This document shows, piece after piece, positions 1 through 64,000 of a stretch of DNA of 64,000 bases. The DNA is from Dromiciops gliroides. Taxonomy: Eukaryota. A program made the position numbers and the translations under genes. Numbering within the stretch: position 1 is the stretch's first letter; the number at the start of each line of letters is the position of its first letter. The notes below the pieces were generated by a model. It saw nothing but the letters and a program-made list of their open reading frames with translations. It was not told the origin of the DNA and did not search any database. The stretch covers positions 490,648,948-490,712,947 of the forward strand of contig NC_057863.1 in the NCBI RefSeq assembly GCF_019393635.1, read 5' to 3'.

Positions 1-419
1 TGTCAAACATGAAATTTGTTATATATGAGGCTAGAATTCAGAAGAGAGATTCAGACTAGTTACATAGATCTACATAGTGATGACAAGAAAACCCACAGGA
101 ATTGACATAGTTACCAAGCAAGAGCTTGGTTAGGGAATGTGAAATGAATGATCATCCCACAAAGGAGTCTGGGAAGGAATGGGTAAACAGCTGTCAGAAT
201 GAAGGGAGAAAGCATGTCACAGCGATGTAGGGAGGAGAGGGTAGTCAGTTGTGTCCAAATGTCACAGAGAAGCATTGTTAAAAGGATGAGGATTAAGAAA
301 AGGACATTAGATTTGATGATCAGAAAATCACTGCTAACTTTGAGAAGAGAACTTTCATTTTGAGTGGGCAGTTACGGATAAGGGGGTTGAGATCCTGGGA
401 AAGTACTTGGAAGGATAGT

Positions 420-490
420 GATCATCCCCGCCCTTCCCTCCCCCTCCCCTCCCCTCCCTCTCCCCTCCCCCTGCCCCTCCTCCCCTTCAG
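420..490. repeat. About 70-bp polypyrimidine (C/T) tract, (CCCCT/CCCTC)n-like
   Basis: Direct read: ccgcccttccctccccctcccctcccctccctctcccctccccctgcccctcctcccc. Confidence 0.9.
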
Positions 491-1099
491 AAATAGAGAA
501 GTTCAGATGAGTGATGGCTTTTGGGGAAAAGATAATACAATTACAATCCAGCCATATTTAAATATCTTAGCTTACTCTTTTCCATGGAAAAAGGAATAGT
601 GTGTGAGGGGGAGGTAAGTGTGAGGAGAGGGTTAGAAGGGGCTTACTGTTCCCTGCTCTGGAGCATGAAGCCTGCTGCTGTGGTGATCTGTGGGGATACC
701 AGGAACAGTGGTACTGAAAATTATCCTGTGAAACTTTTTCAGTTGCTTGGGCTGAATTAGGTTGTGTCTTGTCTACCCTGAGGGGTTCAGGCCTAGTGAA
801 GCCACAGGTCAGCTGTAGGAAGGGGAAATGGTATGTAGGAAGAGAGTCATGGTATTGTGTAAGACACAAACATATTATTGGCTATGGCAGGGGAGGGTGG
901 AATGCAATCCATGTTCTCACCTGCTTGTTGATCATCCACCCCTTGGGGCATTACATAGCCCTCACTTTGGTGACCCCTTCTCTAGGCCATGAGAACCATT
1001 GAAGGCTTTTGACCAGAGGAGTGAAGATGGTCTGAAAGATGACTTGGAGAGAAAAAAGACTGGGGGTGGGAGACCAGTTGGGAGGCTAGAGTTGAGAGT

Positions 1100-2400
1100 A
1101 GATATAGATGTCTACACTTATTACCTCTCTTTCCTTCCTTCTCACTGTCTCCTCAGTTCCTTGCAGTCTAGATTTTGACCTCATAACTCAACTGAAACTA
1201 CTTTCCCTAGTGTTACCAATGCTCTTTTAGTTACCAATTCTGATACTATTTTCTCAGCTTTCTTGAACTCTGACACTGTTGACTACACTCCTTTCTTGTC
1301 TACTATCTTCTCTGGGTCTCTGTGACACTGTTCCCTCCTGGTTCTCTTCCCTGTGTGACCATTCTTTCCCAGTCTCTTTTGCTGGCTCATCATCCATATC
1401 ACAACTTTTAACTGTGAATGTGTCCTGGGCCCTTTTTCTTTCCTACTCTCTCTGGCTTGATGACCTTATTAGCTCCCGTAGATTTAGCCATCATCTATAG
1501 GTTAAGAACTCGTAGATCTATATTCTTGTCCCAGTGTCTCTCTTTATTGTTTGTCAGTCCTGTGTCCTTGCTTTTTCATTAGACATTTCAAACTGGATGC
1601 CTCAGATACATCTCAAACTCAGCCTGACTAAAACAGAACTCCTTGTGACCTCCACCTCTGTCTCACAAACATGCACCTTTTCCAACTCTCCTTATTCCTT
1701 TTGAAGATGCCACTGTTCTGCCAGTCATCCAGCATCATAATCCTGTCAAGAAAGTCAGCTTCTCCCTCTCCCTCACCTAGTCACCGAATTGACAGATCTT
1801 GCCATCCCTCCTTCCACAGCATCTCTCCACTCACCTGGCCAGCACCATGGTTCAGTACCTCATTACCTCTTGCCTGATTATTGCAGAGCCTTTCAATTGG
1901 TTTCCCTTCCTCCTGTCCCTTATCTATTCACCTGCTCTGGTGCTCTAGGATAGTAAATAAACTCCACTGTATTTAGCTTTTTAAGCACTTTACAACACGG
2001 TCCCAACCTATGGTCCCTTCTACTTCCTTGTTGGACATTTCACTTCCTCCTGCACTTGGTGATGTAGCCAAACTGGCCTTCGTAATGGCTGTCCCCTTTG
2101 CCCGGAATATACTCTCTTGTCTCCACAGAATCTCTTTCTTTAAAATACAGCTCAAGCACCTCCTTCTACAAAGAACTTTTCCTGATCCTCCTCAGCTGTT
2201 AATGCTCTTTCTCTTTCCCTCCCTCCCTTGTATTTAACTACTTTGTGATAATTCTGTCTGTACTTAGATGTGTACTTGTTGTCTTCCTTGGAAGCTCCTT
2301 GAGATTAGGCTTGTTTCATTCCTTGTGTTTGCAGCCTGAGGATGCCTAGTACAGTGCCTAATATTTAGGAGTCACTGAGTAAATGCTTATTGACTGGGTG
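1100..2400 (-). repeat. L2 (LINE-2) 3'-end relic with a MIR-like tail
   Basis: Reverse complement of the L2 3' region (ctcaaactcagcctgactaaaacagaactcc ... gtacagtgcctaatatttaggagtcactgagtaaatgcttattgactg). Confidence 0.5.
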
Positions 2401-3017
2401 TATGCAGCAGTTAGATGTTGTCGATATGGAAATGACAAGATGTGGTAAGTGAGGGAGAGGAAAAATAGTTGAGGTTTTAGGTCCAGGTGACTGGCTTTCC
2501 AGATAGATGGGGAAACTGATCCTAACAGGAGAGGGACTTGACTAAGGTCATATAGTTAGTAAGTGACTAAGCTGGGATATTGTCTTCCCTCCCTGTGAGG
2601 TAAATAGTAGAAGTATGATTCTCTCTATTATACTCATGGGGAACCTGACAGGAAAAGACTGACTCAGGGTTGAACAGCTGGTAAGCATCAGAGACAGCTT
2701 TTGAATCCAGATCTTTTGACTTGAAGCACCGCTCTCTTTCTTTCTTACCATTCTTACCACACTGTTAAAATGTTCATGTTAATATATTTTTATTAAGGGT
2801 ATAATGTATTATATGGACTCATTGTGATCTATTGTGTTAGAATATTAATGTATTAGATTTATTTGCTTAGATTTTGTTTCTTAAAATGGTTTATAAAATA
2901 GTAAATAATCTTTTAAAATTTAAAACTTAAGGTTCTTAGAAATCTTAATGTGGCACTTAATGTTAAATGTTTTAACATCAGGATTTATTTGCTTCATAAT
3001 TTTATTTTCATTATTAG

Positions 3018-3120
3018 GCCAATTAAAGCTGCCATTAGAGAAAGGAAACAGACGTATGAAGAATTCTTAGAGGAACAGATTCAGATAGAAGAACAGGAAC
3101 TGAAACAAAAGCAGCTACAG
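3018..3120 (+). CDS. CENPJ: CENPJ coding exon ([35 protein letters not shown]); enters in phase 2, ends phase 0
   Basis: Acceptor ttattag|GCC and donor CAG|gttagc. Translation is continuous with the next exon. Matches the CENPJ region preceding the large exon as I recall it. Confidence 0.75.
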
Positions 3121-3259
3121 GTTAGCATTTCAGATGTTTTGACTATAATATCCCAAACCTTTAAAAATTCATCATTATTACATAGCTTACTTTAGAAGTA
3201 CCTTGACTATTACTAAGTAATATACAAAATTAATTAAATTCTATTTATTTTATTTTTAG

Positions 3260-4880
3260 GAAGCAGAAATGTCATTGCTAACCAAAGTAATACCAAAACG
3301 ACCATTCTTAAAACGAGGAGAAGGCCTAGCTAGGTTTACTAATGCTAAATCTAAATGTTGGAAATCAAAAGAGAGTAAATCAATGATTCATCAAAGCATG
3401 CCAGAAGAACAACCTGTGTTTAAAGCAGACAGACAACAAATGCAGCGGAAAACTGCTCTCATAAATAAGGAACTAGTTACAGAGATGAAAAAGAATAATC
3501 AAGTGAGAATGAAGACCAGTTCTGCTGCAGTTTCTCAGAAGTCAAAAATACTTAAGAGTAATAATGGGAAAACTGTTTCTCCATCAAAAATGAAAATACA
3601 ATTTGGGAAAAAATTTGATGGGCAGTTTAGAGATCAGCTAAAATTAGAAAAAAACACTAAGTTAGAGCCTAATAAAGAAAATATACCAGAGGGTTCAAAA
3701 CCCTTTGAAATTGGTTGCAAAGTCAGAAATAAGCCACAATGCACAGAAAAGCCTCTTATTTCTACAGAGCTCACCAACCCCACCTCTGTTTCTAAAAACT
3801 CTATGGGTCATATTGTAAAAGATCCAGAATTTTCTTTTGAAGTTTCATTTCAGAAGAAATTAGACAATTGGGAAAAGGAAAAAGAAAAGGAAAACTTGGA
3901 GTTAGATGAATTTTTGTTCTTGGAACAAGCTGCTGATGAAATATCATTCTCTAGTAATTCCTCATTTGTATTAAAAATCTTAGAAAGAGACCAGCAGACT
4001 ACCAGAGGTCACAGAATGTCTTCTACCCCAGTCAAATCAGGACAGCAAATGAAAAGAAATGTAATAGATATTGTTACTCCACACAACCAAAATAAAAAAT
4101 TGGACCATATTAAACAAGAAGATAAGAATATGTGTGAAATAACAAAACATCTTGAATCAAAAACATCACCCCTTAGTTTGAAAGAACAGATCAGCAAGGT
4201 CAGCAAAAAAGGATTTCAAACTACTACTTCTGAGAATCAAATTAAATGGAATGTAAGTGAGGATGAAGATGATGGGAACAGTGCTATCAGCAGTGACTTT
4301 GAAGAGCAACTGGATAGCACCATAAAAGCAACAAATGAAGATACTAACAAGTTTTTCAGCAGCTGCAGAGAAGATAATCCAGAGAAGGGTGATGGCAAAG
4401 GACCTTTCCGAGACACTAGGAAGGAGGGTAAAAGCAGGGATATTGATCTGGATTTGTCAGATAAAGATGACAGTAGTGATGAATCCATTGTGGTAGAAAG
4501 CATGAATGATAAAGTTTCTGAGGCTTCAAGAAGAGCATCATGTACAAATATGAATAAAATTGACTTTGATGATGAGCGAACATGGACTGACCTAGAAGAA
4601 AATGAAAGTAACCTTGACATACTTGGGAATGAAGATGTTAATGGGCTTCCACTGATGGATCATTGTAGTAAAACTGAAATAGCTAATTTGGACAAAGCAA
4701 TAAAAAGGAAGGTTGCACCCATAAAGAAAGGAGATGATTTATGTAAATCCAGTAAGAGTAGAAGTCCTCCTCCTTCTGATCTGATGATGAAACTCTTTCC
4801 TTCCCTGAAGCCTAAACCTAGGTCAGACTCACACTTAGCATCTGAATCTGAATTAAATAAAAGCCAAGAACAACCCCTTG
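3260..4880 (+). CDS. CENPJ: CENPJ large internal exon (~1.6 kb; EAEMSLLTKVIPKRPFLKRGEGLARFTNAK...SQEQPLG)
   Basis: Acceptor tttttag|GAAGCAGAAATG. Open 540 codons, Lys/Glu/Ser-rich. Donor CCCTTG|gtaagc at 4881. The supplied 559-aa ORF 3269-4948 reads through this donor. Confidence 0.85.
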
Positions 4881-5844
4881 GTAAGCCTTTCTACTATCAG
4901 AAACTAAAGATTTATCAAAATTTTATAAAGCCTAACTTTATTCTGTGATTTCTATTAAGTAAGATCAGATATTTGAAACCTGATGTGGCATCAATTTGAA
5001 AAAATTTTTTTGATTGCGTACTCCCATGTAAGGTGCTGTTAAGGTACCTCCTTACCAAAGATATAAAAATTATAATCTGGGCCCCTGTGGGCTTTGCTGT
5101 CTAGAAGGAGACTTGCATATGTACAGATCACTATAATACGATGTCAGACCTAGTAAGATATCAAGAAAGTGTTCCAGGAGCATAGTTGAAGGAAGTTTAT
5201 TTAGTGGGCCTGACCCAAACATTGAGATAATCTAGTAAAAGGGTTTAGAAGAAAATAAGAGTGGAAAGACATGTAGTTTTTTACTTTTCTAATTCCATGT
5301 GTCAATATTCATTCATATGCAACCCAGGAATATTCTAATACCTTTCATAAACAGGAAGTATTCAGTTTTGGGAAAGTTTGAAGGAACCCTTGCTTACGTA
5401 GCCTTATTTCACAAGCATTCTCACCCTGGAGGAACATGAATTCCAGGAGACTTCTAATTTATCTCTAAAGATTTCTGCCTATATACTGTGAATTTGAGAG
5501 ATGAGAATTTGTGTATGTGTGTGAGATAGGAGGGACTTATTTCCCCCAAACATTAAATTGGCATTGTCCAATCCATCATTAGATTTTGACTGTATATAAC
5601 TTAAGTGGGTGATTTATGATAGAATTTTTAACATTCCAAGGTGGATGAAATATTTATATTTAGAGTTTAGGTGCTTTCTTTAGGGAAATTAGGCCGGTTT
5701 TTATTATTTTTCATTAACTGGAGGAGGGCTTGTAAGTTATTTTAACTCTAAAGTACCTATACATTGTTATCATTTAATAATGGCAATTATTACTATAGGT
5801 TTTCTAATCACAACCTGGCATTCATATTATTTGATATGTTGTAG

Positions 5845-5977
5845 GTGATAGTGTTCGCTCCCAGATTTTGAGAGAGAAAGTTGTTGAGTTGGAAACAGAA
5901 ATTGAAAGATTTAAAGCTGAAAATGCTTCATTAGCTAAACTCCGCAATGAAAGAGAAAGTGCCTTAGAAAATCTCAG
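5845..5977 (+). CDS. CENPJ: CENPJ exon ([45 protein letters not shown])
   Basis: Acceptor tgttgtag|GTGATAG and donor CTCAG|gtaagt. Phases 1 to 2 agree with the flanking exons. Coiled-coil region. Confidence 0.85.
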
Positions 5978-6387
5978 GTAAGTTTGTGGATCTTTAGAGT
6001 GTGGTGCATGTGATCTTCACAAGGAATAGACTTTAAATCAATTACATCTTGAAATGCTATTGTATTTTCGGTGGCCAACAAAAACTTCAAGGATTCTCTT
6101 TAGGCAATGGCTATCTTCAATACTCAGTGATTCTTAATATTTAATCTTCTTTTCTTATGAAAGGTGAGGGTCAAAAGAGTTTAAGCAGCTCACATAATAC
6201 CTGAAATGGGTATACTGGCATCCTAGGTTTCATTGTTTAACTTAGAGCATAGAGACTGAAAAGTACCTACCCTATAACAGCTAACATTTTCAATGATGCT
6301 TACTATATGCCAAGCACTGGGCTAAGTGCTTTACAATTATTATTTCATTTGATCTTCATAATGACCCTGGAAGGTTGGTGCTATTCT

Positions 6388-6420
6388 TTGTGTGTGTGTG
6401 TGTGTGTGTATGTGTGTGTG
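6388..6420. repeat. (TG)n microsatellite abutting a SINE
   Basis: Direct read. Confidence 0.9.
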
Positions 6421-6422
6421 TC

Positions 6423-6550
6423 AATTGGGGTTAAGTGACTTGCCCAGGGTCACACAGCTAGTAAGTGTTAAGTGTCTGAGGCCAGATTTGAACTCAGGTA
6501 CTCCTGAATCCAAGGCTGGTGCTCTATCCACTGCACCACCTAGCTGCCCC
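6423..6550 (-). mobile_element. Mar1-like tRNA-derived CORE-SINE (marsupial-type)
   Basis: Reverse complement of the recurring unit GGGGCAGCTAGGTGG.GCAGTGGATAGAGCAC...CTAGCTGTGTGACCCTGGGCAAGTCACTTAACCCCAATTGCCTCAC. Confidence 0.9.
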
Positions 6551-6562
6551 ACTATTCTTATT

Positions 6563-6706
6563 CCTATTTTACAGATGAGGAAACTTGAGATAGAAGTTAA
6601 GTGACTTGCCCAGGGTCCCATAGCTAATGAATGCCTGAGACAGGATTTGAAATTCAGGTCTTCCTGACTCCAGACCCAGAGCTCTGTTCACTGTGCCACC
6701 TAGATG
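6563..6706 (-). repeat. MIR element
   Basis: ttttacagatgaggaaacttgag...taagtgacttgcccagggtc...ggatttgaaattcaggtcttcctgactccag. Confidence 0.8.
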
Positions 6707-7603
6707 TTTAATCAGCTTTACAGAAAAAGTAAACATAGTTTTCAGTGGCAACTTAACACATTCTTAATTCTTTCAGATCTGATTGTACAGGAACAGATTA
6801 TTTTTGTATAGTTGGATTCTGTGTATATACATTGTTTCCAGTGCTGCTTTTTTTTACTGAGTATTATTTTGTAGACATAGCCGCATTATTCTTCATCATA
6901 TTCAGCATCCTTTAAGTCAATATGTATAGGGTATTCATCTTTACAGTTATTTTGTCAGGCACTGTTCACAAGACAACACAATGATTCCCATTTCTCAGGG
7001 AATTTATATTCTCCTAGGGGCAGATATTAATGTCTGTTCAGTGATTTCTTAATTGTACAAAATTTAGGTTGTTGGCAAGATTTTTATGTTGTTAGATTGA
7101 AAACTTTGAATGTCTTTGTTTTTTTTTAAATTTAATTTTAATTTTATTTTTCTCAAATACATGTAAACAAAAAATTTTTAACTTCTATTTTAGAAAATTT
7201 TGAGTTCCAAATTCTCTCTTCCTTCCTTTCCCTCCTCCATCCTTGAGAGGGCAAGTAATCTGATACAGATTACACACGTACAGTTATGTAAAACATTTCC
7301 GTATTAGTCATGTTGCAAAATAAGAACAAACAAAACAAGAACAATACATTAAAAAAAATAAATAATACAGTTTTAAAAGCTTCATTCTTCATTCAGACTC
7401 CATCAGTTCTTTCTCTGGAGGTAGATTGAATTTTTCATTATAAATCCTTCAGAATTGTCTTACATCACTGTATTGTTGAGAATAGCTAAGTCGTTCCCAG
7501 TTGATCATCATACAATATTATTGTTACTATGTGTATACAATGTTCTAATTCTGCTCACTTTGCATCAGTTCATATAAGCCTTCCCAGGTTTTCTTTTCTT
7601 TTC

Positions 7604-7746
7604 TTCTTTTTTTAGGGGCAGTGAGAGTTAAATGACTTGGCCAGGGTCACACAGCTAGTAAGTGTCAAGTGTCTGAGGTCTAATTTAAACTCAGGTTCTC
7701 CTGAATCCAGGGCCAGTGCTTTATCCACTGTCACCTAGCTTCCCCC
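7604..7746 (-). mobile_element. Mar1-like SINE nested inside the old L1
   Basis: T-rich tail followed by the SINE body. About 11-bp imperfect TSD: cccaggttttc / ctcaggcttttc. Confidence 0.85.
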
Positions 7747-7896
7747 TTCTCAGGCTTTTCTGAAAACACCTTGCTCATCATTTCTTATAGCATAATAGTA
7801 TACCATGACAGTCATATGATAGAATTTGTTCATCCATTCCCCAATTAGTGGGTATCCCCTCAATTTCCAATTCTCTGCCACCCAAAGAGGTGCTAT

Positions 7897-8211
7897 AGAA
7901 CCATTGTGCACAGAGACAGCAATACAATGATCCAAGAAAATCCCAAAGGACTATTGATGAAACATACTATCCATCTCCAAAGAAAGAACTGATATTGATT
8001 GAACACAGACTGAAGCATGCTATTTTTCACTTTTTTCTTTTATTCAAGTTTTCTTATACAAAATGACTAATATGGTAATGTTTTACGTAATTGTACATGT
8101 GTAACCCATATCTGATTGCTTATTGCCTCAGGGAGGGGAGAGTGAAGGGAGGAAAGGAGGGACAAAAATTGGAACTAAAAATTATAAATAAAAATGTTTA
8201 TTACTTTAAAA
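7897..8211 (+). mobile_element. Younger 5'-truncated L1 3' end (sense) nested inside the old antisense L1, with a 13-bp TSD
   Basis: Sense L1 3'UTR ending in an A-run at 8208-8214. TSD AAAGAGGTGCTAT (7884-7896) / AAAGAGATGCTAT (8212-8224), 12/13 identical. Confidence 0.65.
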
Positions 8212-9281
8212 AAAGAGATGCTATAAATATTTTTGTACATATAGGACATTTTCCTTTTTTTTTTTTTTTTTTTTGGTATCTTTGGGATATAGACCGACTA
8301 GTAGTATTTCTGGTTCATAGGGTATGCAGTTCTATAGTTCTTTGGACATGGCTCCAAATTGCTCTCCAGAATGGTTGGATCAGTTCCACGAACGGTGTAA
8401 CAAATGGTGCTTTAGTGTCCCTATTTTTCCACATTACTTCCTACATTTGTCATTTTCCTTTTCTGTCATATTAACCAATCTTTAATCAGTAGCATTTTTT
8501 CATATTACTATTGATAGCTTTGATTTCTTCTGAAAACTACCTGTTCATATCCTCTGACCATTAATTAGTTGGGGAAAGACTCATATTCTTATAAATTTGG
8601 CTCAATTATATATTTAAGAAATGATGTCTTCATCAGAAAAACCTGCTATAAAATTTTTTCCCAGTTTACTGCTTCCCTTCTTATCTTGGCTGCATTGGTT
8701 TTGATTGTGTAAAAACTTTTTAATGGGATGTAATCAAAATTATCCATTTTCTATTCAGTAATTCTCTCTGTCTTTTGTTTGGTCATAAATTCTTTCCTTA
8801 TCCACAAATCTGAAGGCAAAATATTCCGTGTTTCCCTAATTTGCTTATGATATTACCCTTTATGAATGTCTGTACAATAGTTTTTCTCTCCTCTTTTTCT
8901 CCTTTTTCAGAAATAATTTGTAAATTCTGTTATACTTTTCTGTGTTACTTGAAAAATAATCATTTTCAAGCTGTTCTAGGTACTGTGCTAAAAGTAAGTT
9001 CTAGGAATCTAAAGAAATGTAAAGACATAGTCCCTGTGCTTAGGGAGTTTACATTCTAGTCTAGCTCCTAGCTTCTTAAACTGTGAGTTGTAACACCATA
9101 TGGGGTTTTGTAACTGAATATGGGGGTCACGAAAATTTTATGTTTATCATATTTTATTTCAAAGATGATTAAATTACATTTAAATTTAGTTCTTAAAAAT
9201 TAATCATCATGATTTGAGTTCATAAGTAGGAGTTTTATTCCTGTCTCTAGGGCATGATCATTTAAAAACATATGAAAACTC

Positions 9282-9439
9282 GGGCAGCTAGGTGGTGCAG
9301 TGGATAAAGTATCGGCCTTGGATTCAGGAGGACCTGAGTTCAAATCCAGGCTCAGACACTTGGCACTTACTAGCTGTGTGACCCTGGGCAAGTCACTTAA
9401 CCCTCATTACCCCGCAAAAACAAAACAAGAAAACAAATA
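9282..9439 (+). mobile_element. Mar1-like SINE with a 17-bp TSD
   Basis: TSD AAAAACATATGAAAACT at 9265-9281 and 9440-9456. A/CAAAA-rich tail. Confidence 0.9.
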
Positions 9440-10065
9440 AAAACATATGAAAACTCAAAGCACAAATCGTAGAAACAATGAACAATTATGTAAAAAAATT
9501 ATAACAATGAGACAACATACCAAAATTTCTGTGATGTAACTAAATCAGTCCTCAGAGGAATATCACTTTGAAAATATGCATTAACAAAAAAAGAGGATCA
9601 ATGAAATGAGACTTCAATTTGAAAAACCTAGAGAATCAACAAATAAACAACCTCCCTGAAAGTACAAAAAAAAAAGAAATCTTGAAAATTATCTGAAAAA
9701 GAGATAATAGTAGGGTGCAAAATAAAAGACTATAGAAATAATAAGGAAAAGCTGGTTCTTTGAAAAGACTAATTATTGATAAGCCCTTTTTACTATCCTG
9801 ATCAAAAAAAGAGATGAAAACAAAAATGCCAAAATAAAAAATGAACAAGGGGTCATGAAAATTTTGGCAACAGTAAAAAGTTATATATACCTGTTTTATA
9901 TACCTATATATCCAGGGTTGTGTAAAAATTTCTCAGGTGAAAAGAGGTTGTGAGTGAAAAAGGTTTAAGAAGCCCTGCCCTAGACCATAGTAGGGGAGCT
10001 GCAAGGCCATTGACTTACTTCCTAAGGGCAAGAATTCACCTAGATCAGATTCTGTTTGTTGTTGT

Positions 10066-10228
10066 TGGTTTTTTTTTTTTGTTTTTTTTTTTAGTGAGGC
10101 AATTGGGGTTAAGTGACTTGCCCAGGGTCACACAGCTAGTAAGTGTTAAGTGTCTGAGGCCGGATTTGAACTCAGGTACTCCTGACTCCAGGGCCGGTGC
10201 TCTATCCACTGCTCCATCTAGCTGCCCC
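10066..10228 (-). mobile_element. Mar1-like SINE
   Basis: T-tail then the reverse-complemented SINE body ending ctagctgcccc. Confidence 0.9.
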
Positions 10229-10249
10229 TGTTGTTATTTTTAATGATAT

Positions 10250-11095
10250 GGTCAATTATGTTGATAGTTTTCCTAATGTTGAACCAGCTCTGCATTCCTG
10301 GTATAAATTCCACCTTGTCATAATGTATGATCTTTGTGATATATTGTAATCACCTTAACTTTTTTCATTAATGTTTGTTAAAGGAATTAGTCTATAGTTT
10401 TTTTCTCTCTATTTGTTCTTCCTAGTTTAGGTATCAAAACCATATTTACATCATAAAAGAAATTTGATAGGATTCCTTCTTTACCTGGTTCTGAGGATTT
10501 TTTCTTAGGGAGCTCATTGATGGGTCATTCAATTTCTTTTTGTAAGATAGGGTTATTTAAATATTCTGTATCCTTTTCTGTTAATCTGGGCAATTTATAT
10601 TTTTCTAAATATTCATGTATTTCACTTAGATTGTCAGTTTTACTGGCATATAATTAGGATAATTGCTTTAATTTTTACTTCATTGCTAGTACATTCACCC
10701 TTTTCCTTTTTTATATTGGTAATGTGGTTTTCTTTTTTTAAAATAAAATTTTGAAATGGTTTATCTATTTTTTTGATAAAGCCAATTCCTAGTTTAGTTA
10801 TTAATCCAATTTTTTATTTTAAATTTTATTAATCTCTCCTTTGTTTTTCAGGATTTCTATTTTGGTGTTTAATTGGGAATTTAAAATTTTTTTTTTCTAG
10901 TTTTTTTAGTTGCATGACTAATTCATTGATCTGCTCTTTTCTTTTATTGATGTATGCATTTAGAGATATACATTTTTCCCTAAGTACTACTCTGGCTGCA
11001 TCCCACAAATTTTTGAATGTAGTCACATTGTTGTCATTGTTTCTATGATTTGTTTTTTGACTCACTCATTCTTTTTTTTTTAAGACTTTTATTTT
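10250..11095 (-). mobile_element. L1 ORF2 fragment (end of the endonuclease region / start of the RT), antisense
   Basis: The - strand ORF 10829-11065 reads ...FKNLWDAARVVLREKCISLNAYINKRKEQ..., which is L1 ORF2-like. The DNA resembles antisense L1 ORF2. Confidence 0.7.
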
Positions 11096-11128
11096 CCAAA
11101 TTACATGTAAAAGCAAATTTTGACATCA

Positions 11129-11287
11129 GTTTTTTTTGTTGTTTTGTTTTTGTTGAGGCAATTGGGGTTAAGTGACTTGCCCAGGGTCACACAGCTAGTA
11201 AGTACCAAGTGTCTGAGGCTGGATTTGAACTCAGGTCCTCCTGACTCCAGGGCTGGTGCTCTATCCACTGCGCCACCTAGCTGCCCC
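11129..11287 (-). mobile_element. Mar1-like SINE
   Basis: Same unit, reverse orientation. Confidence 0.9.
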
Positions 11288-13320
11288 ATCAATTTTTTTT
11301 AAACTTTGTGTTCCAACTTCTCTTCCTCCCTCCCCTCTCACCCCTACCCCAAGAACTCAAACAATTCAACATAAATTATACATGAGTAGTCATGGAAAAC
11401 AATTCTACATTATCTAGGTTGTGAGAGAAAACAGATAAAAACAAAACTTCAGATTAAGGAATTGTCCAAAAAAAAATGTGTTTCAGTTTGTTTTCAGATA
11501 CTATCAGTTCTTTCTCTGTAGATGGACTGCAATTTTCATAAGTTCTTCAGAGTTATATTGGATCATTGCCTTGCTGAAAATAACGTGCTTCCCAGCAGAT
11601 CATCTTATACTAATGCTGTTATTTTGTATACAGTACATTTCTCTGCTTCAGTTCATGTGGGTCTTTCCAGGTCTTTCTGATAGCATCCTGTCCATGATAA
11701 TTTTTATATAGTACCTTGAACTTGACAGAGAATTTTCTTCACAATAGCCCAGCAGAGTAGGTACTATACATTTTGACACTGTAGTCAATCATCATAACTA
11801 TTTCCCTCCATCCCATTCCCTTCCAATGATATTTACTCTGTTGTCTATCTTATTTTGCCCTAATCCTCCTCAAAAGTGTTTTGCTACTGACTGCCCCCTC
11901 CCCCAGTCTACCCTCCCTTCATTCACCCTTCCCTCCTCATCCTCTTCCCCTCCTACTTTCCTGTAGGGTTAAATAGATTACTCTTCCCAATTGGGTGTGT
12001 GTGTTATTCCCTCCTTGAGCCCACTCTGATGAGGTTAAGGCTTTTGAGCTAATTCTGTTTTCTAAATTTTTCTTCCTCCCTCCTCAACTCTCCCTATGAA
12101 ATCAAGTAATTCAATATATGTCATACATGTGTTATACAGAACATCTTCATTTTCCTTGAAAGACTCACTCATTCTTTAGGATTAGATTATTTTGTTTATA
12201 ATTAATTTTTAATCTCTGTTTCCATGTGCCTTTGATAAATGTAATTTTTGTTGCATTATGATCTGAAATTGGTACATTTAATATTTCTGCTTTTCTGCAT
12301 TTGGTTGTGAGGTTTTTATGCCCTAATACATGGTCAGTTTTTGTGAAGGTGCCATGTATACCTGAGAAAAAGATAGACTCCTTTCTATTCCCATTCAGTT
12401 TTCTCCAGGTCTGTCATGTCTAACTTTTCTAAATTCTATTCATTTCCTTGACTTCTTTTAAAATTTATTTTATGGTTGCATTTATCTAGCTTTGAGAGGG
12501 GAAAGTTGAGGTTCCCCCACTAGTTTAGTTTTACTATTTCCTCCTGTAATTCATTTAGTTTGTCCTTTAAGAATCTGGATATTATGGATGCCATAATGCC
12601 ATTTGTTGTATATATTTTTAGTATTGATATTGCTTCATTGTCTATGGTTTCTTATTATTCTTTTTTTTTTTTTTTTGCGGGGCAGTGAAGGTTAAGTGAC
12701 TTGCCCAGGGTCACACAGCTAGTAAGTGTCAAGTGTTTGAGGCTGGATTTGAAATCAGGTCCTCCTGAATCCAGGGCTGGTGCTTTATCCACTACGCCCC
12801 CTAGCTGCCCCGTCTATGGTTTCTTTTAGGAAGATTTAGATTCTCTGCTTATCCTTTTACATTCTGTTTTTACTTTTGCTCTTTTTAAGATCATGATTGC
12901 TACCCCCTCCCCTTTTCAGAAGCAGAGTACATTCAGCCTGTTAATTTAATTATGTGTGTCTGTTTCAAGTGTGTTTCTTGTAAAAAACATGTTGAATTCT
13001 AGTTTCTAATCTCTTCTGCTATCCATTTCTGTTTTATGGCTGATTTCATCCCATTCAGTTATGATTACTAATTGTGCATTTCCCTCATCCTATTTTCTTC
13101 TGTTTATCCTTTTCTTTTTGTCTTGACCCTCCTCTAAAGACAGTTTTGTTTCTTCCTTTATCTGCCTTCCCTTTTATCAGTCCCCCTCCTTTTCTCTTAT
13201 CCCCTTCCCTTCCTACTTCGCTATTGAGTAAGATAGATTTCTATTACCACTTGAATACACATATATATTTTCCCTTTTTGAATCCCTCAGGGCTTCTACT
13301 CCTTAATGAAAAATGACCCT
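11288..13320 (-). mobile_element. L1 3' portion (ORF2 C-terminus plus long 3'UTR), antisense
   Basis: 11288-12200 is the reverse complement of the 3' region of the HAL1-like copies (31320-32590). 12200-13320 is antisense to the L1 ORF2 C-terminal region. Confidence 0.6.
12661..12811 (-). mobile_element. Mar1-like SINE nested in that L1, with a 14-bp TSD
   Basis: TSD GTCTATGGTTTCTT at 12640-12653 and 12812-12825. Confidence 0.9.
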
Positions 13321-13322
13321 TT

Positions 13323-13487
13323 AGGGCAGCTAGGTGGTGCAGTGGATTAAGCACTGGCCCTGGATTCAGGAGGACCTGAGTTCAAATATGGACTCAGACA
13401 CCTGATACTTACTAGCTGTGTGACTCTAGGCAAGTCACTTAACCCTCATTGCCCCGCAAAAAAAGCAAAAAACAAAAAAGAAAAACA
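13323..13487 (+). mobile_element. Mar1-like SINE
   Basis: GGGCAGCTAGGTGGTGCAGTGGATTAAGCAC... with an A-rich tail. Confidence 0.9.
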
Positions 13488-13499
13488 CCTCTTCTCTTC

Positions 13500-14570
13500 C
13501 TTTGAACTATGACACTGAAGTCAGTATAGGTAATGGAGTTGCCAAACCACATCTGGTCCTTTGCCCAGTGTGTTTGCACAGGGGTACTCTAATCTCTTTG
13601 TGACCAGTTGTCAGGTTCTCTTACTGTCTCTGACTTGAGAGCTCCCAAAGCTGTTGCTGTTTCTGTCACCACCACCTAATCCCACCACTGATGTTATATC
13701 CATCTTTGCTTTAAGCTAGCAGCCTCCCAGGTGTCACAGATCTCTCTTTTTGACCTCCTCCTATTTGCCTTGAACTTGCAGAATGTCTCACTCTGACCTT
13801 TTGGCTCTCCCACTTAAGAATTTGATTTGATTTGAGGTATTATTTTAAAGTTTGGAGGGGAATGTTGGGAGAGCTCAGCAGCGTGCTTTCTTTACTCTGC
13901 CATCTTGGCTACCCTCATAAGTCAGTAGGCTCCTAATAAGTGTTTGTTGAGTGATTCCACCTCCATTATTTGGTAACCTTTCCTCCTTAGGGGTTCACTT
14001 GATCTGTATCTGTTATCCAATCAAAATTCTAGTAGCCGTTTTCTACCAACTTCAAGGACACGTCCCTTCTTTTTTCAATGAGTTCAATGCTTGGCTTGGT
14101 CTTTCTCACTTCCTGCCCTCATAGTAGGGAGCTTCAACATATATTTTGACTCTCCCTCAAAAACTCTTTCTAGCCTTATTTTTTTTTCTTCTCCTTTCCC
14201 TACCCCACTGACTCTGCAATCCAGTAACACTGGTCTTGTATTCCTTGACACCTCACTTTTGCTGGCGGTACCCCACACCTTCCTCATCTCCACCTTCTGG
14301 CTTTAAGTTCCAGCTAAAATAACACCTTCTAAAGCAAGCTTTTTCTGATCCCCTCACCTCCCCCCCCCTTAATTCTAGTGCCTTCCCTTTATAAGTTATT
14401 TGTACATGGTTGTTTCTATGTTCTCTTCTCCATTAGATTATAAGCTCCTTGAGGGTAGAGGACTATCTTTTTCCTTTCTTTGTTTCTCTACACTTAGCAC
14501 CATGCCTGAAACATAATAGGGGCTTAGTAAAAGCTTATTGAATGACTAATCCTAAAGGAGTTGTCTAAAT
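13500..14570 (-). repeat. L2 3'-end relic
   Basis: Ends ...attagattataagctccttgagggtagagg...gcttattgaatgac, the MIR/L2 tail read in reverse. Confidence 0.45.
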
Positions 14571-14599
14571 ACTATTGGCTCTGAATTTCTTCTTCCTGA

Positions 14600-15025
14600 C
14601 CTCCTCAGTTGATGACCCCTTTGGCACCTGAGTGGAGGATAGATTGGAAAGGGCAGCAGACAAGGTAGGATGACCAATCAGAAGACTATTTCAACATTCC
14701 AGGTGAGATAGGTGATGGGATACTGTCCTAGGGTGCTTTGCTGCATTGTGAGCGTAGAGAATGGGATATACACAGATGTTGTGATGGTAGAAACAATAAG
14801 ATTTAGTGGATTGGATAAGTGGGGTGAGTGAGAAGGAAATTGAGGATAACATTGATATCAGATGGGAATATAGTGGTACCTTCAACACTAATAGGGAAGT
14901 TTAGAAAATGGAATGGTTTTGGACATGTGAATTTCAGATGCCAGTAAAACATCCACAATGAAATATCTAATAAGCAGACGAAGATATGGGTTTGGAGCTG
15001 AGAAGAGAGACTATGGTTGGATATA
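14600..15025 (+). repeat. L2 internal 3'-region fragment, cut off by the LTR insertion
   Basis: Purine-rich segment homologous to 33440-33960 (…ttttggacatgtgaatttcagatgcc…). Confidence 0.45.
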
Positions 15026-15029
15026 TAGA

Positions 15030-15404
15030 TTTGTTAAGGGCTAAAATTCTAGCTAAACTGTCTAAACTATTTAATGAGTGGTTGCCAATAAATTATAAGC
15101 TTTAGCAAGAGTTAGACTTTTAAGCATTTATTAAGGAGAATAAGAATTTGGTAAAGAGAGAGAAAGGCCTACATTCATCTATCTATTAAAGGGAGAGAGC
15201 ATTTCTAGCTCCACTCTCCACCAGCGTCCTCAGGAAAGGAGAGTGAGACCGAGTGCCAGTCTCTTCCTTCTTCCTCCCACTAGCCCGCGTCACTTCCTGA
15301 CGCCAAAGAAAAGACTCCTGGTCTTGCCCTCAAAGACCTTCACTTCATGAACAGAACTCTTCTACAGTAAGTCTCCAGCAGGTGGCGTCATTCCAGTCGT
15401 TACA
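15030..15404 (-). mobile_element. Solo LTR of an ERV family (TG...CA ends, internal AATAAA), 4-bp TSD GATT
   Basis: Top strand reads TGTTAAGGGCTAAAATTCT...CAGTCGTTACA. Flanked by GATT at 15026-15029 and 15405-15408. Two more copies of the same ~370-bp unit are in the window. Confidence 0.7.
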
Positions 15405-16347
15405 GATTTGACAATTCTCTGTGGGGAGATGATAATTAAACCCATGGGAGGTGATGAGATCACTAAGTAGAGAAGAGAATCCATGGAAGAATCTTGAGAG
15501 ATACCCACAGTTGAGGAAAGATAAACCAGATTAGACGTCCAAAAGGCATTTGCTGATGTAGGACTGTAGCTTGAGAGACTAGGACTGGAATTATAGACAT
15601 ACAAATATGTTTTTCAAAAAATACACACATACAGATATACACACATGTGTTTATATACATATATGTATAGATATGTTTATTTTGTATGTTATGTATACAT
15701 AGACACATATAAATTCCCATTGACTTATGTAGGGCACACAGATGTCTAAAGATGGATTTGAACTCACATCTTCCAGACTCCAGTTTTGATACACTAGCTA
15801 TTGTGTCATCTTGTTGCCTTATAAAAGAATATATGGATGGAATCATGGAGGGCTTTGAATTTTGATTCATTAAGTAATGGGGAGTCACTGAAGGTTTTTA
15901 ACAGGTAGATAATATCTTTAGAAAGATTATACACAGACTAGTCAGAATCCCAGAGATTACTTATTAATTTATTGCAATGATCTAGGTGAGAGGTAATAAG
16001 GGTCTAAAGTAGGAGTGTGGTTATTTGGAGTGGAGAGAGGGGACAGACTTTGAGATAATACAGTAGGAGAAACATTAGGCCTTTAAAGGGCAGGGAATTA
16101 CGTAAACTAGGGGGCCAACTTCTTGTGTTCTTGCTTCCCCATATAGTGGGTTGGCTCAATTTGGAACAGCATTTTCAGTATTGAACAGGGGATGGCAGGT
16201 GTGTAAAACAAGCCTGGATAAACTTGCTTTCTTAGAACCATGTTATAGACATGCTGGGTTCTAGCATCAGTGGACAAGCTAGAGGCAAATCAGGCCCCCA
16301 AATCCTATTAAATCCTATTAAATCTTATAAACCAGGAAAGTGCTATT

Positions 16348-16502
16348 CTTTTTTTTTTTTTTTTGTGCGGGTCAATGGGGGTTAAGTGACTTGCCCAGGG
16401 TCACACAGCTAGTAAGTGTCAAGTATCTGAGGCCGGATTTGAACTCAGGTACTCCTGAATCCTGAACTGGTGCTTTATCCACTGTGCCACCTAGCCGCCC
16501 CC
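16348..16502 (-). mobile_element. Mar1-like SINE with a 14-bp TSD
   Basis: TSD GAAAGTGCTATTCT at 16335-16348 and 16503-16516. Confidence 0.9.
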
Positions 16503-16721
16503 TGAAAGTGCTATTCTAAAAAGACATCTTTGCTACACTTTTCATTTAAGAATAAGTTCACAGGTTTGACTGACTAGCAAACTAAAGGTTATTATGTTAT
16601 GACTCTATCTTGAAGAATGACTATTTCTAGTTCCATTCTTTACCTTTTGTTTTGAGCAGGAGACATTATAGAGTCGATAGACATTATAGACATATTAAAT
16701 ATGTGTTTCTATATGTATGTA

Positions 16722-16722
16722 T

Positions 16723-16759
<37 letters not shown>

Positions 16760-16760
16760 C
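16722..16760. repeat. (TG)n microsatellite
   Basis: Direct read. Confidence 0.9.
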
Positions 16761-17256
16761 ACAAAATTTTAGAGTAAAAAGGATCCTTATAGCTTATTTT
16801 GCAGTTGAAGAAACTGAGGCTAAATGAGAATAAATGACTTCTCCAAAGTCATACACAAACAGAGCTAAAATGAGACCCATGTAGACCCATGTATTAGACA
16901 CTGGTCTAATATACTTTTCCATATACTTTTTCATTACCTGATTCCTTGGTTAGGTTGCAGAGTTTATAGCCATGAATTAGAAATTCAGAAATAATCCAAA
17001 GGGAATGTATGTCTGCTTTGTGTGGTAACTTATCAACAACTGTAGCTCAGTTATTTAATATCCTAATTCTGGTTTCTTATGGATATCCGATATAACTGAA
17101 AATATTGCCATATTTAGGTAATGTTTGTCTCATGCTAGTTCTCTGATTTTGACAGTCCAGGTTGTCATTTAAAATTCCTTATTTATTTGACATTTGGATT
17201 ACTCTACTGTATGTTTATTCTAGGTGATAAGATATATTTGTATTTGATCAATTTAG

Positions 17257-17422
17257 AAAAGAGATTGCAGACTTTGAACAGCAGAAAGCAAAAGAATTGG
17301 CTCGAATTGAAGAGTTTAAAAAGGAGGAAATGCGAAAATTACAAAAAGAACGCAGAGTTTTTGAAAAATACACTACAGCTGCAAGAGCAATTCCAGATAG
17401 AAAGGAACGTGAAGAAATACAG
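17257..17422 (+). CDS. CENPJ: CENPJ exon ([55 protein letters not shown])
   Basis: Acceptor atttag|A and donor CAG|gtatga. Phase 2 to 0. Strong match to my recollection of the CENPJ coiled-coil. Confidence 0.85.
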
Positions 17423-17799
17423 GTATGAGAGCTCTTTGTAGTGAAAACATACAAATTATGCAGAATGATAGAAGTTGTACTGATAAACCAAGAATTAGAA
17501 AATGTCACTATTATATTGTTATGGATCATAGGATTAATTTCCTAATCTCAATAATTTTAACTGTTAAGTATTATGTCAGAATTCTAACTGGACATGCTTA
17601 ATGCAATTTGGCACTTATAAAAGTAATTAATAATTATCTCTAGCATTAACCAGCTAAATATAGTGTTCTACTATATAAAAACCAGAAGGATGCCAGAGCT
17701 TCAGAATAGATAGCATGCACATTGAAATTAGAATTGGTTCATTTGAGTCTGTCTCACTGTACAACTGTCATAAACCTGTAGCTCAGTTATTTAATATCT

Positions 17800-17950
17800 T
17801 TTTTTGGGGGGTGGGGTGGGGTAATGAGGGTTAATTGACTTGCCCAGGGTCACACAGCTAGTAAGTGTCAAGTGTCTGAGGCTGGATTTGAACTCAGATT
17901 CTCCTGATTCCAGGGCCAGTGCTCTATCCACTGCGTCACCTAGCTGCCCC
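17800..17950 (-). mobile_element. Mar1-like SINE with a 16-bp TSD (intronic)
   Basis: TSD AGTTATTTAATATCTT at 17783-17798 and 17951-17966. Confidence 0.9.
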
Positions 17951-18344
17951 AGTTATTTAATATCTTAATTCTGACCTCTTATATACATCTGATATGACTG
18001 AGAACATTGCTATATTTAACTTTTGTGAGAAATATTTTCCATGGAAGTTCTGTTTCTGTGCATAGATACTCTTAGATATGCCAGTGAAGAATAAACTTTG
18101 AAAGGTCCTGGAAGGTTGGAAAGCTTCAAGAATGTGCCAAGTGATATATTGACTGCGTGTCTGTCTTCTGAGGACCAATCTAGCCAGGTGTTGAGTAATT
18201 TCATCACCAAAATGTTAGATACCAGGTGATGAACTTTTTTGGCTGTGACAGTCCAGATGATGGTGTATTGAGTCATCAAGAGATTGAGAATTAGTGGAAG
18301 TATCAGTAACAGTGTTACTAGGAGGATATTATTGAAAAGCAGGT

Positions 18345-18495
18345 TTATTTTTTTTGTTTTTGTTTTTTTTTGGCAGGGCAGTGAGGGTTAAGTGACCTGC
18401 CCAGGGGTACACAGCTAGTGTCAGGTGTCATTTGAACCCGGGTCCTCCTGAATCCAGGGCTGGTGCTTTATCCACTGCGCCACCTAGCTGCTCCC
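18345..18495 (-). mobile_element. Mar1-like SINE
   Basis: TSD about TGAAAAGCAGGTTTA / TGAAAAACAGTTTTA. Confidence 0.85.
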
Positions 18496-18834
18496 TGAAA
18501 AACAGTTTTAATTGCATAAAATGCCTATGCCCTGGCTTTTCTACAATATGATTTAAGGCAATGATTTATCATAGTAGGATATAGTAATAGTTTTTCACTG
18601 ACTATAATTTCTTATTATATTAAGGACAACTCCTTTCATATTTATCTACTAACTTGAAATAGATTAGATTTGGGAACATTCTCTTTCCTCTGCCCTTCAG
18701 TCTGTAGTCTTGACTTCATTCTCAAGCTCAAGTTAAAAGGACATTCAACTATCCATTGGACATTTTTATGTAGATTTTGTATCATCAGATCAGATTCTGT
18801 CTAAAACTTGAATCTCTTCTTCCTGACTCCGTAT

Positions 18835-19010
18835 GGTATAGTGAAAAAGAACAATGGCTCTGGAGTTAGAGGACCTGGATTCGATTCTGACCTCTGACAC
18901 TTCACTGACACAGGTCGCTTCACCTCCCTTAGTCTCAGCTTCTTCATATGTAAAATGAAAAGGTTGGAATAGATGCCTAATTCTCTTTCAGCTCTACAGT
19001 GATAATCCTA
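18835..19010 (+). repeat. MIR element
   Basis: …ggacctggattcgattctgacctctgacacttcactg…cttcatatgtaaaatgaaaaggttggaatag. Confidence 0.7.
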
Positions 19011-19515
19011 TGACTTCTTTATTTTGATTAATCATCATGGTTTTTCTCTTTAGATGCTTTCAGGTTTGAAATTGGTTACTCCTTAAATCTCCTTTTCTGG
19101 TTTATCACCCATGTCATGCCCCTTAACTGTGGATATACCTAAGGCTGTCCTAAGCTCTCTAATTTTCTTGTATATTATCTCACTTGGTGACCTCACTAGT
19201 TCCTATAGGTTTAATTGTCGTCTCTATGCAGCTGACTCCCAAATCCAGCAGTAGTCTTTCTCCTGAGGTACAGTAGCACATCTCCAATTACCTATTGAAT
19301 ATTTCAAAACAGATGTCCCTTCGGTATCTCAAATGAAATATTTCAAAATGAACTTTTCTTTTTCCCAAATCTTATCCTTCTTTCTAACTTCCTTATTTTA
19401 ATTGACTGTATCACCCTCCTTCGGTCACACAGGTTTACAACTTTGCTGTCATCTTTGACTCATTGTTCTTTGTCAACCCAATATCCAGTCAGTTGCCAAA
19501 TCTTGCTCTTTTTAA

Positions 19516-19655
19516 TTTTTTTTTTTTTTGCTGGGTTAAGTGACTTGCCCAGGGTCACACAGATAGTAAGTGTCAAGTGTCTGAGGCTGGATTTGAACTC
19601 AGGTACTTCTGAATCCAGGGCTGGTGCTTTATCTACTGCGCCACCTAGCTGCTCC
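19516..19655 (-). mobile_element. Mar1-like SINE with a 16-bp TSD
   Basis: TSD AAATCTTGCTCTTTTT at 19497-19512 and 19656-19671. Confidence 0.9.
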
Positions 19656-20494
19656 AAAATCTTGCTCTTTTTTTACCTCTACAACATGTCTTCCCTCTGT
19701 CCCCTTCGCTTTGTTCACATAGCCTTCTTAGTTCAGAACCTCGTTACTTTTGCATAAACTAATGCAGTACCTTCCTAATTGGTCAGCTTGCCTCCAGTGT
19801 CCTCCTCCACACAGATGTCAAGTGTTTTTTTTTCCTAATGTGCAATTCTGGTCATGTTATTTATTTCCTCAATAAATTTTAATAGTTTCCTGGTGCCTTT
19901 CAAATCAAATATAAGAACCTCTGTTTAGCTTTTAGAGCCCTTTAAAACCTAGCTCTAACTTATATTTCTGCCTTTAGAACTCATCAATCCATATCTTTCC
20001 CTCTGCTGTTCTGTTGGACTGGTCATCTGGCTGTTCTCATATGCCATTCCATCTCCCATCTCTGCACCTTTTTTTTTTTTTTTGGTCAGTATTTGATTTC
20101 AATTAAAAAACTTGTTAAAAACTTTAATTTTCCCTGTCACCTGATCTTTGGTTATTCAAACACATAAAAGGTCTTTTTAACTCCACTTAATTTAATTAAA
20201 TAAACATTTATTAAGTGCCTGTTACGTGCCAGGCATTTTGCAAAGTGCTGGGGATACAAAAAGAGGTGAAAGATAGTCCCTGCCCTCAAGGAGCTTACAA
20301 TTTAAAATGTCATATACATTTAAGTTATTTTTATTTCAGTTGCTTGTGGCATCAATAGAATGAGATTTCATATATTGCTCAAGAAAATTATAGAATTCTC
20401 AGTGGTCTAAATTCATTTAAAAATATATTAATATCCTTAATTTTATGCTTATACAAATGAATTTCATCTTTACTGTTTTCTTTTTTTCTAAAGT

Positions 20495-20860
20495 AATAAA
20501 TATTTTTATTTAGAGTTTTGAGTTCCAATTTTTATCCCTCCTTCCCTCCCCTCCCTGTGGTGATAAGCAATCAGATATGGGTTATACATGTATGATTATG
20601 TAAAACATTTCCATATTAGTCATTTTGTATAAGAAAACTTGAATAAAAGAAAAAAAATGAAAGAAAGTGGAAAATAGCATGCTTCAGTCTGTGTTCACTC
20701 AATATGAGTTCCTTCTTTGGAGGTGGATAGTATGTTTTGTCAATAGTCCTTTGGGATTGCCTTGGATCATTGTATTGTTGGGAATAGTCCAGTCATTCAC
20801 AGTTCTCCATCCAACAGTATTGCTGTCTCTGTGCACAATGTTCACGTGGTTCTGCTCTCT
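20495..20860 (-). mobile_element. L1 3'-end fragment, antisense
   Basis: Antisense of the L1 3'UTR motif (…gttccaatttttatccctccttccctcc…) and of the ORF2 end. Confidence 0.55.
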
Positions 20861-21479
20861 TCACTATACATCTCTGTACCTTTTGCTGGCTGTTCCCCGT
20901 ACCTGGAAATACTGTCCACTTCTTATACTTCCTTGTTTGCTTTGCAACTTTTCACATGTGCTACCTTCTTTATGAAGCCTTTTATGATTGATTATCCCAC
21001 CAGTGCCCTTCCCAACCAAAATTTTATCCTTCAGATTTATGTACAGGCTATCTTCCCCATTAGAACATAAGCTCCTTGATTGAGGTGTGGGACTGCTTCA
21101 TTTTTGTTTGCCTTTTCAGCTCCTAGTGCCTGACACGTTGTTGTACTTAATAAATGCTTGCTGATTCATTTTCTGACTTTCTCATTCTCTCAACCCCCTA
21201 CATTTCATTAGTGTCACATATTTCTCTGCCCTCTTCTTTCCCAGTCACCATTCATAGTTCATGACTTGACTATTGTAGTAGTCTTCTAATTGCTCTCTAT
21301 GTCTTGACTCTTCCCTGTCACCATCTCCTAACTCGATTTTTCATTCTCAAATTTCCTTTTGTTTTAGAACTGTTCCACTCAGAACTTACTGCCAGCAGGA
21401 TAAAATCCAAACTCTTTATCCTGGAATTCAAAGTCTTAGCTTCAATTTAACTTTTCTAGTTTACATTGCATAACTTTCA

Positions 21480-21634
21480 GGGGCAGCTAGGTGGCACAGT
21501 GGATAGAGCACTGGCTCTGGAGTCAGGAGTACCTGAGTTCAAATCCGGCCTCAGACACATAACACTTACTAGCTGTGTGACCCTGGGCAAGTCACTTAAC
21601 CCCAACTGCCTCACTAAAAAAACAAAACAAAAAC
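21480..21634 (+). mobile_element. Mar1-like SINE with a TSD of at least 13 bp
   Basis: TSD ATTGCATAACTTT at 21464-21476 and 21635-21647. Confidence 0.9.
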
Positions 21635-21914
21635 ATTGCATAACTTTTCTATAGGATCCTGTTTCTCTAGCCAAACTTTATGCCCTTGAATATATCTTGC
21701 GCCTTGCTTCCTTGGGCCTTTGTTCCATCTGTTTCCCCTACCTGAAATCTCCTTTCTTACTGATCTGCTAATCAGAGTTTTTCAGGGGACAGCCAACTTA
21801 GACTTGGTTTTGTTAATCTTTCATGATTTCCCCAGCCAAAAGTGTTCTTGTTTCTTCTGAACTCCTGTATCACTATCATTTATTTATTGGCTCATCAATC
21901 AATCAATTAATTAA

Positions 21915-22050
21915 TTTTTGCGGGGGCAGTGACAGTTAGGTGACTTGCCCAGGGTCACACAGCTAGTAGGTGTCAAGTGTCTGAGTCTGAATTTGAACTC
22001 AGGTCCTCCTGAATTCAGGGACGGTGCTTTATCCACTGTACCACCTAGCT
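21915..22050 (-). mobile_element. Mar1-like SINE whose head is interrupted by the adjacent LTR
   Basis: SINE body ends ...ccacctagctg immediately before the LTR start. Confidence 0.8.
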
Positions 22051-22052
22051 GT

Positions 22053-22423
22053 TGTTAAGGGCTAAAATTCTAGCTGGTCTGTCTAAAATATCTAATGAGT
22101 GGTTACCAATAAATTATAAGCTTTAGCAAGAGTTAGACTTTTAAGCATTTATTAAGAATAAGAATTTGGTAAAGAGAGAGAGAAAGGCCTACATTCATCT
22201 ATCTATTAAAGGGAGAGCACATTTCTAGCTCCACTCTCCACCAGAGTCCAAAGAAAAGAGCCCCAGTCAGAGCGCCAGGCTCCTCCCTTCTTCCTCCCAC
22301 ACACAGACGTCACTTCCTGACACCAAAGAAAAGACTCCTGGTCTTGCCCTCAAAGACCTTCACTTCATGGGGAGCTTTTCTACAGTAAGTCTCCAGCAGG
22401 TGGCGTCATTCCAATCGTTACAC
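22053..22423 (-). mobile_element. Solo LTR, same ERV family, 4-bp TSD CTGT
   Basis: TGTTAAGGGCTAAAATTCT...AATCGTTACA, flanked by CTGT at 22049-22052 and 22424-22427. Confidence 0.7.
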
Positions 22424-22729
22424 TGTCATTCTATATCACTATTGTTTGATGTTTAACATATACAGGGCTTTTTGGATTAGTTATTTTTGTATGTGTCTTC
22501 TCTCCCTACCTAGCTTACAAACACATGGCTGGTAGGTAACATTTGTCCTAAGCCTTTTTGTGTATACCCACAATACATAACAGTTGTTCTGTGGATGTAA
22601 ATAAATGCTCAGTCAGTTTATCTGAATGTCTGTCACTTGTGGATCTATTCATACTATATAGCCGCTTGATAATAGAAAATGTCGTTTGAGTTTATTGAGT
22701 ACTTCTGAATGCTTGCTTCCCTTTTGAAG

Positions 22730-22972
22730 GCTTTAAAACAACAAATAGCAGATTTACAGGAAGAGTTGAAGCGAAAAGAGACGAAGTGGTCAAATACACA
22801 TAGTCGCCTTAAAAGCCAGATAGAAACATTAGCTAAAGAGAACACAGACCTTCGTGAAGAGATAAAAATAATGGAACGGTTTCGACTTGAAGCCTGGAAA
22901 AAAGCAGAAGCTATTGAAAACAACTTAAAGAATGAACATCCCTTGATTTCTGTGAAAAAAGAAGAGTCTACA
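22730..22972 (+). CDS. CENPJ: CENPJ exon ([81 protein letters not shown])
   Basis: Acceptor ttttgaag|GCT and donor ACA|gtgagt. 81 codons, phase 0 to 0. Confidence 0.85.
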
Positions 22973-23161
22973 GTGAGTTTATAATTTTTTCTGATAATAT
23001 ATATTATTAGGAATTTAATCCAAATACAATAAAAGTTTTTAAAAACAGATTTTTATAATTGTTACAAACTTTGGAGTCCAACATTGCTAATTATAACCTG
23101 TAGTTAAAATTAAAGTACATTTTTGTGTTGAGCCTAATATACGATTAAAAAAATCAATTTA

Positions 23162-23320
23162 GGGGCAGCTAGGTGGCGCAGTGGATAGAGCACCGGCCCT
23201 GGAGTCAGGAGTACCTGAATTCAAATCCGGCCTCAGACACTTAACACTTACTAGCTGTGTGACCCTGGGCAAGTCACTTAACCCCAATTGCCTCACTTTA
23301 AAAACAAAACAAAACAAAAC
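23162..23320 (+). mobile_element. Mar1-like SINE with a 13-bp TSD
   Basis: TSD AAAAAAATCAATT. Tail (CAAAA)n. Confidence 0.9.
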
Positions 23321-23345
23321 AAAAAAAATCAATTAAATTTAATCT

Positions 23346-23498
23346 TAAAATTGTCTTTTTTTTTTTTTTGGTGGGGCAGTGGGGGTTAAGTGACTTGCCC
23401 AGGGTCACACAGCTAGTAAAGTGTCTGAGGCTGGATTTGAACTCAGGTATTCCTGAATCCAGGGCCAGTGCTTTATCCACTGTGCCACCTAGCCGCCC
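23346..23498 (-). mobile_element. Mar1-like SINE
   Basis: T-tail then reverse SINE body. Confidence 0.85.
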
Positions 23499-23507
23499 TT
23501 TTGTACG

Positions 23508-23640
23508 ATTCTTTTTTTTTTTTTAAAGTGAGGCAATTGGAGTTAAGTGACTTGCCCAGGGTCACACAGCTAGTAAGTGTTAAGTGTCTGAGGCCAGATT
23601 TGAACTCAGGTACTCCTGACTCCAGGGCCAGTGCTCTATT
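23508..23640 (-). mobile_element. Mar1-like SINE, truncated at the tRNA-head end
   Basis: T-tail then SINE body ending ...gtgctctatt. Confidence 0.8.
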
Positions 23641-23830
23641 CTTAAAGAGTATTTCCCTCTTTGAAAGTGGATTACTTATCTGGCTCTAATAGATCCTTTG
23701 GTAGGAATAAACACTTGATATTGACTTCTGAAAACAAACTGAAGAAAATTATTTTTGTCATAGATTGTTCACCATTAAAAAAATAAGTATTCTTTTTTAC
23801 TTAAAGTGTCCATATGTAATATAATTACAG

Positions 23831-23915
23831 AATCCATTGTTAGGCTTTCAGAAGAGTCAGAGCTTATCTTCAAATCAGACGGAAAAATACAAGAAAAATC
23901 ATTCACCAGTACAAG
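23831..23915 (+). CDS. CENPJ: CENPJ exon (NPLLGFQKSQSLSSNQTEKYKKNHSPVQ)
   Basis: Acceptor attacag|AATCC and donor CAAG|gtatga. Phase 0 to 1. Contains the KYKKN motif I recall in human CENPJ. Confidence 0.75.
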
Positions 23916-24270
23916 GTATGAAATTCTTTATGGGTAGGCCATACGTATACATGTATACTTACAGGAAACTTAGCAGAATCTTATCATGACCTGTTAGGTG
24001 TTCACCTATTAATAATCTATTTTATGAATTAAGTTCTCAAATGTTTTTGCAACATTGAAACTCTTCTCCTCCTTGTTTGAGTTTGGATACTTTTAATAAC
24101 AATAAAACCTGTCAGTCATAAAACATTTATTAAGTGATTAGATACTATGCTAAACCCCAAGGATATGAATAAAAACAAAATCATACTCCCTGTCCTCCAA
24201 GGAATTCACAGTATAATGGAGGAATGCATTGTGCAAATAACTATGTACATACAAGATATATTTTATACAT

Positions 24271-24279
<9 letters not shown>

Positions 24280-24315
<36 letters not shown>

Positions 24316-24359
24316 GTATGTATGTGTGTGGAAGTATTACCTTCCACTTACACTGTGTG

Positions 24360-24400
<41 letters not shown>

Positions 24401-24420
24401 GTGGAAGGTAATACTTAAAC
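24280..24420. repeat. (TA)n and (TG)n microsatellites enclosing a 22-bp perfect inverted repeat
   Basis: Arm 1 at 24332-24353 is aagtattaccttccacttacac. Arm 2 at 24395-24416 is gtgtaagtggaaggtaatactt. The 41-bp spacer is (TG)/(TA) repeat. Confidence 0.85.
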
Positions 24421-24582
24421 CCACATTTACAATTATTTATAAATTCTGTTAGTGTTCCCAGGTCTTTTTTCATTTCTTTAAAACTATTCTTTTTCTGCAT
24501 CTGTTTTCTTTACTTTAAACAAAATGTCATCTACTTTAAATAAATGTCATTATCTCCCTTTTAGTTAAATTTTCTGAAATGG

Positions 24583-24952
24583 TGTTAAGGGCTAAAATTC
24601 TAGCTAAACTGTCTAAAATATCTAATGAGTGGTCGCCAATAAATTATAAGCTTTAGCAAGAGTTAGACTTTTAAGCATTTATGAAGGAGAATAAGAATTT
24701 GGTAAAGAGAGAGAAAGGCCTAGATTCCTATCTATTAAAGGGAGGGCACATTTCTAGCTCCGCTCTCCACCAGAGTCCAAAGGAAAGAGAGTCAGACCGA
24801 GCGCCAGTCTCTTCCTTCCTCCTCCCACTAGCCAGCGTCACTTCCTGATGCCAAAGAAAAGACTCCTGGTCTTGCCCTCAAAGACCTTCGCTTCATGGGC
24901 GGAACTCTTCTACAGTAAGTCTCCAGCAGGTGGCGTCATTCCAATCGTTACA
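24583..24952 (-). mobile_element. Solo LTR, same ERV family, 4-bp TSD ATGG
   Basis: TGTTAAGGGCTAAAATTCT...AATCGTTACA, flanked by ATGG at 24579-24582 and 24953-24956. Confidence 0.7.
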
Positions 24953-25646
24953 ATGGTTTCTTGTTGCTTATTGGAAGTATACCACAAGACTGATTTAATA
25001 ATTAAAAAAAAATTCACTATCATTTTCATTTTCTACTTTACATAAGCTACTGGTTTTGGAAAACTGTTACTTTTTACTTCAAATTTTTTTGCTTAGAGAA
25101 TTTGAAAGCTTCATTTTAAATTTTGTTATCTTCTGTTGGTAAATAAATTTATAATTTTGCTGAAAGCATGGAACTGTTTTAACCATTTGGTAACACTGCA
25201 GGGAGATAACCCATATAATCACCATCTTGTTTTCTTTGGGAATTGGTGCTTGAGCTAGGTGTGTTTTTTTTCCCTGTTGTTTCTTCAATCTTCTTGATTT
25301 TGCCCAATTATCCACAGCAGAAATAGGTACAAAAAAGTTTTTATAGTTAATAAAACAAACACCCCTTCTTCCTCTCAACTTGACTGAGAATATAAATACT
25401 TTTCATTATGCCAATATAATTAACTGATTAAATACACACAATCATGATGCTTGATTTGAGTCAGATAGTTTAAGAAGCCAACTTTTTAGTAATGTGATAG
25501 TTCTCTGAATTTCTTAGATGGAGAAATGTATATGAACTACACAGACATAAAAAGCAGAAAGGTTGGCTGTGAGCTCCACTCAATACAGCCTAAAAAAGGC
25601 TCATCTTTGGTGTAAATATTCATTTTTTTTTCCATTAAGAAACAAT

Positions 25647-25767
25647 CGGGGCAGCTAGGTGACGCAGTGGATAAAGCACTGGCCCTGGATTCAGGAGTAC
25701 CTGAGTTCAAATCCGGCCTCAGACACTTACTAACCCCCATTGCCCTGCAAAAAAACAAAAACAAACA
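25647..25767 (+). mobile_element. Mar1-like SINE with an internal deletion
   Basis: CGGGGCAGCTAGGTGACGCAGTGGATAAAGCAC... with a (CAAAA)n tail. Confidence 0.8.
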
Positions 25768-25899
25768 ATCAATGAAATCAGAAGGAGGTTCAGGCATTCC
25801 AATTAATGAGTTGCCTGACTTGAACTTTAAATTGTTTAAAAAAAGATGGTTTATACATTTCATTGCTTACCTTAAAGTTTTGAAATCTCTTAAAGAAGA

Positions 25900-26175
25900 A
25901 TGGAGGCAGAGCTAGATGGTGTAGTGGTTAGAGAGCTGGGCCTAAAGTCAAGAAGACCTAACTTTAAATCTTCCCTTTTAGACTCTTTTTTGGGCTGCAT
26001 GACCCTGTGCAGTCACTTAACTGCTATCTGCCTCAGTTTCCTTATCTGCAAAATGGGGATAATAATAGCACCTACCTACCAGGGTTGTTGTGAGAATCAA
26101 GTGAGATAGTTGTACAACACTTTGCACAGTGCATGGCAACTAGTGAATGCTATATCACTGTTAGCTATTATTATT
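25900..26175 (+). repeat. Near full-length MIR
   Basis: …tagatggtgtagtggttagagagctgggcc…gcctcagtttccttatctgcaaaatggggataataatagcacctacctaccagggttgttgtgagaatcaagtgag…. Confidence 0.85.
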
Positions 26176-26181
26176 ATTATT

Positions 26182-26331
26182 GTTTTGTTTTTTTTAGTGA
26201 GGCAGTTGGGGTTAAGTGACTTGTCCAGGGTCACACAGCTAGTACGTGTTAAGTGTCTGAGGCCGGATTTGAACTCAGGTACTCCTGACTCCAGGGCTGG
26301 TGTTCTATCCACTGCGCCACCTAGCTGCCCT
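26182..26331 (-). mobile_element. Mar1-like SINE inserted into the (ATT)n tail of the MIR, with a 14-bp TSD
   Basis: TSD TATTATTATTATTG at 26168-26181 and 26333-26346. Confidence 0.9.
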
Positions 26332-26867
26332 CTATTATTATTATTGTGTAATTTATCAAATTCAGATTAAGGCCTAATGAAAGATTATCATCTTACTATG
26401 TTCTGCAACTATATCTGGAAATTTGTTTTCAGTTCCATATTTTAGGAAGGAAATTTATGAGCTATAGAGTATCTAGGGTACAGTGACTAGGATGGCAAAG
26501 GGCTATATGAAGATATGCCTTTAAATATTTGAAAGTCTCTCACTGGAAAAAGGATTAAATTTGTTCTGTTTGCCCCCAGCAGCAAAGAAAAAAACATATT
26601 CTTGAAGTAAGGAAAAACTTTATAACAATTAAACAATTTGTAACAATTTTTAACAATTCAATTTATAACATTCAAAAGTGAAGTGTACTCTCTTGGGAGA
26701 AAATGGTTTCTCCCTCATTGGAGGCCTTCAAGCAAAGGCTGTATGACCAATTGTCAGATAGGTTGTACCTTTTTAAAGTATGGATGGTTTGGACTATATG
26801 GCTGCCGAGGGCCCTGTAAGAAGGTTTTGCACCATAAAAAGAAGAGTAGCTGTATCTGCTTCATCTA

Positions 26868-27130
26868 GAGAGCCAGTGTGGCACAAAGTATCTAGTGCTG
26901 GAGTCAGCAAGACCTGGCTTCACATCTTGCCTCAGACATGTGTTAGCCATGAAGCGACTCGACTTCTTAATTTCCTTATTTGTAAAAAAGAGGATATCAG
27001 CAGCACTTACCTCCCAGGGTTTGTGGGGCTCAAATTAGGCAGTGGGTATCTAAAAGACTTTGCGAACCTCCAAAGGGTTATATAAATGTGAGCTGTTATT
27101 AGACATTGTTATAATCAAGATTCTGAAAGA
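26868..27130 (+). repeat. MIR-family CORE-SINE relic
   Basis: …ctagtgctggagtcagcaagacctgg…ttccttatttgtaaaa…ctcccagggtttgtggggctcaaattag…aaagggttatataaatgtgagc. Confidence 0.6.
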
Positions 27131-27574
27131 AATATTGCTAACAAATGGGCAGCTGCTAAAAACCTTATTATTTGCTAAGATTACTCAGTTAAGCTATAAG
27201 AAACCTAATATGTTTCCAGCTAAATATTCTGAGAGTACTAATGTGTATGTGAGAAAAAATGAAATGAAATTTTAAGTTTTGTTCTCTCCCCTTTTCCCCT
27301 AAAGACTTAGGAGGGAAACTTAGATTTTTATAACTGAAAAGTTTAAAAGATGATCCGCTTTGCATGTATTTTAGGTTTTTTCCCCCCCCAGACATAAACC
27401 ATCTTCTCCTTATATTTACTAGTTAACTAAATGGAAAATAAATCACAAATTAGGTGTGGAAGTCAGTAGTTGGTTCTTGTCCTTGTTCTTTGTGTATGGA
27501 TTGACAATTGTAGCTCATATTCCACTTAAAGACTTGAAAAGCACCCTTATTTAAGTTTAGCAACATTCATTGAA

Positions 27575-27900
27575 TAGACATTTATTCAGAACTTGCTGTG
27601 TGCAATGCACTAGGCTAGCTCCTCTGGGGAATACAGGGGAGAAAGACAGTCTCTGGCCTTATGGAGCTTATTGTCAAATTGGGGAGAAGAGAAACAAATG
27701 CAGGAGGGTTTTGGGAAAATCAGTGCATGATTTAGAGCAAGATGACAAGGGTTTGAATCTTAGATCTGATACCACTTCTGGGACCTAACACAAGGCTCTT
27801 TTACCACTTTACGCTTTAGTTTCTTATCTGTAAAATGATGGGATTTGAACTAAATGATCAACAAAGTCCCTTCCAGCACTAAAATTCTATGAACTTGGCC
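27575..27900 (+). repeat. L2/MIR 3'-end relic
   Basis: …ttatctgtaaaatgatgggatttgaactaaatgatcaacaaagtcccttccagcactaaaattctatga, the shared L2/MIR terminus. Confidence 0.6.
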
Positions 27901-29566
27901 CTAGCATAGCATATAAAAAACTAGAAAAACTTAAATAGAAAGTCACCATATCAGGTTTTTTTCATAGTCTTTTAAAGCCTGGAATAAATACTTCCTTTTT
28001 TGAAGTATGGGAGATTCCTATGACATTGCAGGAAAGGCAGGGAGAATGGTGTTAACAGCTAAGTTGTAAAAGAAGATCTGTTGCTTAAATGTTTTTGGAA
28101 AGAGCCTTAGTTATTCTTTAAATTGATTTCTAGGTCTCATTTGCTGTCGTCTGGATCTGGTTACAACTTGGGGTTCTCCATAACTAGATAAAATTAATAA
28201 ACTATTAATTTTTAAAAGTAAAATTGCTTAATTTATATGGAAACTCATGGCAGAAAAAAAATCAACAGCCATAGAGAGGAGTGTTAAGTAGGGAACCACA
28301 AAACAATTACAAAAAGCACTAGTGCTCGTCATAAATCTGGTTTAGACATTGTGAAGCTAAATGGTGGCTAACTCCACCCCTCTGCCCATGGTTGTATTTA
28401 AGCAGGGTTAACTATCCCATTGTGGTACCTTTGTTTTCCAAGTAGTTTTATTGTCTTCAGTGATATATGCTTCCATAAGATGTTTATGAAATTTATGTAA
28501 GCTATCTATCATCCCAACAACTTTTCTGCTTTGTTACCCAAAGGTAATTTTTAAGAAGGAATTTTTGCCAGTTTTCTAAATTAGATGTTGATGTTCTGAC
28601 AATTGAATCACTGTCACATACTTGTATTATATAAGTAAGTTTGTTGTTGGCCACTTCTCTGGGCCTCAGTTTCTTCAGCTTAAAATAAGGGTTTTAGATG
28701 TTGTGATCTCTGAGGTCCATTTCAGCTCTAAGTCTATGATTGTCAGATGCCAAAGTTTTAAAGATGCTTAAGCCAAATATGTCTCACTATTGAGACAAAA
28801 AAGTTAATTTTAAGATTTAAAAAATGAGTACATGGTGGGGCGGAGCCAAGATGGCGGAGGAAAGACATTAAACCCACAGGGCTCCTGATACAATCACTGC
28901 AAAAATAGCAATAAAAGAACCCTTGGGGCAGAAAAACACACAAAAATACGGGCTGAGAGTTTTCTCCAGCTATAGATAGATTTCAGGGGGCTGTGCTGGA
29001 CCACGAATAAAGCCTAAACCTGCAATCGGGCCAACACACCAGACACCCGCCAGAGGAATTTGCCCCAGTGCCTCTGAATCGGCTGCAGCACTGGCATCTT
29101 CTGGAATTGAGCCCGCGGTTGGGCTGAACGGCTGACCCGGGGGGCAGGGGGTAAGTGCAGGGGTACCAGTGGACTGGGGAAGGATTCGACTGTCCCACCC
29201 CAGCGGGCAACCAGGAAGAAATCCTGAGCGGCTGAAGGCCCAGGTGGGGGAGGGGAGCAGGCAGGCTCATTAGAAGCTAAGAACCACACCACAGAAAGCT
29301 TTGCTGGTTGGTTGCTTAGGAAGTAGGTCTGAGGTTATCTCTGGACCTGAGAACAGGCCAGGTGAGATTAAAACCTGCCCCCCCCCCCAACCCAAAACAC
29401 CTGGGAACAGAAACAGAGCCGAGAAGCAGCCCTACCCTCCAGTAGAGAGTTTAAAATCAAATGAAAGCAAGGCCAGGCAGGCTGAGAACCCCCCCCCCCC
29501 CCAACGCTGTAGCTTGAACAGTGTGTCTTTAAGAAGGAGTTAAAAACCAAGAAATAGTAAGCCAGG

Positions 29567-30501
29567 ATGAGTAGGCAGAGAAAGCAGAAGACCATCAAAA
29601 ACTTCTTTGGGGGAAAGGTAGACAATACAACCTCAGAAGAAGAAGATAATAACAGGGTCAAAGCTCCAACATCCAAAGCTTCCAAGAAAAATATGAACTG
29701 GTCTCAGGCCATGGAAGCTCTCAAAAGGGACTTTGAAGAGAAAGTAGGAGAAACAGAAAGAAGATGTAGAGAAAGGGAGGAAAGAATGGAAAGGGAAATG
29801 AGAGCAATGCAGGAGAGTCATGAGAAAAAAGTCAACAGTTTGAAAAGCCAAATGGAAAAGGAGATTAAAAAACTGATGAAAATAACTGCCTAAGAATTAG
29901 GATTGAACAAATGGAAGCTAGTGACCTTATGAGAAACCAAGATACAGTAAAGCAAATCCAAATGAATGAAAAAATAGAGGGCAATGTGAAGTATCTCCTT
30001 GGAAAAACAGCTGACCTAGAAAATAAATCTAGGAGAGACAATTTGAAAATCACTGGACTACCTGAAAACCATGACCAAAACAAAAGCTTAGACACCATCC
30101 TCCAAGAGATTGTGAGGGAAAATTGCCCTGATATTCTAGAAGCAGAAGCTAAAATAGAAATTGAAAGAATCCACCAATCACCTCCTGAAAGAGATCCCAA
30201 AAGGAAAACCTCCAGGAATATTATAGCCAAATTCCAGAACTCCCAGGTCAAGGAGAAAATACTGCAAGCAGCTAGAAAAAAGGAATTCAAATACTGTGGA
30301 TCTCCAATAAGGATAAAGCAAGATCTAGCAGCTTCTACATTAAAGGATCAGAGGGCATGGAATATGATATTCCAGAGGGCAAAGGAACTGGGACTACAAC
30401 CAAAAATCATGTCCCCAGCAAAACTGAGTATAATCTTTCAAAGGCAAAAATGGGATTTCAATGACAGAGGTCTTTCAAGCATTTGTGATGAAAAGACCTG
30501 A
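29567..30501 (+). pseudogene. L1 ORF1p remnant (coiled-coil + RRM + CTD) disrupted by a frameshifting indel
   Basis: Supplied ORFs 29567-29893 and 29911-30501 read ...RRDNLKITGLPE...IAKFQNSQVKEKILQAARKK..., typical L1 ORF1p. They are in different frames. Confidence 0.8.
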
Positions 30502-31163
30502 ACTGAATAGAAAATTTGACTTTCAAATACAAGACCCTGGAGAAGCATAAAAAGGTAAACAGGAAAAAAACTTCATGAGGGATATTAAAAGATCAAACTG
30601 TTTACATTCCTACATGGGAAGATAATACTTCAAAATCATAAGAACTATCTCAGTAAGAAATTCACAGAAGATAGGTCTGAACTGAATATGAAGGGATAAT
30701 ATCTGTAAAGCATTTATGTTTTGTTCTTTGTAGGGCAGACAGGGTGGGGTGTCTTATGTCTAGGGCTGGATTTGGGCTTAGGGCCTGCTGGGTCCAGGGC
30801 TGGTACTATGTCCACTGTGCCACCTAACTAATCCACGATGACATCATTAAAATAGGGTTGAGGGGTAGGAGGAACAAACTGGGGGAGGGAGAAGGGGAGA
30901 GATGGTCTGGGGAGAGGTAGTTCACGTGAAGGAAACAAGAAAAAAGCTTATGGAGGAGAGTAGAAGAGGGGGAAGGAGTTGGGGAGTGAGTGAACCTTAA
31001 TATCATCAGAATTGGCTCAAAGAAGGACTAACATACATACTCAAGTAGGTATAGTAATATATTTTTGCCCTGGGTAGGGGGAAGGAGAAAAGGGGAGGGG
31101 GGAAAGAAGGGAAGGAGGAAAGGGCAGATCGGGAGAGAGAGCAGTAAAAAGCAGAACACTTTT

Positions 31164-31310
31164 TTTTTTTTTTGGTGAGGCAATTGGGGTTAAGTGACTT
31201 GCCCAGGGTCACACAGCTAGTAAGTGTTAAGTGTCTGAGGCCGGATTTGAACTCAGGTCCTCCTGACTTCAGGACTGGTGCTCTATCCACTGCGCCACCT
31301 AGCTGCCCCC
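31164..31310 (-). mobile_element. Mar1-like SINE inserted into HAL1-like copy 1, with a 16-bp TSD
   Basis: TSD AAAGCAGAACACTTTT at 31148-31163 and 31311-31326. Absent from copy 2. Confidence 0.9.
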
Positions 31311-31560
31311 AAAGCAGAACACTTTTAAGGAAGATGTTGTTCTGCATTAACTCACCAGTATGACATATTGAATTGCTTGATCTCATAGGGAGGGTGGAGG
31401 AGGGAGGGAGGAAGAAAGAAAAATTTAGAACACAGAATTAGCTCAGGGACTCTGATCTCACTGGAGTGGGCTCAGGGAGGGAATAGCTTTCATACCCAAT
31501 TGGGAGGAGTAATCTATTTAACCCTGCAGGGGGAAGTAGGAGGGGAAGAGGATAAGGAAG

Positions 31561-31915
31561 TGTAATGATTGGAATGATGCCACCTGCTGGAGACTTACTG
31601 CAGAAGAGCTCCACCCATGAGGTGAAGGTCTTTGAGGGCAAGACCATGCATCTTTTCTTGGCGACAGGAAGTGATGTTTGCTTGTGGGAGGAAGAAGGGG
31701 GAGCCTGGTGCTCTGACTCGGGCGCTTTTTTCCTGTGGACTCTGGTGGAGAGCAGAGTGAGAAATGCGCTCTCCCTTTAATAGATAGATGAATATAGGCC
31801 TTTCTTTCTCTCTTTACCAAATTCTTATTCTCCTTAATAAATGCTTAAAAGTCTAACTCTTGCTAAAGCTTATAATTTATTGGCGACCACTCATTAGAAA
31901 TTGTAGACAGTTTAG
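31561..31915 (+). mobile_element. Fourth copy of the ERV solo-LTR family, opposite orientation, 3' end truncated or divergent, nested in HAL1-like copy 1
   Basis: Starts TGTAATGATTGGAATGATGCCACCTGCTGGAGACTTACTG, the reverse complement of the other three LTRs. Absent from copy 2. Confidence 0.6.
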
Positions 31916-32728
31916 CTAGAAAACAGAAGGAAGGGTGAAAAAAGGGAGTGCAGAGCGAGGGAGAGGATAGTCAGAAGTCTGAGGAGGAATAGGTAAAAAG
32001 AAGATAGAGTAAACGTCATGGGAAGGGGAAATAGTTATGATGATTGATTATAATGGAAAAACGTACGGTACCTACTTTGCTGGGCTTTTATGAAGAAAAT
32101 TTTCTGTCAAGCTTAAGGTACTGTATACAGGTTATAATGAACAGGATACTATCAGAAAAACCTGGAAAGACCTACATGAACTGAAGCAGAGTGAAATGTA
32201 CTATATACAAAATAACAGCAATAGTTTAAGATGATCTGCTGGGAAGCATGTGGTTATTTTCAGCAAGATAATGATCCAATATAACCCTGAAGGACTTATG
32301 AAGATTGCAGCCCATCTGCAGAGAAAGAACTGATAGTATCTGAAAACAGATGAAAACACATTAAAAAAAATCTTTTTTCTTTTCCTCTTTGACAATTCCT
32401 TAATCTGAAGTTTTGTTTTTTTTGACTGTTTTCTCTCATAACTAGCTAATATGGGAATTTTTCCATGACTACTCATGTATAACTTATTTTGAATTGGTTG
32501 CATTCTTGTGGGTGGGGGGGTGGGGATGGAGGGGCAGAAGAAGTTGGAACACAAAGTTTTAAAAAAATTGATGTTAAAATTTTGTTTTTACATATATTTT
32601 GGAAAATAAAATTCTATTCTAAAAAAAAGTACATGTATCTGATATGAGCCTATTTTAATTGAAAGGAGACTTTTAAATGTTACCAACTTTATTTTTAATG
32701 TAACTTTTTTTTTTTTTGGTAAAAACAG

Positions 32729-32793
32729 GAAATCTGCCTCGGAGACCAAAATCAGCACCTATTCATGATCTCAGTAATTCAGATAAAGGACAG
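32729..32793 (+). CDS. CENPJ: CENPJ exon (GNLPRRPKSAPIHDLSNSDKGQ)
   Basis: Acceptor aaaaacag|GA and donor GGACAG|gtgaat. Phase 1 to 0. Confidence 0.8.
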
Positions 32794-33439
32794 GTGAATT
32801 TCATAGTAGCTTAATGTTTTAATGCATGTAGATATAAATTAATTGGTGTTGGAATTAATCCCCTTACCTATCTGCCTTGAAAATAAAAAAAAAATAGTGG
32901 CTAAAGAGATAAATGATTAGGTGGATAAGTGAATAAAGGGTTCAGCTGAGGCTTTAAAAAATTTATCTTTAATCAAGCATTTTTTTGAGTTCTTAATACG
33001 TTCCAAGTACTGTCCTAAGCACTGAAGCAAAGCAAGGCAAAAACACAAAAATGGTCCCTGCCTATAAGGAGCTTACATCATAACGTGGAGGGTACCATAG
33101 AAATAAATGCCTACATACACTAAATATAGAGCAGAAGGAAGGTAATCTTAGAGAGTGGAAGGCTTTGGTGATGGAGTTGACTAAAAAAAGCCTCCTTGAA
33201 AAGCTGCCTGTTGAGCTGAGCCTTGAGAGAAGCCAGCAATGTCAAGAGGTAGAGATGAGGAGGTTGAGTGCATTGTAAGCACAACCAGAGTTGGGAGATG
33301 GAGTGCCATATTTGAGGAACATCAAGCCAGTATTGCTAGACTGTTGAGTGTGGGGATAGGAGTAGGGAAAGTCACTGGAAAGGTAGGAAGGGGTCAGGTT
33401 ATGAAGAGCCTTAAATGCCAAAAGAGAGTACTTTAAATT

Positions 33440-34900
33440 TTATTTTGGAGATGATGCCACTGGAGTTTACTGAGCTCCAGGGACACATTTACAGGTACAC
33501 TGTAGGAAAACCACTGGCAGCTGACTGGAGCATAGATTGAAATGGGGAAGAAACCTGAGGCAGAGAGACTAATTAAAAGACTATTACTATAGTCCAAGTG
33601 AGAGATGAGGACTTGAACTAATGTGGTGGCTATATGAGTGGAGAGAAAAGGATATATATGAGATGTAGGTACATGATGGTAGAAATGATAAGATTTGTAA
33701 ACCTGTTGGATATTTGGGGTCAATAAGAATGAAGGAGGTAGTGGCTGTGTGAACTTGGAAGACCAGGAGAACAGTGGTACTTTTGATAATAATAGCTAAG
33801 TTCAGAAGGGAGAGGGTTTTTGGGGAAAAAGATACAAGTTATGTTCTGGACATGGGTGAATTGAAATGTCCATTGTGGAGGTCAAAGACTAGAGCTAGAT
33901 ATACAGATTTGGGAATCCCTTTCACAGAGATAACTAAACGCATTGGAAGTGATGAGGTCACTAAGTGATATAGCATAGAGAAAAACCTCAAAAGGGTTAT
34001 ATAAATGTGAGCTACAATTTGACACTATCAATCAGGATTCTTAAAGAACCCCCAAATATTGCTAACAAATGGACAGCTGAGAAAAATAACTATTGAGGAA
34101 GGGGAAGAGGGTCCAGGGCAGAACCTTAGGGGACTTCCACAGTTAAGAGCTGATAAGGATGAAGAACTAGCAAAGCTAACTAAGAAATAGTATTCAGACA
34201 GGAGAAGACATAATAGTGAGTAGGATGAAGAGAAGCAAAGAGTATTCAGCAGGAGGTGATTAGGAGTGTTACATGCTGCAAAGAGGTCAAGGATGGGGAT
34301 TTAGAAACATTAGGTTAGGCAATGAAGAGATCACCGCCAGCTTTGTAGAAAGCAGTTTCAGTTGAATGAGGAGGTTGGAAGCCAGGTGGTAGAGTTCAGG
34401 AGTGGGAGAGGAAAGGAAATCGAGATAATGTAGATGGATTTATCAAAAATTTATAGAGAAGGGGAAGGGTTAGTTCACTAGGATGGTAGGGTCAGGTGAG
34501 GGTTTTTTGAGGACGAAAGAGACTTGAACATGTTTGTAGGCAGAAGGGTAGGAGTCAGTAGAGAGGAAACATCGAAGATTTAAGAACATGAGGATGAGGG
34601 CAATCTGGAGATGAATGAGCAGATGGGCTCAAGGCTGCACATAGAAGGGTTGGCCTTGGCAAGAAAGGCCTAATCTTTATCAGAGACAGAATTTAGGAAG
34701 CTGGCAATGGGGAAATGAAATCAAAGGGATATGAGATGAAGAAGGGGAGAAGAGCTCTTGACAGAGGACCCTGGCTTTATTTCTTCAGTGTAATGAGGTG
34801 AGGTGGTCTCAAAAGGTATGGAGAAGGGTATGTGATGGGAAGGTTAAGGAAAGACTAGGTTTGGAACAGCTACCGTGACACATCCAGTTGCAAACAAATC
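33440..34900 (+). repeat. L2 (LINE-2) 3'-region relic
   Basis: Purine-rich sequence homologous to 14600-15025, matching L2 3'-region motifs (gttctggacatgggtgaattgaaatgtcc...; ggtcaggtgagggttttttgagg...). Confidence 0.5.
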
Positions 34901-35372
34901 ATAGGACTAGAATGATTGCCTTGCTATTATGAAAGCCCTGTTGTGAGTAGAGAACATAAATCTGTAGTGGACCTAGTCAGCTGTGTAGTATTTTTATACT
35001 TTTTCCAGCTCCATTCAGTAGTGCATGGATAGTAGCAAAGGAGGCAAAAGCAGAGTATAATAACTGGTGATAGGGAAAGATGGAATGATAAAATATTATG
35101 ATCAAATAAAAGAATTTCAGAGTTCATCAATATAGAAATATAATATCGATGGATGATAGGAAGAATGAATGTACAATTTAATGTATCTGGCTCAGTTTCC
35201 TCAACTGTACAACAAAGATGTCATTATTTACATTCCAGGGAAGATCAAATGGGATATTCATACATATATAAAATCTGTGTCTATACATATGTATCTATAC
35301 CCACGTGTGTGTATGTACTTATTCCTTTCCCTATGTGATATTTTACTGATGGTCTTATTTTTTTTTTTATAG

Positions 35373-35474
35373 TTCATACCCAGTGAAATATCTGAACCAC
35401 TGACATGCCCTGTTCCTGATTCTAAAGTACAAGAAGAAGAAATTCATGGAGAAATTAGTCATCCCGATGGAAAG
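35373..35474 (+). CDS. CENPJ: CENPJ exon (FIPSEISEPLTCPVPDSKVQEEEIHGEISHPDGK)
   Basis: Acceptor tttttttttatag|TTC and donor GGAAAG|gtaaga. Contains the GEISHPDGK motif that precedes the G-box. Confidence 0.85.
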
Positions 35475-36656
35475 GTAAGATTTTATGAAAACTATGATTT
35501 TCTTAAAAGTCTGAATCCCTGTCCATCTGCTGAAGAAAAGTGAGGGCTAATTACCATATTTATTTCTATCATCTCTCCTGCTATAATTGTCAGCAATAGC
35601 TCATTAAAGATTTGAGGAAAGAAAGAGTAGAGGTATCTCTGAGAATAAAGAATTAAGTGCTATGCACAGCTCTAACTCTTCTTAATGAAAACTGAAAAAG
35701 ATTCTTGGTGATGGTAAAAACAATGTTATTGCAACTTAAGAGGTGTAATTTATCAAATTAGAGGTCTAGTCTTCCATCCAAATCAGGAATACTATCTATC
35801 TATAATATCTCTAATAAGTAATCATATAACCTCTTAGCCTTCAGGATAGGAAGTTTAACACTTAATAAGGTTCCCCACCCCCAACTTATGTTTCAAAGCT
35901 CCTTTAACTTTTATGTATTTGTTCTAATTCTGTTGTAGCTATCTAGAATAAGTCTACTCCTCTCTCACCTTTTATAAAACAACACTTAAAACATTTTAAG
36001 ACATGTATAAACCTAAGATGAGGTATCAGAGTATGAGTTTATATGATATTCTACCTGAATTCATAATATGGTAGGTTCTACACTGGGAAAACTTTGAGTG
36101 TGGTCTTGGCAAAACAAACTACTTTCTGAAGACATGGAGCAGCTCAGCACCAGTAGGTTGGCCAGTTGGTTATATAATTCTTTGGTCCTAGCCCTCCACA
36201 AAACAAATACAAAATGGCCTTTAGTCCTTTGTAAATCCCTTCTGCTTCTGCATTGATGGTGTGGGAACAGGGGACTGAGGGTGCTAATCAGAAAACATTT
36301 ATTAAGCACCTACTATGTGCCAAGCTCTCTGCTGGCTCTGGGAATTTGAAGAAAAATGTAACAGTCCCTATCCTCTTAGGATCTTAGAAGTTGGCACTCC
36401 TTTATATGAAATCCTTTTTCTAATGACTAACAGCCAAGCATGACTAATGGAGAAACTGAACTGTATCAATCTTGACATTCTTTACAACAAAGCAGAAAAA
36501 AGGAAGTTGCAGTGAAGTAGAAGAATGGCTGATTAATTTTTCTTACAGTGATGGCACAGTTGGTTTTATCCTGTACCCAAAGAACAAGGAAGACCATTGC
36601 TTCAAATATCTGATTATCTTGTATGGCAATGCTTATTCCTAGTATCAGAAGAAAGA

Positions 36657-36786
36657 GGGGGCAGCTAGGTGGCACAGTGGATAAAGCACTGGCCCTGGAT
36701 TCATGAGGACCTGAGTTCAAATCCGGCCTCAGACAGTTGACACTTTGGGCAAGTCACTTAACCCTCACTGCCCCGCCCCTCCCAAT
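36657..36786 (+). mobile_element. Mar1-like SINE with a roughly 10-bp TSD
   Basis: TSD AGAAGAAAGA(G) at 36646-36656 and 36787-36797. Confidence 0.85.
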
Positions 36787-39248
36787 AGAAGAAAGAATGC
36801 CATAAAGAAATTGTGATGTATTTATACCATTGTCTGTTCCAGATGATGAAATGGTAGAGAAATAATACAAAAACTCAGAGCCTCCAAATTTAATCAATAT
36901 ATTTTGTGATTTCAATTCCAAGACAAGGAATAGCTAGAAGGAAGAAAAGTAATATAGCTCTAGAAAATCTCTGGTTTATTCTGTGTTTTGATCAAAGCCT
37001 TACACAGAGTAAGGTCCTGTGCTGACATTTCATAAACATTTTTTTTTCAAGAGAAGAACTGCTGCATGAAGAACATAATCACCACATATCACAAAAAATT
37101 AAATTAATTTCATTTTAACAGACAGGATATGACATTTTCATTGCTGATACAGCTGTGTACAGCTCAGAACACTAAATAAAATTCATGTTAGCTCTAGAAG
37201 AATAGAAATGGGGGGAGAAGTCATGCAATTGAAATAACTCAATCCTGACCAAGTCAGTCAATTTTTGGATGATAAAAAATTAATAATGGAAGGATGAAAC
37301 TTTAGTAATTTCACACAGATGTGTTACTGATAGAGATACAAAGACACCAAATGAGCCTCAAATGCCTTTATTAGCAAACAGTTAACTTACTTTCCAGACT
37401 GAGAGGAATATTACCTTGTTTTGTAAAGTTTTAAGAAGAATGGTAGAAGATTGAGTATTACTGAGTAGAAAGAAACAGTAGAATCAGTAAGAGATCCTAC
37501 TAAGGAAAGTCATCTAAGGGTGAAATTAGAATAGTGTAAAGGTAAAAAAAAGAGCTGCAAACGTTTTTATATCAAGCTTTCCTCACCATCAAGAATGGCA
37601 AAGTGACAGCTGGATTAGCGCTAACATACAACAAGGAGATGTGCTGAAGATGACAAATGGGGATTGATTCATAAGATGTAACTAAGATGATGAAGATTCT
37701 GAAGGCATGAAAAAGTTCTCAGATCTCATTCGACAGCTCAAATCCCACCTTCTGCATAAGGCCTTTTCTGATCCTTCCCCCTACCTTCCTTTTGAGATTG
37801 CCTCTTAATTTATGCTGTGTATATCTTGTATATACACAGTTGTTTCCATGTTGTCTCCCTCAGGAGAAATAAGAATTTCTTGAGGACAGGGGCTGTCTTT
37901 TTGCCTTTGTATCCTTAGCATAGTGGCACATAGGAAAGGCTTAAATATTTGACTATCTGACTTTGTTAATATTAGAAAAAAAATCACATCTTGATTACAC
38001 AACTAAAAAATGAATGATTGTGGATTTTAAAAGAAAATTGATTTAGTAGAGCAAAAATGCCAACTTAAAAGGTCCCTTCCAAAAAGTTGTATTTTGTTCA
38101 TACATAAAATTATTAATGATTCCTCAAAACATATAACAAATGAGAGAACACTGTTTAATTCTTTAATTGTCAATATCAGAAAAACATAAAAGATATATGC
38201 TTGCTACAGACATGCACCACTGTGATGGAAAACCAGCAAAGACTCAAATTTTGAAGGACTTCCTTTGGATGGGAAGGTCCCCCAGATGCCGATTTGTAGA
38301 TTAAGGTTGTGTGATTGCATCAAACCTTGGACCATAACAGTGCCTTCTGAAAGAGAACCATAATCATTCAAGTATTTGGGCTAACTATATACCCAAGAAA
38401 CACAAAGTGAAGAGGTTTTCCTCCTAGCTTTTGACATAGTTGGATGGATAACCTAAAGAATTTATGTTCTACCATGAATTATTGAGAATTACAGAATAAA
38501 TATTGATCAGTGAGTTTAGCCCATGATTAAAAAGGGGAAGAAACCAGAGGTGGGAAAAAGTGTATAGCTTTTCTAATGAGGATCCTCTGTAAATTTTAAC
38601 CATGTTTTAGTACAAAACACTAAAATCTCTTAAGACTTAAAAAAATGAGGTCTCACATAGAGAACAATGAAGTACATAATGGGTGTTAGCATACTAAAAA
38701 TGTCTTCAAATTAGAGTAAATGAAAGATATGTTGTCCATATTAAAAGCAAATTCATATAACAAATAGATGTTCACTTCAAGAAATAAAGTTTCCTCGCCT
38801 ATGTTGTTCCCCAATATATTTCTCTTCCCTAACCCTCCCAGAGTGCCACTCTTTCCTTATAGGAACAACAAAACAAAAAACCACTGTTTTTCCAAACTAT
38901 AATCCATTGGAAGTGTAAGTTTATATGCAATGTTTCACAGTTGTAGTTCCATGCCTTTTAAAATATTTTATCTTAGTCTAAGCTTGGTCATTGTAATTTC
39001 ATTGCATTCATTTAAAAAATTTTTTTTTCTGGTTTTGCTTACTGTACTTTGCATCAGTTCCTGAGGTTGCCTCAATTATAATCATTCTGCTTCTACCAGT
39101 TTGAAAATTATCTTTGATCTTGTATCCCCTCCAACCTAATTCTCTCTTCTTTCCAATCTTAACTAAAATTATGTGAATAAAAATTGACTTCCATAAGCAG
39201 AGAAAGACATCCTTTTACTTAAACATATTTTTAAGATGAAGTGCTTAT

Positions 39249-39958
39249 TGTGCATACCCTTTGACCCAGCAATACCACTATTAGATCTTTTTCCTAAAGA
39301 GATTATAAAAAAGGGAAAAGGACCCACATGTACAAAATTATTTATAGCTGCTCTTTTTGTGGTGGCAAGGAATTGGAAATTGAGGGGTTGCCCATCAATT
39401 GGGGAATGGCTGAACAATTTGTGGTATATGAATGTAATGGAATACTATTGTGCTGTAAGAAATTATGAGCAGGCAGATTTCAGAGAAACCTGAAGGACTT
39501 GCATGAACTGATGATTAGTGAGATGAGCAGAACCAGGAGAACATTGTACACAGTATCAACAACATTGTGTTGATCAACTGTGATAGACTTTATTCTTCTC
39601 AGCAATACAATGGTCCAAGATAATTCCAAAGGACTCATGATGGAAAATGCTTTCCAAATCCAGAAAAAAAAGAACTATTGAATCTGGATGCAGATGGAAC
39701 CATACTATTTCTATTTTTTGTTGTTTTTCTTTTGAGATTTCTCCTTTTTGCTCTGATTCTTCTCTCATAACATAACAAATGCAGAAATATGTTTAATATG
39801 ATTGTACATATATAAACTATATCAGATTACTTGCTGTGTTGGGGAGGAAGGGAGAAAAATTTGAAACTAGAAATCTTATAAAAACAAATGTTGAAAACTA
39901 TCTCTAAATGTAACTGGAAAATAATAAAATATTTTATGGAAAAAAAAAGATGAAGTGC
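39249..39958 (+). mobile_element. 5'-truncated L1 (ORF2 C-terminus plus 3'UTR plus polyA) with a 15-bp TSD, intronic
   Basis: Supplied ORF 39236-39493 is the L1 ORF2 C-terminus (...FIAALFVVARNWKLRGCPSIGEWLNNLWYMNVMEYYCAVRN). A10 tail. TSD AGATGAAGTGCTTAT at 39234-39248 and 39959-39973. Confidence 0.85.
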
Positions 39959-40343
39959 TTATGAGGTTGTAGGGGAGCAAGTAGGGGAAGAACTGCTTGA
40001 CCATGTAGTCTAGATAAAGCAAGTGGCAGTCTCAAGTCATAACTAATAAACATCTAGGTGTACCATGATGGCCGCCGCCTCCCCCCCCCCCCCGCTTTAG
40101 GAGGTGAGGGGAAAAGAAAAACAAAATCTTTGTAGTACATAAACAAATCCATTCTGACATTGTCTGTGTACAAAAAATGTATTTCTCAATCTGTACCTCT
40201 TCTATCAAGTGCACGTTTTATCATGATAACCTATGTAAATTTACTGTTTCAAGAGATTCAGGAGGTAAAACAAATAGGAAGGAGTATTTTAAAAAACAAA
40301 AATGGGAAATGATTACACAGCTTCCTTTTCATAGTTTCTGTAT

Positions 40344-40408
40344 TTTTTTTTTTTTTTTGCAGGGCAATGGGGGTTAAGTGACCTGCCCAGGGTCACACAG
40401 CTAGTAGT
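40344..40408 (-). mobile_element. Severely truncated Mar1-like SINE (tail + core) with a 13-bp TSD
   Basis: TSD TAGTTTCTGTATT on both sides. Confidence 0.75.
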
Positions 40409-41138
40409 TTCTGTATTATTAAACAAGAAATATGGCATAGCCAAACATATATAGTTCTAGATATAAAACAGAAAACCATGTACTCTTAGGAACATTACAA
40501 CCCTTTATTGTGCATGATAGCCAGGAACCAAACCTTCTGTTCCCCCTCAGGTACCATGGGCTTTCCAGGGTCAAGGCAGCCCAAGGCAGATGCTAGATTC
40601 ATTTCAGTCTGGCCTTCAAGGGTAGCAGACCACAGATCACTATGGAGAATGAGGGAAAGTAGTTGGGAATTGTGAGTCATAGACATTTCGAATTACAAGG
40701 GCCCTCAGAAGTAATCTGGTCCAACCTATAAATGAAAAGACAATCTCCACAACATTCCTTAAGACCTTTTAGCGATTGAAAACTAACTCATTACCTTTTG
40801 GGCCCCTCTCATTACTATTTTGGACAGCTCTGGAAATGGGAAATAACCTGAACCATGTGGTCTAGTGTTGACACTTTTTCGATATTAGAAGATCCAAGTT
40901 TATATAATAGTTTTGTCAGTTACTATCTATATGCTCATAAAATCATTTGGACTTTAGATTTTTAATTTGTTACATAAGAGATTGTATGATAGCTCTGAGG
41001 CCATTTCCAGCTCCAGGTCTTATGATCAGAGAATGAGAATTTCAACAGGTGTTTTTATAATTTCAGAATTAGAATATTGCCATGATCATCTGTACATGGA
41101 ATAAAATCTGCCTTTATCTTTTTTTTTTGTTTGTTTAG

Positions 41139-41279
41139 GTTGAAAAAGTTTTAAAAAGTGGGTGCCATGTTATTTTATTTCCAAATGGAACTCGGAAAGA
41201 AGTGAGTTCAGATGGAAAAACTATCATCATTACTTTTTTCAATGGGGACGTGAAAAAAGTCATGCCAGATGAAAGAGTG
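41139..41279 (+). CDS. CENPJ: CENPJ G-box/TCP10 C-terminal domain exon ([47 protein letters not shown])
   Basis: Acceptor ttgtttag|GTTG and donor GAGTG|gtatgt. 47 codons. Confidence 0.9.
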
Positions 41280-41413
41280 GTATGTTTCCATAGATGTTTT
41301 CTATCTCTTTATATGTAATACATACACACACCTCATATAGATGTTTGTGTAGATGTATATGTTTTTATATCTGTGTGCATACACAGACCCCACACACAGT
41401 ACTAGCAAAATAA

Positions 41414-41575
<162 letters not shown>

Positions 41576-41672
41576 TAATTCAAGTTCATGTTATACTTTA
41601 TATAGATACTATACTATATATACACACTATGTATGTGTATATTTATATGTGTGTATATATTTTTTTCACCAG

Positions 41673-41793
41673 AAAAGCATTTTCCAGATGGAAGAAAAGA
41701 AATTACATTTCCTGACCAGTCCATTAAAAATTTATTTGAAGACGGGAGAGAAGAGAGCATTTTCCCAGATGGTACCATTGTTCGAGTACAACA
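41673..41793 (+). CDS. CENPJ: CENPJ G-box exon ([40 protein letters not shown])
   Basis: Acceptor ttttttcaccag|AAAAG and donor CAACA|gtaaga. Phase 1 to 2. Contains the repeated FPDG motifs of the G-box. Confidence 0.85.
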
Positions 41794-42833
41794 GTAAGAC
41801 TTGCTTAAATCCAGTAGTAGTTTTAAATAATATACTCTGGCTTTTCTTATACACAATTTCATTCCCGTCCCATCTACAACAGATTTGTAAATCTATTTTC
41901 TGTGTGTCAGATGTTGACTGGGTTAAGATATATTGCAAATATCAGACAGCACCTTTACCCTAACAGACTTAGAGCTAGCTGACAGTCTAATTGAAAAAAA
42001 CTACATATATATCATATCCCATGATCCAAATAAATTTTCTGTGTAACAGTGCACAAAAGCATCATATGACTGTAGAAGGCAATGATAAACTCCTATCACT
42101 GCTTCCGGATAATACTGTCATTTAGTCAGATATTAGATAAGGGAGGCTTAAAGGTAGGTAAGTCAGCCTAGGAAGAGGAGGTTTGTATGTATGACAGGAT
42201 GACCTAACAGTTGGCATGATTAGAATCTGATGTGATAAATGATAGGCATTATTGTAGTTTTATAGTAGGTATAGACTAGGTAGATACAGAAATGTCATGA
42301 AGATCATGGTAGGTGCATGTGGTAATAATGAAAGTGTGAGATTAGAAGAGAGGTCTGGACAGAGATGATCAAAACTGAAAGGTCAGTTCCTACAGTTAAA
42401 AAAAAAATTATTAAGTAGGTGTGGGAAATAAAGGGCACAGCCATTTTAAGGCTTGAGCCTAGTAAAACCAGGGAGCTTGTGAAGGAGATATGGTAAATAA
42501 GCTTAGTTTAACATTTTGAATTTCAGCAGGGCATCAAGCACAGAGGCAAAAGGAGCTTTGTAACATTAGGGGTAGAGCTGAATATTAGGAAATTATCCAC
42601 ACCTTGTAATTCAAACAGTGAAGATAGATGCATGCAAGGTTTGTAAAGGGAAGAGAGGGCTGAATCTTGGCCTGGTTATTTGAGGGGGCAGGGGAATGGG
42701 AGGCAACCATCCACTGAAGACAAAGATGGAGAAGAAAAATTGAGAGCTAACACTGTTATTGGTTTGAGGTAGCAGCAGCTTCTATGTAACAGGAAGAGAA
42801 GTGTTACTAAATTCACAATTTTTTTTTAAACAG

Positions 42834-43026
42834 AGATGGCAACAAAATAATAGAATTTAACAATGGCCAAAGAGAACTTCATACTCCCCAGTTTAAGAGA
42901 CGAGAATATCCAGATGGCACCATTAAGACTGTATATTCCAATGGCCACCAAGAAACAAAGTATATCTCTGGTCGAGTAAGAATTAAAGATAAGGATGGTA
43001 ATGTTCTGATGGACACCAAGTTGTAG
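42834..43026 (+). CDS. CENPJ: CENPJ terminal coding exon ([64 protein letters not shown]), stop TAG at 43024-43026
   Basis: Acceptor tttaaacag|AGATGG. Open to the stop codon. Phase agrees with the previous exon. Confidence 0.9.
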
Positions 43027-43177
43027 CAGACTGTTTCTTAATCATGAAGTGATGTGGTGCTTTGACAGTGAAATTCCATCTTTAAAAAATGAATGTATAT
43101 TTCTGTAAATTCTATAGCAGCTTGTTAATTTGTACATAGTGTATAAAATGAAAAGTTTTGATGTTTCCTGTGTCTAA

Positions 43178-43183
43178 AATAAA
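43178..43183 (+). promoter_or_regulatory. CENPJ: AATAAA polyadenylation signal of CENPJ, about 150 nt after the stop codon
   Basis: AATAAA hexamer inside 'gtctaaaataaagttt'. The first SINE begins about 200 bp further on. Confidence 0.6.
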
Positions 43184-43390
43184 GTTTAAATTTGATAGCT
43201 TGTCCTACTTATGCTTTGATATTTTTGTAAAATGATTGATAATGATGACTAAGTAGAAGACAAAAAATACGACCATGAAAATTAAACCAGCTAGCAGAAG
43301 ATAAAATTTATAATTGACTTTTCCCCTTTAAATTAAAATTCTAAGGTTAGATTTTAAAAAGAGGCTTTGAAATAAGTATTGGTAGCACAC

Positions 43391-43532
43391 TTTTTTTTTT
43401 TTGGGTGGGGCAATGAGGGTTAAGTGACTTGCCCAGGGTCACATTGTTAGTGTCAAGTATCTGAGGCTGGATTTGAACTCGGGTCCTTCTGAATTCAGGC
43501 TGGTGTTTTATCCACTGTGCCACCTGCCTCCC
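43391..43532 (-). mobile_element. Mar1-like SINE (CENPJ/Tudor-gene intergenic region)
   Basis: T-tail then reverse SINE body. Confidence 0.85.
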
Positions 43533-43717
43533 ACACTGACTTTTAAGACACAATGATGACAGTACATATATTTAAAAAGATTAAATAATTAGGTAGAAGT
43601 CAGTTTCTGGGTAAACTGCAAGCACGTAGAATAGGGTTGAGAGTAACGAGTTTTTTATTTTTATTTTAGAAAGTATAGAACAATGAAGAAAATCAAGAGC
43701 TAAAAAATTAGGCTATT

Positions 43718-43873
43718 GGGGCAGCTAGATGGCGCAGTGGTAAAGCACCGGCCCTAGATTCAGGAGTACCTGAGTTCAAATCCGGCCTCAGACACTTGAC
43801 ACTTAGTCGCTGTGTGACCCTGAGCAAGTCACTTAACCCTCATTGCCCTGCAAAAAAACAAAAAACAACAACA
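43718..43873 (+). mobile_element. Mar1-like SINE with a 13-bp TSD
   Basis: TSD AAATTAGGCTATT at 43704-43716 and 43874-43886. Confidence 0.9.
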
Positions 43874-44109
43874 AATTAGGCTATTTATAAGGAATTAATC
43901 TGACTAGGAGTGAAGTCTCATAGGCTGAAGACTGCTATGAAATAAATAGAAGAATATTTTTTAAAATGTTGAGTCCGAGTCTGTCTTGTATCTTTTAAGT
44001 CAAACGTGGGGATAATCTAACATGTATTGTCAGATAATTACTTTTTTTTACATTGCTTCAAACTTAAAGTGCTTTCCTAATAACATGTTTGGAGGTAGTA
44101 CAACTTTTA

Positions 44110-44220
44110 TGACGATTTTACAGGTAAGAAACCTAGGGCTGAAGGTTTAAGTGATTTGCCCATGGTCACATAATTTTTAAATTGAAATTTTAACTCGGGT
44201 CTCTTGGCATCCTTCATTTC
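44110..44220 (-). repeat. MIR fragment
   Basis: ttacaggtaagaaacctagggctgaaggtttaagtgatttgcccatggtcacata. Confidence 0.6.
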
Positions 44221-44237
44221 CTTAAAAGTGAAGCCAG

Positions 44238-44391
44238 GGGGGGCAGCTAGGTGGTACAGTGGATAGAGCACCCACTGGCCCTGGAATCAGGAGTACCTGA
44301 GTTCAAATCCGGCCTCAGACACTTGACACTTATTAGCTGTGTGACCCTGGGCAAGTCACTTAACCCCAGTTGCCTCACTTAAAAAAAAAAA
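44238..44391 (+). mobile_element. Mar1-like SINE with a roughly 16-bp TSD
   Basis: TSD AAAAGTGAAGCCAGGG. Confidence 0.9.
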
Positions 44392-44873
44392 GTGAAGCCA
44401 GGGCCTTTCATCATGGATGCCTATTCCAGTGCCCTTCATGCAATAGGCATTAAAATGCTTATTGGATTAGATTTCTACTACATCACTCCACACTTTAGAG
44501 GAACCATTTTCAAACACAGAGAAAAGATAAGTCAGGGGTAGAAAATCTAAATGGCAAGCCTGAGAAGGGCTACTAGGGATAGAAAACTCCCAGTCGAAGA
44601 CACTCCCTTCTTGCCCAGGCAGGTTGGCACTAAACTATAGCCTTAGGAAAGATGTTTCGAATAACACTGAGAGGTTACATGACTTTCCCCGTGTCAAAGC
44701 CACTCGTCAGAGGAACTTGAATCTGGTTCTAGCAAAGTACTTAAGAATCTTGCTCTTTATCCTGTTTTATTAATACCTTGAATGACAGAGTATTTCCAAC
44801 AGAGGACAATCTTTTTGTGATGGGACCACAAACCATGTCATACTAGTATTAAAATAATTAGATAAAAGTTTTA

Positions 44874-45020
44874 GGGGCAGCTAGATGGTGCAGTGGATAG
44901 AGCACTGGCCCTGGAGTCAGGAGTACCTGAGTTCAAATCCGGCCTCAGACACTTAACACTTACTAGCTGTGTGACCCTGGGCAAGTCACTTAACCCCAAT
45001 TGCCTCACTAAAAAAAAAAA
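44874..45020 (+). mobile_element. Mar1-like SINE with a 10-bp TSD
   Basis: TSD AAAAGTTTTA. A10 tail. Confidence 0.9.
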
Positions 45021-46541
45021 GTTTTAAGACCTTGTTTTAAGGGTAGGGATGATGGATATTTGGCTGTTTTTTGAGGGGGAGGGAGTAGGAAGAACAGAAA
45101 TAGGATCAATGGATAGATTGCAATTCAAAATAGGGGAAAAAGTCATAGCAGTAAGTACAATCCTAAAATAGAATAGCCTACCCCAGGAGGTAGTGAATGC
45201 TTCTTTATTTAAGCAATGCACATAACTATGGTGAATAAATGAGATGTTATTTCAATAGTTACTAAACTAAAGAAAAGTTACTTCACTTAACTGTTCATTT
45301 TGACTGATTTAGGAAAGCATGAACAAAAACTTCGACTTTTTATTTCTTTTTAAAAATTTTTTTTTATTTAAAATTTTTTTTCACTTTTTATTTTCCTAAC
45401 CAACATATGGCTAACATGTGACTAACAAGTGTTATGTATAACTTAAACTATGATGACTTCAAGTAGTTTCTGAAAGTTGACAATTAGCATTACATTTATT
45501 TAAACAAATGAGGGCCTACCATACCACAAGGAAGTTTTTTTAACACAAGATCTTATGTCAATATACATGCTGAAATAAAAATGATAATAAACCAGAAAAG
45601 TTTATGAACAATGACTCAAAATAAACATTTATTAAGTATATTCTTTAGTCATTTTAAAAAGAATTCCTAACAAATCCAACAGAGATGATGGCAGCATATG
45701 AAAATTATGTTGAAAAACAAAACAAATAATCCTGAACTACTCTAAATAGAACTAAAATGTTTCTTCTGGACTGCCACATGTGTTCATCATGTAATATAGA
45801 TACACCTGAAAAACAAAAGCTTTGGTATAATTATACATCTACATTTTAAAGTCTAATTTTGTGGATGTTTCTTGATCTAGATCTTTATATGACTAATTAC
45901 AAAACTCCACAAGATTATGTAAAGTACTTTAATGAAGCTTTGTGGATTAACCAGACTGAAATTAGTTTTTACTTTTAATGGCTAAGCATTATTTTTGTTA
46001 ATGCCCAATTTTTTTCCAAAGAAGAGAGTACAAAATGATTATTAACCTAACATTTTTGAAGTGTTGTAAATATCCAATCCAAATAGTTAAAAAATAAGAT
46101 TTTATTGTGTGTGTACACACCTGGATTTTCTCAAATGCTTATACCTGTCCAATTGCTTGCAAGACGGAAAAAACTCTTGATAAGGATGGAACCCTAGTTT
46201 CAAATCCTGTCTCTGAAATTACCTTAATGTGAACACAGCTAATTCTTTTAACCTCTCTGGGCCTATTTCCCAAATGATGACCTAGTGACGAACATTCATT
46301 CCTGTTATACTAAGTTCATACACAAACTGACGCAACTGGACAAGTCAATTACCTACATCTACACGATATATATGTACATGTGAAAACATGTACATATGTG
46401 TACACATGCATTATATACATGTATAATATAGTGCAATCAACTAAAATTTCTCAATATGATGACCAGTTTGTTCCCAGTAAATCCTACAGAAACTACCCTA
46501 AAGAGCTGCTGAAAGCTACTAGTACATGCCTCTCCTGGTTC

Positions 46542-46547
46542 TTTATT
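46542..46547 (-). promoter_or_regulatory. RNF17: Candidate AATAAA polyA signal (minus strand) about 270 nt after the Tudor-gene stop
   Basis: TTTATT on the + strand at 'ggttctttattggc'. First hexamer downstream of the stop on the - strand. Confidence 0.35.
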
Positions 46548-46815
46548 GGCTGTAAATATTCCAAGTAAAGTTATCTAGAAATGTGGGCACTCTTTGGTAC
46601 TGGTGCTATTCTCCCTTTCACAAGATAAAGGGAAGATAGGAAAGGCATCCAAGGGGAGATAAGACCATGCCTTATTTGGGGGAATTTCTCATTAAGCTTA
46701 CTTGCCATTTCTGTGAGGTAACAAGGGAAAATCATATGGTACATGGCATTGATGTCTGTTACTAATCATAAGTTGTGCTAGTTAAAAAGGTCAGAAAGCA
46801 GTATATATACTTACA

Positions 46816-46914
46816 TCATTCATCTAAATCCGCAAGTCCCATTTCTATCAATGACATATGAACTGGATATTGTTCATCTTCATATAAAGTCACTATATAT
46901 TCTGGTGACTGAGT
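46816..46914 (-). CDS. RNF17: Terminal coding exon of a Tudor-domain gene ([32 protein letters not shown]); probable RNF17 C-terminus
   Basis: Minus-strand acceptor tatattttag|ACTCAG. Phase-0 entry matches the upstream exon. Shows the canonical eTudor C-terminal pattern (V.L.D....SLIEMGLA). TGA stop at 46818-46816. Confidence 0.6.
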
Positions 46915-47454
46915 CTAAAATATAAGTAAAATTTTTCAAACAAGTTCACCAAGTTCACCCCTTCCTCTTTATTCTATCCTAAGCTATTCAGTATGTACAC
47001 AATGGACTTGACCCATTTTTATCAATTTCCATTCTTTAAACACTCAAGCTAAATCCTGCCTCACTCACAAAGCCTTTTTGGACAGAATCAACACTGATGC
47101 CATCATTCTGTATGTATGTTACTATAAGACTATAAGTAATGCCTTATGTGATAATCTCTATGTGTATACTTATATGTGTGTATAAATGACATATATACAT
47201 ACATATAAGTGTACATGTATAAATATTCATATACATTTATATCCAGATACCCGATTTAAATTATCTTTGAAAAGCTCTATCCTTAACAAGCCTATTTTGT
47301 ACTCCAGAGGAAGTCACAGCTCTCACATACACAGTGGAAACAAACACTTGCTGAACATTAGGTTTAAAGCAAACCAGTTTCCCCCTGCCATATCTCCTAA
47401 ATTTTATGTTTCAGAGGAACTAAGGAACATTTACTTTAAAAGCAGAGGGGCAGG

Positions 47455-47627
47455 GGCAGCTAGGTGGCGCAGTGGATAGAGCACCGGCCCTGGAGTCAGG
47501 ACGACCTGAGTTCAAATCTGGCCTCAGACACTTAACACTTACTAGCTGTGTGACCCTGGGCAAGTCACTTAACCCCAATTGCCTCACTTAAAACAAAACA
47601 AAAACAAAACCAAAACCAAACAAAAAA
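47455..47627 (+). mobile_element. Mar1-like SINE, first of a head-to-tail pair
   Basis: Long (CAAAA/CCAAAA)n tail. TSD AAAGCAGAGG is shared with the start of the next SINE. Confidence 0.9.
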
Positions 47628-47633
47628 AGCAGA

Positions 47634-47787
47634 GGGGCAGCTAGGTGGTGCAGTGGATAGAGCACTGGCCCTGGATTCAGGAGGACCTGAGTTTAAATCC
47701 AGCCTCAGATACTTAATAATTACTAGCTGTGTGACCCTGGGCAAGTCACTTAACCCCAACTGCCTCACCATCCCCACCAAAAAAAAG
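47634..47787 (+). mobile_element. Mar1-like SINE, second of the pair
   Basis: GGGGCAGCTAGGTGGTGCAGTGGATAGAGCAC... Confidence 0.9.
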
Positions 47788-48247
47788 CAAACAGGTTATT
47801 TTTATTTGGGATTTCTGATACTGATTTTTGTCTTAACAAGATTTCAAAATTAATGTGGACTCGTAATACTTAAAAATGAATTCCAAGTCTGGATAACTGA
47901 AACAACGTCAATGTCATATAACTTCTAATAAACTTTAAAATTAAATCTCTAGATCAATATGTTCTCAAGTGCTATATTAGTGGTATCAAATTCAGACAGT
48001 AAAGGATCCCTGTGATCTGTATATTGACTCACCACAAATGACATTATCTATGTTATAATGTATTTTTATTTATTTTGTCAAACACTTCCCAATTGCATTT
48101 AAATCTGGCCCAGCTATGGGAGTTCAACACTTCTGTCCTATGTAATTATGAAATAGGCAACTAAGATAAGATTATTTAGTGATAACCAAATTTCCATGAA
48201 AAATTCTGAACTCTTAAGTATTCCTGCTAATTAAAATAAAAATTTAC

Positions 48248-48437
48248 CAATGAGGAAGCATAAAGCTGTTTTCCTTGAAGACAGTCTATCATAGCCCACA
48301 TGGCTTCCATGCTCCACTTGGGGCAATATGGAATTCTTGTCTTTTCTGAATCTTTTAATGGAGGTTTAAATCCAGCCAAAAGGACTTTCACAGCCCGGGC
48401 AGGATATTTCATAAGGTGGATAGGAATTTGACGCAGT
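48248..48437 (-). CDS. RNF17: eTudor exon ([63 protein letters not shown])
   Basis: Minus-strand acceptor ttctgttttag|A and donor CATTG|gtaaat. Phase 2 to 0. SN-like C-terminal half of an extended Tudor domain. Confidence 0.7.
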
Positions 48438-48583
48438 CTAAAACAGAAGAAACATTACAACATACATCATGTAATGATTTTTAATACTTTAAAATTATGA
48501 ACAACTCATAGATATTCTTGGAGAAAGGAAGGAATAGGATATCCTTAACAGATTACTGCTAAACATAATGATGTTGAATTCAC

Positions 48584-48719
48584 CTGCTTGTTGGCAATTT
48601 TTCAGTTGATCCATAATCAACAAACTGTACCAGGATTGCAAGAGGATCAAATTCTTTGATGGAAAGAATCTTTGCTCGATACCATAAACCATCATTATAT
48701 TCTGCAAGACAAGGCATTT
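48584..48719 (-). CDS. RNF17: Tudor core exon ([46 protein letters not shown])
   Basis: Minus-strand acceptor ccctctctag|AAATGCC and donor AAGCAG|gtgaat. Phase 1 to 2. Textbook Tudor core motifs C.AEY.DG.WYRA and FVDYG. Confidence 0.8.
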
Positions 48720-51054
48720 CTAGAGAGGGAATAAAAAAGAAATTATCATATAAATCTAACATTTTCACTACCTAACATATGAAAGACCCTTTCATTTCTT
48801 TATATTAGTCCTGATTTTTATCATTTCCAGAAAGTGACTGTCACTTTCCCAATGTCCTTTTAAAGTCTGAACAGTGAATATTTAGGCCCAGATGAAAACT
48901 ATGGAAATGATGATGATGATGGCAGCTAACATTTACACAGCACTCATTCTAAGTCAGGCAGGCTGACTGACACTGTGCTGGCCATAGCTTTCCTATTTCC
49001 ACGCATTCTATTTTTTGTGTTTCTTAAGCGCCACAAAAGCAGCAGTCCCCCTTGCCTTCCCCACATATCTCCATCTTGCTCCATCCTCTATCCAGCTTCT
49101 TTGGAGGAGAATGGAGCTCTAAGGGTTGGCTGCCTGTAGGATTTGCCTGCTTTATAAGCCAAGTTATACTTTCTCTTCCATCAAACCATGACTGTGATGC
49201 CTTAACGTGACACTGGATTTTTAAAGCAGAGCATAACCCTACTGAGTACTATCAAATTGGACAGTCTGAGAATAGGACAAGACTAAACTACATGCCATTT
49301 TATCTAAAGACTGAGAGAAATGAAATAGTGTTACATCAGAAAAATGCTGTTATCTCAGAAAAACAGGACAGAGAAGGAGTCTGGGTAAGGAAGGAGGATT
49401 GTAGAAAGGGACTTCAAGGCCAGTAGAAATAGATTACAGAAGGGGGCCTCAAGGCCAGTTGTCTAGTTAGTTAAGTATGACAAAGGTTAAGACTAAGTTT
49501 GTAATGCACTTGTTTATTAGCTTATACATATTAACTGACACACCCCTGGAAGGGAGATGGCTCATTTTAATGTACCTGCAATGTATGTAAAGGGTGGGGG
49601 GCACATAGAGGCATTCCCAGAAGATTATACATGTCCTGGTACTCAGCCAAAGGGGAACAGAAGGGAGGGAACTTTGCGTTAGGATTAAAGAATTAAAAAA
49701 AAAACACAAAACCCAACCCTGTCACAGTAAGAGAGTGTACCACTCCTTTATTGTGTGTCCATTCTTGTAAGAATGTAATAAAACCTTCACATAGTCACCA
49801 AACGGGAAAGTCCCGAATTTTATTTTTCACAGGCCCTGTCTAACTATGTTCAGAGAAAATAATAAGTTGATTACTTTTTTTTTGTTTGTTTGAAGTTGAA
49901 TACTTTTTGGGGCAGATAATCTCTCAAAAACTGTGATCTGCATCAGAGAAAGGAACATCCATACTGACTAAATCACAGATGCTTGAAAGGCAGAAGTAAG
50001 CTTTCTCATCAATATGTAACAGTTCAATGTTTGCTAGATCCATATTTCTAAGTGATTTTTATTAAATAATTATAAAATTTAATTTCTCTAATATCTGTCA
50101 AAGTTTTTCTCAATGTCACAAATTTAATATCAAAATAAATGTTTCACGTACTAATTAATTCACTGGATATGACTGTCAGGAAAAATCATATGCCAAATTT
50201 CATTCTAGCTCATTCACTTAGCAAGTTTCATTTCCTCAAGGTATTTAACGGAACAGAATCTGGCCTCCACCTAATCTAAAACTAAAAACATAGCTTCTTC
50301 ACTAAGTATTATGACTTTATTAACATGCTATATGTGGCCAGAGTACTGGACCCAAGGGCAGAATGATGGGTTCAAATTTCACTGAATATAAGTTTCACAA
50401 CTATAGAAGACACTTCTTTTTGAACCCCATTTATTCTTCCCTAGATGAAGATGAAAGGACCAGCAGCATCTCTTCAGTATTAAGTGTTGGTGAAAGAAGG
50501 CCCCTAGCACTGTCTGGATTCTCTGTAGGGAACTTAGGAGAGGACAGGGACAAAAGGCAAACAAGGGCTGGAAGGCAGAGCTGGGATTTCTAGTACTGGA
50601 GGAAACTTCTGAATCAACTAAATCACAGATTTAGTATCCACTTCACGGTATTGTTTTAAGGTTTAAATAAGATGATGTATATAATGTACTTTCTGCACAC
50701 AGGGCAAAAATTTACTTGGTTTGGTGTATGGATAGGGGCAATGTGGTGTCTAAAGTATGACCATAAATGTAATTGAGGGAGTAAGCTGAAGATATTAAGA
50801 AACTAGAAAATTAGTGTCTGAAGGGAACAGAAGTTAGAATAAATAAGACTAAGGTAGGTATTAAACACTTGGGAGAAGAGACTGCTTTGGTAGTTCCACA
50901 GATGATGACATCAAGAATCTGGAAGAGAGTGACCTTTATCATTACTCAGCAATTTCCCTTTTCCTCAAGTCTATATGTCTGTTAAACAGTTACTCTTTTC
51001 CTTTTTACCAATATTATGGTTTCATATGCTGCCTTGAAACATAACTGATTATAG

Positions 51055-51242
51055 GGGCAGCTAGGTGGTGCAGTGGATAGAATACTGGCCCTGGAGTCAG
51101 GAGGACTCCAGTTCAAATCTGACCTCAGACACTTGATACTTACTAGCTGTGTGACCCTGGGCAAGTTACTTAACACCAACTGCCTCACCAAAAACAAAAT
51201 AAAACAAAAAAAAAACCCCAACAACACAAAAAAACAAAAACA
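51055..51242 (+). mobile_element. Mar1-like SINE with a 15-bp TSD
   Basis: TSD ACATAACTGATTATA / ACATAATTGATTATA. Confidence 0.9.
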
Positions 51243-51414
51243 TAATTGATTATACTGTGGAGGAAATGGGTTGCTAAGAGTGACTCTAAGACTTTTACCT
51301 CATAAACATTATACTTAAGAGAGATATTTCTGAATTAGTTTGACTTTAGTCCTACTTAGAGAAGCATAGACTTATTATACTTAGGAAATCTAGAATTATT
51401 AACAAATATGCCTT

Positions 51415-54074
51415 CTGGGGGGGTGGAGCCAAGATAATGGAAGAAAGGCTGTGACTCTGAGCTCCTGACAAATCCATCCACATATCTCAAAAAAAAAATA
51501 GTCATAAGGTAATTCCTAGAGCAGCAAAACCCACAAAAGAACAGAGTGAGACTATCTTCCAGCCAAGGATGGCTTAAATAGGTCGCAGGGATTGTCTGCT
51601 CAACAGGGTGAGAGAAGAGCTCAGTGTGTGGTGCAAATCTAGCCCCAGGCAGGTTGCACCTCTAAAGCCTTGTAATATTCAGCTTCAGCAGCTTCTTCTG
51701 AAACACAGATCAGCGAAGGGGTATAGCACTTGGCTGGAGAGAAATACTAGGGGGTCTCTGCTGGAGCAGAGGCAGAAGCACTGTGGGGTTACTCAGGAAG
51801 TGGACTTGAGTGACAGTGGCCCAGTGGGGAAGGGGCGCAGGCATGCCAAGCTTTCAACCATAGAGAATCAGATTTCAATCAGATTTCTGCCTCCAAGTTA
51901 AAGAGAAAGCAGGCCCCTGGTTACTTATAGGCCAAGTGGGCTGAGATCAAGCCTAAATTGTACCACCTGGGACCCCCTAGAGCTTGGAATAGTGCATCCT
52001 GGAAGCAACACTCCACATTAAGAAGGAGCTCCACAACAACATTAAGCCAAGAAATAGGCAGTCATGATGAGCAGGCAGGGAAAGCAGCAGTCCATTGAAA
52101 GTTTCTCTGGTGACAAGGTAGATCAAAAAACACCCTCAGAAAAAGATAAAGTCAAAGCTCCTACATCCAAAACTTCCAAGTAAAATATGAATTGGTCTCA
52201 GGCCATGGAATCACTCAAAAAGGACTTTGAAGATAAGGTAAGAGAGGGAGAGGAAAAAATGTAAAGAGAAATGAGAGTGATGCAGGAGGGTCATAAAAAA
52301 GTCAACAGCTTGAAAAGCCAAATTGAAAAAGGAGGTACATAAACTCTCTGAAGAAAATCATTGCTTAAGAATTAGGATAGAGCAAATAGAAGCTAATGAC
52401 TTTATGAGAAATCGAGATGCAATAAAGGAAATCCAAATGAATAAAAAATAGAGGGCATTATGAAATATCTCCTTGGAACAACAGATGACTTGGAAAATAG
52501 ATCCAGGAGAGATAATTTGAAAATCACTGGACTACCTGAAAAACATGATCAAATTAAGAGCTTAGACATCATTTTCCAAGAAATTGTCAGGGAAACCCTG
52601 ATATTCTAGAAGCAGAAGGTAAAATATAAATAGCAAGAATCTACCAATCACCTCCAGAAAGAGATCCCAAAAGGAAAACTTCTAGGAATATTATAGCCAA
52701 ATTCCAAGAACCCAGGTCAAGGCGAAAATATTACAAGCAGCTAGAAAAAAGGAATTCAAATACTTTGGAGCTACAGTTAGGATAACACAAGATCTAGCTT
52801 CTTATACATTAAAGGATTGGAGGTAATGGAATATGATAATCTAGAGGGCAAAGGAACTAGTATTACAACCCCAAATCACCTACTGAGCAAAACTGAGTAT
52901 AATCTTTCAGAGGGGGAAAATAGGACTTCAATGAAAAAGAGGACTTTCAGGTATTTATGATAAAAAGATCTGAACTAAATTAGAAAATTTGACGTTCAAA
53001 TACAAGACCCTAGAGAAGTTTAAAAAGGTAAACAGGAAAAAGAAATCAGGAGGGATGTTAAAAGGTTAAACAGTTTACATTCCTACATGGGAAGATAATA
53101 CTTCTAACTCATAAGAACTTTCTCAGTATTAGGGCAGCTGAAAGGAATATACTTAGAGGGCACAGGTGTGAATGAATATGAATGGATGATATCTGTAAAG
53201 CATTTATTTTTTGTGGAGCAGGCAGGGTGGGGTGGCTTATTTCTGGGGCTGGAGTTGGGCTCAGGGCCTCCTGGGTCCAGGGCTGGTGCTTTGTCCACTG
53301 TGTCACCCAGCTGACCCATGATGATCTTTAAAATAAAGTTAAGGGGTAAGAGAAATGCACTGGAAGAAAGGGAAAGGGAGAGGTGGAATGTGGTAAAGTA
53401 GCTCACATAAAAGAAACAAGAAAAAGCTTATGGAGTGCAGGGGAAGATGGGGAAGGAGCGGGGAAGTTGAGTGAGCCTTACTCTCATCAGAATTGGCTCA
53501 AAGAGGGAATAACATACACACTTAGGTGGGTATAGTAATATATTTTGTCCTGAGGGAAAGTGGAAGGGGAAGGGGAAGGGGATAAAGCAGGAAGAGGTGA
53601 AGGAAAAGAGGGCAGACTGGGGGAGGGAGCAGTAAAAAGCAAAACACTTTTGAGAAGGGATAGGGTAAATGAAAATAGAGTAAATATCATGGGGAGGGAA
53701 TAGGATGGAGAGTAATACAGTTAGCAATAGTAACTGTGAAAGAAATGATTAGCAGAATGCTATCAGAAGAACATGAAAAATGCAAACCATCAAAAGAGAA
53801 AGAACTGATGGTATCTGAATACAGACTGAAGTATAATTTTATGTTAGTTCCTCTTTCTAAAGTTATTTTGTTTGTTTTCTTTCACAGCCTAATATGAAGA
53901 TGTTTTGCATGACTGCACATGTATGACATATTGAGCTGCTTGATTTCTTAGGGAGGGGTGAGGAGGGAGGGAAGAAAATTTGGGACACAAAGTTTTAAAA
54001 AAATCAATGTGAAAAAAATTTTTTTACATGTAACTTGGGGAAAATTCTAAATAAATAAATAAATCTAAATACAC
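51415..54074 (+). mobile_element. HAL1-like non-autonomous L1 derivative, copy 2 (more degraded), with a 15-bp TSD
   Basis: Same 5'UTR / ORF1 / internal antisense SINE-like module / L1 3'UTR architecture as 28837-32628. ORF1 carries multiple stops. (AAAT)n tail. TSD ACAAATATGCCTTCT / ACAAATAGGCCTTCT. Confidence 0.65.
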
Positions 54075-54290
54075 AAATAGGCCTTCTAATCACCATCTGG
54101 TCATACTTGAAGTATTTTCAATTTGATAGAACCTAGTAAAGGTTATACTCTGCTAGCAAAACTTTAAGGAACCCAGGGTTACTTCCATCTTATAGTGAGC
54201 CATCAGAGTAGGCCTTTATTATAGCAACTCAGTAATGGCCTGTATATATCTGATCACTGAGGACCAGCCTAGCAAAATTCTGAAACTACT

Positions 54291-54440
54291 TTTTTTGGGG
54301 GTGGGGTGGGGTAATAAGGGTTAAGTGACTTGCCCAGGGTCACATAGCTAGTAAGTGTCAAGTATCTGAGGCTGGATTTGAACTCAGGTCCTCCTGATTC
54401 CTGGGAGGGTGCTCTATCCACTTCACCACCTAGCTTCCCC
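54291..54440 (-). mobile_element. Mar1-like SINE
   Basis: TSD about CTGAAACT(A/C)C. Confidence 0.85.
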
Positions 54441-55124
54441 CTGAAACTCACTATTAAAAGTTGGCCTCAGGAGGACGATTTTATTTTTGTGGGGGAGAGA
54501 TTACAAAAACAGTTCTCAAAGACTAATAAGTTGTAGAGAGGTTGTAGTAAGAATTTGTGAGGGAACCACCCTTATCAGAGAAATTACAAATCTCTGAAGC
54601 ACTGAAATATTAAAGATTCTATTTAATAAGCCTATCATTTTATGTCAGTCCACTGAAAGATTTAATATTCTTTTTCCATGTTCCTTAGTGATAAATACAA
54701 GTTAAATAAGTTGAAAAAGCAAATAAAGTTAGATTAGAGCTAGTTATGACCAACTTTAAATTTGGATGTACTTCTCCCCTTCTTAAAACTTATTAATCTG
54801 TATGAGAAATAGTAGACACCCCTTTCATTTACCACTTGAATGGCAAAAAGTAAGTTGACTGAAAAGACAAGAACCACAATACCCGTCCACCCCCAAAAAT
54901 GCTTTGCAAACTTTTAAGTGCTAGAATCAATGCTAGCTATTATATATATGAACAAATAAATATATAAAACTATACAAATGCAAATAAAAACACTGAAACA
55001 CAGCTGAACTCAAGATTAAATGCAATGACCAATATAATTCCTGGAGATGATTAAATATACTTCCCTTTTCCCTGTAAGAGCTAAGGGACAGTAGGTATAG
55101 AATATTGTCTTATTTAGCTTTGTT

Positions 55125-55292
55125 TTTCTTTTTTCTTTTCTTTTCTTTCTTTCTTTATTGTTGCAGGGCAATGAGGGTTAAGTGACTTGCTTAGGGTCAC
55201 ACAGCTAGTAAGTATCAAGTCTCTGAGGCCACATTCGAACTCAGGTCCTCCTGAATCCAGGGCTGGCCCTTTAATGCGCCACCTAGCTGCCC
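55125..55292 (-). mobile_element. Mar1-like SINE with a 14-bp TSD
   Basis: TSD TGTTTTTCTTTTTT. Confidence 0.85.
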
Positions 55293-55633
55293 CCTGTTTT
55301 TCTTTTTTAAAGGGAGTGTTCTATAAGAATGGGTTACATATCAGGAAATGACATGGTATATATAAAAAAAAAACAACCCAAAAGGAATCAATAACATCAT
55401 GACATCTGCAATGAAGGTAGAAATACACAATATTTCTTCTGTTTAGGAAATTAGTTGAAACAAAGAAAGTGTTGCTGATTTAAAGAAATTATTTTAAAAC
55501 TTTTTTCACTTTTTCAAAACAAACATTGAACCAAAGCCTCCACAAATATTTAAAAAATAGCATGTCAAAGTTTCATTAAGATAAAAATATAATGAAATTT
55601 CTCTGTATGTGAAAAAAAATGACACAAAAATAC

Positions 55634-55793
55634 CTGATCTAAAATCTGTCAGTGAAGGGAGAGAATCCACGTTTTGATTACAACTCTGTAGTACTTCATC
55701 TAGGCTCTTTGGTTCAGACTTCCAGCTGACTCCAGTGTCAATTGTGTCATTTTGATGGTTGAAGTTTTCTGTTAGATCAAGGCAGATATATAC
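55634..55793 (-). CDS. RNF17: eTudor linker/helix exon ([53 protein letters not shown])
   Basis: Minus-strand acceptor ttttggcctag|GTATAT and donor GATCAG|gtattt. Phase 0 to 1, exactly bridging exons 59898-60014 and 48584-48719. Confidence 0.6.
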
Positions 55794-57489
55794 CTAGGCC
55801 AAAAGAATAAAAGGGCAATATTTCTTTAAATTTGTTATTTTTGCAATGTTTGTTACACAACTGGCATAGAATCAATAATAGTTATAACTAGGATACTCCT
55901 TGGTATTTTTGTTCTGATACCTCATCCACTTCTTGACCCCTTAATGTACTTGTTCCTAAGGAGTCTTTTTCCTTTTTTTCTTTGGCCATATTCTTCCTTG
56001 GCAAGCTCTCAAAGAATCTTAGATCTCAGGGACCATCTGGTTAATCAATATCTGAACCAGAATCTCATGTACAACATAATTTTTAAGCCTTTGCTTGAAA
56101 ATCATAAGTGAAGAGGAGGAAAACTTTCACTGAGATAGTTTTAATCACTAGGAGAAGTTTCCTTATATCAAGCCAATAAATTTGTTTCTCTGCAATGTCC
56201 AAACATTATTTCTAATTTTGCTTTCTAGGGACAGCCTAAACCAGTCTAATCCTCCTTTCCATATGACAGTCTATGTTTTTCTTCAAATCAATGATAAAAA
56301 ACGTTAAACAAGTCAAACCTATGCACAGTTTCCCGGAGTAGTTCACAAGACACTTCCTTCCAAGTTGAAGTTTACATTGAATAATTAGTAACTATTCTTT
56401 GGACAGTCAACTTAAATCAATTTTGAATCCAAGTAACTTATTTTCTGGCTCACTTTCTTCTGAGAATAGCATGGACAAGATCAAGGAGACTGTCGAATTC
56501 TTTGCTAAAATATATGTAAACTATATCTATAGGATTCCTTTGAACTAATCATCCAACATCCAAACCACCTAAAAAGAAAAAAGAAACCTGGGGGAATAAA
56601 TTTAGATGTAGCTCCATAGGACAGGGAGTTGAGTTACAAAGGTAGAAAGTCTTATTTTTTTCCTCCAGTTCAGGGTCAAATTCGTTGTCTATTTATGATG
56701 TCTATCCAAGATCTATATATTGTTGACAAGTTCCTTCAACCATGTCAATATTATAATTGGGATAACTAGTGTCCTTCAGCTACTGGATTTTCCCTAAGAG
56801 AATGATTTGGTGAAATTCTTTGAAGTGATTAATGGATTTTCTCTCTAGTCTCTGTAGTGTTGTATGGCTTGATACAATCAGTATGTCATTTGTAAACAGG
56901 ACTAACAGAGGCTTCATCACGTACAAGGAAAGAGTCTCTAAATTGGGGCTCTGGGTGGAGATCTGCTCCACAACAGTGGTGAACCACTTTGGCAAAAATA
57001 TATTTGTGTTAGGCTTTGTTCAATATTAATCAAAGGATCATCTATGTCAGAGCCTTATAGGATGTTGGAGGTCATCACAGCAAAACCCCTCATTTCACAG
57101 GTGAGGAAGCTGAGGTTCAGAGAGGTTATGTGACTTGCCCAGGAGCACAAAGTACGTGCTTAAGAAAAATAATTTATGGAGTACTCATTCATGGTGCTCA
57201 GTGCTAGCTTTAACAAAAAAATAGAAGACAAGAGCGTCTCTTCTCTAATAGGGAGGCAGCTAGGGTTGATATAAGAGAAAACTGGGCAAGAGGCTGATAG
57301 TGGAGAGGGAATTTAGCTTTCTCAATAAATGGTGGTTTGGGCTGGAGCAGAATTTGAATTTAGATCCTTGTATTACAAGTCCAGCACTCTGTATCACCTA
57401 GCTAAGTCTAATGATCCTAAAATTGTGCAACAAGCTTTTCCCCCTCTTGTTACACTGTTCAAAGAATTTTAACATATACATGAAAAATT

Positions 57490-58515
57490 AAGACAACTCT
57501 GAGGTACCACTTCATACCTATCATACTGGCAGAAAAAGAAAATGACAAATGTTGGAGGAGATATAGAAAAATCAGAACACTAACACACTGTTGGTAGAGT
57601 TGTAAACTGATCCAACCATTCTGGAGAGCAATTATACTATGCCCAAAGCACTATAAAACTGAATGTAACCTTTGACCCAGTAATACCACTGTTAGGTCTG
57701 TATCCCCAAAAGATTTTTGTTTTGTTTTGTTTTTTTTTTGGTGAGGCAATTGGGGTTAAGTGACTTGCCCAAGGTCACACAGCTAGTAAGTGTGTCTGAG
57801 GCCGGATTTGAACTCAGGTACTCCTGAATCCAGGGCCAGTTCTCTATCCACTGTGCCACCTAGCTGCCCCCCCAAAAAGATTTTTAAAAAGAAAAAGGAC
57901 CTATATGTACAAAAACATTTGTGGCAGCTCTTTTGTGGTGGCAAAGAATTGGAAATTGAGGGCATGCCCATCAGCTGGGGAATGGTTGACAAGCTATGGT
58001 ATGTGATTGTGATAGAATACTATTGTGCTATAAGAAATGATGAATAGGATGGTTTCAGAAAAACCTGGAAACACTTACATGAAATGATGCAGAGTGAAGT
58101 GAAAAGAACCAGAACACTGTACATGGTAACAGCATGTGCAACTGCAAATGACTTAACTATTCTCACTAATACAATGATTCAAGATAATTCCAAAGGATTC
58201 ATGATGAAAAGTGCTATCCATCTCGAGAGAGAGAACTGATGGAGTCTGAATGCAGATTGAAGCACCACTTTAAAAAAACTTTTGTTTTTTTTTGGGGGGG
58301 GTGGAGAATGAGGTGATGGGAGAGTTGTGGTTTTTTTCACGACTAATATGGAAATACATTTTGCATGACTGTAAATGTTTAATCTACATAAAACTGCTTC
58401 TCAATAAGGGCGGAGGGAAGGGAAGGAAAGAATTTGGAACTCAAAAATTTTTAAAGTTCATGTTAAAAATTGTTTTTACATGTAATTGGAAAAATAGTAA
58501 AAGTGAGAAAAATAT
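57490..58515 (+). mobile_element. 5'-truncated L1 (ORF2 C-terminus plus 3'UTR)
   Basis: Supplied ORF 57790-58047 ends ...GMPISWGMVDKLWYVIVIEYYCAIRNDE*. The 3'UTR is homologous to 7935-8214 and 39500-39958. Confidence 0.8.
57719..57868 (-). mobile_element. Mar1-like SINE nested in that L1, with a 15-bp TSD
   Basis: TSD CCCCAAAAGATTTTT at 57704-57718 and 57869-57885. Confidence 0.9.
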
Positions 58516-59063
58516 ATGCCTGAGAGATACCTTGTTGGAGGAAAGCTTTTAGGGAGATGTTTTACTCTACCTTACTTTTAATTTTTTTAGTCAACAAAAA
58601 ATAAGCATATTGGAATTTTTAATTTTTTCCATCTTTCTACAATATGCTAGTAAGGATTCAATCTACTATGGAATATTATTTATGAAAGCTTTAATGCTTC
58701 TTTCTAATAACTTCATCAAGGCATGTGAAGATTGTTGTTCAGTTGTGTTAGACTTTTCGTGACCCTATTTGTGGTTTTCTTGGCAAAGATACTGGAGTGG
58801 TTTGCCGTTTCTTTCTCCAGCCCATTTTACAGATAAGGAAACTGAGGTAAACAGGATTAAGTGACTCGCCCAGGATCACAAAGCTAATGAGTTTCTGAAG
58901 CTGGATTTGAACTCAGAAGATGAGTCTTTTTGACTTCAGGTCCTGTGATCCACCTAGCTATCCCATGTATACAGATTACTTTAAAAGATATTTTTTTCTA
59001 CAGATAAGAAATAAGACATATAGGTCAGTAATTATTGACACTTTGTAAGTTTCTTTCTTTCTT

Positions 59064-59213
59064 TTTTTTTTTTTTAAAGTGAGGCAATTAGGGTTAAGTG
59101 ACTTGACTAGGATCACACAGCTAGTAAATGTTAAGTGTCTGAGGCTGGATTTGAACTCAGGTACTCCTGCCTCCAGGGCAGGTGCTCTATCCACTGTGCC
59201 ACCTAGCTGCCCC
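59064..59213 (-). mobile_element. Mar1-like SINE
   Basis: TSD about AGTTTCTTTCTTT. Confidence 0.85.
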
Positions 59214-59897
59214 CAGTTTCTTTTTTGGTAACAACATCTCTGAGATTCCTGCCCCCCCCAATTACTTTGCTACTTCCTTAAGATAATATGAGCATTAATT
59301 CCTCAAAATTCTGTCATCGTGTACATTTGGTCTAGTTCATCTGCTTTTCCATCTTTGTTCTCTTCAGTGCCATTTTTGCCTTTCCTATAAGTGAAATGGG
59401 GGCTGTTAACATAGAAAGCCACTAAATGTGGTGGCTCCACTTACTGTCCTTAATGGTAAAAGGATATGTTGTAAAATATTTGAAAATCTTTCTTTACTGA
59501 TGGGGAAGAGGGAAGGTGGGAGAAAAATTTGGAACTAAAAATTCTATGAAAACAAATGTTGAAAACTATCCTTCTATGTAACTGGAAAATAATAAAATAC
59601 TGAACTATCAGAACAAAAAAAGAAAATATTTCTTTTATCTATTTTATTCTCTTTCAATACCTTTTGAATTATTGCTAAATTGGGTCCCTCGTTTAGGTAT
59701 CTTTAAACTGTTTTCTTCTGTTTTCCCCTCCATTGCTTCGTGTTATCTCATGAGGTGATAATGCTTAAAATCTTCCACTATCCTTCTCCGTAAGACTGTA
59801 CAAATAAATTATTTTCTAAATTGGTGATACTCTTGGTTACCATGTTACTATATGGATTAAAATTTTCATTTGCCCATTATATATTTAAATTGTATAC

Positions 59898-60014
59898 CTC
59901 ATTAGGTGAAACAACATGTTTCACTTGGACGGGATAAAGTTCTCCTGGAGGAGGAAGAGATGGTGATAAATATGGTGGTAAAACAGGAGTTTCCATATCA
60001 GACCGAAGCAATTC
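59898..60014 (-). CDS. RNF17: eTudor N-terminal exon ([39 protein letters not shown])
   Basis: Minus-strand acceptor tatgttctag|GAATTG and donor AATGAG|gtatac. Phase 0 to 0. Contains the eTudor start motif Y.V.V.HV.SP. Confidence 0.7.
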
Positions 60015-60204
60015 CTAGAACATAAGATAAATTCAAGTTTCATTATGATCATTACTGCAAAGTTCAAAGAAAAATTATTCATTATGACACGACTCCAAAT
60101 TAGCAAAAATCTTTCTGGAATTTGGTAACTGTCATATAGACATATCTCTTGATTATTTTCTGGATATGGGTTGAACTTTCCACCAATTCACTTTCATCTA
60201 AACT

Positions 60205-60365
60205 GTAAGTCAGGATAGCTAGGTAGCATAGTAGATAGAGGATTGGGCCTGGAATCAGGAAGACTAATCTACCTGAATTCAAATCCAGCCTTAGACAGTT
60301 ACCATATGTGTGACCCTAGGCAAGACAACTAAATCTGTTTGTCTTAGTTTCCTTATCTGTAAAAG
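60205..60365 (+). repeat. MIR element
   Basis: …gggcctggaatcaggaagac…gtgtgaccctaggcaagacaactaaatctgtttgtcttagtttccttatctgtaaaag. Confidence 0.7.
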
Positions 60366-61050
60366 AAGTGGAGAAGAAAATGGGAAACTACTTCAGGATC
60401 TTTGCCAAGAAAACTTCAAATGGGAGCATGAAGAATTAAGACACTACTGAAAAACAACTGAACAGCAAGAACAGATTACAAGTTCAGTCTGGCAAAATAA
60501 ATTTGATTTTTTTGTGCTTGAGTGAAAATATGAAATAATATGAGAAAATGCATGTGAAATAGGTAATAATACGAGGAAATGAGACATCTGTAAAGCCATA
60601 TTGAAAACCTTAACGTGCTATAGAAATGAGAGCTGCTATTATTATCATTATTATAATTTATTTGTGGGTTTTTCTTCATTCTCTTTTCTATGTTTATAAT
60701 TAACTTCTCATAACACAATGTAATCAGTGTATTGGCAAGGCTAGAATAAGACTATCTAGTAGGTATGTTTTTTCAGGGTTGATATTTTGAGCCTAAAAAC
60801 AGAATAACATCTACCAAAGTGACTATAACTTCCTACTACAGGGGATCCTGATAGTGGGGTTATATAGGCAGCACAGAAAATATTTGATCTGAGAAATAAA
60901 GATAAATTGTTTATTGTTGAATTTTCATGATTACTGCATAAAAAGCATTTATTTAGTAAATATCCACCCTCTAGAAATAGTAGTATTTCAGGCACTTAGT
61001 AAGAAATGGAAATGATTTAACTATAAAATAAGATCTGGGTTGAAACTTAC

Positions 61051-61107
61051 CTTAAAATTTATTTCCCAGTTTTCTTCTTCATACTTTTCACTGTGATCCT
61101 TTGGCTT
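61051..61107 (-). CDS. RNF17: Short upstream coding exon of the same - strand gene (KPKDHSEKYEEENWEINFK)
   Basis: Strong minus-strand splice sites ttgttatttcag|AAGCC and TTTAAG|gtaagt. Open 19 codons, phase 0 to 0. Confidence 0.45.
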
Positions 61108-62199
61108 CTGAAATAACAATACAGCAATATTATTATTACATCTTTTTTATTTCACATTACTTTTATCTTAAGAGTATACATATTTTAGTTAGGTTCCATT
61201 TAATTATTTCAGGGTATAGAGCATAGCCACAGATTCCCAAAGAGATTCTAAATAGTGCTCTATGTATTTCACCCACAAGAAATCTTTAATGTTATAAAGT
61301 CAATGGTGACCTCAAATTCTTATGAGATAGTAGGTCTTATTACATCTGAAAAAAGTAGCATGGTAAGCTGGCATTTTCATTCCTATTTATAATATTCAAT
61401 ATAGAACAGGTACATATCTGCATTGTTAAGAGTCTCATCACTGAGAATTCCCAATGCCAATGAAATCACAGGTTCTCCCCAAATTTTATATAGATATGCA
61501 ACATTAAAGTGTTTAGTGTGAAATCAAAGGACAAGGATCTGAAGAGGCAGAAGAGAACCTTGTCCAATGGACAGGTGGTTAGAGAGCAGAAGAATGTAGT
61601 AGAAGAAAAAGAAAAAGCCCACTGAATACTAGGGGAGTGAAATAAAGATATGAAGAACTTCCTTCTGAGGAGAAGCAGCTGTTGGTTCTCTAAGGCATGA
61701 TACCTTTCACAAAAAAAGTCAGAGAAAGAGATAAACAAGAGAGCAAATAACTAACTGCCTGCTATGAAGAGAGGTTCCTATTTTTTGACCTGCTAACAAC
61801 TGAGAATTGTATAAACTCCCCAGGGCATGGTATAGCTGAAACATGAGACATGTTTTAAAATCTGCAAAACTTCTAAACCCTGGTGATGCATTGGGGCATA
61901 AACAATGAATGCAGAAAACATTTGCAAAGATCATGAAGTCTTGGAGAATAAACTCAACACCTCAAGGATACAGGTGGTACACCTTCACCACTGCTGCCCA
62001 TCAAAGTTAAGGATTTTAGAAGAAAAAAACATTCTGGGTATGAGAACAGTTAGTTAAGATGATAGGACCTGAGAATAGGATTTGGGTTCCTGGCTCTAGA
62101 AGGGATACACCTACAAAGATTATAAAGTATATTTGCCCCAAATCTTGCAGATCTAATAAAAGGGGGATAGTAGCATAATATTGAGAAGGAAGACATTTG

Positions 62200-64000
62200 A
62201 AGAAATCATAAGTGATAGCGGAAGAAGGTTGGACAGCATCTGGATAAAGACTTATGGAGCACTGCCATGTTGTGGTACAGGGGTTTACATAGCTCAATGA
62301 AACTATGAGCTATACCATGCAGTGTCACCCAAGACAGAAAGATCATAATGGAGAGTTCTGACAAAAGCTGATCCACTGGAAAAGGAAATGGCAAACCACT
62401 CCAGTATCTGCCAAGAAAACCTTATAGATAGTACTAAAATGATATGAAATGACATTGGAAGATGAGCTCTTTAGGTTGGAAGGTGTCCGATACACTACTT
62501 GGGAAGAGCAGAATACAACTACAAGTAGCTCCAGTACTAATGAAGTGGCTGGGTCAAAGCCAAAAGGAAGCTCAGCTTTGGATGTGTATAGCAATGAAAT
62601 GAAAGTCTGATGCTATAAAGATCAGTATTGCGTAAGAACCTGGAATGTAAGATCTATGAACTAAAGTGAGCTGGATAGGGTTAAACAGGAGACATAAAGA
62701 TTAAACATCTATATAATGGTTGTCAACAAAAGGTGACTCTACAGAGGGACATCACCAGATGGTCAATACAGAAATCAGATTGATTATATACTTTACAGCA
62801 AAAGGTGGAGAAGCTCTACATAGTTAAAACAAGAACTGAAGCTGACTTTAGCTCAGATCATGAGCTTTTTGTTGCAAAATTCAGACTTAACTAAGTAGGG
62901 AAAACCATTAGACCATATAGGTATATCCTAAATAACATCCCTTATGAATATGAAGTGGAGGTAATGAATAGACTTAAGGAATGAGAGATGGGAGATAGAG
63001 TGCCTAAAGAACTATGGACTGAGTACAATACTGTAAAGGAGGAAGCAACAAAAAACTTTCCCAAGAAAAAGAAGAGTAACAAAGCAAAACAGCTATCTGA
63101 TGAGGCTCTGCAAATAGCTGAGGAAAGACAGAAAGCAAAAGGTAAAGAATAACTGAATGCAGAATTCCAGAGAAAAGCCAGGAGAGATAAAGTTTTCTTA
63201 TATGAGCAAAGCAAAGGAAGAGAAAAGAACAACAGAATGGGAAAGACAGATCTCAAGAAAGTTAGAGATATCAAGGGAAAGTTTCATGCAAAAATAGACA
63301 TGATCAAAGACAAAAACGGTAGGGATTTAACAGAAGCAGAAGAGATGACAATAATACACAAAAGAGCTACATAAAAAAGATCTTAACATCACCAATAACC
63401 AGGAAAGTGTGGTTATTGATCTAGAGTCAGACTTCCTGGAGAATGAAGTCTGGTGGGGAGGACAGAGCCAATATTGGGGAGAGAAGCCATCAGGTTGCCT
63501 GAGCTCTCCTTCTGTTCTCTCAAAAAGAACACTATATCAAGTCTCTAAATGGATTCTGAAACTTACAGAAACTACAAAAAGACAGAGAGACACAATCTTC
63601 CAACCTGAGATAATTTAGAAGACTTCAGGAAGGGTTGGTCTCACTCAGCAAAAGTGGGGTGCAGTGTGGAGAGGGTTGGGGCAAGTGAGCAGGAAGCTCT
63701 AGGCCATAGCTGAGCAACTGAAGCCCCTTGATCCTGGCTCAGCAAGCTGGTGGCGCAGTAGGCCAGTGGTGAGATTCACCAGCACCAGCTGAGGGGGCAA
63801 GCTGCCAGCTAGAGGGCCACCCACAGGACAGGTGTGACCAGGCCTGGCCATCCCAGCGTGTCAGGACCAAGTGCAGGGAGCAAGCCCAGGATGGTGAGAA
63901 ATCCACAAAGCCATAGAGGCCTAAGAGTAGAAAGCCAGTGACATAGCCCTTATCCCTCAGCACAAGAAGCTTGAAACAGTGACCCTGGTGCCCCAGGAAC
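62200..64000 (+). mobile_element. RTE/BovB-type LINE (end of endonuclease region through start of RT); runs off the window edge, start uncertain (may begin near 61450)
   Basis: Frame-shifted translation reads ...LEKEMANHSSILPRKP..., ...ADFSSDHELFVAKFRLN.VGKTIRPYRYILNNIPYEYEVEV..., ...ELWTEYNTVKEEATKNFPKKKKSNKAKQLSDEALQIAEERQKAK..., ...NAEFQRKARRDK..., ...NNRMGKTDLKKVRDIKGKFHAKI... This is collinear with BovB/RTE ORF as I recall it. Confidence 0.7.

Follow-up and report, generated by a model that had tools for sequence, protein, structure and literature searches.

Probable fossil insertions of a marsupial HAL1 lineage in a CENPJ-containing region of the Dromiciops gliroides genome

Three copies of an L1-derived element lie in the 64,000-nucleotide stretch of Dromiciops gliroides DNA analysed here (the window). 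With high confidence, we assign these fossil copies to a HAL1 (half-L1) lineage of marsupials, from which ORF2 (EN/RT) was removed by an internal deletion. A preliminary description of this DNA had proposed a HAL1-like non-autonomous family, and this assignment is supported by an L1 5' terminus, ORF1, an L1 3' end, a tail and TSDs, with EN/RT missing. The same description listed two copies only and overlooked a third, which is located on the minus strand (11073-12161).

Copy 1 spans 28835-32628 (+) and is full-length at its 5' end, where it terminates in a YY1 box. It had been described as a TSD-bounded half-L1, with coordinates that proved right to within a few bases. Its left TSD, aaaaaatgagtacatg (28819-28834, +), matches aaaaaaaagtacatg at 32621-32635; the A-rich part of the right TSD overlaps the tail, and gtacatg (32629-32635, +) is its unambiguous part. 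A match of this quality was equalled by just 0.2% of random window pairs, and the TSDs were better than 99.4-99.8% of random pairs. The left TSD is preceded by ttt, giving an L1 EN-like TT|AAAA target. Copy 2, previously placed at 51415-54074, occupies 51417-54072 (+) about 8 kb past the last CENPJ coding exon. It is likewise full-length, with a YY1-box terminus, and has its own TSD, in which 14 of 15 bases match between acaaatatgccttct (51402-51416, +) and acaaataggccttct (54073-54087, +). The third copy is 5'-truncated, flanked by the TSD agaatgagtgagtc (12162-12175 and 11059-11072) and interrupted by a nested SINE of its own (11139-11287). TSD lengths are 15-16 bp for copies 1 and 2 and 14-16 bp across all three copies, inside the 7-20 bp range expected of L1. 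Target sites of HAL1 insertions read ttt|aaaaaa, tta|acaaat and tttt|aaaa.

The 5'UTR of copy 1 (28835-29566, +; GC 54%, CpG o/e 0.30) contains the L1-type terminal YY1 box GGCGGAGCCAAGATGGCGG at 28839-28857 (+). The motif GGAGCCAAGATGG is exact at 28842-28854 in copy 1 and has two mismatches at 51425-51437 in copy 2; it is found again at the 5' termini of wallaby HAL1 copies and, as the one-base variant gcagagccaagatggcg, in the bilby copy. The segment 28980-29300, described earlier as CpG-rich, is so relative to the window (CpG o/e 0.38 vs 0.13; GC 60%), but at this value it was rejected as a CpG island. The 5'UTR of copy 2 (51417-52063, +) can be aligned to that of copy 1 over just ~200 of 730 bp, at 62-75% identity. 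The two 5'UTRs are thus mostly unalignable, and the copies therefore belong to different subfamilies.

Downstream of the 5'UTRs the two copies are much closer, with 80% identity over 29544-31163 / 52044-53651 and 86% inside ORF1. ORF1 of copy 1 (29567-30550, +) encodes an L1 ORF1p with RRM and CTD and contains two frameshifts (~29865 and ~30465) and zero in-frame stops. When the frame was repaired, it matched Pfam Transposase_22 (8e-14) and Tnp_22_dsRBD (2e-8), and its top database matches were marsupial L1 ORF1p. ORF1 of copy 2 (~52064-53023, +) has decayed further, with several frameshifts and at least 8 stops, in agreement with the earlier view that both copies are dead.

The region after ORF1 had been taken for about 1 kb of L1 3' region. 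An L1 3' end is indeed found there, together with inter-ORF spacer and ORF2 stubs. Full-length L1s of wallaby (L003) and dunnart (L005) align with this DNA over their ORF1-ORF2 spacer and the beginning of ORF2, and it comprises the complete inter-ORF spacer, the ORF2 ATG and ~20 codons, the last ORF2 codons and the 3'UTR. In copy 1, the spacer (30551-31334, +; homologous to the wallaby L1 spacer, L003 9183-9715) is broken up by two antisense SINEs. It is followed by an extra block of ~300 bp, present in the third copy and missing in copy 2, which consists of X, a segment similar to the 3'-terminal region, and Y', a second copy of the distal spacer. X and the start of Y' lie at 31335-31560 (+), and the rest of Y' at 31930-32017 (+) continues up to the ORF2 ATG. 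The ORF2 start stub (32018-32062, +; ATG and ~15 codons) ends at the deletion junction, ~32062/32063. The 3' part (32063-32628, +) begins with an 85-bp segment of uncertain homology, which gave no significant alignment, and continues with a stub of the ORF2 C-terminus (32134-32196, +; about aa 1258-1277), followed by the L1 3'UTR with AATAAA at 32605 (+), and the A tail (32621-32628, +). The last ~500 bp align with the 3' end of a normal window L1 (39236-39948), over the end of its ORF2 and its 3'UTR. In copy 2, the ORF2 ATG at 53689 (+) and ~20 codons precede the junction at ~53748, and a 3'UTR and an A-rich tail follow.

A tblastn search with the complete wallaby ORF2p (1300 aa) gave no match to EN/RT in copies 1, 2 or 3 at E<=1e-3. 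Relaxed settings returned a 20-aa C-terminal stub in copy 1 as the sole ORF2p match in the three copies. The same query does find ordinary L1 fragments elsewhere in the window.

The first of the two SINEs in the copy 1 spacer (30705-30835, -; TSD 30694-30704 and 30836-30846) recurs in copy 2 at 53195-53317 (TSD 53185-53194 / 53318-53327). It is a short module whose head is putatively tRNA-like and whose tail is A-rich, and in both copies it occupies the same site with the same ~10-bp TSD, ggat(a/g)atatct / (c/a)gatga(ca)tc(a/t). Compared with the head of an abundant SINE of the window, the module shows 73-83% identity; it yielded neither a tRNA call with ARAGORN nor an Rfam match, and its site is empty in wallaby L1 and HAL1. 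The antisense SINE-like module had rightly been described as built into the element, because it inserted, probably as a SINE, before copies 1 and 2 diverged. Two later insertions into copy 1, and their relative chronology, were also recognised correctly. One is an antisense SINE of the abundant window family (31164-31310, -), with the 16-bp TSD aaagcagaacactttt at 31147-31163 and 31311-31326. The other is the solo LTR of an ERV (31561-31925, +), with TG..CA termini, AATAAA at 31836 and the 4-bp TSD GAAG at 31557-31560 and 31926-31929; four copies of this LTR, 87-88% identical, have 4-bp TSDs that differ from copy to copy.

Copies 1 and 2 had been said to have one architecture. This holds for the layout of ORF1, spacer and module; the copies differ in the 5'UTRs, the X-Y' block and the 85 bp at the junction. 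The ORF2-less organisation is common to insertions made independently. Different TSDs show that copy 1 and the third copy inserted separately, and their deletion junctions are identical; copy 2 has the same 5' edge as copy 1, but its deletion is 85 bp larger on the 3' side.

The X-Y' block allows a different account of copy 1, namely that it is a chimera produced in one round of TPRT, in which the RT first copied a third-copy-like RNA (X-Y'-ORF2 stubs-3'UTR) and, where the spacer ends, switched to a HAL1 RNA similar to copy 2. In favour of such a jump, the third copy starts just ~12 bp upstream of the copy 1 spacer/X joint, the joint displays the microhomology ttt.aagga/gaagat, and the whole of copy 1 is enclosed by one outer TSD. 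However, the ~12 bp that precede X in the third copy are spacer end, which indicates that the joint pre-existed in the source. The spacer/X joint in the third copy therefore points to a spacer-X-Y' master and ordinary 5' truncation. Duplicated 3'-terminal blocks were also seen in wallaby HAL1 copies, and we consider the chimera unlikely. Copy 1 is a HAL1-family insertion whether it is a chimera or not.

The deletion may not have arisen in DNA: ORF2 could have been removed as an intron from an L1 mRNA, with the lineage founded by retrotransposition of the spliced RNA, in the manner of SpIREs. Compared with wallaby and dunnart L1, the junction of copy 2 fits a donor aat|GTGAAT (or GTAAAT) at codon ~19 and an acceptor ..ataAG|aaatga at codon ~1254, within 1 nt. 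Yet GT and AG are common, and we estimate the chance of finding both near arbitrary breakpoints at roughly 5-10%. The fit is one base off, a pyrimidine tract is missing before the putative acceptor, the junction of copy 1 maps uncleanly, and the breakpoints are blurred by the ~20% divergence of the copies. Splicing is an unlikely origin for the deletion.

Relatives in other marsupials bear on whether ORF2 was absent at insertion or lost afterwards. ORF2-less, TSD-flanked copies with an intact ORF1 were found in wallaby (n=4: one in L001, two in L002 and one in L003) and bilby (n=1, L004), as units of ~2.7-3.2 kb with clean TSDs. In the wallaby and bilby assemblies, the intact HAL1 ORF1s are entered as genes for an "uncharacterized protein". 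In each of the eight ORF2-less copies examined in the three species, the deletion starts at ORF2 codon ~15-22, a 5' edge common to them all, and the entire ~500-600-bp ORF1-ORF2 spacer is kept with the ORF2 initiation codon. On the 3' side the deletion ends at varying points between the ORF2 C-terminus and deep 3'UTR, the wallaby and bilby edges being further downstream. At the nucleotide level, window and wallaby HAL1 ORF1s cluster together at 78-82% identity, and wallaby L1 stands apart at 70-71%. Between copy 1 and wallaby HAL1 the ORF1 dN/dS is 0.26; ORF1 is under purifying selection in the HAL1 lineage.

If ordinary full-length L1s had inserted each time and lost ORF2 through independent deletions at each locus, the 85-bp difference between the junctions of copies 1 and 2 would be accounted for, and deletion between short repeats (ATGAAC) is plausible. 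But this is very improbable, given the identical junction and internal block in the separately inserted copy 1 and third copy, the constant 5' edge in 8/8 copies, the intact ORF1s in cleanly flanked units, and the grouping of the ORF1s of ORF2-less copies. A single origin of the ORF2 deletion is the parsimonious reading and not a proven one: the junctions of copies 1 and 2 differ, and so do the wallaby and bilby 3' edges.

For the HAL1 lineage that we favour, the following history can be proposed. An internal deletion that began at about codon 20 of ORF2 and stopped 40-70 codons short of its end would have left in place the 5'UTR promoter with its YY1 box, ORF1, the spacer in full and the start of ORF2, and on the 3' side the 3'UTR with the polyA signal. 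An active master, its promoter activity being presumed, would have been transcribed from its own 5'UTR and its RNA coated by its own ORF1p. The RNP may then have borrowed ORF2p from autonomous L1s, with nicking at TT|AAAA-like targets and reverse transcription of the RNA in place (TPRT), leaving A-tailed copies, full-length or cut short at the 5' end, between TSDs of 14-16 bp. Such trans-mobilisation by L1 ORF2p, with ORF1p supplied in cis, is an inference that draws on TSDs and tails of L1 type, the dN/dS of 0.26 and established L1 biology. The short SINE would have landed antisense in the spacer of a master while copies 1 and 2 still had a common subfamily ancestor, and would have been co-amplified from then on. 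All three window copies decayed after insertion, copy 1 later receiving the second SINE and the ERV, of which the solo LTR was left. More speculatively, and with low probability, a single ORF1-only lineage with a selected ORF1 may have persisted since before the split between the window species and macropods. It might have kept the spacer and ORF2 start for a role in cis, such as positioning ribosomes or the RNP to capture the ORF2p of autonomous L1s, and its founding deletion might be a splicing event.

As described previously, copy 1 lies in sense orientation within an intron of CENPJ, between exons at 23825-23917 (+) and 32728-32796 (+), the latter 99 bp from the tail of the element. The CENPJ exons downstream of copy 1 are conserved through the last one, and the insertion has therefore evidently been tolerated. 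That its ORF1 was domesticated or exonised with a host function (L1TD1-like, or as an alternative exon or terminator of CENPJ) is extremely improbable: its orientation, the nearby exon, 12 AATAAA/ATTAAA hexamers on the sense strand and a perfect YY1 box would suit such a role, but ORF1 has two frameshifts, the element is enclosed by a TSD and interrupted by a SINE and an LTR, and the exons after it are conserved. Given its position, sense-oriented and 99 bp from an exon, copy 1 deserves a glance in transcript data.

Elements of this kind are already catalogued, and the window copies are ordinary genomic fossils. HAL1 families encode ORF1p only, have several origins and need ORF2p in trans (Smit, 1999; Bao and Jurka, 2010); the lineages are multi-copy and retained ORF1 coding capacity over long periods, and their trans-mobilisation by L1 ORF2p is an inference in the literature too. 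The window copies resemble them in having a 5'UTR, ORF1 only, an L1 3' end, a polyA tail and TSDs, with no difference in kind. Marsupial entries in RepeatMasker/Repbase, read by name from papers, include HAL1-2a_MD and HAL1N1_MD (Monodelphis) and HAL1-3A_ME (Macropus). Our copies might belong to one of these named subfamilies or to another, and the catalogued consensi might contain or lack the full spacer with ORF2 start, the built-in antisense SINE and the X-Y' block. HeT-A (Jockey clade) and Ag-Sponge (CR1 clade) are likewise internal-deletion elements that keep a gag-like ORF1 and both termini and need an autonomous partner. They belong to other LINE clades and hosts, however, and nothing similar to the telomeric role of HeT-A is indicated here. 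L1TD1, a host gene present once and with its ORF intact, has ORF1p-derived RRM/CTD domains like the window ORF1, whereas the window elements are multi-copy, disabled and bounded by TSDs. SpIREs, which Larson et al. reportedly described in 2018, are said to be L1 copies with an internal segment gone at defined breakpoints, inherited from the RNA. Those known are dead on arrival and mostly without 5'UTR/ORF1 segments; the window lineage lacks ORF2 and kept amplifying, and GT..AG at its breakpoints is only weakly suggested.

The biological payoff is small, as these are dead repeats that any repeat annotation would mask. In practical terms, the window now has three HAL1-family copies instead of two, and the anatomy of marsupial HAL1 is clarified by the retention of the inter-ORF spacer and ORF2 stubs.

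Copies 1 (28835–32628) and 2 (51417–54072) both begin with an L1-type 5' terminus, GG(C/T)GGAGCCAAGAT.., and end in an A-rich tail. That each copy carries its own TSD was borne out: the pairs are aaaaaatgagtacatg / aaaaaaaagtacatg for copy 1 and acaaatatgccttct / acaaataggccttct for copy 2, and random pairs of window segments scored equally in only 0.2% and 0.55% of trials, respectively. After frame repair, ORF1 of copy 1 matches Transposase_22 and Tnp_22_dsRBD. Its two frameshifts and zero stops, and the several frameshifts and at least eight stops in ORF1 of copy 2, agree with the frameshifted and heavily mutated states initially reported. The copies are 80% identical from ORF1 through the antisense SINE module and 330 bp further, and 86% identical in ORF1 alone. 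Of the shared architecture put forward in the preliminary description, ORF1, the module and the A-rich tail align or recur, but the 5'UTRs match only in patches.

The segment 28980–29300 of copy 1, previously called CpG-rich, has a CpG observed/expected ratio of 0.38 against 0.13 window-wide; it is thus enriched, yet no CpG island. The sense strand of copy 1 contains 12 polyA hexamers, as expected from the claim of signals in the orientation of the host gene. Two C-runs about 100 bp apart in its 5'UTR (29379–29390, 11 C; 29487–29503, 17 C) suggest a short internal duplication and have no counterpart in copy 2. A reading of copy 1 as two adjacent insertions was rejected, as the internal boundary at 31327–31340 shows neither A tail nor TSD and a single TSD surrounds the whole element.

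CENPJ lies on the + strand of this marsupial window. A 559-aa ORF at 3269–4948 matches the CPAP tubulin-binding region (Pfam) and its homologues carry the name centromere protein J; the exon protein search confirmed the gene, with no marsupial orthologue among its matches. Using tblastn with eutherian CENPJ, exons were mapped on the + strand at 3428–4882, 5844–5978, 17240–17425, 22724–22927, 23825–23917, 32728–32796, 35379–35492, 41139–41321, 41435–41794, and 42826–43023, the last extending to the protein end. Because the exons at 23825–23917 and 32728–32796 flank copy 1, it sits within the intron 23917–32728 in sense orientation, as proposed, its tail 99 bp from the next exon. Copy 2 lies ~8.4 kb past the last coding exon, and an ORF scan of 43100–64000 for a gene near it found no exon-like ORF.

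An ORF1p search, whose nearest matches were from wombat and wallaby and suggest an australidelphian source, led to the wallaby (Notamacropus eugenii), bilby (Macrotis lagotis), and dunnart (Sminthopsis crassicaudata) loci used as references. An old ORF2 fragment of the window, used as a protein query, matched only two short Sarcophilus EN fragments. Full-length L1s were taken from L003, the wallaby locus of an ORF1 match (ORF1 8001–9182, spacer 565 bp, ORF2 9748–13602), and from the dunnart locus L005. In the dunnart L1 (8639–13448), a second L1, 5'-truncated and comprising ORF2 aa 1116–1294 and the 3' end, is nested in ORF2 and breaks it at codon ~241; the spacer of the dunnart L1 keeps the 'cttactctcatcag..ggctcaaagag' motif present in all HAL1 copies. 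As in-window reference for the L1 3' end, we used an ordinary 5'-truncated L1 at 39236–39948 (+; ORF2 C-terminus and 3'UTR; TSD agatgaagtgcttat), with 82% aa identity to wallaby L1 ORF2p.

tblastn with the L003 ORF2p picked up remnants of ordinary L1s elsewhere in the window (39248–39570, 82% identity, is one) and zero matches within copies 1 and 2. Under relaxed settings the sole match was NEQDTIRKTWKDLHELKQSE at 32134–32196 of copy 1, equivalent to aa 1258–1277; apart from this C-terminal stub, the reported absence of ORF2 from both copies holds. Sensitive blastn revealed that 30551–31334 of copy 1 is homologous to the L1 spacer between ORF1 and ORF2, in L003 (9183–9715) and in the dunnart L1. 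In every copy the spacer is followed by the ORF2 ATG and ~15–22 codons, and the sequence then jumps to the ORF2 end and 3'UTR, colinear with the L1 at 39236–39948. The "L1 3' region" of the preliminary description does therefore include the ORF2 end and 3'UTR, but its preceding part is inter-ORF spacer and ORF2 start. This order identifies the elements as L1s with ORF2 excised.

A third, 5'-truncated family member, initially overlooked, was found at 11073–12161 (−), with its own TSD agaatgagtgagtc at 12162–12175 / 11059–11072 and a nested SINE at 11139–11287. It sits in an older L1 ORF2 fragment (tblastn matches 10245–13058, −). The junction of the third copy is identical base for base to that of copy 1 (gattataatggaaaaacgtacggtacctactttgctggg). 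In copy 2 (gtaactgtgaaagaaatgattagcagaatgctatcag) the 5' edge is the same, but a further 85 bp are gone on the 3' side, so that the junctions of copies 1 and 2 agree on one side only. Copy 1 and the third copy also have in common an odd internal block, absent from copy 2, in which X, resembling the 3'-terminal region, is followed by Y', a second distal-spacer copy (31335–31560 + 31930–32017 in copy 1; 12161–~11870 (−) in the third copy). This arrangement of a tail-less 3'-terminal-like segment, a 14-bp patch and a repeated distal inter-ORF spacer looks like the product of a reverse transcriptase jumping between templates, which then became fixed in a master copy.

Copy 1 could possibly be a one-off template-switch chimera, but this reading is unnecessary, the spacer/X joint being already present in the third copy. 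An origin of the ORF2 deletion by splicing is hinted at by the copy 2 junction, which fits GT..AG within one base when read on the wallaby and dunnart L1s; however, such a fit is weak at this divergence, and the 85-bp segment at the copy 1 junction cannot be placed. An earlier assignment of that segment, in copy 1 and the third copy, to aa ~1183–1195 was withdrawn (ORF2 placement z about 0). Independent loss of ORF2 at each locus after insertion is contradicted by the shared junctions.

The module (30705–30835 in copy 1; 53195–53317 in copy 2) is an insertion relative to wallaby HAL1 and L1 spacers. It joins the spacer at gatgatatctgtaaagcatttat. Its antisense A-rich tail (GTAAAGCATTTAT..TTTGT) precedes a tRNA-like head, also antisense, which shares 73–83% identity with that of the SINE abundant in the window. 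In both copies its flanks are GGAT(A/G)ATATCT and (C/A)GATGA(CA)TC(A/T). These features uphold the view that the module is built into the element; a master copy acquired it once, with co-amplification thereafter. ARAGORN on copy 1 gave zero tRNA matches, and Rfam zero matches on the whole window. The tRNA-derived marsupial SINE itself is very dense, with ~35 sites in 64 kb on both strands (for example 10079–10228, 23158–23309, 44870–45020, and 47453–47602), 72–95% identical to the SINE nested in copy 1.

TSDs and LTR termini confirm the two later insertions reported in copy 1, an antisense SINE (31164–31310, 16-bp TSD) and a solo LTR (31561–31925 (+), TG..CA termini, TSD GAAG). Three further solo LTRs of this family, likewise with TG..CA termini, lie at 22068–22424, 24598–24952, and 15047–15404 (all −); the four are 87–88% identical and have different 4-bp TSDs (GAAG, ACAG, CCAT, AATC), an unusually dense cluster within 17 kb of CENPJ introns. 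A host function for copy 1 is contradicted by its frameshifts and nested insertions.

Four ORF2-less elements were found at the wallaby loci. ORF1 of the one in L001 (7328–10070; TSD aaaatgaagggga) is intact and 362 aa long (8001–9089), and is the NCBI-annotated protein P0002, which stands for 20 member sequences; one bilby element (L004) has an intact 370-aa ORF1 and a 16-bp TSD. Their 5' deletion edges fall at about the same ORF2 codons as in the window copies, and the 3' edges further downstream, within the 3'UTR. In ORF1 nucleotide identity, window and wallaby ORF2-less copies group at 78–82%, with wallaby L1 at 70–71% and the bilby element equally distant. The bilby HAL1 contains three antisense SINE-like blocks (9590–9710, 9930–10060, 10110–10250), at other positions than the window's module. 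NCBI labels the intact ORF1s (L001 8001–9089; L004 8001–9113) as 'uncharacterized protein' genes; HAL1 families with recent activity are probably being recorded there as genes. Another L1 ORF1p homologue, P0011 (345 aa, Transposase_22 and dsRBD-like CTD), comes from a 2.5-kb contig and carries the label 'MAG: hypothetical protein [Bacteroidales bacterium]'; it most likely represents host (mammalian) DNA contaminating a metagenome bin.

ORF1 without ORF2, TSDs, A tails, shared junctions, and marsupial relatives support the original HAL1-like reading and the placement of the copies, at class level, in the established HAL1. The literature defines HAL1 as L1 with ORF2 removed, the same organisation as in the window copies. 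Published screening for HAL1 has covered RepeatMasker output from opossum, wallaby, and Tasmanian devil, and RepeatMasker outputs in the literature name HAL1-2a_MD, HAL1N1_MD, and HAL1-3A_ME. The anatomy and family structure of the copies can be read directly from the loci compared here. What is established for L1, together with published work on HAL1, suggests a route of mobilisation: the 5'UTR would drive transcription, ORF1p would bind the RNA in cis, and ORF2p would be borrowed from autonomous L1s for target-primed reverse transcription. Such a route is consistent with the TT|AAAA-like targets, TSD lengths, A tails, and the third copy's 5' truncation. Between copy 1 and wallaby HAL1 ORF1, dN/dS is 0.26 despite the neutral decay of copy 1 since insertion, which indicates that ORF1p has been under selection along the ORF2-less lineage, in agreement with the ORF1p selection inferred in published work on guinea-pig HAL1.
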